Shown here: piece after piece, positions 1-64,000 of the stretch | How positions within the stretch are numbered: the stretch's first letter is position 1 | Layout of the letters: every line of letters begins with the position of its first letter | IMG/VR virus record: IMGVR_UViG_3300013233_000093 | Coordinates: 62,001-126,000 of that record | Length of the DNA stretch: 64,000 bases | Reading direction: 5' to 3' (one strand) | Program-made: the position numbers and the translations under genes | Notes under the pieces: generated by a model | Seen by the model: the letters and a program-made list of their open reading frames with translations, nothing else | What the model was told of the DNA's origin: nothing | Databases searched by the model: none

Positions 1-52
1 AAATGAGGAACAATCGTTTGATTCTGGTTATGACCCGGACTATGAACTGTGA
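1..52 (+). CDS. 3' end of an upstream gene (…NEEQSFDSGYDPDYEL*), truncated by the window edge
   Basis: Open frame from position 2 ends at TGA 50-52, overlapping the GTG start of the next ORF (GTGA coupling). Confidence 0.5.
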   Translation, partial: NEEQSFDSGYDPDYEL

Positions 53-432
53 TCCCGCACGGATGGAGCAATCTATCCGGCATTGTCTTATCGGAGAGTT
101 CGGTATGGCATTTACAGGACATACTAGACGACAGTGAGTACGCACCGTTTGCAGAGTGGTTGTATCATGGGTTGTTCTCAGGGCTAGTGGGGTCAAGTGT
201 GGACGAGATGTATACGTACACCGCAGTAAACACACAGCCCGAAGAACTGGCAGAAATAATGGAGGACGAGAACATCTTATCGGTGATCTCTACCATCTCC
301 ACTAGGTTTGTCGCGTCTAGATCATTGCCGTGGACCACCACGGAGTTTGCACTTTATGGCCAGGTCACTGTACGCCTGCCAGGCAGCTTACTGCTAGAGT
401 GCGAATTACAACAAGCACACACGAGGTTTTAG
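49..432 (+). CDS. Hypothetical protein (127 aa)
   Basis: ORF track; translationally coupled to the previous stop; next ORF starts 2 nt after its stop. Confidence 0.6.
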   Translation: MIPHGWSNLSGIVLSESSVWHLQDILDDSEYAPFAEWLYHGLFSGLVGSSVDEMYTYTAVNTQPEELAEIMEDENILSVISTISTRFVASRSLPWTTTEFALYGQVTVRLPGSLLLECELQQAHTRF

Positions 433-434
433 TC

Positions 435-911
435 ATGATGCCACCGGCTGGTGTTGTAGTAGAGCACAGGGGTGTACGAGAGGCCGTGACGTACATAAAC
501 AGCGTTATCTCACATGTCTCTAATGACTTTGAGGTGGACGAAGATGGAAACCGTACAGAGACCGTATGGACGTACAGCGGAGAAAGCTTACTGGTGGATA
601 TGTATAACCAGTTTATCGATCTACGTAGAATACCGCAAGTAGAAGAACTTGCTGATTTCATATACAGTAAGTCAGCATTACTACAGTCTCTTGAGCACCA
701 TGAAAGGATTGTAAGCAACACGGGCATGACTGTTCCTATGCTACCAGAGTCGAATCAATACGATGCGATCTTCTGGTTCTCGCAGTTCTTTCTAAACACC
801 TTTAACCCACGCATGCCTATCCTGGATGTATTCAGAAGACATGGCTTACGCTTAACAGATGTATTACTGCATGGCAATCATTCTATTGCATGCAGTCTAA
901 AGAGGATATGA
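435..911 (+). CDS. Hypothetical protein
   Basis: ORF 330..911; ATG at 435 directly follows the preceding stop and is the likelier start. Confidence 0.6.
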   Translation: MMPPAGVVVEHRGVREAVTYINSVISHVSNDFEVDEDGNRTETVWTYSGESLLVDMYNQFIDLRRIPQVEELADFIYSKSALLQSLEHHERIVSNTGMTVPMLPESNQYDAIFWFSQFFLNTFNPRMPILDVFRRHGLRLTDVLLHGNHSIACSLKRI

Positions 912-915
912 TAAA

Positions 916-1335
916 ATGAGCACGAAAGATTTAGTACCCGGCGATACAGTAAACTTCGTAACCTATGCACCCATCGGCGGTAGAACGTCTATAAGTGGCA
1001 TTGTCCAAGGCGTTACGCTACCGGGTGGATTGCCACCTAATAACACAGCAGCAGCGGATCACGTTAATGTGTACCGTGAGTTACCTGAAGTAGTGACGTC
1101 TGTCACACGCGATGCGTTTGATTCGTACAGCTATCTGGTCGTGGCCACATCTGCGGGAGAGATCTTGCATATTGGCTTACCATGGATAGTGGAGGCGACC
1201 TTGCAGGTTAATGTGCAACGGACTGCCACCATCACAATACAGCCGCTGTTGGAACACACCGAAGAGGATCTTAGAAAGATCCTTACTTTAAACGGCATTA
1301 CTGAAGGCGTGCATATCGCCATTCAAGAAGGATGA
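916..1335 (+). CDS. Conserved jumbo-phage hypothetical protein (SH3-like, beta-rich N-terminus)
   Basis: AGAGGA SD; LVPGDTVNF start and IGLPWI motif resemble the small gene upstream of DNA polymerase in phiKZ-like phages (from memory). Confidence 0.65.
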   Translation: MSTKDLVPGDTVNFVTYAPIGGRTSISGIVQGVTLPGGLPPNNTAAADHVNVYRELPEVVTSVTRDAFDSYSYLVVATSAGEILHIGLPWIVEATLQVNVQRTATITIQPLLEHTEEDLRKILTLNGITEGVHIAIQEG

Positions 1336-1339
1336 TGAA

Positions 1340-2146
1340 ATGAGAAAGTTACGTTTTGAAGAGACCCGTCATCGGGAGATCGGCGCATACATGCCATACA
1401 CTGATGCAATCATCGTGTTTGGTCGCATCGGATGTACCCTGAAACTCACCGAGGATTTAGAATACGGTGAAAGTGAACTGACCATCATATCAGAGCACGG
1501 CTTAGCGTCTACCAGACGATTCAACCCAGAACGTTGTCCAGAGGGTTATGTACCATCGTCTAACTTCACGGATGATGGCAAGTTTATGTTATCGTTCTCA
1601 GACAGCGGTAATTCCATAAGCCTACATCGTGTAAAGGTATCACAACCAGAGACATTGCATTTTAGCGAGTGTCTGGCCAGATACTACATTAAGGATATGG
1701 GAGATCCATTGACTTGGGATATGTGCGAAGACTTCGCTAATATCGTATACGACGCAATCCATCGTAACACACAGGCATCGGATGTCGTGGATATGTTTTC
1801 CGTGCCAGTAGACAAGCGTCGTAACGTAGATGCTTATCGCATAGACTGTCGGGTAAACAATCGCACAGAACGCGTGCAGCATGTGTTGTTCTATGATAAC
1901 AAGTTTATCTGGAGCACCGATGCAAACAGCGAGATAACTCGTCGCTATGCCATCCATGATAACACTGTGGTTTCTACGATCATTCCGCCAGTGGGTAATC
2001 GCAGTTGTGCACGGATGAGCAGTGTTACATTACACGAAGGCGCTGTAAGTGAACTGATGTGGCGCAAGCCCATCTTTGAACTTACACGAGATATGATGTC
2101 TGCACGAGTCACCGCACATCACCTGCTTAATAAGGCGTTTGAGTAG
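1340..2146 (+). CDS. Hypothetical protein (268 aa)
   Basis: Long ORF with AAGGA SD, followed by a long hairpin. Confidence 0.75.
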   Translation: MRKLRFEETRHREIGAYMPYTDAIIVFGRIGCTLKLTEDLEYGESELTIISEHGLASTRRFNPERCPEGYVPSSNFTDDGKFMLSFSDSGNSISLHRVKVSQPETLHFSECLARYYIKDMGDPLTWDMCEDFANIVYDAIHRNTQASDVVDMFSVPVDKRRNVDAYRIDCRVNNRTERVQHVLFYDNKFIWSTDANSEITRRYAIHDNTVVSTIIPPVGNRSCARMSSVTLHEGAVSELMWRKPIFELTRDMMSARVTAHHLLNKAFE

Positions 2147-2149
2147 ACT

Positions 2150-2184
2150 GTCTATACAGTACCGCACTGCGGTACTGTATAGAC
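2150..2184. terminator. Perfect 17-bp inverted repeat followed by TTATGTC and a T-rich tract
   Basis: gtctatacagtaccgca-c-tgcggtactgtatagac. Confidence 0.75.
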
Positions 2185-2198
2185 TTATGTCTTCTTTT

Positions 2199-2318
2199 CT
2201 CTATTTCTGTGTTCGTCGTAATTATCGGTCTATATTACTTTAGTGATACTTAGGTAATAATACTTAGGTGCACTGTTATAACTAATAGATCTCTAATATG
2301 AGATCAAAGGATTTAAAG
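2199..2318 (+). repeat. Type-A cassette leader, copy 1 (TATATTAC early-promoter core at 2231-2238, two leader hairpins, SD)
   Basis: Near-identical to 36423-36542 and 59423-59537; TATATTAC matches the phiKZ early promoter motif. Confidence 0.9.
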
Positions 2319-2576
2319 ATGAAACTGATTAAAGAATTCTCGTTTGGCGATAAATTTTGCTATAACCACGAGACCGGCTCTGTCGAAGTCCTCGACTTCG
2401 ACAACGAGGTGCTGGCTGAGGTTAAGTTCCCAGCAGATCCATTGATAACCACCATCGAGGTGGTGTCCCCGGGCACGCGGATCATTAAGGGGGTCATTCA
2501 CAGCGATCCATACTGGCTGTGCGTACCAAACCCAGGCGAAAACGCCGGGGAGGGGATATACGAGCTACCGACATAG
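2319..2576 (+). CDS. Small early protein, MKL(I/V)K…IYE family (85 aa)
   Basis: AAAGGA SD before ATG 2319; same start context as the paralogous cassettes. Confidence 0.8.
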   Translation: MKLIKEFSFGDKFCYNHETGSVEVLDFDNEVLAEVKFPADPLITTIEVVSPGTRIIKGVIHSDPYWLCVPNPGENAGEGIYELPT

Positions 2577-2587
2577 CTCGTATATCC

Positions 2588-2620
2588 CCTCCCCCTTCGG
2601 GGGAGGTTTTCTTTTTTTTT
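2588..2620 (+). terminator. Intrinsic terminator of cassette 1
   Basis: cctccccc-ttc-gggggagg followed by a long T tract; near-identical in cassettes 2 and 3. Confidence 0.85.
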
Positions 2621-2664
2621 TCAGTCCATGAGGTATTGCATGTACTAGACAGGAGTGATAAGAA

Positions 2665-4854
2665 ATGAATGTAAATCCGTTTATAAGAGAAGCCAAAGAG
2701 TATGTACGCACGCTGGACATCGTCGGTGAATACGTAAAAAACCAAACCACGTACATCTCCACGGTTACAGGAGATGCACCAGAGAAAGTAGAGTCTTTCG
2801 TAAAGGAACACATCGAACCTAAGTCCCCCATGATGCGTGTGTTGAAAAAGATACCTGGAGGCGATCGCGTAAAGGCCACTCAAGATCTTACTTCGTTCTT
2901 AAGTGAGGCAGATCACACAGGACGTTTTGTAAGCCCCAGTCTCGTGATGTATGAAAACCCTAAAAAGGAAGTCAGCTTCATCTCAAAGTTTGCACAGCAA
3001 GGCATGGATGCTCGTGACATACTTAAGGATAAAATGAAAGACGCTCGTGCTAACAAGGATAAAGAAAAGACCACGTTCTATCATAATGCACAGTGGTCTA
3101 AAAAGATCCTGAATAACATCATCTCCGGTGCAGGATCGTCGCCTTATAATCCCATCTACAATGCCAGTACACACACCACGTTGACATCCACGTGTCGTTG
3201 TGCTACTTCTTATTCCAACGCCACATGTGAGAAGTTCCTGGCGGGTAATCGTCATTACTACAATGAAGAGATTACTTTGTCAGACATGGCGGGACTTATT
3301 CGTATTACTGATTTAGTAAAGCTGGAGGCAGCTATGACTAAATACAAGTTGGATTATCCCACTCCAGAGTTCTTATATGGACACATTGTAAGATCTGTAC
3401 GTAAGTATTGGCGTAGAGCGGATGACAATTACGCAACTGTAAAAGAGTTCATCTTTGCGATGTCTCCTATTCAGAGAGCGGCAGTGGCATTTGTGAGTGA
3501 CTTGGAAGCACTATACCAAGTAAACCCTAAGTTCGTAGCTACAATGTTTAACACCATGTCTACGCCCACGACACACGAAGTCAAAGATCCTGACAAGTAT
3601 GTAAAGGCAATGAACGAAGAGATGGTAAGTCACGTAGGCTTGGTAATGAAACGCGTAGTAAACCATCGTAGGATCTTTAAGTTCAAACAAGAAGATCCTA
3701 AAGGGTACGCGCAATACGCAGGTTTTGCCGAGCACATGTTTAAAGCCTTGGATTACTACGGAGACTTTATACGTGCCACGCTGGTGACCGACTCATTGCC
3801 ATCGGGTATATATGCGTATCTGTTTTCGTTGCGTGATGTAGTGGTGGTGTCTGATACCGATTCCACGATCTTCACTACGGACGACTGGGTACAGCGTTTA
3901 GGTGACGGTTCTTCCTTTAGTGACCTAGGCGTATCCGTAGGCGCCACAGCTACGTTCTTGTTCTCATCTCATTTAGCACATAACCTGGCGCTGTTATCCA
4001 GACACTTAGGTGTACAAGATGATAAACTCTTTATGCTTACTATGAAAGGTGAGTTTTATCAGCCTGTGTTGGGCGTGACCAGTATGACCAAGCATTACTT
4101 CTCTTACACAGGAGCTTGTGAAGGCGATGTCTACGAGAAGTACGCGTTTGACGTCAAGGGTGTAAATCTTAAGAACTCTACACATCCTAAGGAGCTAACT
4201 GAGGGCAATGCTGCGTATATTAGACTGCTGATGGATGCAGTAGTGGAAGAACGCAAACTGAGTATGCTGGAGATCATGGAACTACCCATGCTAGCCGCTA
4301 ATAAGGTACGCCAGTCGCTGCTTGCGGGAGAAACGAAATATCTAACAGGACGTGAGGTAAAGCCCGCCACCGCGTACAAGAATCCAGACTCGTCCGTCTT
4401 TATACAGAAGAAGCTCTGGGATACCGTGTACGGCAAGGAACTTGGTCTAGCCGATACACCTCCTTATCGTGTGGTAAAGGTACCGCTGGTATTTGGACCT
4501 AGTAAAGCTAAGTTCGAATCGTGGCTACTTACACTACCCGATGAAAAGCAAGAGTTGTTCCGCAAGGCGTTGTCGCAAGCAGGCAAGACCTCCCTTACTT
4601 CGATATACCCACCACATGCAGTGGTAAACGGAGTGGGTGTGCCAAAAGAGTTGGTGTCTGTAATGGATATTGGTAAGTATGAATGCGAACTCATGACGGG
4701 CTATCTATCCGTGCTAGAGACCATTGGCATATTCATACGCAATAACAAGAATACACGTCTGTTGTCACAGGAGTTAAACTGGCAGACGTTTGTGGATAAC
4801 GGCAGTAAGCAATGGAACTTCATGGATCCTAAATTACAACTAGAGGCGGTGTAA
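2665..4854 (+). CDS. Split family-B DNA polymerase, subunit carrying motifs B and C (phiKZ gp50-like)
   Basis: KKILNNIISG (motif B-like), VVSDTDSTIF (motif C), TKHY and KGV; no exonuclease or motif A in this ORF. Confidence 0.88.
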   Translation: MNVNPFIREAKEYVRTLDIVGEYVKNQTTYISTVTGDAPEKVESFVKEHIEPKSPMMRVLKKIPGGDRVKATQDLTSFLSEADHTGRFVSPSLVMYENPKKEVSFISKFAQQGMDARDILKDKMKDARANKDKEKTTFYHNAQWSKKILNNIISGAGSSPYNPIYNASTHTTLTSTCRCATSYSNATCEKFLAGNRHYYNEEITLSDMAGLIRITDLVKLEAAMTKYKLDYPTPEFLYGHIVRSVRKYWRRADDNYATVKEFIFAMSPIQRAAVAFVSDLEALYQVNPKFVATMFNTMSTPTTHEVKDPDKYVKAMNEEMVSHVGLVMKRVVNHRRIFKFKQEDPKGYAQYAGFAEHMFKALDYYGDFIRATLVTDSLPSGIYAYLFSLRDVVVVSDTDSTIFTTDDWVQRLGDGSSFSDLGVSVGATATFLFSSHLAHNLALLSRHLGVQDDKLFMLTMKGEFYQPVLGVTSMTKHYFSYTGACEGDVYEKYAFDVKGVNLKNSTHPKELTEGNAAYIRLLMDAVVEERKLSMLEIMELPMLAANKVRQSLLAGETKYLTGREVKPATAYKNPDSSVFIQKKLWDTVYGKELGLADTPPYRVVKVPLVFGPSKAKFESWLLTLPDEKQELFRKALSQAGKTSLTSIYPPHAVVNGVGVPKELVSVMDIGKYECELMTGYLSVLETIGIFIRNNKNTRLLSQELNWQTFVDNGSKQWNFMDPKLQLEAV

Positions 4855-4860
4855 CTAAAT

Positions 4861-4908
4861 CACATACAGATCAGCTCCGTAAGGAGCTGATCTTATGTCG
4901 TATATTAC
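4861..4908 (+). repeat. 48-bp hairpin-TATG element upstream of head paralogue, copy 1
   Basis: cacatacagatcagctccgtaaggagctgatcttatgtcgtatattac; also at 6559-6606 and 29434-29481. Confidence 0.9.
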
Positions 4909-4925
4909 ATTTAGAGGATAGTAAG

Positions 4926-6527
4926 ATGGATAGTCGTGTGGTGGGTGAGTTGGAGTATGCTGAGTTGGTGTTGGATGGGGTGCTTAGTGGTCGTGTTATT
5001 AAGATCTATGAGGAGTCTGATAGTATTGCCGGTATGCTTTGCCTAGACAAAGACCGTGTGAAGTGGGTGTCTGGCGATAGCATCGCTGCAGACACTGTAG
5101 CAGGCATGCAGTTTATAGGACGTGCTTTTAAGGCTGTGTGGCGGCTCATAGTCCGTGCAGTCATGGCGGTAGTAAGTGGTCTTAAAAGACTCTGGGAGTG
5201 GCTTACCGGAGGCAAGGGCAGTACTAACCCTGATACTCCTGGTGCTACTTATCAGGATACACCTACTCCAGTAGGAGGTAAGATAGGTAAGCAAATGGCT
5301 CGTGAGGATAAGGCCGTCGTAGAGACTGCACTCATCGTAGCAGAGCTAGAAGAGAAGGGCGTAGATATAGAAAAGGCAGTAAGCGAAGTCACTCCTGAGA
5401 TGTTAGAAGCAGCACATCGCGAGAATAATACTCGGGACGAAGCACGGATATCTAAAATAGAGAAGGACGCGGAGGACGCTGAGGAGTTCAACAAGCGTGA
5501 GCGCGAAAGGTTAGACGGCATCACATCAAGGTTTAACGCAACCGCCAAGCAAGAAGCCGCTAATAAAAAGGAAGCCGAACGCATCGCAGCAGCAGATAAG
5601 GAGGTGAGGGAACGCGCAGCAGCAAGGGACGATGCAAGGATTAACGTATTGCGTAAACAACGCAGCGGGTTCACTCGTATAAAGATCACCAATGCCATAC
5701 GCGCCGCATACGCAGAAGAAGTTGGAAAAATCGAGAATAACGCAATCTTAACTTCCGGCGGCATAGACAAAGATAAAATGCGAAGAGCTGTGTATAAGGC
5801 GGCGTCAGGAAGCCAAAACATAAGCCGTATAGATCTAGCTGACTTGCGTTTTAATATTAAAGAAGTCGCTACAAACGGGCCGTCTACCGAGCGGACAAAG
5901 AGGGATGTTGGAGATGCATATAAACGCCTTATTGCTAAAGTTGTACTGCGTACAACCGAGAACGTGTACGAGATTTTTAATATGCCGGAGGGCTACGCGA
6001 GCGCGTTAATCGACGGCATGGTTGATGGCGTGGATGAAGATGAACTGGGCGGTGCGTTAGTATCACCCGACACCGGCGGGGGTAGAGTATTTACACTGAC
6101 CATGGGACGTACGGGCAAGCACACACCGAAGTTTACACTAGCCGTCACCTCACCCAGTACTCCGCCTACGTTGGAACACCTCGACATACCAGGCTTTAGC
6201 GCGGTCAGTGAGGAAATGCAGGAATATCACGAACATGTTTCCAAAACGTCTAAGGCATTCGAGCCGGCGCAAAAGCAAATCCTCGCTAAAATAAAGAAAG
6301 CGCTTAGAGTGCTGGACGAAGAAGCTTCTGCGTACAAGGATCATCCAGACGTGGAAAACATCCACTCCGTTATAGAATCCATAGGAAACGAGTATGCAAA
6401 CGTAACCAAGGCATTAAAGTTTGTAACGCATATCCTGAACGGTTACCAAGATGCGTACACATCCAGAGCCACATTGGCTAGGGAAATCGTGGGATTAGTA
6501 ATAAATAGCCCATCCCGGGAGAAGTAA
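4926..6527 (+). CDS. Inner-head/inner-body paralogue family protein with conserved leader (533 aa)
   Basis: Propeptide ending TVAGMQ, then amphipathic FIGRAFKAVWRLIV…LWEWLTGG helix as in the phiKZ gp93-type family; paralogous to 6622 and 29497. Confidence 0.7.
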   Translation: MDSRVVGELEYAELVLDGVLSGRVIKIYEESDSIAGMLCLDKDRVKWVSGDSIAADTVAGMQFIGRAFKAVWRLIVRAVMAVVSGLKRLWEWLTGGKGSTNPDTPGATYQDTPTPVGGKIGKQMAREDKAVVETALIVAELEEKGVDIEKAVSEVTPEMLEAAHRENNTRDEARISKIEKDAEDAEEFNKRERERLDGITSRFNATAKQEAANKKEAERIAAADKEVRERAAARDDARINVLRKQRSGFTRIKITNAIRAAYAEEVGKIENNAILTSGGIDKDKMRRAVYKAASGSQNISRIDLADLRFNIKEVATNGPSTERTKRDVGDAYKRLIAKVVLRTTENVYEIFNMPEGYASALIDGMVDGVDEDELGGALVSPDTGGGRVFTLTMGRTGKHTPKFTLAVTSPSTPPTLEHLDIPGFSAVSEEMQEYHEHVSKTSKAFEPAQKQILAKIKKALRVLDEEASAYKDHPDVENIHSVIESIGNEYANVTKALKFVTHILNGYQDAYTSRATLAREIVGLVINSPSREK

Positions 6528-6558
6528 CGCGAATGTACGTGGCTTCGCTTAACTAAAT

Positions 6559-6606
6559 CACATACAGATCAGCTCCTTAAGGAGCTGATTTTATGTCGTA
6601 TATTAC
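6559..6606 (+). repeat. 48-bp hairpin-TATG element, copy 2
   Basis: Two mismatches relative to copy 1. Confidence 0.9.
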
Positions 6607-6621
6607 TTAGAGGACAACAAG

Positions 6622-8121
6622 ATGGATGTGTATGGTGAGTTGGAGTATGCTGAGTTGGTGTTGGATGGTGTGTTGAGTGGTAGGGTGAGTCAGATCTATG
6701 AGGAGTCTGATACTATTGCTGGTATGATGGGTATGTGTGGTGATAGAGTGGAGTGGGTGTCTGGCGACTCCATAGGCGCAGACACTGTAGCAGGCATGCA
6801 GTTTATAGGTAAGGCAATCGGGGCAGTTTGGAACTTGATCTGGAACGCCATTAGCGCAGTGCTGATAGCTATAGCTAAATTATTCATTTGGTTGTTTACA
6901 GGCGGCAGTCCTGGTAAATCGGGTATAGCGGGCACGATCTATGAAAAGAAGATCACGCCCGCAGGTGGCTGGTTTGGCAAGCGGCAGGTGAAAGAAGATT
7001 ACCATGCGTTACGCATGCGACGACTAGCCGAGCACTCAGTGGCCGTAAATAACCTTACAGCAAGTCTTATTGAACCGGGTAATGCGATAAAGAAGGAACT
7101 CGCTTCTGCGAATGAACTGATTAAACAGCTAGACAAGATTAAGAAAGATCAAGATGCTGACAATAAGACGCTTGACAAGATGACCGACGATATGAAAGCC
7201 TTGCTTAAAGCCCAGGCCGACGAAAAGAAAGATATAGTTTCAGGCAAGACGGTAGCTGTTAACACACCCGCGAAGTCTGATTTCTCAGCCACCATTAAGG
7301 TTACCGATGAGTTGCGCGAAGCGTTCAAGTCGGATTTCGAATACTTGGATAAACATGCAGTGGCCAATAAGGGCACTGTAAGACCAGAAGAAAACCGCAA
7401 GGTAATGCATGACCTCACAGGATTTTCAAAGAAGGCACTGACTGCCGCAGGGGCATTAAAGGACATTCCAAAAGACTTTGACCGCATTATAAAATCCATC
7501 GAGGCTAAGAAATTCGAGAGTGCCGGTAAAGATCAAAAGGCGTTGGTTGATAAGGTGTCTTCTGTGTCAACTGGCATTGCTAACGCAGTCGGACTTGACC
7601 TCGATAATGCAGGTGAGATAGCCCGGTACGCGGATAAACGTGGGGGTTTGTCAAGCACAGATCTAGGTGGCGGCAAGTTTGTGCGGGTGTCTAGCGAAGA
7701 AATAAAAGCCATTCCCGGTCTTTATACATTCAGCGTTAGTGTCATAGAACCCAAAGACATCATCAAAGTAAAACAGCTGATAATCGAAAAGGGCGACTTT
7801 GACGAAGATGTAATAAGCAAGCGTCATCAAGATATGGCGAAGGATTTAAAGATCCACGCAGATGGCTTTGAAGCAGTTAAAAAGCTCGTTAAGGAAACTA
7901 ACGATAAGCTGACCGCTTACACAAAGGGCATGGAAAAAGACGGAGACGTTCCGCTTAGCCCTCTTTTACGTGCAGTCGGTAATAACGTCAAGGAGTACGT
8001 TAACACATACCCTAAGTTATCCAAGGTACTTACTCAGATAACGACGGCAATGCAGCACGATGGAAACATTAAACTTGGTTTACTGTCCGCCATAGCGGCA
8101 GATGGTAAGAAGGATAAATAA
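6622..8121 (+). CDS. Inner-head paralogue family protein (499 aa)
   Basis: GELEYAELVLDGVLSGRV…DTVAGMQFIG leader shared with 4926 and 29497. Confidence 0.7.
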   Translation: MDVYGELEYAELVLDGVLSGRVSQIYEESDTIAGMMGMCGDRVEWVSGDSIGADTVAGMQFIGKAIGAVWNLIWNAISAVLIAIAKLFIWLFTGGSPGKSGIAGTIYEKKITPAGGWFGKRQVKEDYHALRMRRLAEHSVAVNNLTASLIEPGNAIKKELASANELIKQLDKIKKDQDADNKTLDKMTDDMKALLKAQADEKKDIVSGKTVAVNTPAKSDFSATIKVTDELREAFKSDFEYLDKHAVANKGTVRPEENRKVMHDLTGFSKKALTAAGALKDIPKDFDRIIKSIEAKKFESAGKDQKALVDKVSSVSTGIANAVGLDLDNAGEIARYADKRGGLSSTDLGGGKFVRVSSEEIKAIPGLYTFSVSVIEPKDIIKVKQLIIEKGDFDEDVISKRHQDMAKDLKIHADGFEAVKKLVKETNDKLTAYTKGMEKDGDVPLSPLLRAVGNNVKEYVNTYPKLSKVLTQITTAMQHDGNIKLGLLSAIAADGKKDK

Positions 8122-8123
8122 AG

Positions 8124-8157
8124 GCATAAGACAGGTCCGGCTGGACCTGTCTTATGC
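8124..8157. terminator. 15-bp GCATA…TATGC hairpin between convergent genes
   Basis: gcataagacaggtcc-ggct-ggacctgtcttatgc. Confidence 0.75.
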
Positions 8158-8164
8158 TGTACAT

Positions 8165-9253
8165 TCATTTTACAGATTCACCTAGTAACGTAATAATCTC
8201 TTCAGCTTCTTCCCGTAAGACATCGCTGGGTAGCTTATCTATCGTACGCAACATACGAATGCGTCTGCGGATCCTACGATACTGATTATACAACAAGTTA
8301 GGACTGGTAAAGAATACCGTCAGGAAGTAAAGGCTGATGTGCAATCGCAAATGCGCAATGAACAAGACCGTGTAATTAGCCACCGATTCTCGTATTTTCA
8401 TCTGTGGATGATTCACATACAGACTCACTCCAGGCACAGAACTTGGCAAGTTATTAAGCAGTCCCATGCCGCTGATGTCCTTTATAGATAAGTCGTCTAC
8501 AAGTTTACGCATCTTGACAAAGACTTCTTTGTTTCGATTTACACTCACGTACAAAGGACGTTGATTGATCGTCGGTATAGACACACCACCGTTCATTTCT
8601 ATTAACACGTTTTTGTACACACTGTCGATCTGGCTTAAGCTCATGCCGGGTAATACATACCTTCCTATAAACTCGTTAAGAGTCTCACGTTCAAGCTCTG
8701 GTTTCTTATTGTTACGCTTAGACCAGTAGTAATGCATTACTGCAAACGCAGTCACGGACAAACCAATCACAGAGTACCTATCATTAGATGTCTTTCCGTT
8801 ACCGTGAGGTATGTGCCATGGATTAAGTATGTATGGCTGTGTTACCACTGTGCACGGAGCCATGTCCATCCAGTTATCTTCATTGATGTCCAGCGAGTCC
8901 ATGTAACTGAAGCTGTCTAGGCGTAATAGATAATCGTAACTGTCGTCGTAAAAGACACCCTTCAATGGAGCCGCCAACATTATTGGCGTGGTGCCACCTA
9001 TTTGAGTAGCTAACGTATCTTCCAATGATCGTACGCGCTCATAAACTTCAGTGGCGTTATTAAGCGTGTACGTCTTAGGCAGCAGATGCACCAGTCGTAG
9101 TAAAGGATGATTCGAGCGAACCGGCTTACCGTACATAGCCGCATAAACACGCATGCCTTCCATGTCTTCGTATTGTAGATCTATTAGTCTGTCTAGGTTA
9201 AAATCGCTTTTGTGTACCGAGTCCACAGGTACAGTAGAGAATAGGTTTTGCAT
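8165..9253 (-). CDS. Conserved protein divergently transcribed from chimallin (phiKZ gp52-like position)
   Basis: ORF 8165..9391; ATG at 9253 (MQNLF) is the likelier start; VRSNHPLLRL motif; synteny. Confidence 0.65.
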   Translation of the reverse strand: MQNLFSTVPVDSVHKSDFNLDRLIDLQYEDMEGMRVYAAMYGKPVRSNHPLLRLVHLLPKTYTLNNATEVYERVRSLEDTLATQIGGTTPIMLAAPLKGVFYDDSYDYLLRLDSFSYMDSLDINEDNWMDMAPCTVVTQPYILNPWHIPHGNGKTSNDRYSVIGLSVTAFAVMHYYWSKRNNKKPELERETLNEFIGRYVLPGMSLSQIDSVYKNVLIEMNGGVSIPTINQRPLYVSVNRNKEVFVKMRKLVDDLSIKDISGMGLLNNLPSSVPGVSLYVNHPQMKIRESVANYTVLFIAHLRLHISLYFLTVFFTSPNLLYNQYRRIRRRIRMLRTIDKLPSDVLREEAEEIITLLGESVK

Positions 9254-9395
9254 GGTAAGTTCCAGGGGTAAGTTCGGCGTCATAGAATCGCATAAAAGTT
9301 TAGAACGTGTGCTATAGTTATGTATAACAACGAATGCGCAAGCGTTCGTCAGTACCAGCGTATATTTAACGGACGTAAAAATACGTTTCACCGTT

Positions 9396-9421
9396 TATTC
9401 AAAACTATATCACTATTATGA
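9396..9421 (+). promoter_or_regulatory. Type-B early promoter TATTCAAAACTATATCACTATTATGA upstream of chimallin
   Basis: Exact 26-mer repeated five times in the window, always upstream of a gene start; contains a TATAT(C/T)AC core. Confidence 0.8.
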
Positions 9422-9496
9422 TACACAGCTTGTGTGTCATACGAAGTGTTATACTCGAGTTAACACTTATCACTTACGAAGAAAGGAAGTAAAAAG

Positions 9497-11398
9497 ATGG
9501 CGATTGTAAACAACAAAAGCAAAACCGCAGCCCCTACCGCCCCTGCACAGCAAGCTCCTGCGGACCATGCCGCACCAACACAGCCAGCTCAGGCACCCGT
9601 TACCCCTGGTGATTTATTCGGATTCACAGTGCCAACCCAGTCAGGTGGATATAACGTAGAAGATCTAGCTAAGTTTGTCAAGGCGATTAAAGAAACTGCT
9701 GCAGCTGCGACTGCAAACAAAACCGGCAACTTTAAAATTGTCGTTGCCAACAGCAGCGAACTGCTATTACCCATCGTTTGTGTGGTCAACTTGACACCAC
9801 AACCCGTGGTATACGCGCTGCTGATCGAGGGTCTTATGTCCACCAAGCTTACTCCCCGTAAGCGGAGTGTCTTCAATCCCGCCGTAGGCGGTCAAGTCGA
9901 ATTGACAATCGACATGTTCTCGGGTCGTTGCTGGGACGAGACCGGCCAGAAAGCTGCGCGACGTGCCGTTGCTAACGACCTCAATGTGGCAGAAGGCGAT
10001 GTGAGTCTGCGCCATCACATGACCGTTCCCGGTTCAGTCGAATGGGCTACCGAGTCCATGGCACAGTTGTGCTTTGAACTTGCCATGTTCCCACTCTTCG
10101 ATAAGGCGCGTGACGAGTCACGCCGTTTGAACCATGCAGCGTTGACCAATTCAGCAGGCAGCTTGGTGATGACTGCGCGTTATACCCAGGGTTCTGGTAC
10201 TGAGTTAAACGTCGTTGGGGAGCGCATTGCGTGTGATGTGATTGTGTCCACCTCCTTAGAACGTAAGAAGGTTAACAACGCAACAACCAAAGCCACCGAT
10301 GCACATCGTGTAGCAGAATCTTTCGCAGTAGCGAATACCAAGATCTTGGCAGATTTCTTGCCACTGGCCAAAGATCCAATGCAGCATGGCATCGCGTCCC
10401 CGGGCGCACAGGCCAAGCCTGGGTTTGTTCCGCAGCTCATCATCACTGATTTCGATGGTGCAAGTGAGGGTGGCGCTTCTATGGATCTGCGTACACTGGT
10501 GATGGCGTTCTTGAACGTCATGCCATTGGCATCCAATTACGGTTGGGTTAACCTGTACGCAGGACACAATAACAAGAAGTCTTCCCTGGCACAACTGGGC
10601 CTGTTGCACGATCCTTGGGCAGAAAGCCGTGGTAAGGCAGAGTTGGGACTGATTGACATTGACCACACACCCTTCGGAAATCAAGCTGAAGGAAAGCTTA
10701 CAAACATGCAAGTAGCTCAAAGCTGGTGCACCAAGGGAGTTATGGTCGGTATTGATATTGACCAGGCACGTCCGAATGCATGGGTAGGTGACGTTGTCAC
10801 CATGATCGGTAACGGTAACGTGAAAGCAAACATTGCGTTTGCTAATGCGTGCGATGCCTTGACTCAAGGTGCCTACTCCCGCATTGCTTCACAAAGCAAC
10901 GGTGGCAAACTGCCGATGGCGTTCATGCAAGAGCAAACCGGGCTGTTGACCGCCACGTACACCGGCACTGACGGTGAACTGGCGGATAGTCGCCGTAGTA
11001 CACTGACCACGCTCATCGAATCCTTTGGTGGAGATCAAGCGGTAATCACACCTTTCATTAAAGGCCGGTTGCCTGGCGCTACAGAGTTTGATCATGAAGA
11101 CATGCGTAGAGCATGGATTGATGCCACCCCTGGGTTCGAAGTCAATGGCGTTGGCATGCGCACCTTTGCAACACCTGCGTTCTTGAGCAACCTGACACAG
11201 GCATTCATCGAAGCAGGTGTACGTATTGTTCCTGATGCGTCTTTCTGCTTCACTGAAGGCGGCACGGTTGGTGTCACTGGCAACTACGGTGAAGTGTTGA
11301 ATGTCAATGGCATGTATGCACAGAACCAAGCCAGCGGCGCAGGCTTTGGTAACCACTTTGGGGTAATGCCCACCTTTACACCAGCAGTCTACTACTAA
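9497..11398 (+). CDS. chmA: Chimallin, phage nuclear shell protein (phiKZ gp54-like)
   Basis: 633 aa; MAI… start with Ala/Pro/Gln-rich disordered N-tail, FVPQLIIT motif, Gly/aromatic C-tail; strong SD; directly upstream of the nvRNAP beta' N-terminal gene. Confidence 0.85.
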   Translation: MAIVNNKSKTAAPTAPAQQAPADHAAPTQPAQAPVTPGDLFGFTVPTQSGGYNVEDLAKFVKAIKETAAAATANKTGNFKIVVANSSELLLPIVCVVNLTPQPVVYALLIEGLMSTKLTPRKRSVFNPAVGGQVELTIDMFSGRCWDETGQKAARRAVANDLNVAEGDVSLRHHMTVPGSVEWATESMAQLCFELAMFPLFDKARDESRRLNHAALTNSAGSLVMTARYTQGSGTELNVVGERIACDVIVSTSLERKKVNNATTKATDAHRVAESFAVANTKILADFLPLAKDPMQHGIASPGAQAKPGFVPQLIITDFDGASEGGASMDLRTLVMAFLNVMPLASNYGWVNLYAGHNNKKSSLAQLGLLHDPWAESRGKAELGLIDIDHTPFGNQAEGKLTNMQVAQSWCTKGVMVGIDIDQARPNAWVGDVVTMIGNGNVKANIAFANACDALTQGAYSRIASQSNGGKLPMAFMQEQTGLLTATYTGTDGELADSRRSTLTTLIESFGGDQAVITPFIKGRLPGATEFDHEDMRRAWIDATPGFEVNGVGMRTFATPAFLSNLTQAFIEAGVRIVPDASFCFTEGGTVGVTGNYGEVLNVNGMYAQNQASGAGFGNHFGVMPTFTPAVYY

Positions 11399-11413
11399 GT
11401 AGATTGATTTGGC

Positions 11414-11444
11414 AGAAGCGGCCTTCGGGTCGCTTCTTTTATTT
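11414..11444 (+). terminator. Intrinsic terminator after chmA
   Basis: agaagcggcc-ttcg-ggtcgcttct followed by a T tract. Confidence 0.85.
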
Positions 11445-11461
11445 GTCTTTAGGGAGACGTA

Positions 11462-12913
11462 ATGGCTAAGGCATTAGAGTTAACCGATTACGACGAGATG
11501 TTTCATAGTCTCGATTTTAATCCAATATTGCTGAACGATCTAAAGTTAGACACAGCGGAAGACAGAAAATGGCTGAATTCTCTGTTGATCACGTCGTATA
11601 ATGACGATGACTCGCTATCGACTATTCCGAGCTGCCTTTGTGGGGCAACGAGTATCGGTCATGCCGTTGGGGAACGGTGTGGTGAATGTGGTCAGCTGGT
11701 GGCATCGCCTACCGACACAGCGATTGTGCCCAATGTTTGGTTTCGTGCACCAGAGGGCATTCAATCGTTAATCAGTCCACATCTTTGGTTAACTGTTGGA
11801 CAGGTAATGCGCAAGGGCAGGTTTAACGTCCTGCGATGGTTTTGTAATCCGTATGCTCCGGACCCTCTTGCTAAAAACAAAGTGGCATGGAGTCATATTA
11901 GAAAGCTTACCAACTCTGGGATTCCTCGGGGACTGAACAGCTTTGTGCAGAACTTTAACCAGCTTATACCCATCATTGTTTCGATGGTGCCTCATAAACC
12001 TGCGCGGGCAGAGATGGAGTTGTATCTGAACATGTTCCAAAACAGGTTCTTTCCTAGACACTTGTTTGTTCCTAACCGAATAGCAGTGATCATGGAGAAC
12101 ACCCCAACTGGGACGTATGTGGATAACAGCTTCATCGCGGCAGTGGACGCGGCTAAAACGATCTGCGCTAACGTGGGTACCGATGTATCCGTGAAACGCT
12201 TAGAGAGTAAGTTTACAATAGCCATTGATACATTGTCTCAGTATTACCACGACTTACTGGGTAAGCCGTTTACAGAGAAAGAAGGTTGGTTGCGTCATGT
12301 AATGCTAGGGGCTAGAATGCCCTTCTCTTACAGAACCGTGATCACCTCTAGATCTGAGGTACATGAATACGACACGATTAAGATTCCGTATACGGAGTTT
12401 GTTAACATGTTTAAGATTCACCTTATGGGGATCTTACGCAATCGTGGTTATAGCAAACGCAAGTCATGGGATTTCATTTCAGCGTACACAGTCCGTCGGT
12501 GTGATGAGATGTATTCTGCAATGCACGAGCTACTGGATCAATCTGGCGAGGGTATTTGGTCGTTACTGATTCGATATCCTACGTTGAATAGAGCTTCGGT
12601 TCAGGCATTCAGAATCGTTGGTTGGAGCGATGCCACTACTGAGATCTCCGTGTTGTCTATCGTGGGCAGTAATGCTGACTTTGATGGCGATCAGTTGTCG
12701 GGGCACATTGCATGCTCCAAGGTGCAGGCAGAGTACTTCAAGTGGTATCAACCTCATTATGCAATCTTTGCGTATAACGACCCCGGCAAGTTAACAGGGC
12801 AAATCAAACTCCCTGATAATACGGTCGGGGCAATCGCAGCATGGTTTGAAGACGAAGAAAATCAAATTATGGAAAAGGAGGGCGTTGAGTATGGTGAGTT
12901 ATGGAAGCGTTGA
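11462..12913 (+). CDS. rpoC: Non-virion RNA polymerase beta' subunit, N-terminal part (phiKZ gp55-like)
   Basis: Zn ribbon CLCG…CGECG, RxVIT, RYPTL and catalytic NADFDGD motif. Confidence 0.93.
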   Translation: MAKALELTDYDEMFHSLDFNPILLNDLKLDTAEDRKWLNSLLITSYNDDDSLSTIPSCLCGATSIGHAVGERCGECGQLVASPTDTAIVPNVWFRAPEGIQSLISPHLWLTVGQVMRKGRFNVLRWFCNPYAPDPLAKNKVAWSHIRKLTNSGIPRGLNSFVQNFNQLIPIIVSMVPHKPARAEMELYLNMFQNRFFPRHLFVPNRIAVIMENTPTGTYVDNSFIAAVDAAKTICANVGTDVSVKRLESKFTIAIDTLSQYYHDLLGKPFTEKEGWLRHVMLGARMPFSYRTVITSRSEVHEYDTIKIPYTEFVNMFKIHLMGILRNRGYSKRKSWDFISAYTVRRCDEMYSAMHELLDQSGEGIWSLLIRYPTLNRASVQAFRIVGWSDATTEISVLSIVGSNADFDGDQLSGHIACSKVQAEYFKWYQPHYAIFAYNDPGKLTGQIKLPDNTVGAIAAWFEDEENQIMEKEGVEYGELWKR

Positions 12914-13544
12914 TGACATAGCTTCGGCTGTCTACGCACGACCCACGCAGATGACAATGAATTCGATAAGCCAGTCGGTGAATCAGTTCATGCAGCGAAG
13001 TCAGTATATCCCACAGCAAGTGATGTCTGCAGTACAGGCGAACTACAATACATTTGTACAATCACAGGTGGGACGTACTGTAAACGCAATGCGTCACAAG
13101 CTTAACCACTATTGGGATCCAGACACAATCACACGCATTACAACCCTAGACGGCTTTCAGCAATCTGGAGATGGCATGTCGCGTTGGTTGATGACAGATC
13201 CCAGATTACGTGAAATGCGCAACAGTCAAGCCATCTCTGGATGGAAAGACACGTACGTGGATCCCACGCCTAACGCCGTTGGCGTCAAGCATCGGGATTA
13301 CAGGTTATTGAATTCAGGACAGATATTGCATCCTGAAGGAAAGAAACCGTTAATGCGCAGATATATTGAGCCATGGGGTGATCAAGTAGCGTTAACAACG
13401 CACGACAAGGTTGCGATTAAACTGAGTCTGGCTACGATAAACGACTACTTAGATGACGGCGAAGACGATCCAACGTCAGAGTGGAATTCAACCATTAATG
13501 TCCCTGACAATGGTGTTTTACCAAAGCGTTACGTGATGAAATAA
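12891..13544 (+). CDS. Conserved Chimalliviridae hypothetical protein
   Basis: AAGGAGG SD before ATG 12891; RWLMTDP and EDDPTS motifs; core-block synteny. Confidence 0.7.
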   Translation: MVSYGSVDDIASAVYARPTQMTMNSISQSVNQFMQRSQYIPQQVMSAVQANYNTFVQSQVGRTVNAMRHKLNHYWDPDTITRITTLDGFQQSGDGMSRWLMTDPRLREMRNSQAISGWKDTYVDPTPNAVGVKHRDYRLLNSGQILHPEGKKPLMRRYIEPWGDQVALTTHDKVAIKLSLATINDYLDDGEDDPTSEWNSTINVPDNGVLPKRYVMK

Positions 13545-13620
13545 GCACGTGTTTTATTGTATCCGCAGGTATGCTATGGCGTACCAGCGGGTAACTTTAT
13601 TTTTTACCGTAGGATGAACA

Positions 13621-14016
13621 ATGACACTACCGATACTTGGAAATGAAAACTGGGTGGAAGATCCTGAACGAATCATGTCACACTTATTTAAGCTGATGTT
13701 TATAGTGGAATACTCGTACAGTAATATCTTTAAGGACCGGGTTATATCTGTACCGTATTTGATTATGCGTTACGGGGGAGATCCTCTTGAGTTTAAAGCA
13801 CAAATGGTAGACGCACTCACCGATTTGTTTAGCAGATACTTTACAGAAGTGAACGTGGCCTTTACATTAATAGAGCCTCCGATTCCCACACCTAAGGACG
13901 AATATGATTTACAGATAACAGGCGTCATGAACGACATCAGGTACGGGTTGCAGGAATCCATTTCTAACGATTACAGCGAGGCGCAGAGTAGGTTTACAGC
14001 TGCGATGAATGAATAA
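13621..14016 (+). CDS. Conserved hypothetical protein (possibly structural)
   Basis: AGGA SD; LPILG…WVEDP start; core block. Confidence 0.7.
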   Translation: MTLPILGNENWVEDPERIMSHLFKLMFIVEYSYSNIFKDRVISVPYLIMRYGGDPLEFKAQMVDALTDLFSRYFTEVNVAFTLIEPPIPTPKDEYDLQITGVMNDIRYGLQESISNDYSEAQSRFTAAMNE

Positions 14017-14504
14017 TGAGCGACATAAAGGAAATGGCGGAGGTCTTCACATCACCGCCTGAGATCAACGTGCGTATCTTTGAACGATACGTAGAAGCCA
14101 TATTGGATAGAAGCGACGATCCTGAAATGGAAGCGCTGCGTAAAGAATGGGCAATAGATGTTTGCATCGACTTCAGATTAGCATGCAATGTGGTGAACGA
14201 CAAGGGAGAGGTCCTCTTTAGAGTACCGCCCATCAAAACACCCATCGCTGAATTGTTCGATAAGAACATTACAGGTTTGTTTGAACACATCGACAAGCTA
14301 AACAAGGTAGATCCTAGACTGGCGATGCCGATGATTAATGAGGAGGTGACGTCAGATCTTTACCGTGGTGTAATCACTGTGGAAGATGTAGATTGTTGGA
14401 AGTACATCATTTCCAAATACGGGAAGGATCAGCCCGCGGTACCTACCGGATCTAATCCAATAGAAGAAATGTCATTTACACAAGGTGATGACGATGACTG
14501 GTAA
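14016..14504 (+). CDS. Conserved hypothetical protein
   Basis: TAATG coupling to the previous gene; GEVLFRVPP motif; acidic C-terminus. Confidence 0.7.
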   Translation: MSDIKEMAEVFTSPPEINVRIFERYVEAILDRSDDPEMEALRKEWAIDVCIDFRLACNVVNDKGEVLFRVPPIKTPIAELFDKNITGLFEHIDKLNKVDPRLAMPMINEEVTSDLYRGVITVEDVDCWKYIISKYGKDQPAVPTGSNPIEEMSFTQGDDDDW

Positions 14505-15639
14505 AACCTGGGGAAGTCGTGATACGCTTAACATACTAAGCACATCTGACATACACTTCGCGCACCCACGTGTTCCAACCGCAACCGTGGTGGACTCGTT
14601 AAACCGGTTAATACCGGATAATGAAGAGACCGGCAAGTTAGATTTGATCGTTATCCCGGGCGACATGACAGAACGTGGAATCAGTCTTCATGAGTACGAC
14701 ACGATACTAATAGACCGTTGGATGATACGGCTACTTAGATTGTGTAAGAAATGGAGCATCGTTTTAAGGGTCTCCGAGGGCACCGGGTCGCACGATCGCA
14801 AACAGGCTGCCCGTATCATGCATCTTAATAAGATCTCTGGTATAGGCGCTGATGTGCAGTATTGGGAGACGCTAACCATAGAACACATTGATGTATACGA
14901 CATCGACGTGCTTTATGTACCGGATAACTACAAGGTGGATCCGGAAGATACATGGGTCGACGTGCAGGCCGCGTTGAAAGCCAAAGGACTGGAGAAGGTA
15001 GACTTTGCATTGATGCACGGTTTCTTTGAACATCAAGTACCTTCTATGTCCCACGGCACACCTCACAAGAACGATCGTTACCTTTCTATAGTACGTAAGT
15101 ACATCTTTAACGGACATCACCACACGCCAGTGGTGAAAGACCGAATAATTGTACAGGGATCCCCAGAGAGACTGGGGTTTGGACAAGAGGAACCGAAAGG
15201 ATGTTTCTTAGTGGAGTGCATGTCGCGCACTGATGCTGCGAATGATACCGTTAAGTTTGTGGAGAATAAACTGGCGGTCATCTTTAACACGTACATTGTA
15301 GACGACGATACTACTGAAGCGGCATTGGGGGTTATCTTAGACGCAGCAGGTAGCCTTGCAAAGGGTTCTAACGTTTGGATCAAGATATCCAGAGGCTCTA
15401 AACACATGCCCGCTGTGGAGGTCGCTGCTGCCCGTCACAAGGACATCCGTTGGAAAATCGAACCTGGAGTAACTAAGAAAAAGATAAGCAGAGAAGTAAT
15501 CAACATCACCCCCTCTAAAACCGTCCGTGAGATTACGGGCGAAACGGTGATGGAACTTGTGAAAGAGCGGCTTGTTATAGACGCAGTCAGTGAAGAAGAC
15601 GCAGCATATGCACTTAAACTACTAGGAGGACTTGCATGA
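14485..15639 (+). CDS. sbcD: SbcD/Mre11-like metallophosphoesterase nuclease
   Basis: SDIH, PGD, GTGSHD, MHG, GHHH and GSPERL motifs. Confidence 0.88.
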   Translation: MMTMTGKTWGSRDTLNILSTSDIHFAHPRVPTATVVDSLNRLIPDNEETGKLDLIVIPGDMTERGISLHEYDTILIDRWMIRLLRLCKKWSIVLRVSEGTGSHDRKQAARIMHLNKISGIGADVQYWETLTIEHIDVYDIDVLYVPDNYKVDPEDTWVDVQAALKAKGLEKVDFALMHGFFEHQVPSMSHGTPHKNDRYLSIVRKYIFNGHHHTPVVKDRIIVQGSPERLGFGQEEPKGCFLVECMSRTDAANDTVKFVENKLAVIFNTYIVDDDTTEAALGVILDAAGSLAKGSNVWIKISRGSKHMPAVEVAAARHKDIRWKIEPGVTKKKISREVINITPSKTVREITGETVMELVKERLVIDAVSEEDAAYALKLLGGLA

Positions 15640-16421
15640 TAGAGCGCGAACTTGGGGAGGAGATAGCGGTATCCATAGCCACTGCGGAGGCACTCTCCAA
15701 AGCAGTGCTTGTGGAGAAGCCAGAGGCACCCAATCTCTGGTTTAACGTACGTACATTGTACCGTAATCTATACGGTGCATTGCATGAGCCAGACAGGGTA
15801 TCTGTGAGCGGGATCTCGGAATTGCTTATGGAAGAGATGGGTTTGATTACTGCGCTACTGGACGGCGTGGTAAAGCTACAATGGTACACCACTTCGGATA
15901 AAAACATGGTGCGTCATTTCCCACTGGCTAAGGTAAAGGTGCCTAGGACAAAAAAGCAAATCGCTTACGCTGATGTGAAGCGCCGGGCTGTGCGAGCCAC
16001 AATGTCCTTAGGAGGCGTACGAAAGTTTGAACAGAAGATCACAGGTAACCACCCGAAGTCTATGATCATCACCCACCTTCCATTAGACTTGTTATCTGAG
16101 TACAGTTTCAGTGAGCTTTTGTTACTGGAATCACACACAGGTAACGTCAAGAAAGCCAGACAATGGAATACAAAGTTAACCAAGGGTAGAGAAAGAGATC
16201 GTATACCTTTTAATGTTTTAACATTGCAGGTATTTGGTGACAACAGTACGCAATTTTACGCCTTACCTCATAAGGTAAAACAGGCAGTGTTGGATATGTC
16301 GGTCAAGTATAAGTGGAATCCCACCACATCAATGGCCAAGATAAAAGACAACCTGAAGGGTGTAGAGGACCTTGAGGTCCGTGCGTTATTAAACAAACTA
16401 GCAAACATAAAGGTGAGGTAA
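15636..16421 (+). CDS. Conserved hypothetical protein (possible degenerate PIN/5'-nuclease-like fold)
   Basis: FNVRTLYRN, THLPLDLL and LLESHTG motifs typical of the gene after SbcD in this phage group; fold assignment is a guess. Confidence 0.65.
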   Translation: MIERELGEEIAVSIATAEALSKAVLVEKPEAPNLWFNVRTLYRNLYGALHEPDRVSVSGISELLMEEMGLITALLDGVVKLQWYTTSDKNMVRHFPLAKVKVPRTKKQIAYADVKRRAVRATMSLGGVRKFEQKITGNHPKSMIITHLPLDLLSEYSFSELLLLESHTGNVKKARQWNTKLTKGRERDRIPFNVLTLQVFGDNSTQFYALPHKVKQAVLDMSVKYKWNPTTSMAKIKDNLKGVEDLEVRALLNKLANIKVR

Positions 16422-16426
16422 CTATC

Positions 16427-17125
16427 ATGGCAGGTCAGCAATTCCCACAAGCAGATAAAAACGCAAGTGAAAACACAAAACTTCAGATCCAGGGCGAGCC
16501 TTGGGATGCAAGTAAGCCAGCTAAGCGCCCAGGCGGAATCTTTCGTATCCATAAAGGCGAGGCATGGTTTTCTATCTACGCTAACAACCCCAGCGAAGAT
16601 GATAAGGCAAAGCGCATCAACATCAAGTTTGGCATCCAGGACGCGTATAGCATCCTAGCCGCTATTCGTCGATGTATTGCAGATCCAGGTGCGGAACGCA
16701 TTACCTTCGAGGCATGGAACTATACCTTCATGAACCGTCAACGTTCGGATAAACCGTCTGAACAGGGCAAGATCACCATCGGACGTAACGGCGAAGGCTG
16801 TGTTATGCTTGTAGCACAGTTCCCACAACGCCCTGCATGTCAGTTTATCTTCGGTGGTACATACTGGACGCGTATCTTAAACTCCGCGGGCGCTCCTCTG
16901 GATAAGAAGACCGCGTCAGAAGTTGTGGCACAGGGTTGGTCAGATGCATTGTCTCACATCCTAGCCATTGTTGGCGTGGATACCTTTGTTGATTACGCTG
17001 CAGAGAAGCGTAAGAAAGAGGCAAGTCAGGGCGGTGGCCAAAGTAATAACGGTGGCGGTAACTACGGCGGAAACTCCAATACAGATTCCGGCACCACCAC
17101 AAACGCGGATGCTTTATTCGGATAA
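16427..17125 (+). CDS. chmC: Probable ChmC, nucleus-associated Whirly-fold nucleic-acid-binding protein
   Basis: 232 aa, beta-rich body with Gly/Asn-rich disordered C-tail (SQGGGQSNNGGGNYGGNSN); directly upstream of the gp68-like gene. Confidence 0.65.
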   Translation: MAGQQFPQADKNASENTKLQIQGEPWDASKPAKRPGGIFRIHKGEAWFSIYANNPSEDDKAKRINIKFGIQDAYSILAAIRRCIADPGAERITFEAWNYTFMNRQRSDKPSEQGKITIGRNGEGCVMLVAQFPQRPACQFIFGGTYWTRILNSAGAPLDKKTASEVVAQGWSDALSHILAIVGVDTFVDYAAEKRKKEASQGGGQSNNGGGNYGGNSNTDSGTTTNADALFG

Positions 17126-17141
17126 GTAACACAACGGTACA

Positions 17142-17176
17142 TAGACCATCACCTGCTATCAGCAGGTGATGGTCTA
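17142..17176. terminator. 16-bp perfect hairpin after chmC
   Basis: tagaccatcacctgct-atc-agcaggtgatggtcta, overlapping an upstream ACATA. Confidence 0.7.
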
Positions 17177-17218
17177 ATTTATCAGCCTTGTTACAACACT
17201 ATGTGGACTGAAGATTAT

Positions 17219-17237
17219 TTCAGGCATATATCATTAG
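17219..17237 (+). promoter_or_regulatory. Probable early promoter variant TTCAGGCATATATCAT upstream of the gp68-like gene
   Basis: TTCAGGCATATAT also occurs at 21837-21849, upstream of nvRNAP beta; same TTC-N5-TATAT spacing as type B. Confidence 0.55.
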
Positions 17238-17269
17238 TAAGATGAGCTTATTAACGCAAAGGGAGATGT

Positions 17270-18706
17270 ATGAAATTCGCAATAACAAACGACCATGGCG
17301 CGGGTAGAAAGATACTCATATCGCACAACGAGGTGGAGCTTGCTTGGCATAGCACTAAGTTGTTCGCTAAACTGATGATGCAGCCTGAGGAAATAGTGTT
17401 CGGCACGTTAAACCGATATCTTGCATCTTTACCGACTGGTAAACAGGATGCCATTTTCGGATCGTACGTAGCTGCGTATCAGATTATTGAAGATCCCAAG
17501 TTAGGCAGTACCAGAGAACAAGTGATCTCAGACTGGGCACGGGGTTTTTATAAGCTGGTGGACGTTAACCATATTAAAGCTTGGTTAGCCGACAACGGTG
17601 AAACGGTATACAACGAGCAGATTCAGAACTCGTATGTGCCAGACCAGGGTGCAAGGGAAACGACTTACTTGCGTCACGAGTACGACGAGCTTGTCGAGCT
17701 TATGTTGTTGGTTAAAATGACTATGCATGTGATGTCATCGTTTGCACAGTACCTGCATGAAGTGAACAGCAAGTTCCCCGAGTCCAGAGTGTTGGATTGC
17801 TTATCTGGATCTAAGGTCTGCGAGCATCCCGCTTACAAAAGACTCGAAGCGTACTGCACGTTCAAGGCAGAAGAACTCACAGCCAAACCATCCAACATCG
17901 CGTCCAGCGTGTTAGATTCGCTATGCAGTGTAGAAGTACCTAGGCATTTCTTAGCACGTACACTGGTACGAAGTCTGTCTATGGGTTCTAATCAAAACCC
18001 ACAACGTACATTGGTACAGGGTTTATATCGGTCGTTACACACTGAAAGTAAATCACTTGCTTCTGGCACAGTGGAAAAGCCACGCACCCGAGATGGCGAC
18101 GGTAATATGGAATGTGTGGCTGGGCGGTTCCGGACTACACAGGACATCCCAGATTACAATTACGTGACTGCTGGTGACTATCTAAAAGACATCACCGGTG
18201 TAGTAAAACACGTGTGTCCAGATGGTGATGTGGATAAGGCGAAGCACTATCATCACATGATCTCACAATCCAGTGATTACACGATAGCGCCGTATCAAAC
18301 GCCACTCACCGCACTTGTATTAAAGAGGGTAATTCACATGCAAGACGTGAATTACATAAACCTTGAGAGCATGTACTGTGCCATCGCTATAAGTGCGGCT
18401 TGGTATTCAGACAAAGGCTTTCAAGAGATTGCAAACCTAATGCTATCCCCGTATACAAAGTCAAACTCGGACGGCTATGCCGGCGGGTACGCATTTAATG
18501 GACTTACCAAGGAGAACACAGATATACTGGCTAAACTGTTCCCGTATTTAAAGCGGGACAAAAGAGGGAGAGCGATCTCTAATCCCTGTGTCGTCATGAC
18601 GACACAGATCATCGAGCAGATAAATGAATTGGACTACGCATCTGCTGAGTCTATTCCGTTAAACATCCGTAACGATCTTGTTACGGCATTGAAAATCACA
18701 CAGTAA
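17270..18706 (+). CDS. nvRNAP promoter-specificity subunit (phiKZ gp68-like)
   Basis: 478 aa; RETTYLRHEYDEL and LFPY motifs; lies between chmC and picA. Confidence 0.7.
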   Translation: MKFAITNDHGAGRKILISHNEVELAWHSTKLFAKLMMQPEEIVFGTLNRYLASLPTGKQDAIFGSYVAAYQIIEDPKLGSTREQVISDWARGFYKLVDVNHIKAWLADNGETVYNEQIQNSYVPDQGARETTYLRHEYDELVELMLLVKMTMHVMSSFAQYLHEVNSKFPESRVLDCLSGSKVCEHPAYKRLEAYCTFKAEELTAKPSNIASSVLDSLCSVEVPRHFLARTLVRSLSMGSNQNPQRTLVQGLYRSLHTESKSLASGTVEKPRTRDGDGNMECVAGRFRTTQDIPDYNYVTAGDYLKDITGVVKHVCPDGDVDKAKHYHHMISQSSDYTIAPYQTPLTALVLKRVIHMQDVNYINLESMYCAIAISAAWYSDKGFQEIANLMLSPYTKSNSDGYAGGYAFNGLTKENTDILAKLFPYLKRDKRGRAISNPCVVMTTQIIEQINELDYASAESIPLNIRNDLVTALKITQ

Positions 18707-18721
18707 CTGAGGATTAGAAAT

Positions 18722-20200
18722 ATGAACCGTCAACAACCACCGTTAAACATGGGCACTGTACAGCGCGCCAGCATCGAACTGGTAAGCTTTGTAATGGCCG
18801 AGGTACCCATGACACACAACGTACATTTTCGTCCGTACGAAACACGTGCGGATGCTGAGTCCATTCAGGCTTTAGACAGCGCCACCAAGGGCGGTACTGC
18901 CGTTTCACCACTGGCCTTGGCGGGCGTAGTGGGAAAGATCATCGCACCCGCCACACAGTCCAAAGGCGTCTTAACTGTACCAGGAGGTTGGCAGTCTAAG
19001 CGTATGTCTGTAACCGCCACGTTCATACTGCGCGATGCGTTCGGTAACCAGAAGCGTGAGACTCTACAGGCATACACAGACCATGTGGGGGTCGCCGGAC
19101 AGTCAGGTGCATTGGCTCCGAACATGCGTCTGTTCTTTGGAACGCATACCTCCGCAACGCCCGTGCGTCGCGGCGCACAGATGGTTTACGGGCAATCTGC
19201 CAGCAGCCATGTAATGGCGCCTGTGGCTTACGTGAACACCAATAAGACTCAATGCATTGCCAATCAACCAATGCGTCCTAAAGACGCAATGGCAAGCGCA
19301 GAGATCCGCATGATGGGTGGCATGCCTTCCAATCACATGGATGCACGCACCACCATGCTTGGCGGGTGTACTCCGTCAAGAGTGGTTAACGCGTCACCAG
19401 CACATTACCTGGAACGCACGATGAATACTTATCGCGCTGCGGTGTCCACCAACATGCAGGGTAACGAAGCAGGCGACTTGTATAACGTACAAACTGCGGC
19501 AGAGGCACCAACACTATCAGAAGATTTGGTAGAAGCATCGCCCTTGTTTGCAGCTATCAAGGCAGCAAGTCAATTTGACACGAACCACTCTGTAACCATT
19601 GCTGAATTCAGAGCGGCCTTTCCAAACCTTGATGCAGTAAAGCACATTAACTTGATTGGCAAATCAGGCGTGTCTGACCTGACACAGTACAACCAGCATC
19701 TCGGCGGGTCTAATGTAGCCACGTCCATTTCCACAATGATCTCACAAGCGTTACCTGCGCTCATGAAGTCACTCAATGTCGGTATCTTTGGGTTTGTGGT
19801 GGATAATCATGCTCGCTTAGGTGATCCTAATGCACGCGCAGGTGTGTTTAACGTGGTAACCACTAACTTCCAGCTTACGATGGCACTTACCGATGAGAGT
19901 CAGCGTAAGGTCGTGCTAGAAGAAAACCTACGCACGCTCATTGCACCGCAGATTGTGGCGTACGGCGTAAGTGACTTTGTCGTCTCTGGTACGATTAACC
20001 TTATGGGCAGTTGTAGCTTGGGGATTTCCATCAACGGCGGAAACCCCATCCCGTATTCTACACCAATGTACACCGCAGTGACGCCCGTGGTAGGTGCCAC
20101 CGGACTTGCATTAGAAACCGTGTCTAACGACATCACAGCCTTAATGGCAAACACCATCAAAACCCCAGCTGCGGTAGACAGCGCGTACCCAACCTTTTAG
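18722..20200 (+). CDS. picA: PicA/Imp1-like nuclear protein-import factor (phiKZ gp69-like)
   Basis: 492 aa; RPYET, GGWQSKR, YTDH and MRPKD motifs; synteny after the gp68-like gene. Confidence 0.7.
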   Translation: MNRQQPPLNMGTVQRASIELVSFVMAEVPMTHNVHFRPYETRADAESIQALDSATKGGTAVSPLALAGVVGKIIAPATQSKGVLTVPGGWQSKRMSVTATFILRDAFGNQKRETLQAYTDHVGVAGQSGALAPNMRLFFGTHTSATPVRRGAQMVYGQSASSHVMAPVAYVNTNKTQCIANQPMRPKDAMASAEIRMMGGMPSNHMDARTTMLGGCTPSRVVNASPAHYLERTMNTYRAAVSTNMQGNEAGDLYNVQTAAEAPTLSEDLVEASPLFAAIKAASQFDTNHSVTIAEFRAAFPNLDAVKHINLIGKSGVSDLTQYNQHLGGSNVATSISTMISQALPALMKSLNVGIFGFVVDNHARLGDPNARAGVFNVVTTNFQLTMALTDESQRKVVLEENLRTLIAPQIVAYGVSDFVVSGTINLMGSCSLGISINGGNPIPYSTPMYTAVTPVVGATGLALETVSNDITALMANTIKTPAAVDSAYPTF

Positions 20201-20210
20201 GAGATTGTAA

Positions 20211-21449
20211 ATGAGTAATTTGTTGAAGTTTTACAAGGCCGTGTTAGCAGACCTTGGCATGACTGTGGATAAGAAGGGCGACGTATACATCGACGTCACT
20301 GGTGAATCACAGCGAGTGAAGGTGAAGGTGGCGCGGGATGATAAACGCGTTACACTCCCACTGTCCTTACCGACAGAGGAGTACATGGCTGAGGAGGATA
20401 ATACAGTGCGCGCGTATTTCCATCCTGCCAGCGAGTGCTACACACGCGGGCAACCCGAGATCCTAAACGCGGTAATCCGTCTATCAATGGTCAACTTGTA
20501 TGTAGACGCACAACACCTGACCGACACGATCCTGCAAGTAGCAGGAGATAAGGATAAACACGCTAACTTATCTCAGGCAGTGATCTCGCTGATTAACGAT
20601 ATTCCAGACGTAACCAACAACACACTTAAGGTGTGGAAAACGTTCCGGAACAAGTTAACCGGCACAGCACGACCACGTCCATTGCTTCAAGCGGCTTTAC
20701 GTCGTAACGAAACAGTAGACGGCACCGAATATCCACGGGTGTGTCGTATCTCGCATACTGCGGTAGAGTCTGATCTCTTTGGAGATAAGATGTCTAACGT
20801 GGCACGAGAGGCCATTACATCTGTGTACAAACGTGTACTGGGTGACGAACGAGTGGTATTCTGTTCTTCATCGCAATACGCGCCGTACATGATGGCGTTC
20901 TTAAATGCATATCACGAACAGATGACTCAGATCTCGGCAGTGTATCGTGTTATGCGCAAGCATTGTTCGCCCTCTATTAAGTTCAAAGGTGCATGGCTGG
21001 CCGATCTTAATAAGGTTAAGAAGTGGTATAACACCGAGCTGTATGTGCAATTGGAAGGTAATGTTGGCATGGGTGGTGTAGATGAGTCGGAAGACGATAG
21101 CACAGCCTCTGTTACACGCGTGGGTAAACGGGATACTCCTGCGTCTAAACCGGTCAGTCGGTCACCCGCTCCACGGGCAACCCCAACACCGAAGAAGACC
21201 AAGATGTTCCAGCCACCTGCACAACAAATGCAGCAGCCCATTCCGCCGCGTCCAATGTACGCACCACAGCAACCGGTAATGCAGCCGCCTCCTCAGCCAA
21301 TGTACGCACCTGCACCGCAAATGCAAATGCAAGGCGTTCCAGGCATTCAACAAAGCATGCCAATGCAAGCCCCTGTTGACGCTTACGGGCGTCCGTTACA
21401 ACAGGCCGTTCAACCACCACAACCCGCACGTCGTTACCAGATGAAGTAA
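20211..21449 (+). CDS. Conserved protein (phiKZ gp70-like) with Pro/Gln/Met low-complexity C-tail
   Basis: AGGAG SD; LLKFYKAVL, LPT, FHPASE and LEGNVG motifs. Confidence 0.7.
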   Translation: MSNLLKFYKAVLADLGMTVDKKGDVYIDVTGESQRVKVKVARDDKRVTLPLSLPTEEYMAEEDNTVRAYFHPASECYTRGQPEILNAVIRLSMVNLYVDAQHLTDTILQVAGDKDKHANLSQAVISLINDIPDVTNNTLKVWKTFRNKLTGTARPRPLLQAALRRNETVDGTEYPRVCRISHTAVESDLFGDKMSNVAREAITSVYKRVLGDERVVFCSSSQYAPYMMAFLNAYHEQMTQISAVYRVMRKHCSPSIKFKGAWLADLNKVKKWYNTELYVQLEGNVGMGGVDESEDDSTASVTRVGKRDTPASKPVSRSPAPRATPTPKKTKMFQPPAQQMQQPIPPRPMYAPQQPVMQPPPQPMYAPAPQMQMQGVPGIQQSMPMQAPVDAYGRPLQQAVQPPQPARRYQMK

Positions 21450-21451
21450 CA

Positions 21452-21484
21452 GCATAGTCCCCACTCCAATTGGAGTGGGGTATG
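21452..21484. terminator. GCATA-palindrome-TATG element between convergent genes
   Basis: ccccactccaattggagtgggg is a perfect palindrome. Confidence 0.7.
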
Positions 21485-21823
21485 TTACATTTGTCTTTTT
21501 ATGGATAAATACCGTTTAACAATACCGTCCACATAAGAAGGATCAACCGTGTATATAACGCGCTCTTCACGTAATAGATCTTGTGGCGTGCTAAGTCCGT
21601 TTACCCTCATGGTAACCCAAGCTAAATGTGCAGGTACGTTAAACATCAACAGAAGCCCGTTTAAATCGCCTCTGTATTTATCCACATCCACAGCGGTGGG
21701 GCGTTCTACACCAGCAATAGCGTCTGCGATTAATAGCGTCATGTGATCTTCCATCAATTGCCGATACTCAGCTGTATAGTAAAACGCATCTCCCCAATCA
21801 CCGTATAGTCTACTCACTTTCAT
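21485..21823 (-). CDS. Small LysM/T4 gp53-like baseplate-wedge-type protein
   Basis: Likely start is ATG 21823 (MKVSRL); GDLNGLL…LAWVTMRVNGLSTP resembles the gp53-like motif. Confidence 0.55.
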   Translation of the reverse strand: MKVSRLYGDWGDAFYYTAEYRQLMEDHMTLLIADAIAGVERPTAVDVDKYRGDLNGLLLMFNVPAHLAWVTMRVNGLSTPQDLLREERVIYTVDPSYVDGIVKRYLSIKRQM

Positions 21824-21836
21824 GTTTGAAAAAACC

Positions 21837-21856
21837 TTCAGGCATATATGACTATT
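21837..21856 (+). promoter_or_regulatory. Probable early promoter variant upstream of nvRNAP beta
   Basis: TTCAGGCATATATGAC, shared with 17219. Confidence 0.5.
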
Positions 21857-21881
21857 ACCCAGTAGAAGAAAAGGAAAATGT

Positions 21882-23975
21882 ATGACGGATGTAAACATAC
21901 GACCAGAGTTCCAAGGCGTGCCAGCCACAAGAACCCCGTTCGGTAACTTTGATTCATCTGGTAGATCCCAGATGTCTTTCGCAATGGATGCACAGGCAGT
22001 CGTGCCTGTAAAGCCAGAAATCCCCAGATCGCTAACAGGCTTTGAGGACCAGTTAGCCACGTTCACCACCGCGATTATCTCACCGTGTAATTGCGTCGTC
22101 GTAGAGGTGATTACGAAATACACAGGCGGTGAAGGCGCGGGTGCCATCAAAAGCAATCCCTTAGCCACCCTCATATACCAAGCAGACGAGACAGGCGAGT
22201 ATGGAGTAATCCACCTTATTCAATACCAGAATCAACTGGAGAGAATGCACGAGGTGTTCAGTTATGAATACCAACTCACATCATTGGGGAAGGCAGCGTG
22301 TCGCAAAGGTGCACGGTTACGCATGGGGGATATCTTATCCAAGCCACCGACTATTACCGATGAGGGTATTTACACAAATACCCTTAACGCTAACATGATT
22401 TACCTTTCATCGCCACCGACCATTGAAGATGGTTATGACGTGTCCGATGAGTTTCTTGCAAAGTGCAGTCCATGGGCTACCGAAGCACATGTGGCGGAGC
22501 CGGGAGATAAGTACTTCCCTGTAAACCTTTACGGAGATGCGGATAATTACCAACCGTTTCCTGAGATCGGTCAGAAGATTCGGGAAGATGGCCTTGTGTT
22601 TGCCATGCGTCCATTTAATGAAACGTTTAACGGGTTGAACATGACGGTCAACGAGTTAATGATCCCTGACTTAGTGCACGACGTTTGTACGTTTGCCAGC
22701 CCACATGCCATAGACGCGACGGTGTTTGACGTCACTGTGGAAACTACGAGTGGCGAAGGCAACCACGTTTCCAACATACCTGCTGGTATGGAAACGCAAA
22801 TGCGGAAGTACAGCAACTCACTGTCTGCTTATCACGCACGAATAGCAGACTTCTATAACCGTGAACGGGCAAACACACGGAGGATGCAACAGCCGTTTAA
22901 CATCACACCAGAACTACAGACATTAGTCACGTATGCTTTAGGTGATCGTCCCAACACAGTACTGCGGGGAGGTGCTGGCGGCAACGCACGCCGCAACTCT
23001 GTGAATAAAACATATCGTGCTAAACCGTTAAGTGAGTACCGAGTAGAGATTCACTTAAAGTATCGGTATGCGGTAGAGAACGGTGGCAAGGTCACCAACA
23101 AAGGCGGTGGTAAGGGAGTGGTGTGTAATCGTAAACCTGCCAGTGAGATGCCCGTGGACGAGTTTGGTAACGTGGCAGACATCGTGGGCTACTATCGTGG
23201 TGTGGTCGGTCGATTGAATCCAAGTCAGTTGTACAGCCAGTTCGTGAATGCGTTTACCCGAGACGTAGAAGGTGACATTGTTAAAATGCTTCAGTCAGGT
23301 AGTCGGCAGGAAGCATGGGATCACTATTTGGGGTTTGTGAAAGCATTGACCCCAGAGGCTTTGGAGTTTATCATCGATACCCCAGATGAGCGCAACCAGA
23401 TCCTAGACGGCATACAACTATCAGGCCTTTATCACATTTACGACAGCGCAGCTGATTCTTTCAGCGAGGACATGTGGTTTCGTTGCATGGAGTTCCGTCC
23501 ACCTAATAAATCCAGGGTCAAGTACGTAGACCAGAATGGAAATCTTAGACATCCCATTGAACCTGCTTTGATAGGTGAAGTGGAGATCTGGGTACTGGAT
23601 AAGATCTCGCATAAACCAATGGCGGTGAGTGGTGTGACTCGTCAACACTACGGCTTAGCAGCTGCACCTGGTAAGTCAACTAAGTACCAGGTGCCGGGAA
23701 ACCAAAAGCCGGCCCGGGTGTTTGGGGAAACCGAAACCCGTCAAGGTTGCTGTGTTATGGGTGGTGCCGCCATGGCTGAGATCTTAAGGATGTCAACCGA
23801 TCCTGAAACGCATCGTGAAGTGTGCTCTAACGTCTACACTGCGGAGCATCCCGGAGCGGTGGAGGACGTCATCGATAGGGATAAACAACACGGACTAGGG
23901 AGACCTGTAGAGTTTGTAAGACACATCATGTCGGGCATTGGCCTGCAAATCGTGGACATTGAGGAGCAATCGTAA
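21882..23975 (+). CDS. rpoB: Non-virion RNA polymerase beta subunit, C-terminal part (phiKZ gp71-73-like, uninterrupted)
   Basis: SSGRSQM, TGFE, IEDG, GGKVTNKGGGKGVV, RLNPSQL and RVFGETE motifs. Confidence 0.92.
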   Translation: MTDVNIRPEFQGVPATRTPFGNFDSSGRSQMSFAMDAQAVVPVKPEIPRSLTGFEDQLATFTTAIISPCNCVVVEVITKYTGGEGAGAIKSNPLATLIYQADETGEYGVIHLIQYQNQLERMHEVFSYEYQLTSLGKAACRKGARLRMGDILSKPPTITDEGIYTNTLNANMIYLSSPPTIEDGYDVSDEFLAKCSPWATEAHVAEPGDKYFPVNLYGDADNYQPFPEIGQKIREDGLVFAMRPFNETFNGLNMTVNELMIPDLVHDVCTFASPHAIDATVFDVTVETTSGEGNHVSNIPAGMETQMRKYSNSLSAYHARIADFYNRERANTRRMQQPFNITPELQTLVTYALGDRPNTVLRGGAGGNARRNSVNKTYRAKPLSEYRVEIHLKYRYAVENGGKVTNKGGGKGVVCNRKPASEMPVDEFGNVADIVGYYRGVVGRLNPSQLYSQFVNAFTRDVEGDIVKMLQSGSRQEAWDHYLGFVKALTPEALEFIIDTPDERNQILDGIQLSGLYHIYDSAADSFSEDMWFRCMEFRPPNKSRVKYVDQNGNLRHPIEPALIGEVEIWVLDKISHKPMAVSGVTRQHYGLAAAPGKSTKYQVPGNQKPARVFGETETRQGCCVMGGAAMAEILRMSTDPETHREVCSNVYTAEHPGAVEDVIDRDKQHGLGRPVEFVRHIMSGIGLQIVDIEEQS

Positions 23976-23976
23976 T

Positions 23977-25950
23977 ATGGGCATGGCACTATCGACAAAA
24001 CCGTACGCGGTAAACGCAGACGACTTGCTAAAGATGACAACCGCTCAACTGAGTAAGCTTCCCGAACTGTATTGGGACGTAACGTTCCATAACGGCGAGG
24101 TACTGCATACCACTAAGCGTCGTACCATGTACAGTCATATGTACTGGAGATTACACGCACTGTATCCGGGTGCGATTGTCAGACCCACTCACCATGTGGG
24201 TAATGGTAAGATGCGCCAGGGGATGGAACTGGATTTGATGGAAGTCATCTTCTGGGACGTCTGGCGTGATCACGTTGCACATGCACACGTGGACAAGTAT
24301 GAACTTGTTTGGGACATGGCGAAAGAGCTATACAAGACGCATAACGGCGTGTATAACTTTTACGTCACCGACCTTGGCGACTATCTACTGACAGGGGACT
24401 TAGGAGACCTCGTCACAATGATGCACCATCCTGAAATCAAAGAAGCCAAACGGCTTGTTATGGAAGAAGGCATGGAAATGTCGGATGGATACGATCGCAT
24501 CATTGACGTGATGCGTGGAGACGATCCTGCATTACGACATAACGCAATTGGGATGTTGGCGAGAGCAGGACTGGTGAATCTGAGCCAGATTGTACAACTC
24601 GTCAGTATGCGCGGTCGGGTATACTCCACCAGTGGCCGTATCTACGACGAACCCATCTATGAAAGTTATGGCGGTGGGATTAAAACCCTAGCTGCGTCTG
24701 CCATGGAGACGCGTCAAGCTGCATTTGCTTTGTATATGAATACAGAGCCGTTGCAGCAGACCGAGTACCTTAACAGACGCATGCAACTGCATTGCGAGAT
24801 CATTGATCGCGTGGAAGGGCATGATTGTGGTACAACGCATTACGCAGACTGGCTCATGGGGGATCACGAGTTACACCAGTTCTCGGGCAAGTACCATTTC
24901 TACGACGGTGAGTTGCGCGTTATAAGAAAGACGGACACTCACCTGATCGGTAAACGTCTGAAGATCCGCACGTTTGCTCACTGTGAGAACCACGATCCCA
25001 CCACAGTCTGTGCTACATGTCTAGGCGAGACGTCTCTGATTATGCCAGAGAACACCAACTTAGGTCATTTCCTTACGGTGTACGCGCTGTCGTTAATGTC
25101 ACAACTGATCTTGTCAACAAAGCACGTGGTGGCTTCACAGGAATCGTTGTTCCTGGATTTGATTGATTCGGTGAATGATATTCTGAAGCTGAATCCTAAG
25201 AACAAGTCTGAGGTAATGGTTAAGGGCGCCGGTATTCAACGTTTTGTCATACGTATTAAGACAGACGAGTTCCATGGTAGAAACAGGGTAGTAAACTCCA
25301 ATGTCCCCGCACGCAATCAACTGGCTTCTAGACTGAGTAACATCAGTCAGTTAATGATTGCAGGTGCAGACGAAGACGGTAATCGCTTCGGAGATTGGGC
25401 GGTTATTGACACCTCATTAGGTGGTGATGGATCGTCCCTATCACTGGACGTGCTAGAGGTGGTGCAGGATAACGGGTGGAAAGAAGTGGATGAGTACATG
25501 GACGTCTTCCTGGATGACTTTAAGGGCAAGTCTATCTTTGTAACACCTAAGCGTAACGAGTCTGTAATCGATTACGTAAACCGTGCACGGCATTTCCTGT
25601 TTGCCTCTCAGAGCGAGAAGTCCACTACGGGAGATGTAATCACTAACCACCACACCGCAACAGAAGCAATGGCTGCACTTAAAGACTTGTTCGATAAGCG
25701 CATGCCTAAAGCGAACTTCACCACAGTGGAGATCTTCATCCGCGCGTCAATGACTGTAAACGGTCTGCAAGACGTACGACTGCCAGTGGGAGGCAGAACC
25801 TTTATCCCACTCGATGCCCGTCAGATCATCCAACGTCGTACTGTGTCAGCAGCATTGGCATACGAACGACAACGTGGTCCTTTACTGGAACCGTCTGCGG
25901 TACTGAATACCAACAGACAGAACCATCCAATGGATCGTATCTCGGGATAA
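23977..25950 (+). CDS. rpoC: Non-virion RNA polymerase beta' subunit, C-terminal part (phiKZ gp74-like)
   Basis: GAGGAG SD; QLVSMRG, EYLNRRMQL, DCGT, C…VCATCLG, SQLILSTKH and LAYE motifs. Confidence 0.9.
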   Translation: MGMALSTKPYAVNADDLLKMTTAQLSKLPELYWDVTFHNGEVLHTTKRRTMYSHMYWRLHALYPGAIVRPTHHVGNGKMRQGMELDLMEVIFWDVWRDHVAHAHVDKYELVWDMAKELYKTHNGVYNFYVTDLGDYLLTGDLGDLVTMMHHPEIKEAKRLVMEEGMEMSDGYDRIIDVMRGDDPALRHNAIGMLARAGLVNLSQIVQLVSMRGRVYSTSGRIYDEPIYESYGGGIKTLAASAMETRQAAFALYMNTEPLQQTEYLNRRMQLHCEIIDRVEGHDCGTTHYADWLMGDHELHQFSGKYHFYDGELRVIRKTDTHLIGKRLKIRTFAHCENHDPTTVCATCLGETSLIMPENTNLGHFLTVYALSLMSQLILSTKHVVASQESLFLDLIDSVNDILKLNPKNKSEVMVKGAGIQRFVIRIKTDEFHGRNRVVNSNVPARNQLASRLSNISQLMIAGADEDGNRFGDWAVIDTSLGGDGSSLSLDVLEVVQDNGWKEVDEYMDVFLDDFKGKSIFVTPKRNESVIDYVNRARHFLFASQSEKSTTGDVITNHHTATEAMAALKDLFDKRMPKANFTTVEIFIRASMTVNGLQDVRLPVGGRTFIPLDARQIIQRRTVSAALAYERQRGPLLEPSAVLNTNRQNHPMDRISG

Positions 25951-26001
25951 CCTAATAGACCACGCCAGTCTGGCGTGGTCATTTGCACTCTAGGAGCTAC
26001 A

Positions 26002-26739
26002 ATGAACAAAGCAGAAATATCGCATAACGATTACTCGCACCATCCGTATGACGGCAGTATGGATGTGGTGATTGCATCAGGTCGTATTGAAAACGTTTAC
26101 TGCCAGGTGTATCATAACACACATCCTCTTGCGCATGGCATTACTGCAAATGCATTACGTAAAACCATGGATCGCTTGTTACAGGCGGGCACTCCAACGG
26201 ATTACAATTATCCATTGGGTAGCGTAAGCGGGCCTAATGACGATGGTAATCGACGCTTTACATTCGAGACACCAGCAACCCCACATGAATATACTTGTGG
26301 ACCATTTCGCGTTATCCGTAATACCGGTCCGTGTAAAAAACCTAATCCATGCTTTAGCCATGCGAGTCACACCGCTCTGCATAAAACCGTAAACGGGGAA
26401 GAAAAACGGCTTTATCGTGCGTTGTATAACATGACCATCGTGCCGGAACAACTAACAATTGGACCTGTGCACGACAACTACGCTATTCTAGAAGACGGAA
26501 CGGGCAGATACATGGCAATGTGTGTAACTACTAAGTACGAAGACACATGCTTAGAGTTCACGTATATAAACAGTGACGAGATTCCTCGCCTTATGGCTAA
26601 AATTACATACCCTCGTGGCACGGTCTTCACAGAGCAGACGTTAGTGTCCATTGCATTTGGTGTGCTCGACATCTACGAGGAACAGATTCACGTACATCAG
26701 AACTGTCGTATTTTACCATTCGAACCAGACGTCTTGTAA
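26002..26739 (+). CDS. Hypothetical protein
   Basis: AGGAG SD before ATG 26002. Confidence 0.7.
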   Translation: MNKAEISHNDYSHHPYDGSMDVVIASGRIENVYCQVYHNTHPLAHGITANALRKTMDRLLQAGTPTDYNYPLGSVSGPNDDGNRRFTFETPATPHEYTCGPFRVIRNTGPCKKPNPCFSHASHTALHKTVNGEEKRLYRALYNMTIVPEQLTIGPVHDNYAILEDGTGRYMAMCVTTKYEDTCLEFTYINSDEIPRLMAKITYPRGTVFTEQTLVSIAFGVLDIYEEQIHVHQNCRILPFEPDVL

Positions 26740-26803
26740 CCTTTAACTAGGCTATATCTTTCTATCAATGATGGTATTTTTTGTACCATGTACGGAGAGT
26801 GAG

Positions 26804-28321
26804 ATGAAAGCTTTTGTGTTTAACATATACAGTCACTGTTTTACAGTAGCTGTTGAGGGAGAGAAGGCTAGACGTGCCGTCATGGCATACTACGATGGAT
26901 TAAAGCTGTACGATGAGGTATGGTCTCAGGTACATCGTAGAAAGATAACCACGCTTAAGGCTGTGTTTGCAGTGGGGTATCCAGACGGTAAAACGTTTGC
27001 GTTCCCCATTCAAGATCATGAGATGCTGATGGCTAAGCTGGCGTTGCACGGGTTCTGCGAAGAGTCTTACAGCGTACAGATACATCGTCCATCCGACGGT
27101 GTGGCGGTGGATACAAAGCTGAAGGAAGGCGTGGCTCCAAGGGAAGAACAAGTTCCGATCATTAAGTTTATGACGGATCCAGGTAAATCCCTTAGAGTAT
27201 TGCCGCTACGTACCGGCGGCGGTAAGACCATATCCACGTTACTTACAGTAAAGCAGTTGGGCAGACGTGCTGCGTTCACGATGGGTGCACAGCACATCAT
27301 CACATGGCTTCGATCTATCGAAGACTTCTTAGATATAAAGAAAGACGATATTTGCGTGGTGCGGGGATCGGCTGCTCTGGCTAAGCTTATAAAGTTATCC
27401 AAGGCAGGTGAAAACACGTACACGCATATCTTTATATCACAGACGACCATCCGTGACTTCATTAAGGCTAATATGGCCACTGGGTACACGGTAGAGGGCG
27501 TGGGGCCAAGAGAGCTGTATCAGGTACTTGGTGTGGGGATCGTCGCTACAGACGAAGCACACGAAGCCGTACACGCAGTCACGTTACACGCCATCCACAC
27601 GCATGTATCTCGAGTGATCTATCTGTCCGCTACTTTGACCACGGATGACGGATTTATCCAGAATCAGTACGATAAGATCTTTCCATTAGCAGACAGATAC
27701 ACAGGCGGTAAGAGTAACAATCACGTCGATGTGTATCCGGTATATTACCGATTACACGAGCCAAAGAAAGCCAAGTTCAAAGGGTTTCGCGGGTACAGTC
27801 ACATTGTCTATGAACAGTGGATTGGAAAAGACCCAAAACGTTTTGAGAACTACTACCAATTGATCAAACATCTGATCGATTTGACGTATGTAAAGAACTA
27901 CAAGGAGAAACAAGTATTACTCGTGTACGCAGCGCAAGTTTCATTCTGCGAGCGTTTAGCGGATCGCATTACACTGGACTACCCAGATCTTAACGTTTCG
28001 TCTTATACCGCCTCTAACGAAGAGTCGGTGTTATTTGATAACGACGTTATTGTTTCCACGGTAGGTTCGTGCGGCACAGGAAAGGACATTCCCAACATAA
28101 GCACAGTCGTGGCCACAGTGGCGATTATGTCTGTACAGAAAAACTTACAGATGCTCGGTCGTCCAAGACCCATGGTGAACTACCCGGGTCAAAACCCTAA
28201 GTATCTGTATCTAAACTGTCGGGACATTAAGAGCCATAGCGACTACGACAAACGCAAGCGTCAGATATTTCCGGGTAAGTGTAAGTCCATTCGTGGATAC
28301 GACACCGGCATATACGTTTAA
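26804..28321 (+). CDS. SF2 DEAD/DEAH-box helicase (UvsW-like; phiKZ gp75-like)
   Basis: PREEQ, TGGGKT (Walker A), DEAH, SAT, GTGKD and QMLGRPR motifs. Confidence 0.92.
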   Translation: MKAFVFNIYSHCFTVAVEGEKARRAVMAYYDGLKLYDEVWSQVHRRKITTLKAVFAVGYPDGKTFAFPIQDHEMLMAKLALHGFCEESYSVQIHRPSDGVAVDTKLKEGVAPREEQVPIIKFMTDPGKSLRVLPLRTGGGKTISTLLTVKQLGRRAAFTMGAQHIITWLRSIEDFLDIKKDDICVVRGSAALAKLIKLSKAGENTYTHIFISQTTIRDFIKANMATGYTVEGVGPRELYQVLGVGIVATDEAHEAVHAVTLHAIHTHVSRVIYLSATLTTDDGFIQNQYDKIFPLADRYTGGKSNNHVDVYPVYYRLHEPKKAKFKGFRGYSHIVYEQWIGKDPKRFENYYQLIKHLIDLTYVKNYKEKQVLLVYAAQVSFCERLADRITLDYPDLNVSSYTASNEESVLFDNDVIVSTVGSCGTGKDIPNISTVVATVAIMSVQKNLQMLGRPRPMVNYPGQNPKYLYLNCRDIKSHSDYDKRKRQIFPGKCKSIRGYDTGIYV

Positions 28322-28328
28322 CCTTTTC

Positions 28329-28358
28329 AGGGTGTCTATCTAGACACTCTTTTTTTTT
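28329..28358 (+). terminator. Intrinsic terminator
   Basis: agggtgtcta-tc-tagacactct followed by a T run. Confidence 0.7.
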
Positions 28359-28373
28359 CATGAGGATATAAAG

Positions 28374-29432
28374 ATGCAATCAGTAGTGGTCACCAAAGCC
28401 CTGGACGTGATACAGGCATGTGCAGAACACAACCAGTTTAACGAAGTCACAGGGCTGAAGAAAATGATCCGGCTTATTCCGGGGGCAGAGTTAAACGCAT
28501 ACGTGGCGTTGCGTATTCGGGATGCGATTAAACTGTTCAGTCCCAGCATCGATTTCTACGTATACTTCTACGGAGATATCAGTCTGCACGACTTGTGCGC
28601 GTATTCATTAGTGCCATCTGAAAATCGCTTTATAGGTAAAGACGCGATCCTGTCATTCGAGACTTCCCATCGTACGTTTAAAGACGTGGAGTTTAGTAAT
28701 TTTGCTGCGTATGCTTCTCTAGATGACGATGTCACCTCCAGAGCTCTGTCAGCGGCCGCTATGGGCTTTAACTACCCAGCAGAGACCTTACGCAAGTTCG
28801 CAGTGAACTCCATTGCTACGGGCGCTAAGGAGCTCCTTAATGAAGGCATCTTCACGCGTTACATTGGCATACACGAGCCACGTTTTAACGAAGTCACAAT
28901 GCTAGATAAAGAACGCACTGCCTCCGACCTAATTATACCCAGTAGCGAGCATAACTGGTATATCGACGGGGAGATCACACCGGATGTCTGTGCTGACACA
29001 TTACAATGGCTGGAGTCTGTAAGGTCGTCCGGTGATACGGAAGTGACCATTTGGTTTAACTCGCCACACAACACGCATATGAAAGACGGCATGTTGCTGG
29101 CATCTATCTTTGAGTCTGTGAACTTAAAGATCGTGGGCATAGCAGCTGGTGAATTAGCTGGTGGGTCTGTAATGGCATTTGCTGGTTGTAATAACGGTGA
29201 TCGTTTGACGCTTACTAATACGGAGTTTCTGTTGTCTCCGTACAAGATCGATCAATTGACCAGTCGGCAATCTGACTTGTTAAAACATATACAAGCCGGT
29301 AAGTTATGGTACGAACGTCTGGCTAAGTTTACATTAAACAAGAAAGACGCCTTACGTGACGTTTTAAATCAAGAACCAAGGATCTTAGGTTCTGACATCA
29401 TTAACTACGGCATTGCAGATGCAATGATTTAA
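28374..29432 (+). CDS. ClpP-like protein with two tandem domains; catalytic residues apparently lost
   Basis: C-half follows the ClpP pattern (YIDGEI, IWFNSP, G…A…AG, DR, YGIAD); N-half shows a weaker second copy. Confidence 0.65.
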   Translation: MQSVVVTKALDVIQACAEHNQFNEVTGLKKMIRLIPGAELNAYVALRIRDAIKLFSPSIDFYVYFYGDISLHDLCAYSLVPSENRFIGKDAILSFETSHRTFKDVEFSNFAAYASLDDDVTSRALSAAAMGFNYPAETLRKFAVNSIATGAKELLNEGIFTRYIGIHEPRFNEVTMLDKERTASDLIIPSSEHNWYIDGEITPDVCADTLQWLESVRSSGDTEVTIWFNSPHNTHMKDGMLLASIFESVNLKIVGIAAGELAGGSVMAFAGCNNGDRLTLTNTEFLLSPYKIDQLTSRQSDLLKHIQAGKLWYERLAKFTLNKKDALRDVLNQEPRILGSDIINYGIADAMI

Positions 29433-29433
29433 C

Positions 29434-29481
29434 CACATACAGATCAGCTCCTTAAGGAGCTGATCTTATGTCGTATATTAC
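29434..29481 (+). repeat. 48-bp hairpin-TATG element, copy 3
   Basis: One mismatch relative to copy 1 (4861). Confidence 0.9.
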
Positions 29482-29496
29482 CTAAAGGATAGTGAG

Positions 29497-31053
29497 ATGG
29501 ATAGTAGTATGGTGAGTGAGTTGGAGTATGCTGAGTTGGTGTTGGATGGGGTGCTTAGTGGTCGGGTTATTAAGATCTATGAGGAGTCTGATAGTATAGC
29601 TGGTATGCTTTGCCTAGACAAAGACCGTGTGGAGTGGGTGTCTGGCGACTCCATAGGCGCAGACACCGTAGCTGGCATGCAGTTTATAGGTAGAGCTTTT
29701 AAGGCTGTATGGCGTCTGATAGTCCGTGCAGTGATGGCGGTAGTAAACGGCCTTAAAAGACTCTGGGAGTGGCTTACCGGAGGTAAGGGCAGCACTAATC
29801 CGGATACTCCTGGTAGTGTGTATGAAGAGAAGCCCACTCCTGTGGGAGGAGTCATAGGCAAGGAAATGGCTAAGGAAGACAAGGCTAACGTAGAGACCGC
29901 GCTCGCCGTAGCAGAGCTAGACGAGAAGGGAGTGGATATAGAAAAAGCGGCGGAAGAAGCGGCAAGACAAGACGCCGCCAAAGTTGAACGTCGTAAGGCT
30001 GAAGCTGCCGAGGAGGCCAGACGTCGTAAGGACGGGGCGCGTGCAGCGCGCGATAAACAGGAGGCTGAATCAAAAAGGATCAATGATGAACGTATGGCCA
30101 GGGAAGAAGAAGAGGCCAAAATAGCACTGAAGCGTCATCGCAAGGAAGCACTGGCCGCAGAACTAAAAAGGAAGGAAGAACTGCTGCAACGAGCTAGGAA
30201 ACTCGACGGGCTATCGTTCACTATTGAAATACCTGACACGATGAGAGTATTTAAACAGTCTGATATTGCCAGCATAGAGCGAGACGCCATTATAACGGAA
30301 AATCGCGTCGATTATGAAACCATGCGGTCATACTTAGCTAAGTCTACTGAAGCAATCATTGCAATGGGCGATGCCGGGCTGAAGTATTTGACGTTAGGCG
30401 TAGCCTCGTTGTATCGGGCATATCCACAAGACGGCGAGTTTACCGATAAGACACGCGATAGTATAAACAGTGCCATATCGAATGTAACCGATGGCTACGT
30501 AAAACATGCAGCCAACACACTGCGCGTATTATTGCATGGTCATGAAAAGACATACCGCACCAGCCTTGTGGTTGGCGAACGCATGACCGGAAACATGGGC
30601 GGGGGCGATGCGTATCTGGTAACGGTTAGCGCAACGCCTGTAGATGGACAGCTGTCCGTGACATCATCCCTTGTGCCAGCTAAGACAAGACCTGCGCTTA
30701 AATATGTAATGTTTAATGGCACCGAGCTGTCAAATAAAAATATGGTGGACTCGCATTACGAGACGAGGGTGTACGTCAGAGACTTAAATCAGGCCAGCGA
30801 GGCACAAGCTGAAGCACTCGCGGATGCCATCCGCGAGTTTAACGGTTACGTAAAGAAGTTAGACGGCAAGCCGGGTGCTGAGGTTATCACGGACGTTATT
30901 AAAAATGTGATATCGCTAGGAACCGTGGGTGGTACTGCAATAGGCAATGTCGTAAAGCGCCTGTCGAAGTATCAAGCAGCGACCGCAAACGAAGCTGTGT
31001 TCCGCAAAGACTTGTTTATAAACATATTAGACAACGAACCCATGCCCAAATAA
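29497..31053 (+). CDS. Inner-head paralogue family protein (518 aa)
   Basis: First ~150 aa highly similar to 4926; TVAGMQ followed by an amphipathic helix. Confidence 0.7.
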   Translation: MDSSMVSELEYAELVLDGVLSGRVIKIYEESDSIAGMLCLDKDRVEWVSGDSIGADTVAGMQFIGRAFKAVWRLIVRAVMAVVNGLKRLWEWLTGGKGSTNPDTPGSVYEEKPTPVGGVIGKEMAKEDKANVETALAVAELDEKGVDIEKAAEEAARQDAAKVERRKAEAAEEARRRKDGARAARDKQEAESKRINDERMAREEEEAKIALKRHRKEALAAELKRKEELLQRARKLDGLSFTIEIPDTMRVFKQSDIASIERDAIITENRVDYETMRSYLAKSTEAIIAMGDAGLKYLTLGVASLYRAYPQDGEFTDKTRDSINSAISNVTDGYVKHAANTLRVLLHGHEKTYRTSLVVGERMTGNMGGGDAYLVTVSATPVDGQLSVTSSLVPAKTRPALKYVMFNGTELSNKNMVDSHYETRVYVRDLNQASEAQAEALADAIREFNGYVKKLDGKPGAEVITDVIKNVISLGTVGGTAIGNVVKRLSKYQAATANEAVFRKDLFINILDNEPMPK

Positions 31054-31055
31054 CA

Positions 31056-31097
31056 GCATAAGCCATCACCGACTAACGTCGGTGATGGCATCTATGC
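31056..31097. terminator. GCATA-hairpin-TATGC element between convergent genes
   Basis: gccatcaccgac-taac-gtcggtgatggc. Confidence 0.7.
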
Positions 31098-31568
31098 ATC
31101 TTCTAAGTCATCTGGATCGGTGACCAACTGACGTAACTCATTCACGTACTTCTCATAGCACAAGTCATGCAGTACGAAGTAATCAGCCGGATGCATCTCC
31201 ATTATATCCCTCATGGACATATTAAGATACGTTGGCATATTAGCTCCGATGATCTGCTTGGCGATCTGCTTGGCTACCGAGTGTTTCGGTATCTGTGAGA
31301 AGGCATGGTGTGTCACGCCTGGTATTGGGTTCTTAGGGGAGAACCCTTCATGGACACCCATGAGTATATCTAACGTGTTAGAAGCGCTTACACGCGCTCC
31401 TATGCCGTCCATATACACAGGTTGAGATAAGATGTTATCCACGATCGCTTCCGACTGTTCCTTAGTCGGACGATAACTGGGGCTAAGCTGAGGTATGGTG
31501 CGCTTCTCTAGCGTTTTGCTCTTACTCCCTGGGACGTCTTTCTCGACATATGTTGTTCCCGCCTCCAT
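31092..31568 (-). CDS. T4 gp51-like assembly factor; probably the -1 frameshift extension of the upstream ORF
   Basis: YLNMSMRDIMEMHPADY motif; no clear SD at its ATG; its frame opens just before the slippery site at 31580-31586. Confidence 0.6.
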   Translation of the reverse strand: MEAGTTYVEKDVPGSKSKTLEKRTIPQLSPSYRPTKEQSEAIVDNILSQPVYMDGIGARVSASNTLDILMGVHEGFSPKNPIPGVTHHAFSQIPKHSVAKQIAKQIIGANMPTYLNMSMRDIMEMHPADYFVLHDLCYEKYVNELRQLVTDPDDLEDA

Positions 31569-33127
31569 ACCATTAAGTCTAAAAAATAGTCAACCACGTT
31601 CACGGGAATGATGCCACGCGCCTTGTCGATTCCTTCAGCCTGTGACTCGCCGCACTTAGGACATTCGTAGTTGGTAAAGCCCGTAAAGCTAAACTGCACG
31701 TCCTCGCGATAGTTGTTGATAAGCCCAGTGATCTGAGACTCCATCTCTTCATCAGCACTGAACTGTTCAAGGTACTCGCCAATGGTGTCCACGTCACTTA
31801 CTGTAATCACTTCGTCGTCATCAGGAGACAGTTTAAACTGCACTGATTCAATCCAACAAGCATGTCGTGACAACGTAAGCGCTTTCTGGTATTGCACCAT
31901 GTACTCGTTACGCTTGGTCTCGCGTTCTTCACCGTCCAGGTCTTCACCCATGTTAAGTGAAACATTGACCATGTTCACCACACCGTTTACCCAATGATTG
32001 CCACGAGACTCGTAGACATCCACGTGAGGGATCTTAAGGTACAGTGAGTAATCCACATCACCACCGCTGACAATCACTTTACGCTCTGAACGATTCACAG
32101 ATTCTTGATACGCCAGAATCTCTTCACCGGTATGGACTTCCATCATGAAGTTACGGTTATCCAGTGTAAGGGAGTTACCGTCAATGAAATGCATGCGCCG
32201 GAAGTAGATAAGGCCAGAGACGTCAAACTCACGACCATCCAAACTGGCTTTAAGTTGTTCTTCAGTGCTGTACGTACAAGTAGTGCCTTCATTCTTACAG
32301 CGTTGGATACTCGGATAGCCGCCTGGGTAGATGGATTCCAAACACGCAGTAAAGATAGAGTGAATGTCAGTAGCCAGTAACAAAGACTTAAGTGTCTGCA
32401 GATCTCCCTGCATCCAGCCTTTGATGTTAGTAGACATAGCGTGACTTAAGCAGAAGTCAAGCAGGTCCATAGTGAGCTTCACGTCACCACCCGAGATCAG
32501 ATACCCAGCAGTGTCGTAACCGATGTCCATACGACGCGAGATCAAGATGTTACTGATAGTCAGCATCTCAGTCAGCTTAAAGTTACCAAAGGTGATGGTA
32601 ATGCCTGAGTGTACGCACTGTACCTCGCCCGGACCACCCATGCCAAGACTGGTCTGCAACGCAGTCACTGCCGCAGCGCCTTTAAGATGCGCCTTACCTT
32701 TAGTCGATACGTTTAGACGCTTGATGCCCACGGCACCTTTACTGCAATCCAAACGCTGCTGCCATTCTGCATCTTCGCGATCAAACACAGAGTTGTATTC
32801 GTCGTGACCCCAATGACCGCGCATGGGACGTAACAGGCCTTGACTGTACGCTTCTAACTCAGATTCAAAGGTATCTTGAGTGGCTTCATTCCATGAAGAC
32901 TTCGCATACTCCATGAGTTGTTCTTCGTACTCTTCGCGAGATGCACGAGACATGGGCACGTCTTTTACACGATAACGAACCTTTGCCACTGCATCGGCAG
33001 GAAACGCTGAGTATGTATCACGGATCTTGGTCGTCTTTGGTTTTGTTTCAATGGTCGGGGCGGTGTCCACCTCGACCTTAACAGCCGCAACTGTTTCGTC
33101 TGACGGCACACTTGATTCGCTACTCAT
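31508..33127 (-). CDS. T4 gp26-like baseplate/tail assembly chaperone with C-terminal Zn ribbon
   Basis: YPGGYP…C…C and NYECPKCG motifs; ends near a YF(L/F) slippery site. Confidence 0.6.
   Translation of the reverse strand: MSSESSVPSDETVAAVKVEVDTAPTIETKPKTTKIRDTYSAFPADAVAKVRYRVKDVPMSRASREEYEEQLMEYAKSSWNEATQDTFESELEAYSQGLLRPMRGHWGHDEYNSVFDREDAEWQQRLDCSKGAVGIKRLNVSTKGKAHLKGAAAVTALQTSLGMGGPGEVQCVHSGITITFGNFKLTEMLTISNILISRRMDIGYDTAGYLISGGDVKLTMDLLDFCLSHAMSTNIKGWMQGDLQTLKSLLLATDIHSIFTACLESIYPGGYPSIQRCKNEGTTCTYSTEEQLKASLDGREFDVSGLIYFRRMHFIDGNSLTLDNRNFMMEVHTGEEILAYQESVNRSERKVIVSGGDVDYSLYLKIPHVDVYESRGNHWVNGVVNMVNVSLNMGEDLDGEERETKRNEYMVQYQKALTLSRHACWIESVQFKLSPDDDEVITVSDVDTIGEYLEQFSADEEMESQITGLINNYREDVQFSFTGFTNYECPKCGESQAEGIDKARGIIPVNVVDYFLDLMVWRREQHMSRKTSQGVRAKR
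31580..31586 (-). promoter_or_regulatory. Candidate -1 programmed frameshift heptamer U_UUU_UUA
   Basis: In frame (TAT TTT TTA, codons 514-516); the -1 frame reads FFRLNG-MEAGTT… into ORF 31092..31568. Confidence 0.65.
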
Positions 33128-33617
33128 TTACAATCTCCTCGTCCGATAATAATTCCACGTCGTCATCGACAACCGGTGTTTCAGCATCACCTGCCTTGCT
33201 TTCTACACGGTCAATCACTACTGCCAGTTCACCCAAGGCACCTACTGCATCGTGCATGACCATTTCGTGCACGTCGGAAATAACGGTGTGCAAGTTTAAG
33301 AACGTGCTCACTTCATGATCCCGTACAGGACCGCGTTTGGCAGGCAACTCTAATTCCGCAATGGCGGTCAGACGTTGGCGTCCGTCAGACAACGCCAGCG
33401 CACCGCTGTGCACCAGCGACTTCTCAGCATCGGTCAACTCACCGGACAATGGCATCGTGGTGTACATGCGGAAACCATTGGCGGTTTCTGTGATCAAGTT
33501 TTCGATGGTACGGATCAGTTGGTTCAGGTCACGCCAAAGCATTCTTTTGTGTTGCTCCTTAGGTTTAATGATCTTTTTCTTACGTTTACAAGTGCGTTTA
33601 TTTTTTAACTTTTTCAT
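33120..33617 (-). CDS. Hypothetical protein (basic N-terminus, helical)
   Basis: AGGA SD; overlaps the next start by 8 nt. Confidence 0.7.
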   Translation of the reverse strand: MKKLKNKRTCKRKKKIIKPKEQHKRMLWRDLNQLIRTIENLITETANGFRMYTTMPLSGELTDAEKSLVHSGALALSDGRQRLTAIAELELPAKRGPVRDHEVSTFLNLHTVISDVHEMVMHDAVGALGELAVVIDRVESKAGDAETPVVDDDVELLSDEEIVNE

Positions 33618-33707
33618 GACGTATCCTACTGTTGTGTATGTGTAGTATTCCTTAAATAATAATAAATAATGCTTTGATGCTATGTATATTCACAAATAGA
33701 GATTATC

Positions 33708-34529
33708 ATGAACGAACTACCAGAGGTATTGTCGTATTCTACATGGGTATTACCCGTCCCAGTTGTAGAAACCATTGTTAAGATCGAAGCCCTATTCGGG
33801 TTCCTAGATTACACAGGACATCTGACCGAACTGGAAGACACTATGTCTTCATCGGATCTTCCTACGTCTGCATTGTCGCACGACATTAGAGACGCGTATG
33901 CAAAGCACATCCACCTGGTCGCCAAACAGTTTGGTGTGTATCTGACCGATGCCGTGTCGTTAGCAAAGGCGCTGTCCATAGTCACGGCGTTACACGACTT
34001 AGGAAACCCAGAGGTTACAATGGGGTTAGAGGTAGAGATAGATGATCACGATGTCGTGTTCACACTGATGAACTATCTCATTGCTGTATCTGATCTGACT
34101 ACTTCTGATCTGATTGATGCGTTTGAGGAGATCGAGCCTGCATTGGTGGAACGCATAAAAGAATCCACAGATGAAGAGGCGGAAGTAGACGAGATGCATG
34201 ACGTTGCGGTAAACCGATATCGTAAGTACATGTCCACCGTCACCCGCGGTCATGGTTTCGAGTCCATCAAGAACCTTAAAACGTTTCCGTACACTTTAGA
34301 GTACGCCTTGCTAGGACTGAATAAGTCCTACGTAAACACACTATCTCCTGAAGAGTTGACTACTGAGTTGGCAGGACTTATCTTAGGTTCAACACTTAAG
34401 CCGAAAGACTTGATTGTGGATAGCTCTGATTTACTAATGGATTATCTAGGCGTGGTAAAATACGTAACAGTGCAATCCAATCTACGTGCCATCCTAACGC
34501 CGTATACGGAGGAAATATTAAGTGAATAA
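33708..34529 (+). CDS. Conserved hypothetical protein (phiKZ gp79-like position)
   Basis: Acidic helical ORF coupled to the vRNAP gene. Confidence 0.7.
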   Translation: MNELPEVLSYSTWVLPVPVVETIVKIEALFGFLDYTGHLTELEDTMSSSDLPTSALSHDIRDAYAKHIHLVAKQFGVYLTDAVSLAKALSIVTALHDLGNPEVTMGLEVEIDDHDVVFTLMNYLIAVSDLTTSDLIDAFEEIEPALVERIKESTDEEAEVDEMHDVAVNRYRKYMSTVTRGHGFESIKNLKTFPYTLEYALLGLNKSYVNTLSPEELTTELAGLILGSTLKPKDLIVDSSDLLMDYLGVVKYVTVQSNLRAILTPYTEEILSE

Positions 34530-35892
34530 ATACGAGATGTTTGTCGCAGCGTACAAGTCCAAACTCGTCTATAACCGGACATGGCTGCTGCGTGCGTTTA
34601 CAGTGCCGCATCCCACCGATAACGAGGACTTAAAGGATTTCCTATCACTGAGCATAGAAGATCGCGTAAAGGCCTCTACGGGCAGTCACGGCAGCGACGA
34701 TGCATTCTACTTCTCAGACATATACTTGCGTGCCCGCTACGACGAGTTCAAGCCCGGGTATATGTACACCGATCAATCCGGCACGGTAATGTCTTTGACG
34801 CCGTCTATGGAGTTTACGGCAGTCACGGGACTGACTGCAAACGAACCTGTATACACAGTCACAGAACCGGTCAATGTAAAGGCAGATGACATATTGATGG
34901 TCAAGGAGGACACAAAGTCATATTACAGTACGTTAGTCACCAATCTACTGTTGTTTGAATTTGCCTTCGGTGATAAGTTCCCGTACTGGAATAAAGCGTT
35001 TGACTCTCGGTCACTGGACTCTGCTATCGCAGCAGCGCTAAAGGACGGAACTATCGATGTGCCGGAACGACTTAAACATTCGGTAGGCGTGGGAATGTTG
35101 TACATATTCACCGTGGTGGCTGTGCCGTCGGCTTCGCCTAAGTCTGCGACATCCAACCCCGAGTCACGGGTGCTGCGTGCTAAGCTACTCGAGAAGTATA
35201 AGGACGAGTTAGACAATCCGGTGATCCAGTCTAAGATCGAGGCGGAACTCATTAAGTTGGACAGGGAGTGGCTTAAAGGTGATGATTCGGAAGGCTTTCA
35301 AACTAAGAAAATGTTTAACGTTACCCGTAAACGCATGTTCGGGATCTTTGGTGGTGAACCGACTTTGGAAAACCCGGGTAAATATGATTTGGCCGTGCCG
35401 TCGCTTGAAGAAGGGGTGGAGATCAAAGATCTACCTATGGCGGTAAACTCCCTGCGCATGGGTTCGTATAACCGTGGTGCAGCGACTGCACTGGGTGGTA
35501 CTGATGCTAAGTTCGGTGGTAGGATGTACCAGAACACGTCATTGATAGAAGAAGATTGTGGATCAGTTATCGGATTGCCCACGGTAGTGACGTCCTTTAA
35601 TAAGTCTAAACTAACGGGCAGGTACGTGGTCGTTAAAGGCAAAACAAAGAAGATTGGAGATACTTCTAAACTTGTAGGCAACCACGTTATGTTACGCGCA
35701 CCCGCACGCTGTCGCGCAGCTGACGGCAACTACTGTCCCACATGCATGGGCGATTCCGTGGTGGATTCTAAGATCGGTCCAGGGCCACAGGCGTTTTCTG
35801 TAGGTAATAACTTCCTGCAAATCTCACTGTCTCTGTTTCACGGCAGAGCCATGGAGTCTGCTCGATATAAGTACAAAGAGGCGATCCAGTGA
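34522..35892 (+). CDS. rpoC: Virion RNA polymerase beta' subunit, middle part (phiKZ gp80-like)
   Basis: SLEEG, RMGSYNRGAATALGG (bridge helix), EEDCGS and LRAPARC…CPTCMG motifs. Confidence 0.88.
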   Translation: MNKYEMFVAAYKSKLVYNRTWLLRAFTVPHPTDNEDLKDFLSLSIEDRVKASTGSHGSDDAFYFSDIYLRARYDEFKPGYMYTDQSGTVMSLTPSMEFTAVTGLTANEPVYTVTEPVNVKADDILMVKEDTKSYYSTLVTNLLLFEFAFGDKFPYWNKAFDSRSLDSAIAAALKDGTIDVPERLKHSVGVGMLYIFTVVAVPSASPKSATSNPESRVLRAKLLEKYKDELDNPVIQSKIEAELIKLDREWLKGDDSEGFQTKKMFNVTRKRMFGIFGGEPTLENPGKYDLAVPSLEEGVEIKDLPMAVNSLRMGSYNRGAATALGGTDAKFGGRMYQNTSLIEEDCGSVIGLPTVVTSFNKSKLTGRYVVVKGKTKKIGDTSKLVGNHVMLRAPARCRAADGNYCPTCMGDSVVDSKIGPGPQAFSVGNNFLQISLSLFHGRAMESARYKYKEAIQ

Positions 35893-36386
35893 TCATTTCT
35901 GACTACATGCATTTAAGCTTCAATGGTACACTAGAGGGCATATGGGAGCCACAAGACCCAGCTGGAGAGGATGTCGTCGAGGTGTACGAAGGTGATGAAG
36001 AAGCAAGCAGTATCTACTTAGAACCTTCCATGCCACGGATCTCACTCGGACCAACCGTAGAACTCTGCTTTCTGGCGATCTACCCTAATGTGTCAAAGTA
36101 CTTCGAAGAGCATGATTACCCGTATTTGCAGTTTCACGTATACAGGCCAGTCATAACAGGAAAGACGGTTGTGGTTACGCATGAGGAGTTAACTGCTAGA
36201 AGGTTGGTGCACGACGCCCATGTTACAAAGGAGTGCGTTATAACCACACCCACTAAGATGGTGCATGACAGAGTAGTTAAGGTAATGAATACAAACAAAA
36301 GCAAAGATCTTTATTACCGTCCCTTTAACGACACGCAGTATCCTCGTAAGTATCTTGGACCTAAGAGCATAGAAGTGGTGGATTAA
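35889..36386 (+). CDS. Hypothetical protein (possible ADP-ribosyltransferase-like fold)
   Basis: HLSF…P…P, PRISLG and DAHVTKE pattern; GTGA coupling. Confidence 0.55.
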   Translation: MIISDYMHLSFNGTLEGIWEPQDPAGEDVVEVYEGDEEASSIYLEPSMPRISLGPTVELCFLAIYPNVSKYFEEHDYPYLQFHVYRPVITGKTVVVTHEELTARRLVHDAHVTKECVITTPTKMVHDRVVKVMNTNKSKDLYYRPFNDTQYPRKYLGPKSIEVVD

Positions 36387-36388
36387 CT

Positions 36389-36422
36389 ATATAGACTATC
36401 CCGTAGTGGGATAGTCTATATG
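36389..36422. terminator. 14-bp hairpin ending in TATG
   Basis: atatagactatccc-gtagt-gggatagtctatat. Confidence 0.7.
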
Positions 36423-36542
36423 CTCTATTTCTGTGTTCGTCGTAATTATCGGTCTATATTACTTTAGTGATACTTAGGTAATAATACTTAGGTACGTTGT
36501 TCTAAACTATTAGATCTCTTATTAGAGATCAAAGGATTTAAA
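36423..36542 (+). repeat. Type-A cassette leader, copy 2 (TATATTAC at 36455-36462)
   Basis: First ~70 nt identical to copy 1. Confidence 0.9.
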
Positions 36543-36782
36543 ATGAAATTAGTAAAAGAGTTCGAAAATGTCACACATGTGATTTTCAGTGGTACCGATC
36601 TCTTTGTCATGATGTGCGACGGCGAGGAAGACACCAGTGGTAATCTTCCACTTCCCACTGGTGTCTGCGAGCGGTTCACACTGTCAAGCCATGGCATGAC
36701 AGTCGAGTTTTCAGGCTCTAAATACGAATACATCGCCGAAACCGACGAGGAGTCGGGATGGGTAGGGATCTACGAGAAGTAG
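36543..36782 (+). CDS. Small early protein, MKL(I/V)K…IYE family (79 aa)
   Basis: MKLVKEF…WVGIYEK; AAAGGA SD. Confidence 0.8.
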   Translation: MKLVKEFENVTHVIFSGTDLFVMMCDGEEDTSGNLPLPTGVCERFTLSSHGMTVEFSGSKYEYIAETDEESGWVGIYEK

Positions 36783-36788
36783 ATCCCG

Positions 36789-36821
36789 CCTCCCCTTCGG
36801 GGGAGGTTTTCTTTTTTCTTT
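36789..36821 (+). terminator. Intrinsic terminator of cassette 2
   Basis: cctcccc-ttcg-ggggagg followed by a T tract. Confidence 0.85.
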
Positions 36822-36837
36822 ATTAGGACTCGATAGA

Positions 36838-36895
36838 TATTCAAAACTATATCACTATTATGATGGACAACGTGTTGTTGTCTTTAGACTAGAAG
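36838..36895 (+). promoter_or_regulatory. Type-B early promoter plus leader hairpin (gacaac-gtgtt-gttgtc)
   Basis: Exact 26-mer plus a leader shared with 56545 and 62768. Confidence 0.8.
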
Positions 36896-36905
36896 AGAAT
36901 AAATT

Positions 36906-37673
36906 ATGTCATACGTAGATAAACCGCTGGGAGAGGCATTACACATCTTTTCAGAACCGGGCGTTAAACCGTCATACCACTTCGCATGCAATAAAATGGA
37001 TTCACAGGGTGCTAAAAACTCGGTGGCTTTTGCACCGGCAGAGCTGTACGCAGCATCGTTACGCGCCCGGGCGTGTGTATCAACAGACGACACCGTGATA
37101 CCGATTAGAATTTACACTACTAGGTCACTTGGCGCTAGAGAATGTGTCATCCGGAGATCTAATGCCGCTGTTATGCCATCGCACGTCGATAACTTGGTAG
37201 AGTGGCTAATCGATAACCCTACCGAGTATACAGAGTTAGAATGCATGCACCACGGACAGGCGTGTAAAAATATACCCCGTAATAACCGACCTTTGAACGA
37301 GGTACCGTTAAAGCTTGCGCAGTGGTACAAAGAACAACAGGATGCCTTTAATGCCTTTGCACTACTCAACGCATCTTCTGTTTTTGGATTTACAGACGAG
37401 GCAGGCGTAGATAGATATATCCCACACACCGTAACCGTAACCACAGACACAGTCCCGTTAAATATACTTGTAATGCATGACTCTTTTGGCGATGGATATC
37501 TACGCGTTACAATAAAAAACACAGATGCCGGAGACGTAATCAGAGCGGAATTAATAGACGTGGATCTTATCCATATCACAATGAAAACAAAACACGGTCT
37601 AGTTGTGCAGAAGTGGAGACCTTCTCACGCTTTACGCGCCATGGCGTTTATGCATTCAACTTCACACAAATAG
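36906..37673 (+). CDS. Hypothetical early protein
   Basis: 255-aa ORF directly behind a type-B promoter. Confidence 0.7.
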   Translation: MSYVDKPLGEALHIFSEPGVKPSYHFACNKMDSQGAKNSVAFAPAELYAASLRARACVSTDDTVIPIRIYTTRSLGARECVIRRSNAAVMPSHVDNLVEWLIDNPTEYTELECMHHGQACKNIPRNNRPLNEVPLKLAQWYKEQQDAFNAFALLNASSVFGFTDEAGVDRYIPHTVTVTTDTVPLNILVMHDSFGDGYLRVTIKNTDAGDVIRAELIDVDLIHITMKTKHGLVVQKWRPSHALRAMAFMHSTSHK

Positions 37674-37725
37674 GAGAAAGCACATTTTACGGTGTTACGC
37701 CATTTAATGAACGAAGAGGAATAGT

Positions 37726-37760
37726 GCATAGACTACCTGCTCCTAGGAGCAGGTAGTCTA
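37726..37760. terminator. GCATA plus 32-bp perfect palindrome between convergent genes
   Basis: tagactacctgctcct|aggagcaggtagtcta. Confidence 0.75.
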
Positions 37761-37777
37761 CTAAGCTGTTTTTATTT

Positions 37778-38392
37778 TTAGCCTTCGATGCCAAAGGACT
37801 TGCGCAGGCGATCGGCGATGATGTCGCGATGTTGAGCCATCAACATATCGGGTACCACAGACCATTCGATTGTGCGGGCACGCTTACCGCGAGTTTCAGG
37901 GACAGAACAATCGAGTGCGATGTTGAGGATGTATTCCATCTCACGACGTGCGACTGCTTTAGGCCACATAGCAGGATCGTCGGCCAAACGGAACAAACCT
38001 TCGATGCGCAACGCACCGGTCTTGTCATCGTTCATGCTGTCCATGAGGTGTTTGTAAGATGCCAATGCCTTGCCTTCGTCTTCCTGGATCAACGCAGACT
38101 TGATCACGTTATGCAAATGCTGCATGGCAGTGATGAGGTTGGCTTTGCTCATGGGTTTGTTCAGAGCAGTCTTCTCGCAGAAGTCAGCGACCGTGGCTTT
38201 AAAGGCAGCGATAGGATCGCGTGACACTTCTTTGGCAGGTGTGGCAACCACTGCAGGTGCAGCCTCAACTACGGGCGCGGGCGCCGCTGCTGCTGGTTTG
38301 GCAGGCTGTGTATCGGCAACCGCCGCAGGTGCAGTTTGTTTGACGGCGTTGTTTGATCCGCCTTGGGCATTGAACTTTTTGTTTTTGGACAT
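37778..38392 (-). CDS. Hypothetical protein with Ala/Pro-rich N-terminus
   Basis: AAGG SD before ATG 38392 (MSKNKK); codon usage resembles highly expressed genes. Confidence 0.7.
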   Translation of the reverse strand: MSKNKKFNAQGGSNNAVKQTAPAAVADTQPAKPAAAAPAPVVEAAPAVVATPAKEVSRDPIAAFKATVADFCEKTALNKPMSKANLITAMQHLHNVIKSALIQEDEGKALASYKHLMDSMNDDKTGALRIEGLFRLADDPAMWPKAVARREMEYILNIALDCSVPETRGKRARTIEWSVVPDMLMAQHRDIIADRLRKSFGIEG

Positions 38393-38460
38393 GTGAAGTA
38401 CCTTACATAAGTTTGGTTGGTTTAGGTGTGGTGCCGCAAAGCACCACTTCATATAATCAG

Positions 38461-40113
38461 TTATCGTTGTGCACGATACGCTGACAGTAAATCACCCATG
38501 GTGGGTAACTGGTAAAGCTGTGTGCCAAGTAATATGGCATTGTTACGAGTGGCGGTCATATCGATGCCGACTTGTCGTTGCGTCATTTGATCCATCCCTT
38601 GGATGCCGCACACCTCTCGCATCTTAGTGGCCACCGATGCATTAGATATAACGCCCACGGTAGGATACCCACTTTTGATATCCACGTCGTAACAGTTCTT
38701 AAAGATGCGCGTTCCTACTCCTTCGATATCAAGATAGATATCAGCACCCTTTCGATTGATAAGCTTACTGGACACCGTGGCGATCCATTTCTTCATGGAC
38801 GGTGTAAGACGATCCAGCTTCTCGTCGGTCATATTAGGAGCCGTGGTGCAGATCACAAACCCGTCTTTAAGTCTTGCAAAGTGTAGCTCGTCTGCCAGTA
38901 TGCTTGGTCCAGAGAACAGCTTCTGTATATCTGAGATCCCAGATGTCGTTAACAGAGAGTAAGAAAGATCGCCGGTAGCCTCGTTAATCAACTCCATGCC
39001 AAAGCAATCGAAGACGTTGTAAATGCCATACTCGATCTTATAATCCTTCTGCATGGATTTATGCCATTCGATGTCAGGCAGGGAATCGTCTGCTCCGATC
39101 TTCAACTTACCCCGACCTGTTTCTATTTGACAGATGGTGTCAAACTTAAAGTTAGGTGCGTTAGACTCGGACACACGATGGTGCTTATAGAAACTCATCA
39201 TGTCCACAAACTGAAAGGAAGCCATCGTGTAGATTTTGTGCCACAAGTCAGCAAAATGCTTAGAGGTCACTTTACCGCCCGCAGTCTCTTTACGCTGAGG
39301 ATCTTCAATCCATTTGAAGTACTTGTATTTCTTAGGCACAGATGGGTCGGAGAACACCACCGCAGGATCTACACCACACCGATCCATCTCTTCCATCATT
39401 TTGGGCACATCGAATCCAGTCCCCCAAATGCCAACGAGGTCTGGTTTCAGTTTGTGCAGTGAACCAATTAGCGTGCGGATGACGCCCATGGAGTTATCGC
39501 ACACCTTTACATATAACTTACAGCCACGTTCTTTAATGTCCTTTTTAAACTCACGTTTGTAAAGAGCGTACAGTTTTTCGACATCGTCCGGATCATCCCC
39601 AAACCATTTCTTATTCAGGGCAAGTATGTGTTTGTCTTTATACGTCACTGCACCAGAGATGATCTCGCCGTCAGAACTGTACACGTTTGTCTCGAAATCG
39701 AGATAGGCCGCATTAGCCGCTGGCTTGTATGTGGGAAACTTAGTACGATATGCTTCGCGGATAGCCACGGTGGGTGTTAAGTCCAGTCCGTATATATAAG
39801 GACTTTTCTTTAGTTCTCCTAACCATGTCTTGCCATGGCGTCCAAGTGCCTTGCCGACCTTCATAGGCTTCATGGCTTGTGTGCTAGAGAACTTACGCAG
39901 ATGTTCCAGACCCTCGAACTCTTTTTTCTGTTTATGGGTCTTCTGCATAGCGACGTTGCTTACATAATAGTCCAAGGCAAAGTTTTCGATTAAGCGAAGG
40001 TTTGTACGCTCTACACCGTCGGCGTCCATGACGCGCTCGTTAACCAATACAGCGTCGTCATTACTCCCGTCATTTGCCTTTGCGTAACTGGCAATCATGC
40101 ATGCTTTCTTCAT
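38461..40113 (-). CDS. Split family-B DNA polymerase, 3'-5' exonuclease plus motif A subunit (phiKZ gp82-like)
   Basis: ExoI YLDFET, ExoII WGTGFDVP, ExoIII YNVFDC and polymerase motif A DVDIKSGYP. Confidence 0.88.
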   Translation of the reverse strand: MKKACMIASYAKANDGSNDDAVLVNERVMDADGVERTNLRLIENFALDYYVSNVAMQKTHKQKKEFEGLEHLRKFSSTQAMKPMKVGKALGRHGKTWLGELKKSPYIYGLDLTPTVAIREAYRTKFPTYKPAANAAYLDFETNVYSSDGEIISGAVTYKDKHILALNKKWFGDDPDDVEKLYALYKREFKKDIKERGCKLYVKVCDNSMGVIRTLIGSLHKLKPDLVGIWGTGFDVPKMMEEMDRCGVDPAVVFSDPSVPKKYKYFKWIEDPQRKETAGGKVTSKHFADLWHKIYTMASFQFVDMMSFYKHHRVSESNAPNFKFDTICQIETGRGKLKIGADDSLPDIEWHKSMQKDYKIEYGIYNVFDCFGMELINEATGDLSYSLLTTSGISDIQKLFSGPSILADELHFARLKDGFVICTTAPNMTDEKLDRLTPSMKKWIATVSSKLINRKGADIYLDIEGVGTRIFKNCYDVDIKSGYPTVGVISNASVATKMREVCGIQGMDQMTQRQVGIDMTATRNNAILLGTQLYQLPTMGDLLSAYRAQR

Positions 40114-40224
40114 TGATTTCTTCCATTCTGTTAATGCTCACACCATACCCGCGACATTAAGAATCTAGTGACCTTGAATTCTATGAGCTCATAGATAAAT
40201 AAACTGTATGATAAAGGGGTAGGA

Positions 40225-41496
40225 ATGAACACCGTAGTCGCAGGTATGGAGAGGCTGAAGTACCAAAGTGGGTCTAAGCTGGCAGAAGAATTAGACGATT
40301 GTTTTGGGGCAATGCGCAGACAGAAACGCGTGGAACTTGATCACTTAAAAGATACTAAGATCGAAGACGTAATCAAGAAACACACTGGAATGAAAATCCG
40401 CTTTAGCGTGTCCAGTGAAGACGAGATTTACAGCTACCCCCCGTTCTTGGATAGGAACCACCCACTCTTACATCACTGGGGTAGAAACATCAGTACCAAC
40501 AGCGAGGCAGAAGAGGCACTGGGGACTAATCCAGTCATCGTAGGCAAGGTCGATTTCGAAAAGGGACGGGTCTCTGGTGTCTATAGCGAAATAGAATATC
40601 GCATTTTCTTACCAGGTGATTTTCTGTCACAGGGATCTCCACTGACCGCTGCACAAGTAACCGCGATTGTGCTACATGAACTGGGGCACGGCTTCCATGC
40701 GTTTGCATTGATGGGGTATACACTCACCACCAGCTTTGTTATTCAGCAAGCGGTGGCCGGACTGCTAAACGAGAAATCCACAGACCGTAAGTACGAAATC
40801 ATGATGGGAATGGAGAAACAGCCTGGGTTTAGAATCTCGGATAAAGACGCGTTGATGACATGTAAGACCAAGGAAGAAATCATCGCGGTGGTCATTACAG
40901 ACAGTGTCTTGGAAAATAAGAGTGAGTTTGGCGCCCCTGTGACTGATAGCCGCAGTCTGGAAATCATGGCCGATAAATACGTGTCGGTGCATGGCCGTGG
41001 TCGTGATCTAGCCACGGCCATCGATACGCTTGTAAACCGTGGCTTTAATTACGATAACGTATATAAGCCTATTCACTGGGTAATCAACCTTTATATCGCA
41101 CAGCGAGGCATTCTACTTACAACCCTAGTGATTTTATTCGTGGACGTAGCCTTCGTCATGTACTTTCTTCTGATAGCGCTGGTGCTTCGGGGACGGTGGA
41201 CGTCGGTCGGTGATTCAACCAAAGAACGATACGGAAACATCAAGAACGACATTGTCTTTTCACTGCGTAACGAAAAGGATAAAGACAGACGCGCTATGCT
41301 ATTAGCGGATTTGGACGCCGTGGACGAGCTGGAAAAGAAGACAAACGATAACCGCTTTTGGATAGGCGTTATGATGGATAATATTTTCCCGGCACTGCGT
41401 GGACGGACTAAGAGCAAGGACGTTCAGCGATCCGTCGAACGACTGATGCAAAACTCACTCTTTGAATCCAAAGAACGATTAGACCAACTGGTATAG
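40225..41496 (+). CDS. Virion/head protein with HExxH zinc-metallopeptidase motif and hydrophobic segment
   Basis: VLHELGH…EIMADKY (gluzincin-like); hydrophobic stretch GILLTTLVILFVDVAFVMYFLLIALVL; N-terminal AGME. Confidence 0.65.
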   Translation: MNTVVAGMERLKYQSGSKLAEELDDCFGAMRRQKRVELDHLKDTKIEDVIKKHTGMKIRFSVSSEDEIYSYPPFLDRNHPLLHHWGRNISTNSEAEEALGTNPVIVGKVDFEKGRVSGVYSEIEYRIFLPGDFLSQGSPLTAAQVTAIVLHELGHGFHAFALMGYTLTTSFVIQQAVAGLLNEKSTDRKYEIMMGMEKQPGFRISDKDALMTCKTKEEIIAVVITDSVLENKSEFGAPVTDSRSLEIMADKYVSVHGRGRDLATAIDTLVNRGFNYDNVYKPIHWVINLYIAQRGILLTTLVILFVDVAFVMYFLLIALVLRGRWTSVGDSTKERYGNIKNDIVFSLRNEKDKDRRAMLLADLDAVDELEKKTNDNRFWIGVMMDNIFPALRGRTKSKDVQRSVERLMQNSLFESKERLDQLV

Positions 41497-41505
41497 GAGA
41501 TACCC

Positions 41506-42318
41506 ATGCACAAGAGATTAGAAGAAATTGTTTTTGAGTACATCGACTCCGAAATGTCGTTTGGTTTAGAGCAAGAACAAGTCAGTAGAGATTTCCTAAT
41601 GGCATTGCTGGTGGCAAATCGCCTTACGGGCAGAAAGCCGCTGGTTATCCACAGCATGCTTAAACGTCAATGGTCGGACGTATTGTCACACCAAGCAGAA
41701 GAGATTTGTGACCTACTTTACGCCCGTCCTATCCGCTTTAATAAAGCACGCGTAATGACGTTCGTACACAGACACGTTATGTTAAAGGGTTTGGACGTAC
41801 GATGTTCTTACGGAGACGAGGGTTTAATCAGTAAGATGGTGCGTAATTTACATTGCGATGAAGGGGTTGACTTAATCGCAGATCACCCGGATGTTATTCC
41901 TGAGTTAGACAAGCAGTGCACAAAGCTCGAACAGTCGGATACAAGTGAGTTTAACGCAGCCATTGAACTCGCCGGAACCGATCCGCGCCAGTTGCACCTG
42001 TTTTACGGGTCATACCACCAAGCGGTTATAAACTCACCTGTTATGGCGGATCGCACAAAGGTGGCGCATCATGTATTTAACACCATCAATACAGAACTGC
42101 GCGCAGTGTGTAAAGAGAACGCCCGTATTTGCATGTTCATGTACGTGGACCACAATCAATTAGACATCGACTTAAGCGAGCATTCGATGTCCGAGTATGT
42201 ACACGGCATTACAGTAACCAGCCCATCTGTCGCACTAAGCGTCTTAGGGCACTGGACTGCCATGAGTAACCGTATTAAAGCTTTGGGAGATGAGAAATAT
42301 GCAATTACCGGACATTGA
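41506..42318 (+). CDS. Hypothetical protein, probably virion structural
   Basis: AGGAG SD; lies within the head-gene cluster. Confidence 0.6.
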   Translation: MHKRLEEIVFEYIDSEMSFGLEQEQVSRDFLMALLVANRLTGRKPLVIHSMLKRQWSDVLSHQAEEICDLLYARPIRFNKARVMTFVHRHVMLKGLDVRCSYGDEGLISKMVRNLHCDEGVDLIADHPDVIPELDKQCTKLEQSDTSEFNAAIELAGTDPRQLHLFYGSYHQAVINSPVMADRTKVAHHVFNTINTELRAVCKENARICMFMYVDHNQLDIDLSEHSMSEYVHGITVTSPSVALSVLGHWTAMSNRIKALGDEKYAITGH

Positions 42319-43555
42319 TCTAGACCAAGTAGAAGATCTTGAGATGGGCGATATCGACCTGCCTGAGATGGACGGGTTAAACGTAGCCCGGGTATTACTT
42401 GAGTCGATGACTTCCGTATCAGCCAATGGCATATCCAGAGACGTCGTCACGGGCATGCAATCGCTCGTACCGGGGCTGTTATCGGATTACCCCATCATGG
42501 GGTTTACAGAACAGCCAAGTACCATTAACCTTGTCCCAGGCATGCAGGCATTTCTAGCCAACGTAGCAGGACTTATATGGAAAGCCATTAAGGCCATTTG
42601 GAATATTCAACTGGCCGTCTTAAAGTGGATATGGAAGACAATCACTGCTGGTTTTTCTGGCAAGTCGCGTGACGCGGCTAGGCGTGTTAAAGCGGCTGTG
42701 GAAGACGTTAAGTCCGGCAAGAAGGTGTTTGACATTGAGGAGTACTATTCCAAGGGTACGCGCCTAAGTGAGTTCATCGAGGATGAGCACAAGTCACTGA
42801 TTGACCTAAATGACGCTTACCGTACATGGGGTATTTACGCAGCAATGAACGTCGCACTGGGCGAGGAACTCAAGTCCACGGACAGAGAGATCAAATCGCT
42901 TAGTGAAAAGACCGTGGCTAAGTCGGTCAATGCGTTCGTAGACAGATTCAAGGACGCCGCAGGCAAGGTAGTAAAAGAACATTCCATGTCTAAGGAGCTT
43001 GATCACTTTTACCCAGAGCTGGATAATGCGTATGATAGATACGAACTCATCGCTAAGAAAGAGTTTGTCGGTACCAGTTCTTCTAGCGACAACCCAGGTC
43101 CTGAGAACGGCGACGTTTTTTCCAGCAACAGTGCAACGTGGCGCGCTACACGCATCATTAAAACACGCAGGGAGGTTGCGTTAGGACTGCACAAATCCAA
43201 ACGTCGTTCCACAACAGGGGCACGCCCTAATAAAGATGCGATCATAGAAATCTTAGAATCGGATTTCTTTACTAAAGCGGTCGATCGTTCGATTACGAAA
43301 ACCATCGGTGCTAGCGTTCAAGCCACCGGCGCGTTTTTAAAGATGAACCCGTCGACTCCATCCACGGCGTCGTACAATGATAATGGAACTGCTGCAGCAG
43401 TTAAAGAGTTAACCGATGCGATGAATTCTGTTACAAAAGCGTATAACGTCATGTCCGGTAACTCTAAAGCGTTGTTCGACACCGCAAGGTTACTGAATAA
43501 CGCCAGAACAAAGATGAATATTGCATTCCATACGGCGTGCAAAGCACCCGCTTAA
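42290..43555 (+). CDS. Inner-head protein (paralogue superfamily)
   Basis: Acidic propeptide, GISR, FTEQPS…VPGMQA, then amphipathic LIWKAIKAIW…LKWIWK helix. Confidence 0.7.
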   Translation: MRNMQLPDIDLDQVEDLEMGDIDLPEMDGLNVARVLLESMTSVSANGISRDVVTGMQSLVPGLLSDYPIMGFTEQPSTINLVPGMQAFLANVAGLIWKAIKAIWNIQLAVLKWIWKTITAGFSGKSRDAARRVKAAVEDVKSGKKVFDIEEYYSKGTRLSEFIEDEHKSLIDLNDAYRTWGIYAAMNVALGEELKSTDREIKSLSEKTVAKSVNAFVDRFKDAAGKVVKEHSMSKELDHFYPELDNAYDRYELIAKKEFVGTSSSSDNPGPENGDVFSSNSATWRATRIIKTRREVALGLHKSKRRSTTGARPNKDAIIEILESDFFTKAVDRSITKTIGASVQATGAFLKMNPSTPSTASYNDNGTAAAVKELTDAMNSVTKAYNVMSGNSKALFDTARLLNNARTKMNIAFHTACKAPA

Positions 43556-43557
43556 CA

Positions 43558-43595
43558 GCATAAGTAGAGCAGGGCAAATGCCCTGCTCTATGCCG
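43558..43595. terminator. GCATA-hairpin-TATGCCG element between convergent genes
   Basis: tagagcagggca-aa-tgccctgctcta. Confidence 0.75.
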
Positions 43596-46448
43596 TCACA
43601 TCTGTTCTGTATAAAAGGATATTTCCACATCGTCGGCTAACGACAACTTACCGTTACTCATTACCACCATTAAGGTTTTAATGGAGTAGGTGGCACCTTG
43701 TTGCCGTAGGGCAGCGTTTGCCCACCCGGCAATCGGGTTATCCACTGTAACATCTAACGCATGCTCGCCTCCTAAGGCCATCAACTTACGTGTAAGGACG
43801 CCCATAGCAATGGTGTCTGTGTTCACCGCTTCTTGTAACGCAGCCTTAGCGGCACGCACAATTCCGTCACGGATCTCACTGGAACCGTAACCGACGTCGT
43901 CCAGCATGTAGTTAAGTCTAAACGACAGTGCAGTATCCACTTCCACAATCGCATTACCGTCCACCTTGGCCATCGTTTTACCGATGGTGTAAATGGGTTG
44001 TAACAGCAACTGTGTGCGTTCCATAAGACCGGTTTTAAGTTCAGCGATGTCGTTAAGGTAGCCTTGTATGTAAACAGGTACCTCATCGCGATACTCGATA
44101 AACGGAGTGTCTGTAACGTACTTATATCGAGCATCTAACATAAGAGGACTGATCTCCCATATCACACGCTCGTGCTCTTCAAGCATAGGCACACCGTTTG
44201 CATCCATCACGACATCACCAGCACGATGCAGATATACCGGATTGTCATTCTCGTCGTAGACGCGTTCGCCTGTGTTATGGAGTACATCAAACACAGGACG
44301 GTTTGTATCCGCATCGATAGACCAGACCAGATTACCGTTACTATCGCGGCGATAGATGGTTTTATCGTAACGACGCTGTACGTCTTCGTGGTACGTCAAT
44401 GGCACAGCAGGAACCACCACAGCTTTAGAACGAGCAGCAAGATCGGTCAGTCGTTCGCCCAATACAAGCTCCAGTCGTTCATGTGCTACGCCAATCGGGT
44501 TACTGAGTTCACGGGTATCCAACAACCCATCGAATGTAGATTCTAAACCAGCCGTGACCGCACCGTCGTTTAATACGTAGTACAAGTCAAAGGTGGAGAT
44601 AATCGGAATACGGCAGGTCTCGACTTTATTGGTTACGCCAAACATGTTAACGACTTCCACACGGTCTTCGTTAGACACATCCAAAGAACTTTGCAGCTCA
44701 AACACTAAGTCAAATACACCACCGTCCCTATTGACTTCTGTAGCCAATGTGTGGTACACATGCCCGTAAAGATCCGTAAAACTAAGTTGGCCTGTAAAGC
44801 CTTCTATGTCGTCAGGGCCTTCCGCCCGTACAGCAATACGATAGACATCGTCTGTAAACGATACACTCACTTCAAACGTAGACACGCGAAAGTCTACCGC
44901 TTTGTTTGTATATTCCCAAGTACGACTTCTGTTTTCACAGGCGTTAAAGTTATACACACGGGTTACAAAGAGCCCCTCTGCGGTGTCCATGACGTAGTGA
45001 TATGGCGTGTACAGATAGTTACCTGCATTAAACTTATCTGCCTTCGCCAGTGCAGGAAGATCGTTTAGCGCCAATACCTCATGGCGAGATAACAGACGTA
45101 CTGTACCAGACTCTTCCACAAACATGGCCTTATCTGTCAGCGTGCCGCCTGTACTGGTAATCCGCAATACCGCAGGATCCAGTAACTTATCTCTAGAGTC
45201 TACGTTAACATAACCACTCCGTACTCCAATAGGAGAAGTAACGCGATCGTCCGTAGGAGCAGGTAGCTCTCGGGTACAGAGAAACATGCGATCCGTGATG
45301 GTGTCTTTGGCTTTCAGTAGCTTATAGCCATAGTCCTGTACTTTAAACCTAAGTTCTTCGTACGTGATTCTGGCACGCTCATCGTTAGCCCTATAGATCA
45401 CCCGGTCACGTAACTCGTCTACGGTAAGCGACGGACGCCCACCTGACACAGGAGTGTCTGAAAACAGCATCAGGTCGGTGGCCTGTGCTAAAGGCAGTAC
45501 GTACTTATTGGACGGGTTGTTTAAGTCTCTCCACGTCGCAACGAAGTCATCTGGTTTATAATCCCCAAAGTTAAAGTCTAGTTCACCGCGGGTGGTATAG
45601 AGATCCACACGGATCTCGTCTCCTATGGTATTCGCTGTGATGTAGATGCTGGGCAGTGTAAATTTAACGTGCGTCTCTAGCACTTTAGCCGTGACGGTGG
45701 GGCGACTCGCGTCATACGTCTGCTCACTGTGCGTTACACGGATCTCGCTCCACGCACCGCCTGCTCTCCGATGATACATCCTTGTATGGTAATACTCGCC
45801 GTCTAATGGCCGCGTCACGTTAAAGCCGGTACTGGGAGACACCGGTTCTGTAAACGAAGTAAGCAGTGTTTGTTGTATGGGAATCACCACTACCAATTGG
45901 ACGCCGTCTCCGTTGTTTACAGTCCAGTTGTCCAACATGTTTGTATTGGTGTTCATTAACGGGGTTTCGTAAGACATGTCGTACACGACCTGCACCGATC
46001 CGTTATTAGACACAAGAAAGTCGATAGGTCTGTGAGTAGCCCAGGTTACACCACCGACTGCAAATGTAGTATGTGACGGAATCGTAAGTTTACGCACACC
46101 CGTGTTTTCGTCTATCGCCAGATCTTGCACGGTCTTAATCGGAATCACCATGGTGATCTGACTTACAGACGGGGATGCAAAACGATCTAAGTAATCTGCG
46201 TCTGACATGTGGTGATAGAGATCACCGTAATCTCTGGCTAGAATCGGATGGGCTTTCCTGGCTTCGGTTTCAGACAGTAGCGCGCTTGCGGTAAACATCA
46301 CCGCATTGCTTTCGAGTAAGAACATAAACGCATTGCCTGGATCAGGAATGTCGACGTTACCCAACATGTTTAATGCCTGGTCTAGCGCAAGCGTTGGGTT
46401 AGCGTAGTAGAGCGACATATCCGCTACAGCTTTACTTCTTTGGTACAT
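43596..46448 (-). CDS. Baseplate wedge protein (T4 gp6/baseplate-J-like; phiKZ gp87-like)
   Basis: 950 aa; DLYHHMSD…F, YTTRG and SGGRPSLTVDELRDRV…IT motifs. Confidence 0.7.
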   Translation of the reverse strand: MYQRSKAVADMSLYYANPTLALDQALNMLGNVDIPDPGNAFMFLLESNAVMFTASALLSETEARKAHPILARDYGDLYHHMSDADYLDRFASPSVSQITMVIPIKTVQDLAIDENTGVRKLTIPSHTTFAVGGVTWATHRPIDFLVSNNGSVQVVYDMSYETPLMNTNTNMLDNWTVNNGDGVQLVVVIPIQQTLLTSFTEPVSPSTGFNVTRPLDGEYYHTRMYHRRAGGAWSEIRVTHSEQTYDASRPTVTAKVLETHVKFTLPSIYITANTIGDEIRVDLYTTRGELDFNFGDYKPDDFVATWRDLNNPSNKYVLPLAQATDLMLFSDTPVSGGRPSLTVDELRDRVIYRANDERARITYEELRFKVQDYGYKLLKAKDTITDRMFLCTRELPAPTDDRVTSPIGVRSGYVNVDSRDKLLDPAVLRITSTGGTLTDKAMFVEESGTVRLLSRHEVLALNDLPALAKADKFNAGNYLYTPYHYVMDTAEGLFVTRVYNFNACENRSRTWEYTNKAVDFRVSTFEVSVSFTDDVYRIAVRAEGPDDIEGFTGQLSFTDLYGHVYHTLATEVNRDGGVFDLVFELQSSLDVSNEDRVEVVNMFGVTNKVETCRIPIISTFDLYYVLNDGAVTAGLESTFDGLLDTRELSNPIGVAHERLELVLGERLTDLAARSKAVVVPAVPLTYHEDVQRRYDKTIYRRDSNGNLVWSIDADTNRPVFDVLHNTGERVYDENDNPVYLHRAGDVVMDANGVPMLEEHERVIWEISPLMLDARYKYVTDTPFIEYRDEVPVYIQGYLNDIAELKTGLMERTQLLLQPIYTIGKTMAKVDGNAIVEVDTALSFRLNYMLDDVGYGSSEIRDGIVRAAKAALQEAVNTDTIAMGVLTRKLMALGGEHALDVTVDNPIAGWANAALRQQGATYSIKTLMVVMSNGKLSLADDVEISFYTEQM

Positions 46449-47514
46449 TATGTCTTCCTTCCTCAGGTGGCGGGGTGATGTTCAGCTTACCGTACATCTT
46501 GTAATAATCAGACAGTTCTACATACCACTCCAACTCATGCGTAGGTGAGATGTGCGGGTAGCCTTTATAGTTAAACATACGGACTTCTTCACGCAGCAGT
46601 TTGATCATGTGCCTCGGGCGTTGTCGGTCACGCATCGCAGGATTAAAGATGTTCATTACTTGATTGAAGTTAATGATGTCACGCGGATCGTTTACACGCG
46701 TACCATAACACTTCCACCGCACGTTGATGTTTTCAGTACCTTCCGTTTGTGCTTGCTCTGCGCTGTAGTTAAAAGCACTCCCGTCGTTTATGCCGTTAGG
46801 CCATGCAATGGTGGTGATCAACTTACGCACATAAGTCTTAGTGCGATCCAGGATAATCCGATAGACCTTTGTATTGTAATCAATGCGGTTCTGTATAATG
46901 TACTTTGGGTAAGGTGCTATCGTGCCGTATTTTACCAGCGTGGGATAGATGATCCATGCAGTAATAAGACTGGTGACGGGGTCACCGTCGATGTTCTGGA
47001 ATGTGGTGTTTAAGTCCCATTCGCCATAATGCATGTCGTAACCATCCGACCAGCCGATGACTTCACGACGTAATCCTTCCTTAGTGCTAAACGCATCCGT
47101 GCTTGTGTCATTCCACCCGGTGTTGGACAGCATTGTATTTGTCAATATAGGAATAAATGGCATACGGTCATCTACGATCGGAGAGCGTGGCAACTGCGTT
47201 CCACCGTCCAATAAAAACAACTCTCGATCTCGTTGTTCTATGTTAGGAGATAACAGACATCGAATGGAATTCGCCATGTCTTCACGATTGCCATACCCCA
47301 TAAAGGAGAGGCGTCTGCTGGCCAGAACATTATCGTATGTCAGATTAAGGTTAGGCCGGGTGAAAAAGGTAAGTCCTTGTTGGTCGTAATGCCCGGGTGT
47401 TAAATTGCCCACACCTCTATGGTTTATGCCGTTCATGACGTTAAAGACGCCAGATCGACCCGTCCCCATGCCGCTTTGGACATGGAGCTTGTCTACTATG
47501 TCTGCCATACTCAT
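46432..47514 (-). CDS. Virion structural protein (phiKZ gp88-like; baseplate/tube-initiator type)
   Basis: GINHR, GLTFFTRPNLNL, FIPILTN, IDYNTKVYRIILD and YPHI…ELEW motifs. Confidence 0.7.
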   Translation of the reverse strand: MSMADIVDKLHVQSGMGTGRSGVFNVMNGINHRGVGNLTPGHYDQQGLTFFTRPNLNLTYDNVLASRRLSFMGYGNREDMANSIRCLLSPNIEQRDRELFLLDGGTQLPRSPIVDDRMPFIPILTNTMLSNTGWNDTSTDAFSTKEGLRREVIGWSDGYDMHYGEWDLNTTFQNIDGDPVTSLITAWIIYPTLVKYGTIAPYPKYIIQNRIDYNTKVYRIILDRTKTYVRKLITTIAWPNGINDGSAFNYSAEQAQTEGTENINVRWKCYGTRVNDPRDIINFNQVMNIFNPAMRDRQRPRHMIKLLREEVRMFNYKGYPHISPTHELEWYVELSDYYKMYGKLNITPPPEEGRHNVPKK

Positions 47515-47541
47515 TTTAGTAATCTCTTAAAGGTTTTTATA

Positions 47542-48615
47542 ATGTCCGAGAAAAAGGAACCAAGTCTGCTTAATCATATAAACGTCGTGCTAAGCAAGAT
47601 CGACGAGCTAGGCACGGACTCGTTATCCGAGGCCAGCAGCAGCACAAGACTTACACCAATGGTGCTTGTCGATCAGGCACTGACTCTGTCCGATGATAAG
47701 GTATTGACCAATGCATTGCAAACGTGCACAGGTATTTACACTGCACATTATCTACAGGCAGTGCAAGTCGCCAACGTAAAAGAGGTGCAGACACTGCACC
47801 TACTGGATCAGTTTGCCACCAACAGAGGCACTGCAAAGAGCGGTGTACTCATGGACGGCGCGTTTGACAAAATGTTATTGCCCATCGGCATGCAGTCTTA
47901 CGATAAGTCGGATAAGTTGCTGTCTTACGATAACGTCTATCCGGGTATGCAGGCCAAGGAAAGTCCCCTAGACGATCACGTCAACTTAGCGGTGGGTCGG
48001 GTAATCAACATTAAGTTGGGCGCCGGTGATACTAAGGTTGATATCCAATGCACCGTACAGATCAACCCAAGGGTCATTCCCTCATCGGTTCTGCCTAGCG
48101 TATTAGCCAATACCGTAAAAGATAAATCGTACATCGGTCGTTGGCATCAATGGCGCGCAGGTGAAATCGAATCGTTTATGGATTATGCGCTTGGCTTAGA
48201 CATCATCGAGCAAGAACGCACGGCAATGATGAATGATCCGTCAGGGTTATATATCGAATTGCGTAATCGCAAGAAAGAAGGTTGGTATCGCACACTGTTG
48301 TCTGGGCGTAAGTCTATGAACACAGCTTCTACCATGGCCGTCATTGCCAAGTCCACACAGGAAGAACTCGAACTTGCTCTCGGCGGTAAGCTCAAGAACG
48401 AGTCTATCATCCGCACGTACTTCGTAGAAACACATTCCATGCTGTTGATGGTGTTGGACATGCGTAAAGAACGGGTGTACTTGTGGCAACGAGGCATAGC
48501 GGGATCAGCCCGGTATACGTTTAGAGACCTCGAAAAGGTCTCTAAGAACTCAAACGGTATGGACATTGAGTCCGTAATGAAAGCGTACGCCCTCGGCGAC
48601 AGCGCACGATTCTAG
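47542..48615 (+). CDS. Head/inner-body protein (phiKZ gp89-like)
   Basis: SLSE…RLTP…VD, HYLQAV, NLAVGR and RWHQWRAGEI motifs; two GMQ sites. Confidence 0.72.
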   Translation: MSEKKEPSLLNHINVVLSKIDELGTDSLSEASSSTRLTPMVLVDQALTLSDDKVLTNALQTCTGIYTAHYLQAVQVANVKEVQTLHLLDQFATNRGTAKSGVLMDGAFDKMLLPIGMQSYDKSDKLLSYDNVYPGMQAKESPLDDHVNLAVGRVINIKLGAGDTKVDIQCTVQINPRVIPSSVLPSVLANTVKDKSYIGRWHQWRAGEIESFMDYALGLDIIEQERTAMMNDPSGLYIELRNRKKEGWYRTLLSGRKSMNTASTMAVIAKSTQEELELALGGKLKNESIIRTYFVETHSMLLMVLDMRKERVYLWQRGIAGSARYTFRDLEKVSKNSNGMDIESVMKAYALGDSARF

Positions 48616-48622
48616 GAGCAGT

Positions 48623-49531
48623 ATGATGGCTGGTGGAATTTTATCTGGGTTGACGGCGTTCGTGGACGGCCTTATCCCTTCGTTTAAGAAAAACCGATTG
48701 CCTGAAAAGCTGGACACCACGTTTAAAGGCATGTCTACTGTAGTAGCGATCTACAACATGGATGGCAGAGACCGTACATTGCAAATGACACTCGAGGACA
48801 ATTACCCTACAATGATTCGTGGCATCGAGCGCCGGTGCAATGAATATCGTGGTAACTTTGTAGACTTCGTTTATCGTACTGCGGTGGATCGCATTAACGA
48901 TCGTGCGGATCTCCTGGCAGTCTGCGATGAGGCATTCGGCCCTAAGATCTCTAAAAACGATCTCACGTATCGTCAGACGCAGTTATTGCAATACACCACA
49001 GGACTGGGGTTCTTTGTGTTGTACGCGCGTAAACTGATGATGCAGGCGTATAACGACCTCATCGACGATCCTTCCATTGTATCGCCCATCGATCACGAAG
49101 ACGAAGAGTTCTTAGAGAACGTAGTCAATCAACGTAACTTTGCAATCATCGTGTCTGCCATGCAGCTGTCCGCTAAAGACATCGGCAGAGCCACAGTGAA
49201 TCTAAGCAACTTGATTTACGACGAGTCTACTTACGAGTACGTCAAGCGTGATAACAAAGGCGGTCTGGATCCATTGAAGATTGGCCTGTTACCAATCATA
49301 GGCGATTTGGCGTACGCGATCGGTTCTTCCGTGTCTGAATATTTCGTGAACCAGATCGAACGGGATAAGGCAGAGGCTGAAAAGTTGAAAATCCAGGTGT
49401 TGTTGATGCGCCGTAAACTTGACGGCGTTGTGGATAAAGATTCCATTGAGAAGCTTAAGAAATCCATCGCGTATTACAACGATCGGATTAACAAGCTGGC
49501 AATGGAAGAAGAAGACATTCTAGATAACTAA
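48623..49531 (+). CDS. Head/inner-body protein (phiKZ gp90-like)
   Basis: LIPSFKK, YARKL and DPLKIG motifs; C-terminal coiled coil; synteny. Confidence 0.68.
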   Translation: MMAGGILSGLTAFVDGLIPSFKKNRLPEKLDTTFKGMSTVVAIYNMDGRDRTLQMTLEDNYPTMIRGIERRCNEYRGNFVDFVYRTAVDRINDRADLLAVCDEAFGPKISKNDLTYRQTQLLQYTTGLGFFVLYARKLMMQAYNDLIDDPSIVSPIDHEDEEFLENVVNQRNFAIIVSAMQLSAKDIGRATVNLSNLIYDESTYEYVKRDNKGGLDPLKIGLLPIIGDLAYAIGSSVSEYFVNQIERDKAEAEKLKIQVLLMRRKLDGVVDKDSIEKLKKSIAYYNDRINKLAMEEEDILDN

Positions 49532-49551
49532 CTGTGGTGTAGGAGTGGCGT

Positions 49552-50028
49552 ATGTTTGTAGTCGGGGAAGGGGATTGGGATGCGTTGTGTAATCTTATCG
49601 CGCGTAAGGAAGTGCTTGGTGATACAAGTCTGTCTGTAGACGATGTGTTGGAAGGCATGGGCATCTTACAGCGATCTGAGTTATGGCGTTGTAACGATAA
49701 CATGACGATGGAGGCGTACGACCTGTCGTTAGACTATCTACACAAGTTAAAAGATCCGAAACGAACGGCGTATCCGTTCTTCTACATATCAGATGAACCC
49801 ACTGTGCTCAGTGAAGATGCGTGCCAAAAAGCCGCAACGCATTTCGATCATGAGATCATCGAGCATTTTGGTGCGGGTAATTTACAACAAGTCATAAGCT
49901 TGTTTAAAATACCGTTTACCTACGAGGCGCTGGTAGACGGCCTTATCCTGATTTATGTTATGGGTCTATTAAGCGGACGTATTCCTCAGGACGCGGGCGG
50001 GTACATCGACATGCTAAAAATAGCTTAA
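49552..50028 (+). CDS. Hypothetical protein
   Basis: AGGAG SD; head cluster. Confidence 0.6.
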   Translation: MFVVGEGDWDALCNLIARKEVLGDTSLSVDDVLEGMGILQRSELWRCNDNMTMEAYDLSLDYLHKLKDPKRTAYPFFYISDEPTVLSEDACQKAATHFDHEIIEHFGAGNLQQVISLFKIPFTYEALVDGLILIYVMGLLSGRIPQDAGGYIDMLKIA

Positions 50029-50125
50029 ACGTAATTTTACGCACATCCATTTAGGGTGTGCTTAGTAACGCGCTCCCTAGCGCAAAGTGTGATCACACTT
50101 AAACTTTTACTTAAGGAAATTTCCT

Positions 50126-51439
50126 ATGAACATGATCGCTCAAGATCTTGGTGCTGTAGCTTTTACCGAGTCAGACGAGGTTATCGCTGGTTTGCAATCC
50201 ATGGACTCCGAAGTTGAAATGGCAGAAGCCAATGCTTTGGAAGTTCAACATTCACGCATCGAAGCCGATATCGCTGCGGCGTCCAACGTCTGTGCCGGTC
50301 TGCAATCCTTGCATGACAGCGCTGCACGTGCAAGTGCACAAGGTGGATTAGACGGTAATGGCGGTGACGTACTGCTGGTCGCCGCAGAAGCATTGCTGGC
50401 TACCATCGGTGTCCAAAGCTCCACTGGCCTGCCTGGTATGCAAGCGTATAACAGCAACAGCAAAGGCGCTACTGTCGCGGGCATGCAGTCCTTCGGCGAA
50501 TGGATCAGCGGCATCTGGAATTCCATTGTGAAGGCTGTCAGTAAAGCCACGCAAGCAGTAGCCGCATGGTTTAAGAAATGGCTTGGCACAGTAGAAAGGC
50601 TCGAAAAGGCTGGAAAGAAATTGCGCTTGAATGCACATAACCGCGAAGACACTAAAGGTATTTTAGCTGAACCAACCTTCGAGGTGAGCAATTACTGGCT
50701 GCTAACTGAGAATGGCACGTCCGACGAGGTCAAGCCCGACGATTTCGCCGGTATGGTTGCAGAGGTAGAGGAATACTACGGCAGTGGATTGGTGGATGAT
50801 TTTGTTAAATCTATCGAGGAAACCATGGACGGCATTAAGAGCGATCCGGATAAAAGCGGCAGCCTGACCAGTAAAGACCTCGCGTACGTCAATAAGTTCA
50901 AAAAGATGTACAAAATCAAATCAACCACGGTGGATAGCGATGAGGGAGTTGAAGTGTCCACATCTCAGACGGCATTTAAAGGCGCCGAAGTCTTTGGCAA
51001 CGGTTTCTTCTACGCAATCGATGACAGTGAATCAAAAGGCTTTGACTTTACTGGTAGATTTCATGCTCCGGTTAAAAAGCAATTCGGCGGGGAAAGCAAA
51101 AAAGAAATCGACGCTTACGGTATTTCTGAAATAATATCAGTAGCCACTACAGTTGTAGATGCGTGCTCTTATATCAAAAGAAACGATCCTTTTAAAGATT
51201 TCGACGATGCAAACAAAGTCGTATTGAAAGCCGCCGAGGAAGCTGTCAAGGAAATTGAAAATGCGGAAAGATCTGCCGAAGGTGGTGAGTTTAAATCAAT
51301 TGCTTCTGATGTTACGGCAATGGTGGTTAGCGCCACCACAATGTTGCGCATGGTGAACCGTGACTACATCAAGCATGTCGTAAATGTTGCACAGAACCAG
51401 CACAGCTTCGCTGTCAAGTGTTACAAAAACATCAAATAA
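50126..51439 (+). CDS. Major internal head protein (phiKZ gp93-like family)
   Basis: Long acidic propeptide with five G-x-Q sites, GGLD motif, then amphipathic WISGIWNSIVKA…WFKKW helix. Confidence 0.78.
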   Translation: MNMIAQDLGAVAFTESDEVIAGLQSMDSEVEMAEANALEVQHSRIEADIAAASNVCAGLQSLHDSAARASAQGGLDGNGGDVLLVAAEALLATIGVQSSTGLPGMQAYNSNSKGATVAGMQSFGEWISGIWNSIVKAVSKATQAVAAWFKKWLGTVERLEKAGKKLRLNAHNREDTKGILAEPTFEVSNYWLLTENGTSDEVKPDDFAGMVAEVEEYYGSGLVDDFVKSIEETMDGIKSDPDKSGSLTSKDLAYVNKFKKMYKIKSTTVDSDEGVEVSTSQTAFKGAEVFGNGFFYAIDDSESKGFDFTGRFHAPVKKQFGGESKKEIDAYGISEIISVATTVVDACSYIKRNDPFKDFDDANKVVLKAAEEAVKEIENAERSAEGGEFKSIASDVTAMVVSATTMLRMVNRDYIKHVVNVAQNQHSFAVKCYKNIK

Positions 51440-51467
51440 GACTAAGGTCATATTTGAGCTACTACTG

Positions 51468-51506
51468 AATGGACAGCTGCTAACGCAGCTGTCTGTTTAT
51501 GCCGTC
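51468..51506. terminator. Hairpin followed by TATGCCG
   Basis: aatggacagctgc-taac-gcagctgtctgtt-tatgccg. Confidence 0.65.
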
Positions 51507-51546
51507 TACTATGTTTTGTATACAACTAAAGTATTAGGATTTTACC

Positions 51547-53097
51547 ATGCCCTTTGTAACGTTGATAGTGCCACAGCACGAAATAACCGTGGGGAGACCC
51601 ATCGCCAATGAGATCATGGAAGACGTTAGGACTGCAATGGGACTTTCATCTGACATGGAGATACAGTTAGCAGATAAGCTTGAAGGTAAACCGCGTCCAG
51701 GCACCACACTCACAGACTCAAACAACGAAGTGGAAAACAGCGCCGCTGTAAAGGCGAATATAATCAGAGCCACTGTAAAAGAGACGTACACAGAAGACGG
51801 CATTATGACTTCTGTGGTGTATCGCCCTGGTCATAAAGCATTGTTTATAGACAGCGCAATAGGCCTTTATATCAAGCCTGTCTATGGCACTACGATGTTG
51901 GAGTTCGACATTACGATAAACTTTCGTAATAGAAGCGATCTGATGGCCTTACGCAGACGTTTACGATTATCTGGTGGATTGCCACAGGCACACGTTAAAC
52001 ACGCCGTACGGTACAACTACGGGCTTCCTGACACGGTAGCGTTATTCCTACATACCACGTGGACACTCAGAGAGAACATGGGCGGGTACGGAGAGACGTT
52101 ACAAGAGTATCTAGATAACCATTTCATCCAGGGACGTATTACAAGATCGTCTATGGACGGCAAGACCAATCGCCTTGCGATAGATGAAATACAAACAGGC
52201 ATCTTTGGTTTATATGGAGATGAAGTCTATTACAATGAAGTGGAGGCCAGTGATAACGTCTTTCAAATGACGTTAACGTATAAAGTACAGTACGAGCAAA
52301 TACTGGGACTGACAATGCAGTATCCGAAAGTCATCCATAACCAGCCTATACCGGCGTACTACGACGAGTGGTGGCAACCTAAGGAAGTCGTGAGTTCCAT
52401 GCCCAGTATGCCAGTTGGCTATCCGTTACCCAAGACCATGCCGCTGATACTAGGACAGACTCCAGAGGGTGGTGGTATACGCATAGATCCCACAGATGAA
52501 TGGTTTCCCACGAACGTCCCGTACAACACACGCTCCATACTGTTCACGCCTTTGTACATTGAACCCGGGAACGAAAATGCGTTGTTTCATATAGACGATT
52601 TTACAGACGCGGAGTTACCGCCCATTGTTAAGTTTTATCTAGAGACGTTTCCAACCCAGATAACAGAACTGGGATCTGGATTACCGTACTACATCCAGGC
52701 GTTTAGAGTGAATGAAATCGAAGAAGAGATTACACTATCCATATCGGACACAGGACATGTCACATCCGTGATACCAATGGATGTTCGAAGACGTAACTAT
52801 CTCCGTGTCAGCATGATGGTGGATTTATCCAGCATTTCTATGGAGCACTCGCTTTACTTATGTAAAAACCCAAACATAGCAGAAGGTGTGTTTAACTTAA
52901 ACTACGGTGAGGTATTCTTAAACACAGATGGATGGCTGACCACCACTCCGGATAAAAGTCAGATCTTACCCACAGAGTTTAAGAAGTCAGTACAGCGTAT
53001 GCCGACCACACACTCCAGATACAAAGAGTCTTCTCGTTATAGAGAACATGCAGTCCAATACGGCAGTGTAACCGTCCACGCCCAACTACCGAGGTAA
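51547..53097 (+). CDS. Virion structural protein (neck/tail-terminator region)
   Basis: TVGRP, LFID…YIKPVY, YPKVIHNQ and RRNYLR motifs; synteny with the phiKZ gp98-101 block. Confidence 0.65.
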   Translation: MPFVTLIVPQHEITVGRPIANEIMEDVRTAMGLSSDMEIQLADKLEGKPRPGTTLTDSNNEVENSAAVKANIIRATVKETYTEDGIMTSVVYRPGHKALFIDSAIGLYIKPVYGTTMLEFDITINFRNRSDLMALRRRLRLSGGLPQAHVKHAVRYNYGLPDTVALFLHTTWTLRENMGGYGETLQEYLDNHFIQGRITRSSMDGKTNRLAIDEIQTGIFGLYGDEVYYNEVEASDNVFQMTLTYKVQYEQILGLTMQYPKVIHNQPIPAYYDEWWQPKEVVSSMPSMPVGYPLPKTMPLILGQTPEGGGIRIDPTDEWFPTNVPYNTRSILFTPLYIEPGNENALFHIDDFTDAELPPIVKFYLETFPTQITELGSGLPYYIQAFRVNEIEEEITLSISDTGHVTSVIPMDVRRRNYLRVSMMVDLSSISMEHSLYLCKNPNIAEGVFNLNYGEVFLNTDGWLTTTPDKSQILPTEFKKSVQRMPTTHSRYKESSRYREHAVQYGSVTVHAQLPR

Positions 53098-53104
53098 ATT
53101 AAGA

Positions 53105-54334
53105 ATGGCCATCAGACGACCTGGTGCAGCGGCGTCTACGGACGCACCTGCCACAATAAAAGAACGAGACATTGTAAGTGCAGCGCATTACAGTGACGCA
53201 GATAACACGACACGATTGTTAAACGACCTGGAGGGAGATCACTTTGTCACCAAAGCCTGGTATGGACAGCTACTTGTCACCGGGACAGAACCCAGATCGC
53301 TAGACACCACAATCGACGCCACCTTACAGCAGTATGAAAAGGTGATGGAGTTACGACTTGTCATTCAAGATGCCGTATCGTTCTCATCTGACTTACAGAC
53401 GGGATCCTACGAGACCACAGGAGAAGCGTACATCTTCCCAGGTACCGTCACACCCATCGTCGGAGACATGTTTGTCGCATCACTGTCTCCAGCACAGGAA
53501 GCGGTCTTCACAGTCACATCTGTAAACTCACTGTCTGTGTATAAGAGACCCGCATACCAGATCGAGTATAAGGTCTGGGGTGTAAACGATGACATAGCCA
53601 CAGCGAACCTGGAGACAAAATCAGTAGCGCATTACTACTTCTCTAAGGAACGTTTCGTTCGTGGCGATTCCCCAATCGTCACGTATACAGAAGCCAATCG
53701 TGCTGTAAATTACACCGCCACGATCGAGCGCTTAGTGCGGGACATGTACGATCGTTTTTACGATCACGAGAACCGCGTGTTTGTCTATACCCAAGATGAT
53801 CTGTCCATTTACGATCCGACTGCATGTGAGTTCTTTAATGCGATCGTTCCAAAGGCTTTGCGAGCAGGTCGACCTAGAGTGGTAAGCTATGCGGATGGGT
53901 CCCATCCTGCGTATATAAAACGTCCTTCTTTATGGCGTGCACTTATACAACGCAGCTCATACAACATGCATCGTTTTCCAAGAGCGTACTTGCCGGTGAG
54001 AACGGGTGAACTGGCTAAGGCGGAGATTTGGTACAGCATCTCCATGACACAGCTTGATTACATTATGCTGCCCGACACCACCACTCTGGATGGCGCTACC
54101 GCAGATAAGCCGTACGTCGTCAGTAACGAGTGCTATGAAGGCACTGGAGTTACCGATAAGTTCGAGGACGCCATCTTATCAATGATAAGCAATCAGCCTA
54201 TCGACGCACAGGTAATCCTAGATGCCATTAATGCATTGGATGTCACAGACGCAGAGTTACCCGAGCATCGCCGTTTTTACAAGACTATATTACTATTATG
54301 CATGTTAGTCTTTAACTTGCATGAAATCCAATAG
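53105..54334 (+). CDS. Virion structural protein (neck/head-closure-like)
   Basis: LEG…YGQ, QQY, PIVGDMF and YDP motifs. Confidence 0.65.
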   Translation: MAIRRPGAAASTDAPATIKERDIVSAAHYSDADNTTRLLNDLEGDHFVTKAWYGQLLVTGTEPRSLDTTIDATLQQYEKVMELRLVIQDAVSFSSDLQTGSYETTGEAYIFPGTVTPIVGDMFVASLSPAQEAVFTVTSVNSLSVYKRPAYQIEYKVWGVNDDIATANLETKSVAHYYFSKERFVRGDSPIVTYTEANRAVNYTATIERLVRDMYDRFYDHENRVFVYTQDDLSIYDPTACEFFNAIVPKALRAGRPRVVSYADGSHPAYIKRPSLWRALIQRSSYNMHRFPRAYLPVRTGELAKAEIWYSISMTQLDYIMLPDTTTLDGATADKPYVVSNECYEGTGVTDKFEDAILSMISNQPIDAQVILDAINALDVTDAELPEHRRFYKTILLLCMLVFNLHEIQ

Positions 54335-55127
54335 GAGTAGTAACTTGAACAAGCAAGAATTAGCGAAACACATCTTTAGACACACTTACCGTTGTGAATG
54401 CACCACTCTGGCGTACGAGTCTATTACAGACGTCGTCCGTATCCAGCGCAAGACCATGAACACCACCGTATTTGATCCTTACGGACAGCGCATCGTCATT
54501 ACAGAAGACCCGTCTGAAATAGAGGCTTCGGTAGCAGCGACATTTAGCCGTGTTTCTAATTACTCTGGCGATGAGGCGGCGGATGCGTTAGCGGCAAAAT
54601 CGCTAATGACATACGACCTGACTATCAACCAGATGATCGAGATGAACGTGGACAACGGTTACGACGTAACATTGCTGGATCTGTCGTCTGCAGAAGAGTT
54701 GATTGGTGTGGTCGCAGACTACATTAACATCGTCCAGGAAGACGTAACCTTATCCGCCCATGGTGCTGGTGTGCCGGATAAAGACATCCGTGCGCTTAAC
54801 GAGTTCTACACCAAGGTACTGCCCTTAAGAAACATGATTGGCAGTGCACGGGGCAGCAGTGATATGTGGGACGCACTGTCTGGCATCTTTGCTACAATCG
54901 GGTTTACCTTAAACGAGTCGAACAATGAGTTGGAATCACTGGCATCCCGCTGGGCAGAACCGGTTCCCACATTCGAAGAAGCACGTTTACTGGTACACGA
55001 AGAAGCAGTTAAACCCTCCATCCGCCCGACGTCACAACGAGGCTGGGGCGGCAACGGCCTGAACACGGGTAAAACACACGACGAGACGATTCGTAGAAGT
55101 GATTCGAATCCGTACGACTTCGGATGA
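54321..55127 (+). CDS. Conserved hypothetical protein in the structural cluster
   Basis: Overlaps both neighbours; LTINQMIE motif. Confidence 0.65.
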   Translation: MKSNRSSNLNKQELAKHIFRHTYRCECTTLAYESITDVVRIQRKTMNTTVFDPYGQRIVITEDPSEIEASVAATFSRVSNYSGDEAADALAAKSLMTYDLTINQMIEMNVDNGYDVTLLDLSSAEELIGVVADYINIVQEDVTLSAHGAGVPDKDIRALNEFYTKVLPLRNMIGSARGSSDMWDALSGIFATIGFTLNESNNELESLASRWAEPVPTFEEARLLVHEEAVKPSIRPTSQRGWGGNGLNTGKTHDETIRRSDSNPYDFG

Positions 55128-56479
55128 GTGTTCTTAACTCCGCTACGTACGAGGAGATGTTGGAGCTGGTAAAGCGTCCTTCGTATCCAGTGCGTTGGAA
55201 GTATTCCTGTGTGGTGATAACCGACGGCGTGCGTAACGATGTAATCAACTTAAACATCTATCAAGTAAAGAACGATTTCGTAAACGAGTATTACGGATAC
55301 CACTTCTTAACGGTAACGGTAGATGCGGTGGTGCATCGTCGTATGTTGAATAACCTGACTTCTCTGCAGGTGGAACTCACACAGACTCAGGATGAAACGG
55401 CAAGTGTGCCGCAGACAGGTAAGGTAAAGAGCCAACTGTTTAACGCCAAGTTGACAGACCCAACCAATCCTGAGTTGATGTCTATACAGAAGGGCGGGTC
55501 AAGAGACGATCAGCAATCCCAGTTACTGGGACACGCGGAAATCACGTTACAGCTCATCGAACCCTTCATGTCGGACTATCGCGTGATGGAGATAGGTGGT
55601 GTGGTGCGTGACGAGACCGTACAGGACGTCCTAACGGTCTTACTCGGTAGAGGCTTGCCTAAGGTAGCCTCTGCAGATCTCCTCTCTGATCCGTCTTATA
55701 TGGGCTTACGTGGTGTGCATGTGGTAAAGCCAGATAATACGATCGTGCATAAGCAGCTTATCCTAGAGACAGGCACACGCCTGATAGACTTGCCTAGGTT
55801 GTTGCAAGACACTGTAGGTGTGTATACTTCTGGTTTAGGATGGCATGTGCACCGTGGCAGGTGTTATGTGTTTCCTAAGTTGCGATACGACTTGTTTCAG
55901 GAAGACACACGCACACTGACGATTCTTAATGTGCCGGAAGCAGAGATCCCCACCATGGAGAAAACCTTCTTGGTGCGGTCAGGACAGTTGTTTGTTTTCT
56001 CTACAGGAGAAACAGGCCATGCTGATTTGTCTGAGGAAGCCATTGCTAATGTCGGTAACGGACTTAGATTTATTAAGTCCACGGACCTGGTAAACGGGTA
56101 CCATGTAAACACCGAGAACAAAACCAGCTTTACGCGCACCGACTATGTACGAGAGTACTTAATAGACGAACGTGCGCAAGGAGACAATAACGTAAAGTCC
56201 GCTAAGCCGTTCTTCACCGACAACCCGTTTAACGAGTTATCTGAGATGACGGAAGGGCTGGGTTCTAGGCTCCGTGTAAACTGGGATCATGCAGAACCCA
56301 ATCTGCTATACCCGGGCATGCAGGTGCGGTACATGTACGTACATAACGATGAAGTAATCCAGATGTACGGAAGTCTAATCGGACTGCATACGTTCGCAGC
56401 ACCCACTACGGATCGTGTATTGGATAATCAATATACGACATCCTGTTCACTAACCATTCACGTTAAACGTAAGGCATAA
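55124..56479 (+). CDS. Baseplate hub-like virion protein (phiKZ gp101-like)
   Basis: PDN, LQ…GVYTSGLG, YVFP, GNGLRF and LLYPGM motifs. Confidence 0.65.
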   Translation: MSVLNSATYEEMLELVKRPSYPVRWKYSCVVITDGVRNDVINLNIYQVKNDFVNEYYGYHFLTVTVDAVVHRRMLNNLTSLQVELTQTQDETASVPQTGKVKSQLFNAKLTDPTNPELMSIQKGGSRDDQQSQLLGHAEITLQLIEPFMSDYRVMEIGGVVRDETVQDVLTVLLGRGLPKVASADLLSDPSYMGLRGVHVVKPDNTIVHKQLILETGTRLIDLPRLLQDTVGVYTSGLGWHVHRGRCYVFPKLRYDLFQEDTRTLTILNVPEAEIPTMEKTFLVRSGQLFVFSTGETGHADLSEEAIANVGNGLRFIKSTDLVNGYHVNTENKTSFTRTDYVREYLIDERAQGDNNVKSAKPFFTDNPFNELSEMTEGLGSRLRVNWDHAEPNLLYPGMQVRYMYVHNDEVIQMYGSLIGLHTFAAPTTDRVLDNQYTTSCSLTIHVKRKA

Positions 56480-56529
56480 GCGCACATCACACATGGCAGT
56501 GGCCATGTGTGATGTGTCTTTTCTTTTTT
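56474..56529 (+). terminator. GCATA-hairpin with T tract
   Basis: cacatcacacatggc-agtg-gccatgtgtgatgtg followed by tcttttctttttt. Confidence 0.75.
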
Positions 56530-56544
56530 GCTGTGTTGACTAAA

Positions 56545-56603
56545 TATTCAAAACTATATCACTATTATGATGGATAACGTGTTGTTGTCTTTAGACTAGA
56601 GGT
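56545..56603 (+). promoter_or_regulatory. Type-B early promoter plus leader hairpin
   Basis: Exact 26-mer at 56545-56570. Confidence 0.8.
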
Positions 56604-56610
56604 TTATGCG

Positions 56611-56886
56611 ATGAAATTAGTAACGACGTATCCCCATGCAGATAATTTTTGGCTTAATAACGCGGAACGTGTACTGCAACTACGAACGCCGGGCATGTCG
56701 GAAACACACCTGCTTATGTTTACAGCAGAATACATTGAACGGGCGTGCGGAACTGCACATGCATTGGGACACCTAGACCCAATAAAGGCGGTGTTGTACG
56801 TACCGGGCGCAGAGTCGCCGTGCAACTGTGTCCTTGCAGTAGCCACCGACAAAGGCGTGTTTATTTACGAGAAGCTGTCCGACTAA
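56611..56886 (+). CDS. Small early protein, MKLV…GVFIYE family (91 aa)
   Basis: GAGG SD; same termini as the type-A cassette proteins. Confidence 0.75.
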   Translation: MKLVTTYPHADNFWLNNAERVLQLRTPGMSETHLLMFTAEYIERACGTAHALGHLDPIKAVLYVPGAESPCNCVLAVATDKGVFIYEKLSD

Positions 56887-57001
56887 CACCACGGAGTTAC
56901 CGATAAATGAGATTTATAGCTACGAAAAAGGCATTATTCTTCACCAAAGAAAAGCCAGGCGCCCTGACAATTAAAAGGATTGAGGGGATGGGGTATGCCG
57001 T

Positions 57002-57238
57002 GTGTGTAATGGAGAGGTTTGCGGTTGCCCAACCACCGAGCTTACGTTTAAGCTTGGGATGTTAGACCCGTCAACAACCATTGTTTTTCTAGAGCCGTGT
57101 GATGAACACCTGGCACAAGAATTACACGTTACATATGCCAATTACAATAGTGACGTAATCACGATTCATCATGCCACATGGCACCGTGGCTACAGTCAGT
57201 CCCACCACAACTTTAACCCAACCACCGAGAGAGAATAG
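57002..57238 (+). CDS. Hypothetical protein (possibly 3' part of a frameshifted gene starting at 56907)
   Basis: GTG start inside a (GT)4 run; an upstream 52-codon ORF from ATG 56907 overlaps it. Confidence 0.35.
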   Translation: MCNGEVCGCPTTELTFKLGMLDPSTTIVFLEPCDEHLAQELHVTYANYNSDVITIHHATWHRGYSQSHHNFNPTTERE

Positions 57239-57242
57239 AACT

Positions 57243-57659
57243 ATGAGTACAAGTAGCATTATTGAGATCACCGACGGGTCTTACCAATCAGAGCTGAGTG
57301 CCATCCCTGAAAGCTGGCGTACATACCGACAGTGCTTTAGTGCTGTAGTAAAAGACGGACTGGCGCTAGAACATGTGCCGGTGAAACATCGAACAGAAGC
57401 AATGTGCGCCGCGGCGTGTGCCGAAAACGGTAATGCGGTTCGTTATATACCCCCTTCCCTGAGTGACCCAACCGCGGTTATCGTGGCAGGATTAAGCAAT
57501 TTTGGATACGCGTTACACCATGTCCCAGAGGAGCAACGCACTATAGAAATGTGTTTCGCTGCAGTATGTCAAGACCGTGAAGCATGGACGTGGGTTCCGG
57601 ATGCCGTGCGTCCGCTCTTACACGAATGGTTGGGCACTAGCACACCTAAAGAACAATAG
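57243..57659 (+). CDS. DUF4116-like repeat protein
   Basis: Repeats AV..(D/N)G.AL.(H/Y)VP...RT..MC.AA. Confidence 0.7.
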   Translation: MSTSSIIEITDGSYQSELSAIPESWRTYRQCFSAVVKDGLALEHVPVKHRTEAMCAAACAENGNAVRYIPPSLSDPTAVIVAGLSNFGYALHHVPEEQRTIEMCFAAVCQDREAWTWVPDAVRPLLHEWLGTSTPKEQ

Positions 57660-57746
57660 GTTAGTCAACGCCACATAACCTATTTAAGGATTACTCCTCT
57701 GCTTAACGGCAGAGGGATACTCCTTTTTTTCTTTTTTGCATTTACA

Positions 57747-57780
57747 GCATACAGTTTGGGGATATCCCCAGACTGTATAT
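57747..57780. terminator. GCATA-hairpin at the dnaB 3' end
   Basis: atacagtttgggg-atat-ccccagactgtat. Confidence 0.6.
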
Positions 57781-57786
57781 AGCGTA

Positions 57787-59358
57787 CTACCAATCAACAC
57801 CTGATTCAGTTACAGCTTCGTCTCCAAATGCATCTCCTAGTTCTTCATCGCCTTCCGCTGTGTTACTGAGGTAATCGCTGATGTTGTATATCACACCAGG
57901 AGCAGACTTCTCTACGTCATCCACCAGACCACCTACCTTCTGTAACTCATAAGCAAAGGTACGTAACTTAATATCGGTGACGTCGCCTGTACGATGCTTG
58001 CCACGAGAGAACACCAAGAACGATCTACCGTCCCGCTTATGAATGTGCATCACCCATTCTAAATCTAACTTAGTCTGTAGAGATTTGGTGTTACGGTAAT
58101 AACCCAATTCAGCCACTTGTAACGGTAAGTTAGTCACACCCTCTCTAGCCAAGTCTTGTGCCTGTGTAGACAGTTGATGTGCAGTCGCCACAGTAATGCC
58201 GCGGGGATAGCAATGGTTACGCACCACTTCAAATGCGTTATTGATCGCTTCGTCTAACCGATCCTTAGCGCCGTTCTTAACGATCAGCTCTAGGTAATCG
58301 ATAATAAGAAGATGGATCTCGTATCCCTTAGACTCGTACTCGTTAATTATGTCCAGTAGATCGGTCACCTTAAACTGGTTGGCGTCGTAGTTAAGCATGT
58401 CGAATGTATATCCGTTCACACCCAGTCGCTTAGTGACGTACTCCGCCGCCTTCTTAGAGTCCACGGTTTTAATGTCGACTGTCTCGCCTGTCTCTTGCTC
58501 CACAAGTGCTTTGTAGATCTCAGGTAAATCTTGATCTAACTTGTTCTCAAAGCTTACGCGCAAGATCAACGGCTTCTTAGCCTTATCCCACATAAACGGT
58601 TTATTATACAAAGGTACTGTACGCGCTAAGAAGTTTAACATGCCGGTTTTGAAGTGATGCGATAACGCACCGAAGTTAATCATTTCCCCCCGACGTAACC
58701 CACCGATGCCACAGCCACGGTTCAGCCCCACACAGCCAGTGGTCAACACACCCTCAGGAGAGTTGTTCTCCCTGGCACGATCAAAGGTGATTTCCATAGA
58801 CGACAGATCGGATGTAGATAGCCTGCCTACAAACCCAGGCTTCTCGCCGTCTTCTGTCTCACCTGTATATCCGATTATGTCTTCTTGCAGATCTTGTAAT
58901 ACTTCTTTGTAATCGACAAGCTCGTCTGAATAGTTAATGGCACGATTGGCTTTAGAGATGAGCTTTCTGGCTTGGTCTTTGCGTAACTGGTAGATCAAGT
59001 TAGAGATGGTAGACTGGATGCGCTTCGCGATACGTTCATCGTCTGAGTCGGACATCAGTGCCATCTCAAGCTCTTTTACCAAAGCACCTTCGTCGGGCAT
59101 GTCTACACGCACGCGCATCATGAGATCGGCTTTATCGAACTCTAACGTACCGTGCACACGACACATCCAGTTAAGCATGCTTAGTATGTTACGTCCCGCT
59201 ATTTCCCTATTCGTTTCACCTAGCGCGTTCTCGGGTAACTTGATGTTATTCGTCACGTCGACAATCACATCCCTGGCATTGTCCCAGTTATCCTTAGACT
59301 TAGACGCTAAGTACATTACCGTGACACAGCTCATCATTGTAGCGTAAGGGTTTTCCAT
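57787..59358 (-). CDS. dnaB: Replicative DnaB-like helicase (phiKZ gp118-like)
   Basis: GGLRRGE, variant Walker A GALSHHFKT, SFEN, IDYL, TAHQLS and RGKHR motifs. Confidence 0.9.
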   Translation of the reverse strand: MENPYATMMSCVTVMYLASKSKDNWDNARDVIVDVTNNIKLPENALGETNREIAGRNILSMLNWMCRVHGTLEFDKADLMMRVRVDMPDEGALVKELEMALMSDSDDERIAKRIQSTISNLIYQLRKDQARKLISKANRAINYSDELVDYKEVLQDLQEDIIGYTGETEDGEKPGFVGRLSTSDLSSMEITFDRARENNSPEGVLTTGCVGLNRGCGIGGLRRGEMINFGALSHHFKTGMLNFLARTVPLYNKPFMWDKAKKPLILRVSFENKLDQDLPEIYKALVEQETGETVDIKTVDSKKAAEYVTKRLGVNGYTFDMLNYDANQFKVTDLLDIINEYESKGYEIHLLIIDYLELIVKNGAKDRLDEAINNAFEVVRNHCYPRGITVATAHQLSTQAQDLAREGVTNLPLQVAELGYYRNTKSLQTKLDLEWVMHIHKRDGRSFLVFSRGKHRTGDVTDIKLRTFAYELQKVGGLVDDVEKSAPGVIYNISDYLSNTAEGDEELGDAFGDEAVTESGVDW

Positions 59359-59422
59359 TCGTATCGATCTCTGGTAAGTTTAGTTATCTTCTACAATATC
59401 GGTGCTGTAGTAAACTTTTACA

Positions 59423-59537
59423 TATTTCTGTGTTCGCCGTAAATATCGGTATATATTACTTTAGTGATACTTAGGTAATAATACTTAGGTACACTGTTCT
59501 AACTTAATAGATCTCTAAGAGATCAAAGGATTTAAAG
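59423..59537 (+). repeat. Type-A cassette leader, copy 3 (TATATTAC at 59452-59459)
   Basis: Few mismatches relative to copies 1 and 2. Confidence 0.9.
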
Positions 59538-59807
59538 ATGAAATTAGTAAAAATGATCGAAGCATGTACTTCTGTCCTGCATGTAGAATTTGATACCGTG
59601 TTTGACGTGATCCGTATTGAACGGAATGGTGTTCCGTGTGGTGTCTTCGAATTGGGGTTTACCCCCAACGTTAACGGCGTCGGTAACCGGCTTAACCTCG
59701 CCGACGGGGTTAAAACACAATACATCGCCAACCCCCACGGCGATGCTTCCGTCCTTGTCATGGACACCCCAACCGGGGTATTCATCTACGAGATCCCCTG
59801 CGAATAG
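59538..59807 (+). CDS. Small early protein, MKL(I/V)K…IYE family (89 aa)
   Basis: MKLVKMIE…TGVFIYEIPCE. Confidence 0.8.
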   Translation: MKLVKMIEACTSVLHVEFDTVFDVIRIERNGVPCGVFELGFTPNVNGVGNRLNLADGVKTQYIANPHGDASVLVMDTPTGVFIYEIPCE

Positions 59808-59817
59808 GGGATCTCGG

Positions 59818-59854
59818 CCTCCCCTTATCGGGGGAGGTTTTCTTTTTTCTTTTT
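59818..59854 (+). terminator. Intrinsic terminator of cassette 3
   Basis: cctcccc-ttatcg-ggggagg followed by a T tract. Confidence 0.85.
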
Positions 59855-59887
59855 CGATGTTATGACCTACATTAAGGATAAGAGATT

Positions 59888-60334
59888 ATGAACGTCGTTT
59901 ATTTAAACAAAGACATTGTGCGACTGATGGACATCGAAGGAGTCAGTCCCGATCATCCCGGTGTATTGGATTGTATTAAGAACAGATTGGCATACAGTGA
60001 CCGATCCACCGTACTGGGTGAAACGAATGCGTTAGTCAATTCACCCGCTTGGAAGCAATCGGGATTACCACCGGCAAAAGAGTTATCCGAACTGCATAAC
60101 GAAATGTGCATCGGCGTATCGGATTTATCAATACTCCCTTCTATGCTGGAAGTACACGGCACGGCAGACCTTATTGTATTGACGGAGCCACTAAATGGTC
60201 TTACCCGGCTGCATGTACCATTTGCACTTCGCGTGTTCAAACACATGGGTAAATACCTATCAGGAAGTGAACTGTTTGACATGACTGTATTTAAAGAGTA
60301 TCTCAGTAACAAAATGGTCACCGCGGTACGGTAA
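59888..60334 (+). CDS. Conserved hypothetical protein upstream of the major capsid gene
   Basis: AAGGA SD; preceded by TATG; synteny (phiKZ gp119-like position). Confidence 0.65.
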   Translation: MNVVYLNKDIVRLMDIEGVSPDHPGVLDCIKNRLAYSDRSTVLGETNALVNSPAWKQSGLPPAKELSELHNEMCIGVSDLSILPSMLEVHGTADLIVLTEPLNGLTRLHVPFALRVFKHMGKYLSGSELFDMTVFKEYLSNKMVTAVR

Positions 60335-60499
60335 TATTATGTTACAGACATGCATTATAGTGCATGACTTACAATTTTAGCCATTCGTCCATATCCCTAT
60401 TGGCGTGTGGCACCGCATTAGGTGCGGATCGTTTCGCTAGCGCTAGCGACTTTTAGTTCGGCCACGACGATAGCCGAACGTAACTTAAAGGTAATAATA

Positions 60500-62683
60500 A
60501 TGTCAAGACTTGACTCTACAATCAGTTACGATGCAGCAGCAGACTGCATTTTAACCATCGACCAGACCCTGCGCGCCAAGGAAGATATCTATGGCGAAGA
60601 TTTGGCTGCATCCGTAGCTGGCATGCAGTCCCTGGGTAACGCTGACTTCGCTGACGTGAAAGCCACTCATGACGCCACCACCGACATTTTGAACGTCGCT
60701 GGTTTGCAACAGTTGCTTGTTGATGAGTACGGTGCTGATAATAAAGAAGCCATCCGTATCGGTATGGAAGCAGCCAGCATTCAAATGATGGTTTCTGGCG
60801 GCATGGAAATGGCCACCAACACCCCTGACGATTTGCCTAACCTTGAAAAGGGTACCGTGGTACTGGCAGCAAGCGATGTGGTTCCTGGTTTGCAAGCATT
60901 CCAAAACCAAGATCTTGGTGAATACCGCGCTACTGCCATTGTGATGGCAGGTTTGACAGCTGCTTCTGGTAAAGCCGATGAGCTGTTCTATCCAACCAAA
61001 GTTGTGGAAGCCGGTGCACAGGGACGTAGCGTTTCAGTTCGTATCCCTTACGTGTACAAACGTACCCTGAAATCCACCGACGGTTCCCCAATGGAAATCG
61101 CCATGACCCCTCTGATGGGCGCCATGGAAGATCACACCATTTTGGAAGCAGACATCCTGAAACTTCTGCCTAATGCAGACAACACCGCTAACTCAGCTTA
61201 CTTGGTTGATCCAGCAGTGGTTCCAAATGAAACCATCGTTGTAGATGGCATTGACGTCAACACACGTCCCATCGTTTTCGGTAAGAAGACCGATCTGATT
61301 TCTTTGTCTGGACACACCGGATTGCTTGGTTCTGCAGCACAGTCTGAAACCGACACCATGTCTACCTTGGTAAACTTGGGTCACGTCTGGGCTAAGATCA
61401 GTACCAGTACCACAGACGCAGCAGGCGCCACTGTGGTAAAATCCAGCATTGTTAAGTTCCGCGTAGACGGCACACCTGGCTCTACCTTTACTCGTCCTAG
61501 CGAAGGCAAAGACACCGACCTGTCCATGCTGTACACCGAATCATTGATGCTGGGTGGCGAAGTCACTGGTATCGACGGCGTTACAATTACAACTGCAGGT
61601 CTTGGTATCGACGGCTTGATCGCTGCCGGCGGCAAAGCTTGGACCATTCAGTTGCCTGTCCGTATTTCAGGTTCTTGCAACTTTGAAACCTCCAACATCA
61701 TCGTTGACGGCACCGCTATTGATCTTGGTAAAGTGTTCATCGGTGATACCGAAGTGGCACAGTCCAGTGCTGAATACACCGCACTGAAAGCAGCTATGAC
61801 TTTGGAATTGATCGGCTATCGTCCGTTGGCTACTCGTACCAACAGCACTTTGCGTCAAACCGGTACTCTGATCGACATGGGCACTGCGCGTAACTACTTC
61901 TTTGAAGTGCGTCCTGGTTCTCCTGTTGCTACCCGTAAACCTTCTGGTCCTTACGTCGGTGGTGGTGCAAACTTGGATTACATGAAGAAAGCGCTGCGTA
62001 CACGCACCTCTAACTCCACTGTGACCAACATCCTTGCACAAGAACAAGCGATCATCTACGCAGCAGCCAACAGCGCTCCTGTCGGTGGATCCACCACCAT
62101 CGGTGGAATGTATGTGCGTCCTACCTATTTGGTAGACAACATTGACGCTGCACTGAACGTCGTCTTCCAAAACTCCATCGCCATTGTCGAGAACTTGCGT
62201 TCTGTGATGTACAATGCAATGGGCGTGATGGCTGACACCATGGCCATCAGTTCTGGTTACATCACTGCACTGGGCGAGTTCCCACAGGGCGAGCAAGAGT
62301 ATGACATCATCGCCATCTGCGATCCTCGTCTGGCTCCTTTGTTCATGCGCTCCGGTGACGAACGTACTCTGGGTGCAAACAACAACTTGATCGTCGCATC
62401 GCATTTGGACAAGCGCATGCGCGGTAAAGTATTGTTTTCATTCTCACGTCGTAAACGTGCAGGCGATTCCCAGATTGATCCATTGAGCTGGGGTGCTCGT
62501 TACGTTAAGCCACCTATCGTGCATACCGCGAAAGGCATTGTGCGTAACGATGCGATCTTAGATGAGATCCATGTATTGCCACAAGAGCATCACATCAACG
62601 TGTTGCCTATCCTGGGACGTATCAACGTCACCAACTTAGAGACTGTGTACAAACACATCTCTAAAACTACTGCACCTGCTTAA
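60500..62683 (+). CDS. Major capsid protein precursor (phiKZ gp120-like)
   Basis: ~727 aa; ELFYPT…V, TRP, LIGY…TNSTLRQTG, DP…LF.R.GD.RTLG and LPILGRI motifs; propeptide with G-x-Q sites; strongly biased codon usage. Confidence 0.92.
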   Translation: MSRLDSTISYDAAADCILTIDQTLRAKEDIYGEDLAASVAGMQSLGNADFADVKATHDATTDILNVAGLQQLLVDEYGADNKEAIRIGMEAASIQMMVSGGMEMATNTPDDLPNLEKGTVVLAASDVVPGLQAFQNQDLGEYRATAIVMAGLTAASGKADELFYPTKVVEAGAQGRSVSVRIPYVYKRTLKSTDGSPMEIAMTPLMGAMEDHTILEADILKLLPNADNTANSAYLVDPAVVPNETIVVDGIDVNTRPIVFGKKTDLISLSGHTGLLGSAAQSETDTMSTLVNLGHVWAKISTSTTDAAGATVVKSSIVKFRVDGTPGSTFTRPSEGKDTDLSMLYTESLMLGGEVTGIDGVTITTAGLGIDGLIAAGGKAWTIQLPVRISGSCNFETSNIIVDGTAIDLGKVFIGDTEVAQSSAEYTALKAAMTLELIGYRPLATRTNSTLRQTGTLIDMGTARNYFFEVRPGSPVATRKPSGPYVGGGANLDYMKKALRTRTSNSTVTNILAQEQAIIYAAANSAPVGGSTTIGGMYVRPTYLVDNIDAALNVVFQNSIAIVENLRSVMYNAMGVMADTMAISSGYITALGEFPQGEQEYDIIAICDPRLAPLFMRSGDERTLGANNNLIVASHLDKRMRGKVLFSFSRRKRAGDSQIDPLSWGARYVKPPIVHTAKGIVRNDAILDEIHVLPQEHHINVLPILGRINVTNLETVYKHISKTTAPA

Positions 62684-62698
62684 GGTATATTAGTGACT

Positions 62699-62752
62699 TA
62701 CACCCACAGGCTTTACGGCCTGTGGGTGTATGCCGTCTTTTCTTTTCTTTTC
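62699..62752 (+). terminator. Terminator after the major capsid gene (hairpin, TATGCCG, T tract)
   Basis: tacacccacaggc-tttacg-gcctgtgggtgta. Confidence 0.8.
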
Positions 62753-62767
62753 CCTGTGTTGACCGTT

Positions 62768-62815
62768 TATTCAAAACTATATCACTATTATGATAGATAA
62801 CGTGTTGTTGTCTTT
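62768..62815 (+). promoter_or_regulatory. Type-B early promoter plus leader hairpin
   Basis: Exact 26-mer at 62768-62793. Confidence 0.8.
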
Positions 62816-62840
62816 ACTTTAACCAAAGAGAAATAGAATT

Positions 62841-63413
62841 ATGAGTAATTCCACCCAGTCACCTTCCGTCGGTAACCACGTAACCGATATTAAGACAATT
62901 AAGATTCGACTGTCCAACGAGGGCGTGATCGAAAACACATGGTCAGATGTGATGAACCGCAAGGTAAGTCTGCCCGAGCCGTCTGATGCACGCCCGTTCT
63001 TAGGAGATAAGCGGGTGTTCGCCCCGCCCGTGTCGTATAGCGACGAACACCGCGTTACATCACAAGCCATCGCCATCATCGATGACTCGGATCAACTGTC
63101 CACAATTTCCAGCGACCCGGTGCATAATAGTGGGACTTTGATCTACGCGCTAGTTCCGTGGTGGATGGCAGGTCATCGGATCACAGACGACCAAGGTCTT
63201 GTCACCTATACAGCAGCAGACGTAATCAATACACTCACCCTACCACGCCTTGGGGAAATTGTAAAACGTTTTGGCGTGGATGTAATTGTAGTCGGGAAGT
63301 ATACATTCCTAACGCAGTCGGACTACGTTCACGACGGCAGTACGATTTGTCGCACAATCGGTGAAGACGGTAACCCTCATGGCGTGTTCTACGTGGCAAC
63401 GCGCGACCTTTAA
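62841..63413 (+). CDS. Hypothetical early protein
   Basis: 190-aa ORF behind a type-B promoter. Confidence 0.7.
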   Translation: MSNSTQSPSVGNHVTDIKTIKIRLSNEGVIENTWSDVMNRKVSLPEPSDARPFLGDKRVFAPPVSYSDEHRVTSQAIAIIDDSDQLSTISSDPVHNSGTLIYALVPWWMAGHRITDDQGLVTYTAADVINTLTLPRLGEIVKRFGVDVIVVGKYTFLTQSDYVHDGSTICRTIGEDGNPHGVFYVATRDL

Positions 63414-63435
63414 TTAGAAGAGGCGTTTAATTAAC

Positions 63436-63478
63436 AGCCATCTCCCTCTAGAGGGAGATGGCTTACCATGTCTTTTTT
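63436..63478 (+). terminator. 28-bp palindrome followed by a T tract
   Basis: agccatctccctct|agagggagatggct. Confidence 0.7.
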
Positions 63479-63490
63479 ATTTTCACCGTT

Positions 63491-63516
63491 TATTCAAAAC
63501 TATATCACTATTATGA
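63491..63516 (+). promoter_or_regulatory. Type-B early promoter
   Basis: Exact 26-mer. Confidence 0.8.
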
Positions 63517-63542
63517 ATGATTAATCAATTGGGATTCTTTTA

Positions 63543-64000
63543 ATGATAAACAGAACTGCGAAATACACCTATGGTGAGATGGACGGTACTGACTATAAGA
63601 GAGAGTTGAGAAACACCACAGACCATGCACTGCGCGTTGTAGATGCAAGTGGGCGTACTCAGATACTATCTCCTATAGCCAGGACTCAGTTCGGTAAAAG
63701 TGACGGTTACTTTACCGTGAAGGAAAAACTGTTAGGCAGGGATGCCGGTTCTTATTTAGACATCCCTAAGTTAGACCCGCCTACTGGCGCGGAAACGTGG
63801 ATTGAGATCAAAACGGCGGTGGACGCCTGTACGGTCCTGCAGTCCACTAATGGCATGTATATCGAAGAAGTGGGTTTACATGTATCCACGGTAGACAGTC
63901 GTTCTAGAACCACACATCCGCGCTTTAGTGCGAATCCGTTTAAACAACTAAAGGACAAGCGCGGTGCAGGACTCTCGTTAGAGCTGCTGGATCCGAACTG
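63543..64000 (+). CDS. 5' part of a conserved early protein running off the window (phiKZ gp122-like position)
   Basis: Open from ATG 63543 (MINRTAKYTYG…RNTTDHALRVVDASG…HPRFS) to the window end; absent from the track because it has no stop. Confidence 0.6.
   Translation, partial: MINRTAKYTYGEMDGTDYKRELRNTTDHALRVVDASGRTQILSPIARTQFGKSDGYFTVKEKLLGRDAGSYLDIPKLDPPTGAETWIEIKTAVDACTVLQSTNGMYIEEVGLHVSTVDSRSRTTHPRFSANPFKQLKDKRGAGLSLELLDPN

Follow-up and report, generated by a model that had tools for sequence, protein, structure and literature searches.

The promoter/stem-loop elements (PeSLs) of T4-like phages are repeated composites of about 100 bp, in which an early promoter, stem-loops and a Shine-Dalgarno sequence (SD) lie together beside ORFans (PMC2839356, PMC4122927). 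One such composite element stands on both sides of the ORFans in dense hyperplastic regions, and neighbouring copies can excise mini-circles (PMC2839356). Morons, a concept of Juhala and Hendrix that was developed for lambdoid phages, are single genes with their own promoter and terminator, located between genes that are adjacent in relatives (PMC2839356). In phage 201phi2-1, the early promoters have the consensus TATATTACDWHDGTG, and the phiKZ core is likewise (PMC7058600, table 2). The early motifs of the phiKZ/201phi2-1 phages are centred at about −10 (PMC7598289, PMC11512511, PMC8244752). A phiKZ-type early promoter starts transcription about 7–10 nt downstream of its core and is active immediately after infection, being read by the virion polymerase. 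Here we describe dispersed expression cassettes of a phiKZ-like phage, which are compared with these systems below.

The analysed DNA, referred to as the window, is a stretch of 64,000 nucleotides (about positions 62,001–126,000) of the IMG/VR contig 3300013233_000093. This 223-kb contig (222,906 bp) from a microbial-mat metagenome is the genome of a chimallivirus, a phiKZ-like, nucleus-forming jumbo phage that is presumably lytic. Family searches with Pfam and PHROGs identified a divergent DNA polymerase, a divergent DnaB, a phiKZ-type major capsid protein, SH3DP and PhuZ in the genome, as well as an RNAP beta-like subunit (phrog_2962) and, with a weak match, a chimallin-like gene. The DNA polymerase, encoded at 2665–4854, is about 33% identical to those of chimalliviruses of Vibrio, Xanthomonas, Erwinia and Pseudomonas, and its best metagenomic match does not exceed 45% identity. 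The closest relatives show 45% (DNA polymerase) and 55% (DnaB) identity, and the leader sequence described below is absent from them. A megablast search of GenBank phages with 6 kb gave no near match, and a search of IMG/VR with the DNA polymerase peptides returned the source contig only. The source sample also holds a second chimallivirus of 204 kb.

Three loci in the window, designated cassettes A, B and C, have a near-identical leader and terminator. They had been noticed in a first-pass annotation of this DNA, and all of the features described there were recovered in place (Table 1). An exact 39-mer, beginning with TATATTAC and closing with the second copy of TACTTAGGT, occurs at 2231, 36455 and 59452, and the sequence CCTCCCC..GGGGAGG followed by a T-run occurs at about 2587, 36787 and 59818; the chance expectation is 0 in both cases. 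The alignable part of the three cassettes starts about 30 nt before TATATTAC and reaches roughly codon 7; it resumes in the last few codons and runs to the T-run. At each end of the ORF, the homology includes a few codons. The leaders of about 120 nt are 88–93% identical (z of about 19–20 against shuffles) and the 3′ modules are 78–81% identical (z of 6.5–7.4 against shuffles). The aligned identity of the ORF interiors is 51–58%, which is the level of the shuffled controls (z of −1.0 to 3.7). Each cassette is a self-contained unit as had been claimed, with its own promoter, 5′ UTR, single ORF and terminator by sequence and fold, and the two leader hairpins and the stop-codon hairpins fold as described. 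The copies in the window are spaced by 34.2 and 23.0 kb, with core genes (DNA polymerase, RNAP, capsid) between them. The first-pass annotation had also named core genes as the neighbours of the cassettes. DNA polymerase, an RNAP subunit and the divergent DnaB were indeed found there, but the RNAP subunit, which had been called vRNAP beta′, can be placed only as RNAP beta-like. An assembly artefact was ruled out, because the copies differ from each other and their flanks are unique.

Table 1. Positions of the cassette parts, the fourth paralog and the leader copies outside the window. Positions are those of the window, except for leader copies D, E and F.
Feature	Position	Strand	Basis
Terminator-type hairpin behind the 268-aa gene that precedes cassette A; marks the 5′ limit of A	2150–2184	+	read directly
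Upstream element CTGTGTTCG of A, ~16 nt before the −10-like box	2207–2215	+	alignment
Early promoter core TATATTAC-TTTA-GTG of A, phiKZ/201phi2-1-type; predicted start ~G2245	2231–2245	+	consensus match
Leader hairpin 1 of A, 10–11 bp stem from two TACTTAGGT repeats, two G.U pairs	2245–2271	+	fold
Leader hairpin 2 of A, GATCTC/GAGATC stem	2288–2305	+	alignment, fold
SD of A, AAAGGA, free of pairing in the predicted fold; 7 nt before ATG	2306–2311	+	sequence, fold
ORF A, 85 aa, MKL[IV]...IYE family	2319–2576	+	best codon score in this frame
Stop-codon-spanning hairpin of A; 21-bp form overlaps terminator 5′ arm	2547–2594	+	fold
Intrinsic terminator of A, CCTCCCC/GGGGAGG stem and T-run	2588–2621	+	sequence, fold, repeat family D8
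Terminator-type hairpin upstream of cassette B; identical to hairpin upstream of leader copy F	36388–36421	+	sequence
Upstream element and early promoter core of B, TATATTAC at 36455	36431–36469	+	sequence, alignment
5′ UTR of B: hairpin 1 36469–36495, linker, hairpin 2 36513–36530, SD 36531–36536	36469–36542	+	fold, covariance model 99.7 bits
ORF B, 79 aa	36543–36782	+	codon score
3′ end of B: stop-spanning hairpin 36765–36787, terminator hairpin 36788–36807, T-run	36765–36821	+	fold
Upstream element and early promoter core of C, TATATTAC at 59452, divergent region beside dnaB	59428–59466	+	sequence, alignment
5′ UTR of C: hairpin 1 59466–59492, linker, hairpin 2 59510–59524, SD 59525–59530	59466–59537	+	fold, covariance model 97.4 bits
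ORF C, 89 aa	59538–59807	+	codon score
3′ end of C: stop-spanning hairpin 59789–59816, terminator hairpin 59817–59838, T-run	59789–59854	+	fold
Fourth paralog G: ORF 56611–56886, 91 aa, class-II promoter/leader TATATCAC-TATTATG and GGAYAAC hairpin	56554–56886	+	sequence
Leader copy D, heads a 76-aa membrane protein	L001:1470–1597		
Leader copy E, heads a 289-aa protein with N-terminal membrane segment	L005:2226–2351		
Leader copy F, heads a 134-aa protein	L196, ~4700–4831		

The leader is not confined to the three cassettes. Exact-pattern scans of all IMG/VR, with about 105 kb of the 223-kb genome read directly, found six copies, all in the source contig and 0 elsewhere, and a covariance model of the UTR found only the same six leaders in about 300 kb including the relatives. 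The three loci recognized earlier are all real, but the genome has three more copies, D, E and F, which lie outside the window on other genes. Three copies head the small ORFs of the window, two head membrane proteins, and one heads the 134-aa protein. The same leader heads three unrelated genes besides, and it is therefore a shared expression or regulon module and not a part of one gene. In line with the modular view of the first-pass annotation, the parts are reassorted: the leader occurs with four unrelated types of ORF, and the ORF family occurs with two types of leader. Since the paralog G uses a different leader, the leader, the ORF and the terminator are separable parts, and they form overlapping but not co-extensive sets. 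In DNA contigs of the source sample, the leader has a depth of 28 versus 2–10 in its flanks, as for a multicopy sequence, and further leader variants are joined to other sequences. The single metatranscriptome run of the source sample contained nothing from this region.

The ORFs of the cassettes belong to a family with conserved ends. Consistent with the earlier description of ORFs conserved only at their termini, the common part in BLASTP was MKL[IV]KEF and the C-terminal IYE region only. The paralog G, which is without the CCTCCCC terminator, starts with MKLV and ends with GVFIYEKLSD. It has 9 of 14 C-terminal residues in common with C (E = 0.002), with synonymous codon differences between the two and unrelated flanks. 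Because the match keeps these synonymous differences within unrelated flanks, the conserved termini are a feature of the proteins, and A, B, C and G are true paralogs. The ORFs are native to the genome in composition and codon preference: the annotated frame scores best, and the GC content is 0.48–0.52, as compared with 0.484 for the genes of the window. The version of ORF A given by the gene caller has 92 aa, with its ATG inside the hairpin-2 loop. Word-indexed and full HMMER searches, which covered 5.8 billion clustered proteins and 1.8 billion representatives, gave no homologs of the ORFs beyond the three query proteins themselves, Pfam and PHROGs gave no family for A–G, and the ESM Atlas gave no usable lead. 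A 2902-aa Ig-repeat adhesin was judged to be a spurious match, made through repeated beta-strand segments. The AlphaFold model is all-beta with a mean pLDDT of 54, which is of low confidence.

The sequence TATATTAC-TTTA-GTG matches exactly the early-promoter consensus of 201phi2-1 and the phiKZ core, and the earlier identification of TATATTAC as the phiKZ early promoter was thereby confirmed (PMC7058600). Because the motif is centred at about −10 in phiKZ-type phages, the predicted transcription start is at about the last G of this 15-mer. The exact 15-mer is present in five leader copies, and copy F has a class-II form instead. In the alignment, the upstream element CTGTGTTCG is invariant in the same number of copies, reads ATGTGTCCG in F, and corresponds to CTGTGTY in most class-II promoters. 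The class-II family consists of CTGTGTY, about 16 nt, and then CTATATCAC-TATTATG, with at least nine occurrences in the sequence that was read, and such promoters precede the chimallin-like gene and PhuZ. Copy F may be timed differently, because its class-II promoter ends in TATG, the late motif of phiKZ (PMC7598289). Other contigs, likewise of about 220 kb, also carry the identical 15-mer at positions that resemble those of promoters. Of the eight TATATTAC sites, three (4901, 6599 and 29474) are located in the short 5′ UTRs of paralogs of about 500 aa, 16–17 nt before the ATG and just after TTATG, and judging from this context they are probably not early promoters.

The cassettes have the same AT-rich core, centred at −10, as the early units of phiKZ and 201phi2-1, and in both cases the core recurs many times in a genome ahead of small hypothetical genes. 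Those phages have their own split multisubunit RNA polymerases, and an RNAP beta-like subunit is seen here. In contrast to those phages, the conserved block here runs about 75 nt into the transcribed leader and the first codons, near-identical in six copies, and the upstream CTGTGTTCG stands in place of their T-rich or −20/−30 elements.

The leader RNA is predicted to fold into hairpin 1, an A/U-rich linker, the GATCTC/GAGATC hairpin and the SD (z of −2.1 to −4.1 against shuffles). For A, C and E, the predicted folds leave the SD and the start codon free of pairing; for B and D, the MFE structures pair a portion of the SD region and add some pairing in the linker. The calculated stability of hairpin 1 is −8.5 kcal/mol on the sense strand versus −1.9 kcal/mol on the antisense strand, and it forms only in the sense RNA because the G.U pairs are needed. 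In class-II leaders, the pairing survives a C-to-U change in the form of G.U. This change and the sense-strand-specific stability point to a role at the RNA level. The stem of hairpin 1 starts at nt 1–5 of the transcript, counted from the predicted start. More generally, a hairpin starting within nt 1–6 of the predicted transcript follows 13 of the 14 TATATYAC promoters in the genome, with five unrelated hairpin sequences among them. Where the 15-mer occurs outside this genome, the strongest hairpins behind it likewise tend to be in contigs of about 220 kb, but the trend is not significant (p = 0.054).

In the alignment of the six leader copies, the hairpin-1 arms, the hairpin-2 stems and the SD are invariant, while the linker varies and the hairpin-2 loop shows five variants of 3–6 nt. 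Invariant promoter, stems and SD beside a variable loop and linker are, as far as the aligned copies tell, a footprint of selection. The variable spacing of the arms speaks for a hairpin rather than a DNA site bound by a dimer. Since all of the stems are invariant, there is no compensatory covariation within leader 1. No Rfam family was found for the leader at gathering or permissive thresholds. A well-known design for high expression combines the T7 phi10 promoter, the gene 10 leader and the Tphi terminator, as in the pET cassette, and the ompA leader is a 5′ stem-loop that stabilizes its mRNA. The present cassettes resemble them as would-be high-expression units, with a phage-polymerase promoter, a 5′-terminal stem-loop, an unstructured strong RBS and a strong hairpin terminator. 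However, there is no sequence relationship, and the stabilizer role proposed here is deduced from the position of the hairpin relative to the predicted start.

At the 3′ ends of A, B, C and E, a hairpin spans the stop codon, with sequences that differ, and is followed by a GC-rich hairpin and a T-run. By sequence and fold, the GC-rich hairpin stands directly before the T-run, as in intrinsic terminators. The leader copies D and F have other terminator types. On the 5′ side, upstream hairpins resembling that of A also precede the leader copies B, D and F. In cassette A, the long 21-bp stop hairpin sequesters the 5′ arm of the terminator in the fold. Because the stop hairpin competes with the terminator, the insulation of A from the DNA polymerase gene may be incomplete, and the folding model suggests that read-through into that gene might occur.

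The first-pass annotation had proposed that the conserved flanks recombine, and the leader copies do exchange patches. The 22 quartet-informative sites of the leaders A, B, D and E fall into four perfectly contiguous blocks with three mutually incompatible groupings (permutation p ≤ 2e-5). The upstream promoter region groups the copies as AB/DE (9 sites), the linker as AE/BD (5 sites), the hairpin-2 loop as AD/BE (3 sites), and the SD and start again as AB/DE (5 sites). Copy F is also a mosaic, which consists of the upstream terminator hairpin of B, a class-II promoter and the A/E linker. The contiguous incompatible blocks therefore show short-patch gene conversion among the dispersed copies. 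Gene conversion together with purifying selection accounts for leaders of about 90% identity beside fully diverged ORFs.

The positions of A and C were compared with those in relatives. At site A, SH3DP abuts DNA polymerase in the relative L008, and a different 71-aa ORF is located between them in L007; here, a 268-aa ORF and cassette A lie between these genes. At site C, the divergent junction of dnaB, an ORF of about 150 aa and the capsid gene measures 87, 120 and 342 nt in three relatives versus 529 nt here, and dnaB and the ORF of about 150 aa are 87–120 nt apart in L219 and L221. At the two sites compared, these gene orders support the view that A and C were inserted specifically in this lineage, between core genes that have no such cassette between them in relatives. 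In this respect, for A and C, and in having their own promoter and terminator, the cassettes are like morons. They are unlike the classical ones, which have no conserved flanks common to the copies, whereas the flanks here are a repeated family. The base composition of classical morons often deviates and that of the cassettes is native, and, since the phage is presumably lytic, the genes here would be expressed early during infection rather than from a prophage.

We consider that the three loci are probably monocistronic, insulated, moron-type early transcription units, which are built from the phage's own stereotyped regulatory parts and are kept alike by selection and gene conversion. In the proposed mechanism, a polymerase that we infer to be the virion RNA polymerase would read CTGTGTTCG about 16 nt upstream of TATATTAC-TTTA-GTG and start at about the last G. 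The resulting 5′ UTR of about 75 nt would form, in its first 27 nt, a hairpin from the quasi-palindromic TACTTAGGT repeat, followed by an A/U-rich spacer, the GATCTC hairpin of 6–7 bp, an unpaired SD and an A-rich start. These UTR elements may serve to protect the 5′ end and to make translation initiation efficient and insulated. The product would be one small, putatively all-beta ORFan. At least four paralogs make up its family; they agree in their termini at the protein level, but their interiors are no longer recognizably related. The transcript would end with the hairpin across the stop codon and then the GC-rich intrinsic terminator. The near-identity of the leaders would result from purifying selection on the promoter, the stems and the SD, and from gene conversion between the copies.

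Another reading is that the cassettes are mobile in the manner of PeSLs or integrons, with the leader and the terminator as homology arms by which whole ORFs would be swapped between loci or co-infecting phages, possibly via excised circles. The demonstrable recombination of the leader copies, the leader on four unrelated ORF types and the ORF family on two leader types fit this reading, as do the homology that extends a few codons into the ORF at each end, the A and C junctions that are empty in relatives, and the same-sample contigs that join further leader variants to other sequences. The likeness to PeSLs also includes recombination between copies and units that are transcriptionally insulated. 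As a mechanism, however, the PeSL analogy of the first-pass annotation is not supported. The 5′ and 3′ flanks of a cassette are different sequences, so that there are no bounding direct repeats and a single cassette cannot loop out like the PeSL mini-circles, whereas in PeSLs the same element on both sides of an ORFan permits deletion, insertion and mini-circle formation. Crossovers between the window copies, which are 23–34 kb apart, would be lethal deletions because essential genes (DNA polymerase, RNAP and capsid) lie between them. The copies are dispersed singly among core genes, and the exchanges seen are short gene-conversion patches; there is no dense array or hyperplastic region, no empty leader–terminator frame, circle junction or ORF swap was seen, with relatives of 45–55% identity as the closest ones available for comparison, and the contigs of the source sample showed no joints. 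PeSLs also differ in having sigma-70-type promoters read by the host polymerase, as compared with the phiKZ-type promoter here, and in combining a promoter and a stem-loop terminator in one intergenic element, while the stem-loops here are in the transcribed leader and the upstream terminator hairpins vary. Finally, the termini are conserved at the protein level in G despite its unrelated flanks, which argues that they are not only a recombination footprint, and the composition of the ORFs is native. Mobility of this kind is therefore unlikely in our judgment. Still more improbable is targeted hypermutation of the ORF interiors, for example by a diversity-generating retroelement, to which we give almost no credence: it would explain conserved ends with hypervariable interiors, but the interiors are no more alike than shuffles, whereas in such systems the variable repeat keeps about 90% similarity to its template, and there was no template repeat among the repeat families found.

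The function of the leader can also be read in other ways than as a UTR for high expression. The TACTTAGGT direct repeats (period 14, about +3 to +27) could act as DNA instead of forming an RNA hairpin, namely as an operator through which a regulator of the phage or the host controls the six units together, for example in early shut-off. Both arms of hairpin 1 are exact direct repeats of 9–10 nt, more than pairing demands, and a site just downstream of the start would suit a roadblock. In a Thalassotalea MAG, an identical tandem version of 25 nt precedes an operon by about 60 nt; this hit, a 14-nt tandem repeat, could have arisen by chance and is a lead only. On the other hand, the other TATATYAC promoters carry unrelated inverted repeats at the same position without direct repeats, and the stability is specific to the sense strand via the G.U pairs, and we think that an operator is quite unlikely. 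The leader could also be a riboregulator that senses a ligand, temperature or a protein, or a small-RNA gene. Its length of about 75 nt is about twice that of the typical phiKZ 5′ UTR of 31–40 nt (PMC8244752), it has two conserved hairpins, and 5′-UTR-derived small RNAs have been reported in 201phi2-1 (PMC11512511). Nevertheless, this is very improbable, given that Rfam had no match, that no terminator separates the leader from the ORF, and that the predicted folds of A, C and E, with SD and start unpaired, offer no sequestering alternative pairing. A riboswitch was rejected because the SD is never sequestered in these three folds.

A broader proposal concerns the frame of leader and terminator as a dedicated scaffold of nucleus-forming jumbo phages. 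In one form of it, the 5′ hairpin and the GATCTC hairpin would be an RNA signal that marks a small regulon of immediate-early mRNAs for protection, for export from the early infection vesicle or for priority translation. In the other form, the frame would provide homology arms that convert and diversify the hypervariable MKLV...IYE effectors, like PeSLs or integrons, in a lineage of phages that do without the host polymerase. We regard this proposal as a long shot, and return to the reading of the loci as moron-type early units.

The kinds of system to which the cassettes belong are already known, namely phiKZ-type early units, morons and PeSL-like regulatory repeats. The cassettes are a variant of these, and they reveal no new mechanism of gene mobility so far. 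If the reading as early transcription units is true, they would provide a compact natural set of promoter, UTR and terminator parts for a jumbo-phage polymerase, and a clear case of concerted evolution of regulatory DNA within a phage genome. The six co-regulated ORFans and the four-member, fast-evolving family would be candidates for host takeover or counter-defence. It would also follow as a rule that most transcripts from TATATYAC promoters, the predicted early ones of this phage, begin with a hairpin. Such a rule would bear on the survival and translation of mRNAs that are made away from ribosomes, in the early vesicle or the phage nucleus.

The stop-codon hairpin is predicted to lengthen to 21 bp in cassette A only, the unit that precedes the DNA polymerase gene, and in this form GGGGAGGGG within the ORF pairs with the 5' arm of the terminator. 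The terminator that lies just before the DNA polymerase gene would then have to form in competition with this hairpin. In leader copies A and D (the latter outside the window), the loop variant of hairpin 2 contains an ATG. In copy A this ATG shares the reading frame of ORF A, and it is here, not at the SD-proximal ATG, that the publicly available gene call (92 aa) begins. Terminator hairpins also fall into sequence families, e.g., ACAGTACCGCAxTGCGGTACTGT and TATAGACTATCCC..GGGATAGTCTATA, a pattern reminiscent of phiKZ and 201phi2-1, for which conserved terminator motifs have been reported. In the closest relative, a 71-aa ORF lies upstream of the DNA polymerase gene, and between it and SH3DP is a GC-rich, apparently structured stretch of 390 nt with no ORF, for which no match was found in Rfam.

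Coordinates of the features described in this part
Feature	Record	Positions
21-bp hairpin and competing terminator hairpin, cassette A	window	2547-2606
Hairpin-2-loop ATG, copy A	window	2298-2300
SD-proximal ATG, ORF A	window	2319
Terminator-hairpin families	window	2150-2184; 36388-36421
	L005	near 1665 (-)
	L196	4672-4706
GC-rich stretch, closest relative	L007	9208-9596
Second promoter/leader family	window	9387-9433; 36829-36886; 54267-54313; 56520-56593; 62743-62816; 63482-63528
	L001	4956
	L002	1413; 2231
	L196	4741
Paralogs of ~400-530 aa	window	4858-6527; 6556-8121; 29431-31053
	L196	5366-6814 (-); 6855-8063 (-)
Further site listed with the paralogs	window	60612-60643
Spacer, second chimallivirus	L220	5659-6000
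Hairpin-1 match, Thalassotalea sp.	L218	6810-6845
TATATTACTTTAGTG with strong hairpin, IMG/VR contigs of ~220 kb	L139; L156/L175; L132; L169	

A second dispersed promoter/leader family consists of CTGTGTY, about 16 nt, and then CTATATCAC-TATTATG, usually with a GGAYAAC..GTTGTC hairpin on its 3' side; the chimallin-like gene and PhuZ each have such a promoter upstream. Because the TATG at its 3' end is the phiKZ late-promoter motif, these promoters may be used by both polymerases. Another conserved upstream module, comprising in order the hairpin GATCAGCTCC..GGAGCTGATC, TTATG, TATATTAC and an SD, is common to a family of paralogs of about 400-530 aa. An N-terminal segment of theirs is also present, at the nucleotide level, in the major capsid protein (repeat family D6). 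The paralogs may belong to the head or the inner body and share a propeptide or a targeting signal.

Contigs of the source sample, matched to window 900-5000, showed more leader variants (at 2229-2312), with another linker, other downstream sequences, and an upstream flank similar to that of copy E but with three changes. These variants were absent from contig 3300013233_000093 and from IMG/VR. The mat also harbours related strains or phages with additional leader-bearing units. The same metagenome contains a second chimallivirus (Ga0172420_10000008, 204 kb; DnaB 53% identical), in which the junction homologous to cassette C has a 342-nt spacer whose dnaB strand carries an uncalled ORF for a membrane peptide of 41 aa.

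Leader hairpin 1 has a 25-nt exact match in a marine gammaproteobacterial MAG, Thalassotalea sp. (JBELHO010000057.1), where it forms a 14-nt tandem repeat. The repeat precedes, by about 60 nt, an operon of three genes on the minus strand. This match could be chance, a common protein-binding site, or a hint of the host. The 15-mer TATATTACTTTAGTG recurs in other jumbo-phage contigs, with strong hairpins of unrelated sequence directly 3' of it. A 5'-terminal hairpin may be a more general trait of the early transcripts of chimalliviruses.

What the first reader, a model, noticed from the sequence alone, without database searches (positions are those of the whole stretch)
2547..2606. Stop codon buried in a covarying hairpin that overlaps the terminator (attenuator-like)
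Seen: in all three cassettes the UAG lies at the loop/3'-arm of a perfect stem whose sequence differs but whose pairing is kept. Copy 1 is 21 bp (GGGGAGGGGATATACGAGCTA 2547-2567 / TAGCTCGTATATCCCCTCCCC 2574-2594). Copy 2 is GGGATCTAC/GTAGATCCC (36765-36787), extendable with bulges into the terminator arm. Copy 3 is CGAGATCCCCT/AGGGGATCTCG (59789-59816). In copy 1 the 3' arm includes most of the terminator's 5' arm (2588-2595), so the full stem and terminator compete; in copy 3 they only abut. Inference: either a 3'-end protection structure, or a ribosome-sensing switch (ribosome at the stop lets the terminator form; untranslated RNA reads through into DNA polymerase). The latter would matter in a phage that separates transcription from translation.
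Basis: partly seen in the sequence, partly recalled or inferred. Interest (0 to 1): 0.72.

Follow-up and report, generated by a model that had tools for sequence, protein, structure and literature searches.

The report
Stop-codon hairpin beside a phage terminator
Three related small early genes of an uncultured phiKZ-like giant phage each end in a perfect RNA hairpin that covers the stop codon and sits against a phiKZ-type terminator; only the first copy's hairpin hides the terminator, so this looks like a compound 3' end with one probably leaky terminator, not a shared ribosome-sensing switch.

Summary
All three hairpins are perfect and lie at the stated coordinates, with UAG at the loop/3'-arm junction. 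Elsewhere in the 223-kb genome this almost never happens.

- **Host genome:** a singleton phiKZ-like phage with a phiKZ-type capsid protein, a nuclear-shell homologue and TATATTAC early promoters.
- **Terminator:** the hairpin matches the conserved phiKZ terminator hairpin CCYCCCC/GGGRRGG. It occurs only in these three cassettes (PMC10914365).
- **Copy 1:** folding shows the terminator masked in naked RNA (helix probability 0.07). A ribosome in the last 12 codons or on the stop would restore it.
- **Copies 2 and 3:** both hairpins form side by side (terminator 0.99). A ribosome on the stop would occlude the terminator in copy 2.
- **Conclusion on the switch:** there is no common ribosome logic, and transcription in such phages is separated from ribosomes.

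Best reading: a compound 3'-end structure kept by selection on pairing. Copy 1 is probably leaky into the DNA polymerase gene.

No relatives or transcript data exist, so function is inferred. None of 60 phiKZ terminators has this arrangement. I rate it a modestly interesting new variant of a known kind.

The parts
2231..2238 (+). Copy 1: phiKZ-type early promoter core TATATTAC. It is followed by TTTAGTG, as in the 201phi2-1 consensus.
   Evidence: consensus from PMC7058600 Table 2
2247..2305 (+). Copy 1: conserved 5' leader with two small hairpins. These are 2247-2270 (10 bp, including two G.U pairs) and 2288-2305 (GATCTC/GAGATC). The AAAGGA ribosome-binding site follows.
   Evidence: the module occurs 7 times in the genome
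2319..2576 (+). Copy 1 ORF, 85 aa, MKLIKEF...GIYELPT, stop UAG at 2574-2576.
2547..2594 (+). Copy 1 stop-spanning hairpin: 21-bp perfect stem with a 6-nt loop. Its base (2547-2553 / 2588-2594) sequesters the terminator's 5' arm.
2588..2621 (+). Copy 1 phiKZ-type terminator hairpin CCTCCCCC/GGGGGAGG (2588-2606) plus T-tract (2607-2621). It is predicted to be masked in naked RNA.
2665..4854 (+). Divergent family B DNA polymerase gene, directly downstream of copy 1. No early-promoter motif lies in between.
36455..36462 (+). Copy 2 early promoter core TATATTAC.
36543..36782 (+). Copy 2 ORF, 79 aa, MKLVKEF...GIYEK, stop UAG at 36780-36782.
36765..36787 (+). Copy 2 stop-spanning hairpin: 9-bp perfect stem with a 5-nt loop.
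36789..36822 (+). Copy 2 terminator CCTCCCC-UUCG-GGGGAGG plus T-tract. It abuts the hairpin, with a 1-nt gap.
59452..59459 (+). Copy 3 early promoter core TATATTAC.
59538..59807 (+). Copy 3 ORF, 89 aa, MKLVKMI...FIYEIPCE, stop UAG at 59805-59807.
59789..59816 (+). Copy 3 stop-spanning hairpin: 11-bp perfect stem (12 bp with a closing G.U pair) and a 6-nt loop.
59818..59854 (+). Copy 3 terminator CCTCCCC-UUAUCG-GGGGAGG plus T-tract. It abuts the hairpin, with a 1-nt gap.

Best explanation
**What it is.** Each of three paralogous early-gene cassettes ends in a compound 3' structure.
- The cassette layout is: phiKZ-type early promoter, structured leader, a 79-89-codon ORF, then a phiKZ-type terminator.
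- The compound structure is a perfect stem-loop built from the last codons (the conserved G-I-Y-E region) and the short spacer after the stop. This stem-loop lies directly against the conserved CCUCCCC/GGGGAGG terminator hairpin and its U-tract.

**Shown.**
- The pairing is kept although the sequences differ.
- The stop-to-terminator distance (9-14 nt) is the ordinary one for this terminator type.
- Terminators in this genome and in phiKZ crowd the stop codon. This is the known signature of transcription that ribosomes do not follow.

**Inferred.**
- The extra hairpin acts on the RNA as part of the 3' end, as a second barrier to 3' exonucleases and/or a tandem ('V-shaped') terminator.
- It can swallow the stop codon because no ribosome interferes with co-transcriptional folding in a nucleus-forming phage.
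- In copy 1 the stem has grown by 6 bp at the top and, at the base, by the 6 pairs 2547-2552/2589-2594 that take in the terminator's 5' arm. In naked RNA the terminator is therefore masked.
- Copy 1's early transcript then probably reads through into the DNA polymerase gene, which has no early promoter of its own.
- Copies 2 and 3 keep a fully formed terminator. Copy 2 is followed by a gene with its own early promoter, and copy 3 by a small ORF and then the capsid gene.
For: - **Geometry:** hairpins and stop positions are exact.
- **Family:** there are only three members in the genome, about 25% identical in protein, with near-identical flanks.
- **Compensatory change:** A:T to C:G between copies 1 and 2, read directly from the sequences. 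Copy 3 has a re-made hairpin in another register.
- **Rarity:** a stop inside a hairpin is rare elsewhere. The counts are 53 of 58 upstream and 0 of 24 strict terminators.
- **Terminator identity:** CCYCCCC-loop-GGGRRGG occurs only at the three cassettes against 0 expected. It matches the phiKZ motif (PMC10914365).
- **Spacing:** the stop lies 14, 9 and 13 nt before the terminator arm here, against a mode of 11-13 nt in 42 phiKZ terminators.
- **Folding:** terminator probability is 0.07 in copy 1 and 0.99 in copies 2 and 3. The 21-bp stem is 5.2 kcal/mol more stable than the stem-plus-terminator state. Growing-transcript folds never show the terminator.
- **Promoters:** early-promoter identity rests. 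No such motif, and no recurrent motif, lies between copy 1 and the polymerase gene. One lies after copy 2.
- **Phage type:** a nuclear-shell homologue is present.
- **Stop-proximal terminators:** the median gap is 9.5 nt and 12 of 24 lie within a ribosome footprint. This is a published proxy for uncoupled transcription (PMC7858274).
- **Precedent:** conditional termination with short and read-through transcripts is documented in phiKZ (PMC10914365). Elongated compound terminator hairpins are documented in 201phi2-1 (PMC11512511).
Against: - There are no transcript data. Thermodynamic folds do not show what the phage RNA polymerases do.
- There are only three copies and no relatives, so selection on structure cannot be tested statistically.
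- Holding the upstream hairpin open does not change terminator formation in copies 2 and 3. A role in termination itself therefore has no computational support there, and the stability role is pure inference.
- Perfect Watson-Crick stems without G.U pairs fit a DNA-level palindrome equally well. The G.U versus A.C test was not discriminating.
- Short promoters for the non-virion polymerase cannot be excluded upstream of the polymerase gene. phiKZ also has terminator-like hairpins just upstream of its polymerase gene.
- The correlation between masking and the downstream gene rests on one case.
Confidence: 0.5

Rival explanations
1. **Ribosome-sensing attenuator.** A ribosome finishing the small ORF melts the long stem and lets the terminator form. 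Untranslated RNA reads through into the DNA polymerase gene.
For: For copy 1 the logic works in silico. Terminator probability is 0.07 in naked RNA and 0.72-0.99 with a ribosome footprint on the stop. It is 0.79-0.99 with the ribosome anywhere in the last 12 codons. The layout resembles the trp leader, with the stop codon at the loop of the first hairpin and a terminator directly after it.
Against: - Copies 2 and 3 have no competing structure (terminator 0.99). A ribosome on the stop abolishes the terminator in copy 2 (0.00-0.52) and weakens it in copy 3. The family therefore shares no such logic.
- The ORFs are 79-89 codons long, with no regulatory codon run.
- The promoter is the virion-polymerase early type, and the phage has a nuclear-shell homologue. 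In these phages transcription is physically separated from ribosomes (PMC12908238; 10.1101/2023.09.20.558163).
Confidence: 0.07
2. **Double-strand RNA processing site.** The 21-bp stem of copy 1, and the coaxially stacked 17-21 bp of hairpin plus terminator in copies 2 and 3, are cut by RNase III or a phage nuclease. The cut would separate the small cistron from downstream RNA or trigger decay, as in retroregulation at lambda sib or T7 processing sites.
For: The stem of copy 1 is 21 perfect bp, about the length of two helical turns that RNase III prefers (own knowledge). It sits between two cistrons that would be co-transcribed if the terminator is masked.
Against: Copies 2 and 3 have only 9 and 11-12 bp in one helix. 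There are no internal loops or known processing-site features. No Rfam family matches. The host and its RNases are unknown.
Confidence: 0.1
3. **DNA-level palindrome without an RNA function of its own.** Inverted repeats next to the C-rich/G-rich terminator are made and perfected by template switching during replication (quasi-palindrome correction), or serve as a DNA site. The buried stop codon is a by-product.
For: - All stems are perfect Watson-Crick with no G.U pairs.
- Copy 1's base simply repeats the terminator's 3' arm, GGGGAGG.
- Copy 3 looks like a 6-nt deletion that removed the old stop, followed by a newly made complementary arm (sequences).
- Copies 1 and 2 also carry other perfect or near-perfect inverted repeats inside the ORF.
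- The G.U versus A.C asymmetry test shows no RNA-strand signal (13 against 8).
Against: - A perfect hairpin stands at the same place in all three copies although the ORFs are only about 25% identical. That argues for maintenance rather than accident.
- None of 60 phiKZ terminators of the same type has such a neighbour, so the terminator sequence does not generate one by itself.
- The arm sequences differ, so a sequence-specific DNA-binding site is unlikely.
Confidence: 0.2

Closest known systems
Conserved intrinsic terminator of phiKZ and 201phi2-1 (BCCYCCCCHWWDGGGRRGGBYTTATKYYGT; PMC10914365, PMC11512511)
   Same: - The cassette terminator has the same C-rich/G-rich hairpin, CCTCCCC-UUCG-GGGGAGG.
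- It has the same short distance from the stop codon.
- In 201phi2-1 a second motif can elongate the hairpin, and conditional termination with short and read-through transcripts is documented.
   Different: - Here a plain U-tract replaces the TTATKYYGT tail. That tail occurs in this genome behind other, variable hairpins.
- None of 60 phiKZ terminators has a stop inside the terminator hairpin or inside an abutting upstream hairpin. Only one has any abutting perfect hairpin, an AT-only 7-bp stem.
Ribosome-mediated transcription attenuators (trp leader type)
   Same: Copy 1 has a terminator whose 5' arm can pair with an upstream segment instead. The stop codon sits at the first hairpin's loop. 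A ribosome position decides in silico which structure forms.
   Different: - The ORF is full-length, with 79-89 codons and no regulatory codons.
- The alternative pairing exists in one of three copies only.
- The polarity is reversed, since naked RNA reads through.
- The phage probably transcribes away from ribosomes.
V-shaped / tandem-hairpin terminators (WebGeSTer classification, PMC3013805)
   Same: Two hairpins, the second starting immediately after the first, with the second followed by a U-trail. This fits copies 2 and 3.
   Different: That class is defined downstream of the stop. Here the first hairpin is half coding and contains the stop. In copy 1 the two hairpins are mutually exclusive.
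PeSL promoter-terminator cassettes of T4-like phages (PMC2839356, PMC4122927)
   Same: Small ORFs of unknown function are flanked by near-identical early-promoter and stem-loop modules repeated around the genome. The same flanks also enclose a non-homologous ORF (genome 34719-35081).
   Different: No evidence of shuffling could be obtained, because there are no close relatives. The promoter type and the polymerase differ.

Membership tests
Ribosome-mediated transcription attenuator | Intrinsic terminator (hairpin plus U-tract) at the end of the leader | tested here: met
   all three copies
Ribosome-mediated transcription attenuator | Mutually exclusive alternative pairing that takes the terminator's 5' arm | tested here: not met
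   Present in copy 1 only (terminator probability 0.07). Copies 2 and 3 give 0.99, and their alternative pairings are not competitive.
Ribosome-mediated transcription attenuator | Ribosome position on the ORF selects the structure in the same sense in all members | tested here: not met
   A ribosome on the stop turns the terminator on in copy 1, off in copy 2 and slightly off in copy 3.
Ribosome-mediated transcription attenuator | Transcription and translation coupled in one compartment | not testable with these tools
   The indirect evidence is against it: a phiKZ-type early promoter, a nuclear-shell homologue, and stop-proximal terminators (PMC7858274).
phiKZ-type conserved terminator | Hairpin CCYCCCC - short loop - GGGRRGG | tested here: met
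   Three matches on the + strand, all in the cassettes, against 0 expected in shuffles
phiKZ-type conserved terminator | Tail TTATKYYGT after the hairpin | tested here: not met
   The tail here is TTTTCTTTTTT. The TTATKYYGT tail follows 8 other hairpins in this genome.
phiKZ-type conserved terminator | Experimentally mapped transcript 3' end | not testable with these tools
   The only RNA run of the sample is tiny, and nothing from it could be laid on the stretch.
V-shaped tandem terminator | [quoted passage not shown] | tested here: met
   Copies 2 and 3 have a 1-nt gap and both helices sit in the minimum-energy fold. In copy 1 the helices overlap.
PeSL-like mobile regulatory cassette | Repeated composite promoter / stem-loop modules flanking small variable ORFs | tested here: met
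   The 5' module occurs 7 times, and the terminator module 3 times plus 1 variant. The ORFs are about 25% identical or unrelated.
PeSL-like mobile regulatory cassette | Insertions, deletions or replacements bounded by the modules between related genomes | not testable with these tools
   No related genome was found.
Integron attC site | Imperfect hairpin with conserved R''/R' core sites (RYYYAAC / GTTRRRY) and extrahelical bases | tested here: not met
   The stems are perfect and contain no GTTRRRY or RYYYAAC (sequences).
RNase III processing hairpin | About 20 bp or more of double-stranded RNA | tested here: inconclusive
   Copy 1 has 21 bp. Copies 2 and 3 have 9 and 11-12 bp in a single helix. 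Cleavage cannot be tested.

The most novel reading that the evidence does not exclude
Copy 1 is a genuine conditional terminator that gates early expression of the DNA polymerase gene. The 21-bp stem keeps the phiKZ-type terminator off while the RNA is made in a ribosome-free compartment. A ribosome, or a phage RNA-binding factor that opens the stem, switches it on. If the genome is transcribed while exposed to the cytoplasm, this would work as a compartment or timing sensor.
Probability: 0.08. Interest if true: 0.75.

Novelty: new variant of a known kind. Interest (0 to 1): 0.35.

Why it matters
Conditional termination is seen in phiKZ-like phages, where promoter-proximal terminators give short transcripts and read-through transcripts. 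No cis mechanism is known for it. Copy 1 offers a concrete, testable one: a self-complementary extension that hides a conserved terminator just upstream of the DNA polymerase gene.

The family also illustrates a wider point. In a phage that transcribes away from ribosomes, RNA structure may freely invade the end of a coding sequence.

The value is limited. It rests on one uncultured genome, three copies and no expression data.

Tried and rejected
**Searches for relatives, all negative.**
- GenBank phages by DNA. The capsid protein's best match there is under 30% identical.
- IMG/VR by promoter-leader motif, capsid protein and polymerase.
- The 5.8-billion-protein index with the family profile and the capsid protein.
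- An exhaustive profile search of 1.8 billion representatives. It found only the three own proteins plus a 2902-aa Ig-repeat adhesin that shares the ...GTFIYEL... strand motif.
- A metagenome scan for the leader repeat. It found two unrelated contigs.

**Reads.** The one DNA run that holds the phage has only about 3x word depth where it is covered, and no contig over the hairpin. Nothing from the RNA run could be laid on the stretch.

**Other negative or uninformative tests.**
- Rfam: no family in the window.
- AlphaFold on the three-sequence alignment gave an all-beta model at pLDDT 54. That is too poor for a fold search.
- The 'insulator' idea held that the upstream hairpin protects the terminator from G-rich codons. 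It is not supported: the terminator stays at 0.99 when the hairpin's 3' arm is held single-stranded.
- A trp-like 2:3 antiterminator in copy 3 (the 82% complementary pairing found) is only weakly competitive, with a minimum terminator probability of 0.57.
- The G.U versus A.C asymmetry test for RNA-level selection was not discriminating.
- The recurrent-motif search upstream of the polymerase gene gave only chance matches.
- GATC in the stems of copies 2 and 3 is not significant, since GATC is not depleted in the genome (observed/expected 0.93).
- Another genetic code is not indicated. TAG is an ordinary stop here, ending about 22% of long ORFs.
- Integron attC was rejected because it needs core sites and extrahelical bases, which are absent.

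Full report
**Source.** The window is bases 62001-126000 of a 222,906-bp viral record with terminal repeats.
- It encodes a phiKZ-type major capsid protein, a divergent family B DNA polymerase and RNA-polymerase-like pieces.
- It also encodes a 633-aa protein (9497-11398) that matches proteins annotated as nuclear shell protein in Vibrio and Klebsiella jumbo phages (E 7e-13). Its match to the Pfam chimallin family is below the cut-off.
- No tubulin was found. Some nucleus-forming phages lack it (PMC11724907).
- The phage is a singleton. The capsid protein's best public match is about 30% identical, and no search found a close relative.
- The sample is a microbial mat.

**Observation.** The three hairpins are exactly as described.
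- They are perfect stems of 21, 9 and 11 bp, at 2547-2594, 36765-36787 and 59789-59816.
- Each holds the UAG of a small ORF at the junction of loop and 3' arm.
- Each is followed at once by a terminator-like hairpin and T-tract.
- RNA folds reproduce them.
- Chance is excluded. A shuffled genome yields 2 perfect stems of 9 bp or more in 223 kb, against 72 observed.
- The genome is full of long perfect hairpins at gene ends, but in those the stop lies upstream of the hairpin. That holds for 53 of 58, and no strict hairpin-plus-T-tract terminator has the stop inside (0 of 24). The three cassettes account for three of the five exceptions.

**The cassettes.** Each copy begins with TATATTAC followed by TTTAGTG.
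- This is the phiKZ / 201phi2-1 early-promoter consensus (PMC7058600 Table 2). TATAT[TC]AC occurs 43 times on the + strand and 10 times on the - strand, mostly within a longer conserved promoter block.
- A leader follows that is identical over about 85 nt in seven places of the genome. It folds into two small hairpins, one with two G.U pairs.
- Only three of the seven carry the MKLVKEF...IYE protein family. The proteins are about 25% identical.
- Profile searches of 1.8 billion proteins find no relatives. The exception is an Ig-repeat adhesin that shares the C-terminal ...GTFIYEL... strand. This suggests the I-Y-E codons are held by the protein.
- A fourth cassette (genome 34719-35081) has the same leader and a variant of the same terminator around an unrelated ORF. 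Its UAG sits in the terminator loop and it has no extra hairpin.

**The terminator.** Its hairpin, CCTCCCC-loop-GGGGAGG, matches the hairpin of the conserved phiKZ terminator motif (PMC10914365).
- In this genome it occurs only in the three cassettes.
- The stop lies 14, 9 and 13 nt before the terminator arm. In phiKZ itself the same distance clusters at 11-13 nt. The stop-to-terminator spacing is therefore ordinary.
- What is unusual is that this short spacer pairs with the last codons.
- Among 60 phiKZ terminators none has a stop inside the terminator hairpin or inside an abutting hairpin. The arrangement is thus not a general property of this terminator type.

**How the three stems relate.** This is read from the sequences.
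- Copies 1 and 2 share the core GGGAT[A/C]TAC / GTA[T/G]ATCCC. The Ile wobble change is matched by the complementary change in the non-coding arm.
- Copy 1 adds 6 bp at the top (GAGCTA/TAGCTC). It lacks the 1-2-nt spacer before the terminator. Its upstream Gly/Glu codons read GGGGAG, which pairs with CTCCCC of the terminator arm.
- Copy 3 looks like copy 2 without the six bases AAGTAG. The ORF runs through the former 3' arm to a new UAG, and a new complementary arm follows.
- Pairing is therefore re-created, not merely inherited. This points to maintenance, but with three copies it cannot be tested statistically.

**Does the hairpin compete with the terminator?**
- In copy 1 the 21-bp stem (-43.2 kcal/mol) beats the best stem-plus-terminator state (-38.0).
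- In a 107-nt context the terminator helix has probability 0.07. Folds of the growing transcript never show it.
- In copies 2 and 3 both helices form together, with the terminator at 0.99.
- I modelled a ribosome as an unpaired footprint from -15 to +11..15 around the A-site codon. On the stop, or anywhere in the last 12 codons, it restores the terminator in copy 1 (0.72-0.99). On the stop it occludes the terminator in copy 2 (0.00-0.52) and affects copy 3 slightly.

**Biological setting.** The promoter is the early, virion-polymerase type, and the phage has a shell-protein homologue.
- In Chimalliviridae the early vesicle and the nucleus separate transcription from ribosomes (PMC12908238; bioRxiv 10.1101/2023.09.20.558163).
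- Consistent with this, terminators in this genome start a median 9.5 nt after the stop, and half lie within a terminating ribosome's footprint. This is a published proxy for uncoupled transcription (PMC7858274).
- In that setting structure may invade the ORF end without cost, and copy 1 stays in its naked-RNA state, with the terminator masked.
- Downstream of copy 1 lies the DNA polymerase gene, with no early-promoter motif and no recurrent motif in the 58-nt spacer.
- Copy 2 is followed by a gene with its own early promoter. Copy 3 is followed by a small ORF and the capsid gene.
- This fits a leaky terminator where read-through is useful and tight ones elsewhere. It is one case only, and short non-virion-polymerase promoters cannot be excluded.
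- phiKZ also has terminator-like hairpins just before its polymerase gene.
- Conditional termination with short and read-through transcripts is documented in phiKZ. Elongated compound terminator hairpins are documented in 201phi2-1.

**What the hairpin does in copies 2 and 3 is not shown.**
- It is not needed for terminator folding.
- A role as a second barrier to 3' exonucleases, or as the first half of a V-shaped terminator (PMC3013805), is inference.
- A DNA-level origin by template switching is a serious rival. All stems are perfect Watson-Crick, and the strand-asymmetry test gave nothing.

**Verdict.** I file it as a new variant of known kinds, namely a phiKZ-type terminator, tandem hairpins and an antiterminator-like pairing. 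Interest is moderate to low, and everything functional still needs experiments.

Noticed in passing
window 2246-2270, 36470-36494, 59467-59491; L009:4400-4640; L010:2000-2240: The conserved leader holds two copies of a 14-bp unit, ATACTTAGGTAATA. On the RNA they can pair as a 10-bp hairpin with two G.U pairs. The same unit stands 7-8 times in tandem in two unrelated metagenome contigs, which suggests a protein-binding repeat.
   Followed up: partly
window 9406, 36848, 56555, 62778, 63501 and about 25 more in the genome: A strongly conserved promoter block, TTCAAAACTATATCACTATTATGAT, is nearly always followed at once by a small 5' hairpin (for example GACAAC...GTTGTC). It precedes the nuclear-shell homologue among other genes. 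Early mRNAs seem to start with a stem-loop.
   Followed up: partly
window 4868-4908, 6568-6606, 29441-29481; genome 201004-201029 (- strand): A composite hairpin-promoter module, AGATCAGCTCC-loop-GGAGCTGATCT followed by TATGTCGTATATTAC, is repeated four times. At three of the four copies the downstream ORF visibly begins MD...GELEYAELV; the fourth (window 29441) was not read. The layout resembles PeSL.
   Followed up: no
whole genome; e.g. window 2150-2184, 36389-36421, 56483-56516: The genome holds 72 perfect hairpins with stems of 9-21 bp, against 2 in a shuffle. Most sit right after stop codons. Eight are followed by TTATKYYGT, the tail of the phiKZ terminator motif, although their stems are variable.
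   Followed up: partly
window 2381-2403 and 36629-36666: The ORFs of copies 1 and 2 each contain a further strong inverted repeat inside the coding sequence (10 bp perfect; 15 nt at 93%). The ORF bodies fold better than shuffles (z -2.6, -3.6 and -1.8 for the three copies).
   Followed up: partly
genome 34719-35094 (L007:320-695), outside the window: A fourth cassette has the same leader and a variant of the same terminator (TCTCCCC/GGGGAGG) around an unrelated 120-aa ORF. Its UAG lies in the terminator loop.
   Followed up: yes
genome 175.6-176.5 kb and 183.1-183.5 kb, outside the window: Two clusters of many perfect hairpins (8-13 bp) lie within a few hundred bases, not at gene ends.
   Followed up: no
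window 2229-2317 (run X1): The metagenome run that holds the phage also has contigs with the leader module joined to sequence absent from this genome. Related phages with the same module therefore live in the same mat.
   Followed up: partly
window 2665-11398: The gene order, DNA polymerase then a few ORFs then the nuclear-shell homologue, matches phiKZ (PHIKZ050 to PHIKZ054), despite protein identities of about 20-30%.
   Followed up: no
window 2319-2576, 36543-36782, 59538-59807: The C-terminal half of the cassette proteins resembles the last strands of the Ig-like repeats of a 2902-aa adhesin-like protein (P0006, E 1e-10 summed over 8 repeats). AlphaFold gives an all-beta model of low confidence.
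   Followed up: partly

Follow-up and report, generated by a model that had tools for sequence, protein, structure and literature searches.

Organization of the locus

The window analysed here is a 64-kb stretch of viral DNA (64,000 nucleotides of IMG/VR record IMGVR_UViG_3300013233_000093). On its minus strand, a long ORF of 539 aa overlaps by 61 nt with a downstream ORF of 158 aa, which lies in the -1 frame relative to it. The features of this locus are as follows.

33135..33140 (-): Shine-Dalgarno sequence GAGGAG, 7 nt upstream of the ATG of the 539-aa gene
31508..33127 (-): zero-frame gene of 539 aa, homolog of phiKZ gp77, 201phi2-1 gp136, PhiPA3 gp074 and Goslar gp081
31590..31592 (-): TGA that closes the -1 frame one codon before the heptamer
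31580..31586 (-): slippery heptamer T_TTT_TTA, in phase with the 539-aa ORF (zero-frame codons TAT TTT TTA at 31588-31580, giving Y514 F515 L516)
31508..31579 (-): zero-frame tail after the slip site, 23 codons plus TAG, dual-coding with the start of the extension
31092..31580 (-): -1 frame extension, 162 codons plus TAG
31092..31568 (-): the 158-aa ORF as conventionally called from ATG 31568, of which the source record called only 106 aa
31062..31089 (-): perfect 12-bp inverted repeat with a 4-nt loop, just after the TAG and between convergent genes

The -1 frame reads TGA (31592-31590), CTA, TTT, TTT, AGA and continues as R-L-N-G-M-E-A-G-T-T. A fusion would thus comprise 516 + 162 = 678 aa, in agreement with the initial annotation, which had proposed a -1 frameshift at this heptamer. 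The 539-aa ORF and most long ORFs in the window are preceded by a Shine-Dalgarno sequence, whereas ATG 31568 has none. The inverted repeat is probably the end of the transcription unit, although a terminator scan did not report it because no strict T-tract follows.

The 539-aa protein matches phrog_4585 at E 1.9e-58 over residues 58-529, and tblastn with this protein found 196 phage records. The neighbour at 34522-35892 matches phrog_2962, RNA polymerase beta subunit, and gene order is the same as in phiKZ-type records. A direct PHROG scan of the window's copy of the extension was negative, as was tblastn of the 158-aa ORF against phages, but phmmer found four metagenomic relatives in the same arrangement. 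The extension aligns with the -1 extensions of 28 other loci, 23 of 28 members match phrog_12109, and profile-profile comparison (hhalign) of the window's group against the phiKZ-type group gave 96.9% probability at E 1.4e-10, which indicates one protein family across all groups. A nucleotide search of the phage collection gave no match, word-index protein searches gave only self hits, scans of viral contigs with single proteins and a metagenome scan found nothing, and a scan with the close-group alignment gave 3 loci, of which 1 was new. Hence, alignments remained shallow and structural models poor.

Conservation of the slip site and the -1 frame

Within the window alone, the evidence for a frameshift is weak. 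A T6 run is not unusual there, with 28 matches in 64 kb against 37.6 expected. Only two places in the window, on both strands, combine an ORF of at least 100 codons, an in-phase X_XXY_YYZ in its last 60 codons and a -1 frame reaching at least 50 codons past the stop, and the second of these (A_AAC_CCC at 15180) lies antisense to a 384-aa ORF and is spurious. The real significance comes from comparison with relatives.

In all 29 related loci examined, which include 22 lineages below 45% identity, the heptamer position and the -1 frame relationship are conserved despite 15-36% protein identity, with T_TTT_TTN in 25 loci and N_TTT_TTY in the 4 loci that lack the first T of the heptamer. The initial annotation had named loss of this conservation as grounds for rejecting its proposal. 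The first Phe codon is TTT in 29 of 29, although TTT is only 38% of Phe codons elsewhere in the same genes, and in Ralstonia phage RSL2 it is 0 of 18. The preceding codon ends in T in 25 of 29, while its amino acid is Y, F, V, T, L, G, I or A. With one representative for each of the 22 lineages, TTT occurs in 22 of 22 (joint P about 2e-12) and NNT in 19 of 22 (P about 3e-9); the loci are not fully independent, and these P values are therefore approximate. F515 and F516 are among the very few invariant or near-invariant columns of a protein family with only 24% mean column identity, so part of the T-run is explained by coding. However, the heptamer is also the peak of information content of the region at the nucleotide level, and codon choice at the site is not explained by amino-acid conservation.

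In every locus, the -1 frame is closed 1-63 codons upstream of the site and then stays open for 149-175 codons after it, whereas the zero-frame tail in relatives is 8-44 codons. The length of the extension is conserved when measured from the slip site, but the first ATG wanders from -28 to +139 codons, and lies at +85 in phiKZ-type KTN4, +87 in AgentSmith and +77 in PhiEaH1. Moreover, residues just after the site are conserved where no start codon exists: G4, G8 and T9 are invariant in the window's group, and one locus, L015, has CTT where the window has ATG. Between the zero-frame stop and the first -1 ATG, substitutions in close pairs concentrate on codon position 3 of the -1 frame, with counts of 39, 26 and 65 for positions 1, 2 and 3 summed over four pairs, as for coding sequence.

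Ribosomal frameshifting and its alternatives

We suggest that the 539-aa gene and the 158-aa ORF are probably one recoded gene. According to this model, most ribosomes finish the zero frame and make the 539-aa protein, and a fraction slip back one nucleotide while tRNA-Phe (P site, UUU) and tRNA-Leu/Phe (A site, UUA) sit on U_UUU_UUA, then continue in the -1 frame for 162 codons and make a 678-aa protein with the same first 516 residues plus an extra C-terminal domain. The arrangement is ancestral to the phiKZ gp77 family and is found in Chimalliviridae and in related jumbo phages as distant as a Bacillus phage. No fusion protein has been observed; its synthesis, the ribosomal nature of the slip and a fixed low efficiency that sets a ratio of the two forms are all inferred. 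U_UUU_UUA is the HIV-1 shift site and is known to shift in E. coli, though less than A_AAA_AAG (PMC5009743). HIV-1 gag-pol and E. coli dnaX share the tandem-slippage heptamer type, but have defined stimulators, namely a downstream stem-loop and, for dnaX, also an upstream SD-like element. No conserved downstream hairpin or upstream SD-like stimulator was found here, where folding of the 70 nt downstream, without a search for pseudoknots, gave a mean z of -0.66 over 29 loci and +0.53 for the window itself. Efficiency may therefore be low.

The main rival is transcriptional slippage, in which the phage or host RNA polymerase adds one U in the T-run and a fraction of mRNAs encode the fusion in a single frame, with the same protein outcome. 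Runs reach T7-T8 in many relatives, selection for a preceding NNT codon also lengthens the run, UUUUUUU is noted as prone to transcriptional slippage (PMC4066793), and these phages probably use unusual multisubunit RNA polymerases of unknown slippage behaviour. However, the window, pir03, L012 (another of the loci) and BONAISHI have only T6, and Noxifer and PS119XW have T5, which is likely shorter than the runs usually needed for efficient slippage by multisubunit polymerases. The run is never extended on its 3′ side, as the next base is A, C or G in all 29 loci, and what is conserved is the tandem-slippage pattern N_TTT_TTN rather than the run length. We consider this mechanism unlikely, but not excluded.

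Independent translation of two ordinary genes, with the T-run only encoding a conserved Phe-Phe, is less likely still. An ATG lies 4 codons after the site in the window and an ATG, GTG or TTG lies at a similar place in its nearest relatives, so some independent initiation cannot be excluded there, and all GenBank records inspected annotate separate genes. Nevertheless, no start codon is conserved in the -1 frame, and many loci have none for 50-139 codons although the frame stays open and evolves as coding. The codon choice at the site, the lack of a Shine-Dalgarno sequence before ATG 31568 and the constant length of the extension from the slip site also argue against this reading. An artefact, either a one-base error in an error-prone homopolymer of a metagenome assembly or a recent frameshift mutation that split one long gene, is very improbable, because the same -1 relationship holds in 29 independently sequenced loci, including isolate genomes from many laboratories, and none of them has the two parts in one frame. 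In addition, the zero-frame tail after the site is itself conserved and is matched by the phrog_4585 profile.

Possible function and relation to known systems

The function of the two products is less certain. A non-virion role is suggested by the 201phi2-1 record, in which gp135 and gp136 lack the 'identified using mass spectrometry' note carried by their neighbours gp138 and gp139, and by the Goslar virion cryo-EM paper, which never mentions gp81 or gp82. We infer that the pair acts as a non-virion assembly factor, possibly for the baseplate hub or tail, in which the shared body binds one partner and the extension, present in a minority of molecules, binds another.

The initial annotation had compared the pair with lambda G/GT-type tail chaperones, and this comparison holds as an analogy of mechanism but not as membership. 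In lambda gpG/gpGT and the conserved -1 frameshift of tail assembly chaperone genes in tailed phages (Levin 1993; Xu, Hendrix and Duda 2004; reviewed in PMC5009743), a -1 slip on a heptamer near the 3′ end of a morphogenesis-type gene gives, as is inferred here, a major short product and a minor C-terminally extended one with a shared N-terminal body, neither product appears to be a virion component, and the frame relationship is conserved while sequences diverge almost beyond recognition. However, the upstream protein here is 539 aa rather than about 100-150 aa, the heptamer is U_UUU_UUN and not G_GGA_AAG, the next gene downstream (29497..31053, plus strand) is convergent rather than a same-strand gene, and the other neighbours include a virion RNA polymerase beta-subunit gene. 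No Pfam or PHROG tail-chaperone family matched either part in any member, and only weak structural rows named tail chaperones (Phage_TAC_7 at TM 0.51 in the ESM Atlas; Foldseek E 0.15-0.25).

The labels 'gp26-like' and 'gp51-like' in the initial annotation are only partly supported. In T4, gp26 and gp51 are paralogs listed as hub assembly chaperones (PMC3004832), of which gp26 is the PF12322 (T4_baseplate) domain alone and gp51 is the same domain plus a C-terminal domain (PF28602, Gp51_C). The short and long products here would have the same relationship, although the T4 genes are separate and divergently transcribed with no frameshift. Structural leads point to PF12322 for the body (an ESM Atlas cluster that is 99% PF12322, TM 0.65 over 253 residues; Foldseek 'Baseplate hub assembly protein, T4-like' at probability 0.94, E 0.014, from a model with pLDDT 45) and to Gp51_C for the extension (TM 0.59 over 69 residues, from a model with pLDDT 0.50), but the models behind these hits have low confidence. 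Sequence profiles did not confirm the link. The PF12322 HMM matched none of 26 family members, and Pfam found nothing for any member of either family. Comparisons by hhalign with T4 gp26 and gp51, as single sequences and as an 8-sequence gp51 profile, were negative, with 17% against gp26 and 15% against the gp51 family for the body, the latter with only a CPxC motif aligned, and 0.2% against the gp51 family for the extension. PDB sequence-profile searches and a wide VIA-align search gave nothing meaningful, AlphaFold models were poor, and a BFVD Foldseek search with the extension found only the phage family itself. It is a speculative and rather doubtful possibility that one recoded gene in Chimalliviridae does the job of two paralogous genes in T4, with the zero-frame product corresponding to gp26 and the frameshift product reproducing the architecture of gp51. 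On this reading, gp26/gp51-type hub assembly factors would be the large-myovirus counterpart of the G/GT chaperone pair, with the ratio of the two forms set by frameshifting in one lineage and by separate genes in the other.

None of the 24 GenBank records inspected annotates a frameshift, and no paper found describes one in phiKZ-like phages; 'gp77' in the Goslar, PCH45 and PhiPA3 papers refers to other genes, numbered in those phages' own schemes. If the frameshift is real, about 200 sequenced jumbo-phage genomes mis-annotate this locus, including the model phages phiKZ, PhiPA3, 201phi2-1, Goslar and the SPN3US group, with the extension either cut down to a short ORF from the first ATG or left partly as an intergenic gap. 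The site would then be a natural U_UUU_UUN shift site with no evident stimulator, working in hosts from Pseudomonas to Bacillus, which makes it useful for recoding studies. Moreover, the finding would add a family-wide, ancient recoding event to a group of phages in which we found none described, and give an experimental handle on a conserved core gene of unknown function.

Organization of the locus and identity of the genes

The initial annotation noted a 539-aa ORF on the minus strand with an in-phase heptamer and an overlapping 158-aa ORF in its -1 frame, with a predicted fusion of about 678 aa, and every element of this observation was correct. The relevant features are as follows.

31508-33127, minus strand: 539-aa ORF (P0001), with GAGGAG 7 nt before its ATG
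31092-31568, minus strand: 158-aa ORF (P0002), overlapping P0001 by 61 nt and in its -1 frame
31588-31580, minus strand: zero-frame codons TAT TTT TTA
31586-31580, minus strand: heptamer T_TTT_TTA, in the X_XXY_YYZ phase
31592-31590, minus strand: TGA in the -1 frame, one codon before the heptamer
31094-31092, minus strand: TAG ending the -1 frame, which is open for 162 codons after the heptamer
31062-31089: perfect 12-bp inverted repeat with a 4-nt loop, following the TAG and preceding the convergent gene at 29497-31053 on the plus strand

A tandem slip would give a product of 516 + 162 = 678 aa. The ATG at 31568 has no Shine-Dalgarno sequence, although most long ORFs in the window have one. 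The gene call of the source record for this ORF is only 106 aa, starting at the internal Met 53, probably because the 61-nt overlap exceeds the limit of a gene caller. The inverted repeat is likely a bidirectional terminator, but was not reported by the consensus scan because it lacks a strict T-tract.

In the window alone, the site is not more than expected by chance, as T6 occurs 28 times in 64 kb against 37.6 expected. However, the whole geometry is rare, and only two places in the window combine an ORF of at least 100 codons, an in-phase heptamer in its last 60 codons and a -1 frame running at least 50 codons past the stop. The other place (15117-15434, minus strand, with A_AAC_CCC at 15180 and a 100-codon -1 ORF) lies antisense to a 384-aa plus-strand ORF (14485-15639) and is most likely spurious. 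The case has to rest on relatives.

The window is part of a 222,906-bp IMG/VR virus with terminal repeats, from a microbial-mat metagenome. P0001 matched phrog_4585 at E 1.9e-58, and tblastn showed homologs at 20-29% identity in 196 phage records of Pseudomonas, Erwinia, Salmonella, Serratia, Ralstonia, Vibrio and other hosts. These homologs are identified in GenBank notes as phiKZ gp77, 201phi2-1 gp136, PhiPA3 gp074 and EL gp47, and by position the Goslar homolog is gp081. Synteny is also kept, with an RNA polymerase beta subunit at 34522-35892 as in the phiKZ-type records. In contrast, P0002 had no hit in PHROGs, Pfam or the phage collection, but an exhaustive phmmer search found four metagenomic relatives at 23-43% identity, and each of these sits directly behind a gp77 homolog, overlapping it or separated from it by a few bases.

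Conservation of the site in relatives

We collected 29 loci, comprising the window, 5 distinct metagenomic relatives and 23 named phages, with T4 as an outside reference, and located the gp77 homolog and the site in each by script. In all 29 loci, the sequence at the conserved Phe-Phe, 8-44 codons before the zero-frame stop, was TTT_TTN. The canonical T_TTT_TTN heptamer was present in 25 of 29, and the exceptions were PhiPA3 and FLC9 (G_TTT_TTT), Noxifer (G_TTT_TTC) and PS119XW (A_TTT_TTC). The -1 frame was closed 1-63 codons before the site and open for 149-175 codons downstream of it. In Erwinia phage PhiEaH1 (NC_023610; locus L026, positions 3-1400), the gp77 homolog is not annotated and is cut by the arbitrary start of the linear record, but its slip site and 158-codon extension are intact.

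The first Phe codon was TTT in 29 of 29 loci, although TTT makes up only 38% of the other Phe codons in the same genes, and in RSL2 it is 0 of 18. Moreover, the codon in front ends in T in 25 of 29, even though it encodes Y, F, V, T, L, G, I or A. With one representative for each of 22 lineages below 45% identity, TTT was found in 22 of 22 (joint P about 2e-12) and NNT in 19 of 22 (P about 3e-9), where these P values treat the lineages as independent and are approximate. F515 and F516 are among the few invariant or near-invariant columns in a family whose mean column identity is 24%, and the heptamer is the nucleotide-conservation peak of the region. In addition, the 5 bases after the T-run are often ACCCT or ATCCT, giving Thr-Leu in the zero frame and Tyr-Pro in the -1 frame, and this short dual-coding stretch is conserved across distant lineages, although the window itself has GACTT (31575-31579).

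Ribosomal slippage, independent initiation and transcriptional slippage

The -1 ORF could in principle be translated from its own start codon, but the comparative data are against this. The first ATG in this ORF lies anywhere from 28 codons before to 139 codons after the site (KTN4 +85, AgentSmith +87, SNUABM_54 +83 and PhiEaH1 +77). Annotators therefore left 'intergenic' gaps of about 200 nt after the gp77 homologs, or called short ORFs such as the 80 aa in KTN4. The gaps in KTN4/phiKZ (locus L004, 3680-3897), AgentSmith (L019, 2836-3050) and pEa_SNUABM_54 (L023, 2773-2966) are fully open in the -1 frame and are explained by the extension, of which the annotated downstream ORFs are truncated versions. 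Peptides translated from the site onward align over their whole length, 23 of 28 match phrog_12109, and hhalign showed that the window's group is homologous to the phiKZ-type group (96.9%, E 1.4e-10). In the window's group, G4, G8 and T9 of the extension are invariant, and L015, a locus compared with the window here, has CTT where the window has its ATG. Furthermore, in the stretch beyond the zero-frame stop and before any -1 ATG, differences between close pairs fall mainly on codon position 3 of the -1 frame, with counts of 39, 26 and 65 for positions 1, 2 and 3 summed over four pairs, which is the signature of translated sequence.

The simplest reading is tandem -1 ribosomal slippage on U_UUU_UUN. 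U_UUU_UUA is the HIV-1 site and shifts in E. coli, though less than A_AAA_AAG (PMC5009743). No conserved downstream hairpin was found by folding, with a mean z of -0.66 over 29 loci and +0.53 for the window, and no upstream SD-like element was evident. The efficiency may therefore be low, as in many phage tail-chaperone sites. Transcriptional slippage is the main rival and cannot be excluded without RNA data for this phage, but it is less likely, because the window and several relatives have only T6 or T5 and the run is never extended on its 3' side. Taken together, comparative evidence strongly supports a conserved recoding site, so that recoding of some kind is very likely and ribosomal -1 frameshifting is probable, although the fusion protein itself is inferred.

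Possible functions and novelty of the gene pair

The gene pair does not appear to encode virion proteins. 201phi2-1 gp135 and gp136 lack the mass-spectrometry note that gp138 and gp139 carry, and the Goslar virion cryo-EM paper, which models 28 proteins, never mentions gp81 or gp82. Some annotators call homologs 'baseplate hub (assembly) protein'. The gp26/gp51 labels and the G/GT comparison of the initial annotation are analogies supported only by weak structural hits. For P0001, the ESM Atlas links residues 149-522 to a cluster that is 99% PF12322 T4_baseplate, with TM 0.65 over 253 residues. For the extension, the top Atlas row is PF28602 Gp51_C with TM 0.59 over 69 residues, followed by a Phage_TAC_7 row at TM 0.51, both from a low-confidence model. 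Our own AlphaFold models were poor, at pLDDT 45 and 58. With these models, Foldseek on BFVD found the family itself, then a 'Baseplate hub assembly protein, T4-like' row (probability 0.94, E 0.014) and several weak 'tail assembly chaperone' rows, whereas the extension hit only its own family. Searches of Pfam and PDB and hhalign against T4 gp26 and gp51 were all negative.

In P0001, four cysteines at residues 277, 284, 489 and 492 (window about 31652-32299; C-x6-C and C-P-x-C) are conserved in most family members, suggesting a zinc-binding site just upstream of the slip site, although RSL2 lacks the second pair. T4 gp51 also has a CPKC motif, but at a non-equivalent position.

T4 gp26 and gp51 (locus L034, 7803-9229) both match PF12322 over nearly their full length (E 9e-64 and 4e-52), and close gp51 homologs carry PF12322 plus PF28602. 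In T4, the 'body' and 'body plus C-terminal domain' forms are therefore two paralogous genes, adjacent but divergently transcribed, and both are listed as hub assembly chaperones (PMC3004832). The short and long products proposed here would mirror that relationship, which we treat as an attractive but unproven lead.

None of the 24 GenBank records inspected annotates a joined CDS at this locus, and no description of frameshifting in phiKZ-like, jumbo or Chimalliviridae phages was found in the literature searched, nor does the large recoding review mention phiKZ or jumbo phages in the text searched. The mechanism is of a known kind, but the gene family and the phage family are new for it.

What the first reader, a model, noticed from the sequence alone, without database searches (positions are those of the whole stretch)
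36543..36782. MKL(I/V)…G(V/I)xIYE mini-protein family: conserved end strands, unrelated middles
Seen: four proteins of 79-91 aa (2319, 36543, 56611, 59538) start MKL(I/V) and end EGIYE, VGIYE, GVFIYE or GVFIYE, with beta-strand-like but barely alignable middles. One (56611) sits behind the other promoter class, so the family is not only a by-product of the DNA repeat. Inference: the end strands look like complementary strands of beta-propeller blades (kLvk.f and G.i.iyd patterns; NVTHVIFSGTDLFV resembles a blade A-B turn). They could be roughly two-blade modules that oligomerise, perhaps combinatorially, into variable binding surfaces.
Basis: inference. Interest (0 to 1): 0.6.

Follow-up and report, generated by a model that had tools for sequence, protein, structure and literature searches.

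The report
Orphan small early phage protein family
A newly seen giant phage carries four small, probably all-beta, early genes that share only their first and last few residues; the family is real and has no known relatives, but its fold, its function and the proposed propeller assembly remain unproven.

Summary
Four coding ORFs (85, 79, 91 and 89 aa) are the only small ORFs in the 222.9-kb genome that start MKL(I/V). All four end G..IYE within 7 residues of the stop (Fisher p 6e-9). Their middles are not significantly alike as protein or as DNA.

Synonymous codon differences at the conserved residues show that the ends are conserved as protein, not as a spill-over of DNA repeats. So does the fourth copy, which lacks the leader and terminator repeats.

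Three copies are single-gene early units. Each has a phiKZ-type early promoter, a roughly 85-nt leader that occurs seven times in the genome, the ORF, a hairpin over the IYE and stop codons, and an intrinsic terminator. Their flanks are 84-89% identical, while the ORF bodies are about 50% identical.

The genome is a complete phiKZ-like jumbo phage from a microbial-mat metagenome with no close relatives. No Pfam, PHROG, NCBIfam or PDB match was found, and no credible homologue among 1.8 billion representatives.

Low-confidence AlphaFold2 models (pLDDT 57 and 64) give eight-strand all-beta meanders. Propellers dominate the weak structural matches of one model, but nothing rises above noise, and the trimer test gave no verdict. 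I read the family as fast-diverging early binder proteins; the propeller idea is neither shown nor excluded.

The parts
2202..2318 (+). Early promoter (TATATTAC core at 2231) plus the conserved leader, which has a tandem ATACTTAGGT motif and a hairpin just before the AAGGA ribosome site. Belongs to copy 1.
   Evidence: Repeat families D3/D7/D9; seven-copy leader alignment A4 with 85% mean column identity; promoter motif as in phiKZ and 201phi2-1 (PMC7058600 Table 2).
2319..2576 (+). Family member 1, 85 aa (P0001). The database gene call of 92 aa starts at an ATG in the leader hairpin loop (2298) and is probably too long.
2547..2621 (+). 3' hairpin over the G-I-Y-E-L codons and the stop (2547-2594). 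Its extended form competes with the terminator stem (2588-2606), which is followed by a T-run.
   Evidence: RNA fold -46.1 kcal/mol, z -6.8; repeat family D8.
36426..36542 (+). Early promoter plus conserved leader of copy 2.
36543..36782 (+). Family member 2, 79 aa (P0002). This is the ORF the finding points to.
36765..36821 (+). Hairpin over the G-I-Y codons and the stop (36765-36787), followed directly by the terminator hairpin (36788-36807) and a T-run.
   Evidence: RNA fold -32.7 kcal/mol; repeat family D8.
56536..56610 (+). Plain core early promoter without the leader, with a GAGG ribosome site 9 nt before the ATG. Belongs to copy 3.
   Evidence: Repeat families D2/D4; alignment A2.
56611..56886 (+). 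Family member 3, 91 aa (P0003). It has no 3' hairpin or terminator. The database gene call is the 56-aa form from an internal Met.
   Evidence: The first 13 nt of the ORF are identical to copies 2 and 4.
59423..59537 (+). Early promoter plus conserved leader of copy 4.
59538..59807 (+). Family member 4, 89 aa (P0004).
59789..59852 (+). Hairpin over the Y-E-I-P codons and the stop (59789-59816), followed by the terminator hairpin (59817-59838) and a T-run.
   Evidence: RNA fold -39.2 kcal/mol, z -4.5; repeat family D8.

Best explanation
These are four paralogues of a lineage-specific family of small (79-91 aa), probably all-beta proteins. They are made early in infection by a phiKZ-like jumbo phage. 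Three copies are self-contained single-gene early units: an early promoter of the virion-RNA-polymerase type, a shared leader, the ORF and a double-hairpin terminator. The fourth opens an ordinary early transcript.

What is shown: selection keeps the first strand (MKL-I/V-K) and a C-terminal beta-hairpin (hydrophobic strand, turn, G-x-x-I-Y-E) at the protein level, while the six strands between have diverged beyond recognition.

What is inferred: the two end strands are the structural clasp or interface of an eight-strand antiparallel meander, and the variable middle provides different binding surfaces. On that reading the family is a set of fast-evolving early binders or inhibitors aimed at host targets (take-over or counter-defence). 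The regulatory flanks stay nearly identical because they are working promoter, leader and terminator elements that are shared with unrelated genes.
For: - The ORFs are real and the end motifs are not chance.
- The constraint is at protein level. Synonymous codons differ at the conserved Leu, Ile, Gly, Val and Phe. The spacer between IYE and the terminator is not conserved. The hairpin register shifts between copies. Copy 3 keeps both motifs without leader, hairpin or terminator.
- A C-terminal hairpin profile picks out only these four proteins in the genome, at E 1e-9 to 1e-10.
- The AlphaFold2 models of P0001 and P0004 have eight strands at matching positions, and the end strands are the most confident part of the P0004 model.
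- The promoter core matches the published early-promoter motifs of phiKZ and 201phi2-1 (PMC7598289).
- The genome has split RNA polymerase beta subunits, a DnaB helicase and a major head protein of phiKZ-type families.
- Flanks are 84-89% identical against about 50% for the ORF bodies.
- The leader also drives four unrelated ORFs.
Against: - Homology of the middles cannot be demonstrated, so common descent of the whole proteins rests on about 12 residues plus matching length and predicted strand pattern.
- The models are of low confidence (pLDDT 57 and 64), and both were built on the same four-row alignment, so they are not independent.
- Only two of the four proteins were folded. The middle of P0003 is rich in helix-forming residues and may differ.
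- There is no expression data: the only run that holds the sequence is a DNA run that is probably the source sample.
- The proposed function has no direct evidence at all.
Confidence: 0.5

Rival explanations
1. One reading: each protein is a two-blade beta-propeller module. The conserved first and last strands join neighbouring subunits, so that homo- or hetero-oligomers close a six- or eight-bladed ring with variable surfaces.
For: - Eight predicted strands, which equals two sets of four.
- About 35 of the 50 best VIA-align rows for the P0004 model are propellers (coronin, neuraminidase, prolyl oligopeptidase, WD40 proteins, AAL lectin). Model residues 11-89 lie on about 80 contiguous residues, that is two blades.
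- Language-model features of P0003 lie nearest to WD40 and propeller fragments, at 0.90-0.92.
- The best hit of P0002 in the big search is an NHL-repeat propeller protein.
- From my own knowledge: two-blade lectins such as RSL of Ralstonia trimerise into six-bladed propellers.
Against: - Every one of these signals is below the tools' stated noise levels: Z is 6.4 at most against a typical best of 7-8; 129-149 shared features against the 170 expected of true kin; and the NHL E-value comes from summing four near-identical repeats.
- A CARDB repeat protein (Ig-like) scores almost as well against P0002.
- hhalign to the NHL profile gives under 3% for three members and for the family profile.
- No internal repeat and no Pfam blade.
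- The P0001 model's neighbours are beta-sandwiches.
- Foldseek finds nothing.
- An all-meander low-confidence model will resemble blades in any case.
Confidence: 0.13
2. The ORFs are unrelated passengers. A mobile regulatory cassette, like the PeSLs of T4-type phages, has captured or swapped different inserts. The shared end residues are simply encoded by the cassette's recombining arms, which reach a few codons into the ORF.
For: - Flanks are 84-89% identical while ORF bodies are at random level.
- The hairpin overlaps the IYE codons in three copies.
- The first 13 nt of the ORF are identical in copies 2, 3 and 4.
- There is a precedent for promoter/stem-loop cassettes that shuffle small ORFans (PMC2839356, PMC4122927).
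Against: - Copy 1 spells the same N-terminal residues with different codons.
- The Ile of IYE uses all three of its codons.
- The IYE codons are separated from the terminator repeat by unconserved sequence of different length in each copy.
- The hairpin arms are in a different register in each copy.
- Copy 3 has both motifs but neither the leader nor the terminator.
- Four other leader copies carry ORFs without the motifs.
Confidence: 0.15
3. The end motifs are linear signals, for example for localisation, export from or import into a phage compartment, proteolysis or turnover. They would be attached to otherwise unrelated small proteins and would not be structural strands.
For: Conservation is confined to the extreme termini. 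From my own knowledge there is a precedent in the T4 internal proteins, whose short conserved N-terminal targeting sequence precedes unrelated bodies.
Against: - The genes are behind early promoters, whereas capsid targeting is a late function.
- The C-terminal motif does not fit the S/A/G-x-E cleavage rule known to me for the phiKZ head protease.
- Both ends are predicted as regular beta-strands and are the most confident parts of the model.
Confidence: 0.1
4. The ORFs are not translated, and the transcripts act as RNAs.
For: Strong RNA structure at both ends of three of the units. All four loci also have long antisense ORFs.
Against: - In-frame codon usage is typical of this genome's genes, and the other frames and the antisense score lower.
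- Ribosome sites lie at the proper spacing.
- Synonymous variation occurs at conserved residues.
- No Rfam family matches.
Confidence: 0.03

Closest known systems
PeSL (promoter-early stem-loop) regulatory cassettes around small ORFans in T4-type phages (PMC2839356, PMC4122927)
   Same: Small genes of unknown function, each bracketed by a highly conserved early promoter and a stem-loop terminator that recur around the genome. The non-coding flanks are far better conserved than the genes.
   Different: - The promoter here is of the phiKZ virion-RNA-polymerase type, not sigma-70-like.
- There is an extra, invariant 5' leader of about 85 nt.
- The bracketed genes here form one protein family with ends conserved at protein level.
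- No evidence for recombination or mini-circles was obtainable here.
Early single-gene transcription units of phiKZ-like jumbo phages (early promoter TATATTAC; PMC7058600, PMC7598289)
   Same: The core motif TATAT(T/C)AC followed by ..GTG/ATG, about 30 copies all on one strand, and a genome with split multisubunit RNA polymerase genes.
   Different: The genome is only about 33% identical in DNA polymerase to any catalogued phage. The leader and the protein family have no counterpart in the collections searched.
Two-blade lectins that trimerise into six-bladed propellers (RSL and BambL; named from my own knowledge, not tested by sequence here)
   Same: Size of about 90 aa, an all-beta eight-strand meander, and the idea of ring closure by oligomerisation.
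   Different: No sequence or profile similarity, no internal two-fold repeat, structural matches below noise, and no verdict from the trimer prediction.
84-aa ORF of the uncultured huge phage LR756500.1 (392729-392980)
   Same: It aligns without gaps to P0002 over 78 residues at 29% identity. It has the same MKL..EF start, a shared acidic DEEDTS-like stretch, and ends in a G-x-I-x-Y-K-E-like motif near the stop.
   Different: - The database E-value is only 4.
- Neither the family profile nor the big HMMER search recovers it.
- That genome shows no excess of such ORFs over a reversed-pattern control.
- It is a lead, not an established relative.

Membership tests
Beta-propeller (WD40 / NHL / other blade repeats) | Sequence match to a blade-repeat model, or a detectable internal repeat | tested here: not met
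   Pfam has no hit at E up to 1. The halves of each protein are not similar. hhalign to an NHL two-unit profile gives 50% for P0002 but 0.3-2% for the other three members and for the family alignment.
Beta-propeller (WD40 / NHL / other blade repeats) | Structural match to consecutive blades that stands clearly above background | tested here: inconclusive
   For the P0004 model (pLDDT 64), propellers dominate the top 50 rows but Z is 6.4 at most. For the P0001 model (pLDDT 57), the top rows are beta-sandwiches with Z 4.2 at most. Foldseek has no hit at E below 0.05. The atlas search by shape is mixed, at TM about 0.5.
Beta-propeller (WD40 / NHL / other blade repeats) | Closure of a ring, here by oligomerisation of two-blade units | tested here: inconclusive
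   The homotrimer job on P0004 returned 'no answer', which the tool says is evidence neither for nor against.
DUF2283 (PF10049), a lead from memory: small proteins that start MKI.YD and end ..G.ivGIE | Match to the Pfam model | tested here: not met
   A six-frame search of the whole genome with PF10049 found no match at E up to 10, while the control genomes did match. The Pfam scan of the four proteins was empty.
YopX (phage family with a G-K-x-IYEGD motif) | Match to the Pfam model, with the motif in mid-protein | tested here: not met
   The Pfam scan was empty. In this family the motif is C-terminal. The YopX-like ORFs that the degenerate DNA pattern picked up in IMG/VR continue well past IYE.
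PeSL-type regulatory cassette | A recurring early promoter and a stem-loop terminator that bracket small ORFans | tested here: met
   Repeat families D2-D4 and D7-D9, RNA folds and flank identities of 84-89%.
PeSL-type regulatory cassette | A sigma-70-like promoter, and recombination between cassettes (mini-circles, gene replacement between close relatives) | not testable with these tools
   The promoter is of the phiKZ early type, so the sigma-70 part is not met on sequence. No close relative of the phage exists in any collection searched, so recombination cannot be traced.
phiKZ-type early (virion RNA polymerase) promoter | A conserved AT-rich TATATTAC-like core repeated upstream of presumed early operons | tested here: met
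   There are 7 leader-type and about 26 plain copies, all on the + strand. The core matches the published phiKZ and 201phi2-1 motifs. Timing of transcription was not measured.

The most novel reading that the evidence does not exclude
The four proteins are two-blade propeller modules. Their conserved first and last strands act as a universal 'velcro', so that paralogues with different middles assemble combinatorially into mixed propeller rings, giving the phage a small library of binding surfaces early in infection.
Probability: 0.1. Interest if true: 0.8.

Novelty: new variant of a known kind. Interest (0 to 1): 0.35.

Why it matters
Giant phages devote many early genes to small proteins of unknown function, and several such proteins in other phages have turned out to be host take-over or counter-defence factors. 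This case offers a clean natural experiment: four paralogues in one genome, with selection visibly confined to the two terminal strands, and three of them placed under identical expression signals. If the ends prove to be a scaffold or an assembly interface that tolerates any middle, the family would be a compact natural binder scaffold and a handle on early host-phage conflict in an uncultured lineage. If not, it is one more lineage-specific ORFan family. The conserved leader and the double hairpin are also ready-made candidates for studying early gene control in phiKZ-like phages.

Tried and rejected
**Searches for relatives: none credible**
- Megablast and tblastn against 50,697 phage records.
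- Three word-index searches of 5.8 billion clusters, which returned only the window's own proteins.
- A full HMMER search of 1.84 billion representatives with P0002. It returned only two repeat proteins, one NHL and one CARDB, whose scores are sums over near-identical repeats.
- Pfam, PHROGs, NCBIfam and PDB sequences.
- IMG/VR searched with the helicase and DNA polymerase neighbours.
- Leader motifs searched in IMG/VR and JGI metagenomes.
- A degenerate start-gap-end DNA pattern in IMG/VR gave 30 hits, none a member.
- The same kind of pattern in LR756500.1 gave no more hits than its control, and the family profile found nothing there.

**Other members in this genome: none**
- phmmer and a C-terminal hairpin profile found none.
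- The 120-aa ORF behind the leader copy at genome position 34719 looked similar by eye but was not picked up.

**Ideas tested and dropped**
- DUF2283, a lead from memory, was rejected.
- Cross-frame or DNA-level kinship of the middles was rejected.
- An internal two-fold repeat was rejected.

**Jobs that gave nothing usable**
- Complex prediction on a P0004 homotrimer returned no verdict, so it counts neither way.
- Sequencing runs: only one DNA run, from a microbial-mat metagenome and probably the source sample, holds the region, as short identical contigs. No RNA run holds it, so nothing can be said about expression.
- Rfam has no family for the leader or terminator.

**Not done**
The ESM Atlas holds its own model of P0002 at pLDDT 0.50.
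I redid it from references.

Full report
**What the window is.** The window is bases 62,001-126,000 of a single 222,906-bp virus record with direct terminal repeats, rated complete, with 47.8% G+C. It encodes split RNA polymerase beta subunits, DNA polymerase-like proteins, a DnaB-like helicase and a major head protein of PHROG families typical of phiKZ-like jumbo phages. Its DNA polymerase is only about 33% identical to the nearest catalogued phages, which infect Vibrio, Xanthomonas and Erwinia. No close relative was found in the phage records, IMG/VR or JGI metagenomes. The only public run that holds the sequence is a microbial-mat metagenome DNA run, probably the source.

**The observation.** It is confirmed.
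- Four + strand ORFs start MKL(I/V) and end in G..IYE followed by 1-5 residues: 2319-2576 (85 aa), 36543-36782 (79 aa), 56611-56886 (91 aa) and 59538-59807 (89 aa).
- They are the only small ORFs in the genome with that start, and all four have that end. Among 1,421 Met-started ORFs of 50-150 aa this gives Fisher p = 6e-9.
- Codon usage in frame is that of real genes of this genome. The other frames, and the antisense ORFs that overlap all four loci, score lower.
- The middles are not demonstrably related. phmmer gives no pair below E about 1, shuffle z-scores for the middles are 2.4 or less, and there is no DNA-level or cross-frame similarity.
- Beyond the strict motif, copies 3 and 4 share a 14-residue C-terminal hairpin (z = 6 for the C-terminal halves). 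A profile of the last 20 residues picks out just these four proteins in the genome.

**The setting.** Copies 1, 2 and 4 are each a self-contained unit.
- Upstream lies a repeat of about 130 nt that is 84-89% identical between copies. It consists of a promoter core (TATATTAC, then ..GTGAT) and a leader. The leader holds a tandem ATACTTAGGT motif and a small hairpin that ends just before the AAGGA ribosome site.
- The core matches the published early-promoter motifs of phiKZ and 201phi2-1 (PMC7058600 Table 2). Such motifs mark early, virion-RNA-polymerase promoters in this group (PMC7598289).
- The leader occurs seven times in the genome. The other four copies drive unrelated ORFs.
- A plainer form of the same core, without the leader, occurs about 26 times, always on the + strand. 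One of these stands before copy 3.
- Downstream of copies 1, 2 and 4, a strong hairpin covers the IYE codons and the TAG stop. An almost identical G+C-rich terminator hairpin and T-run follow at once. Copy 3 has neither.

**Are the conserved ends protein or DNA?** They are protein.
- The conserved Leu is CTG in copy 1 and TTA in the others.
- The Ile of IYE uses ATA, ATC and ATT. Gly, Val and Phe also vary at third positions.
- The IYE codons are separated from the terminator repeat by unconserved sequence of different length.
- The hairpin that covers them is in a different register in each copy: over G-I-Y-E-L, over G-I-Y and over Y-E-I-P. The RNA structure has therefore been rebuilt around a fixed peptide, not the reverse.
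- Copy 3 keeps both peptide motifs without any of the flanking repeats.
- Four leader copies carry ORFs without the motifs.

It also weighs against the cassette-passenger rival. The striking contrast remains, however: flanks at 84-89% identity against ORF bodies at about 50%, which is random level. The closest described parallel is the PeSL promoter/stem-loop cassette around small ORFans in T4-type phages (PMC2839356, PMC4122927).

**Relatives.** No credible relative was found.
- Pfam, PHROGs, NCBIfam and PDB sequences give nothing.
- Word-index searches return only the window's own proteins.
- The exhaustive HMMER search with P0002 returns two repeat proteins, one an NHL propeller and one made of CARDB domains. 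Their E-values come from summing four near-identical weak matches.
- In hhalign, P0002 reaches 50% probability against the NHL units and 28% against CARDB. The other three members and the family profile stay under 3%.
- One lead is an 84-aa ORF in the 462-kb uncultured phage LR756500.1. It aligns to P0002 from Met1 to the C-terminus without gaps at 29% identity, with shuffle z = 12.7. The database E-value is 4, the family profile does not find it, and that genome has no excess of such ORFs. I treat it as possibly real, at roughly even odds.

**Fold.** The fold is all-beta but otherwise open.
- AlphaFold2 on the four-row alignment gives all-beta models. P0001 has pLDDT 57 with seven clear strands plus a short eighth. 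P0004 has pLDDT 64 and pTM 0.56, with eight strands at 2-8, 12-17, 22-29, 32-40, 49-53, 59-63, 71-77 and 80-86, and its end strands are the most confident part. The strand positions correspond between the two models, but the models share one alignment and so are not independent.
- VIA-align against 48,161 chains gave, for P0001, a best Z of 4.2 among beta-sandwiches. For P0004 the best Z was 6.4, and about 35 of the 50 top rows were propellers aligned over two consecutive blades. Small inhibitor and immunity proteins also appeared: PliI at Z 5.8 and CdiI at Z 4.9. The tool states that a best Z of 7-8 is typical for models without a true match, so this is a hint only.
- Foldseek against PDB and BFVD finds nothing. 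The atlas search by shape is mixed.
- Language-model features of P0003 sit nearest to WD40 and propeller fragments at 0.90-0.92, with fewer shared features than true kin usually show.
- The homotrimer prediction returned no verdict.
- No internal repeat is detectable.

**Reading.** I commit to the following.
- Probability about 0.5: the four are true paralogues of a lineage-specific family of small early all-beta proteins. The terminal strands carry the structural or interface constraint, and the middles have diverged under relaxed or diversifying selection. The function would be binding or inhibiting host targets early in infection. The family and the protein-level constraint are shown. The early timing follows from promoter similarity. 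The fold class is a low-confidence prediction. The function is inference.
- Probability 0.13: the propeller-assembly idea. It remains the most interesting reading that the data do not exclude.
- Probability 0.15: the cassette-passenger idea.
- Probability 0.1: terminal signal peptides.
- Probability 0.03: non-coding RNA.

**Novelty.** The protein family has no detectable relatives, so it is new as a family. The phenomenon is known: lineage-specific small early paralogues bracketed by recurring promoter and terminator elements. Here it appears in a phiKZ-like phage, with an added invariant leader and with the unusual feature that only the peptide ends are conserved. I rate it a new variant of a known kind, of moderate interest.

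Noticed in passing
window 2231-2318, 36455-36542, 59452-59537; genome positions 16191, 34643, 182470, 198929 (loci L002-L005): A 5' leader of about 85 nt occurs seven times, always on the + strand and directly after an early promoter. It has an invariant tandem ATACTTAGGT motif and a hairpin (TAGATCTCT, variable loop, GAGATC) that abuts the AAGGA ribosome site. Mean column identity is 85%, and the loop is the only freely varying part. It drives seven different genes, so it looks like a shared regulatory RNA or operator element. No Rfam family matches.
   Followed up: partly
window 9398, 36840, 54278, 56547, 62770, 63493 and about 20 more places in the genome: About 26 copies of the plain early-promoter core (TTCAAAACTATATCACTATTATGAT) were found, every one on the + strand and often just after a hairpin and T-run, although roughly a quarter of the genes lie on the - strand.
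   Followed up: partly
window 2547-2621: In copy 1 the hairpin over the stop codon can extend to 21 bp by pairing a GGGGAGGGG stretch, which encodes G-E-G, with the 5' arm of the terminator. The long hairpin and the terminator are therefore mutually exclusive. The next gene, the DNA polymerase-like ORF at 2665, has no promoter of its own in the gap. This may be a read-through switch. In all three units the TAG stop sits at the 5' edge of the hairpin's 3' arm.
   Followed up: partly
window 4858-5211, 6556-6901, 29431-29782: A second paralogue set: three genes of 533, 499 and 518 aa (4926-6527, 6622-8121, 29497-31053). They share a conserved upstream hairpin plus a TATATTAC promoter and up to 91% identity over their first 300 nt. 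The 533-aa member has no PHROG match.
   Followed up: no
window 2298-2576 and 56716-56886: The gene calls held in the protein database differ from the conserved starts. Copy 1 is called 92 aa from an ATG inside the leader hairpin loop, and copy 3 is called 56 aa from an internal Met. The conserved MKL start, the ribosome-site spacing and the 13 identical first bases argue for 2319 and 56611.
   Followed up: yes
window 2313-2501, 36488-36733, 56604-56852, 59504-59785 (- strand): Each of the four genes is overlapped by an antisense ORF of similar length (62-93 aa). Two of these are longer than the sense ORF and would win a longest-ORF gene call. Their codon-usage scores are lower (-0.05 to 0.20), so they are probably not coding.
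   Followed up: yes
L001:1501-1755 (LR756500.1 392729-392983): An 84-aa ORF of an uncultured 462-kb phage resembles P0002 from end to end: MKL start, a shared acidic stretch and a Y-K-E end. Its middle looks helical. It may be a distant relative, but this is statistically unproven.
   Followed up: partly
window 2665-4854 (+) and 38461-40113 (-): Two separate DNA polymerase-like genes of 729 and 550 aa lie 34 kb apart on opposite strands. The second matches PHROG 3011.
   Followed up: no
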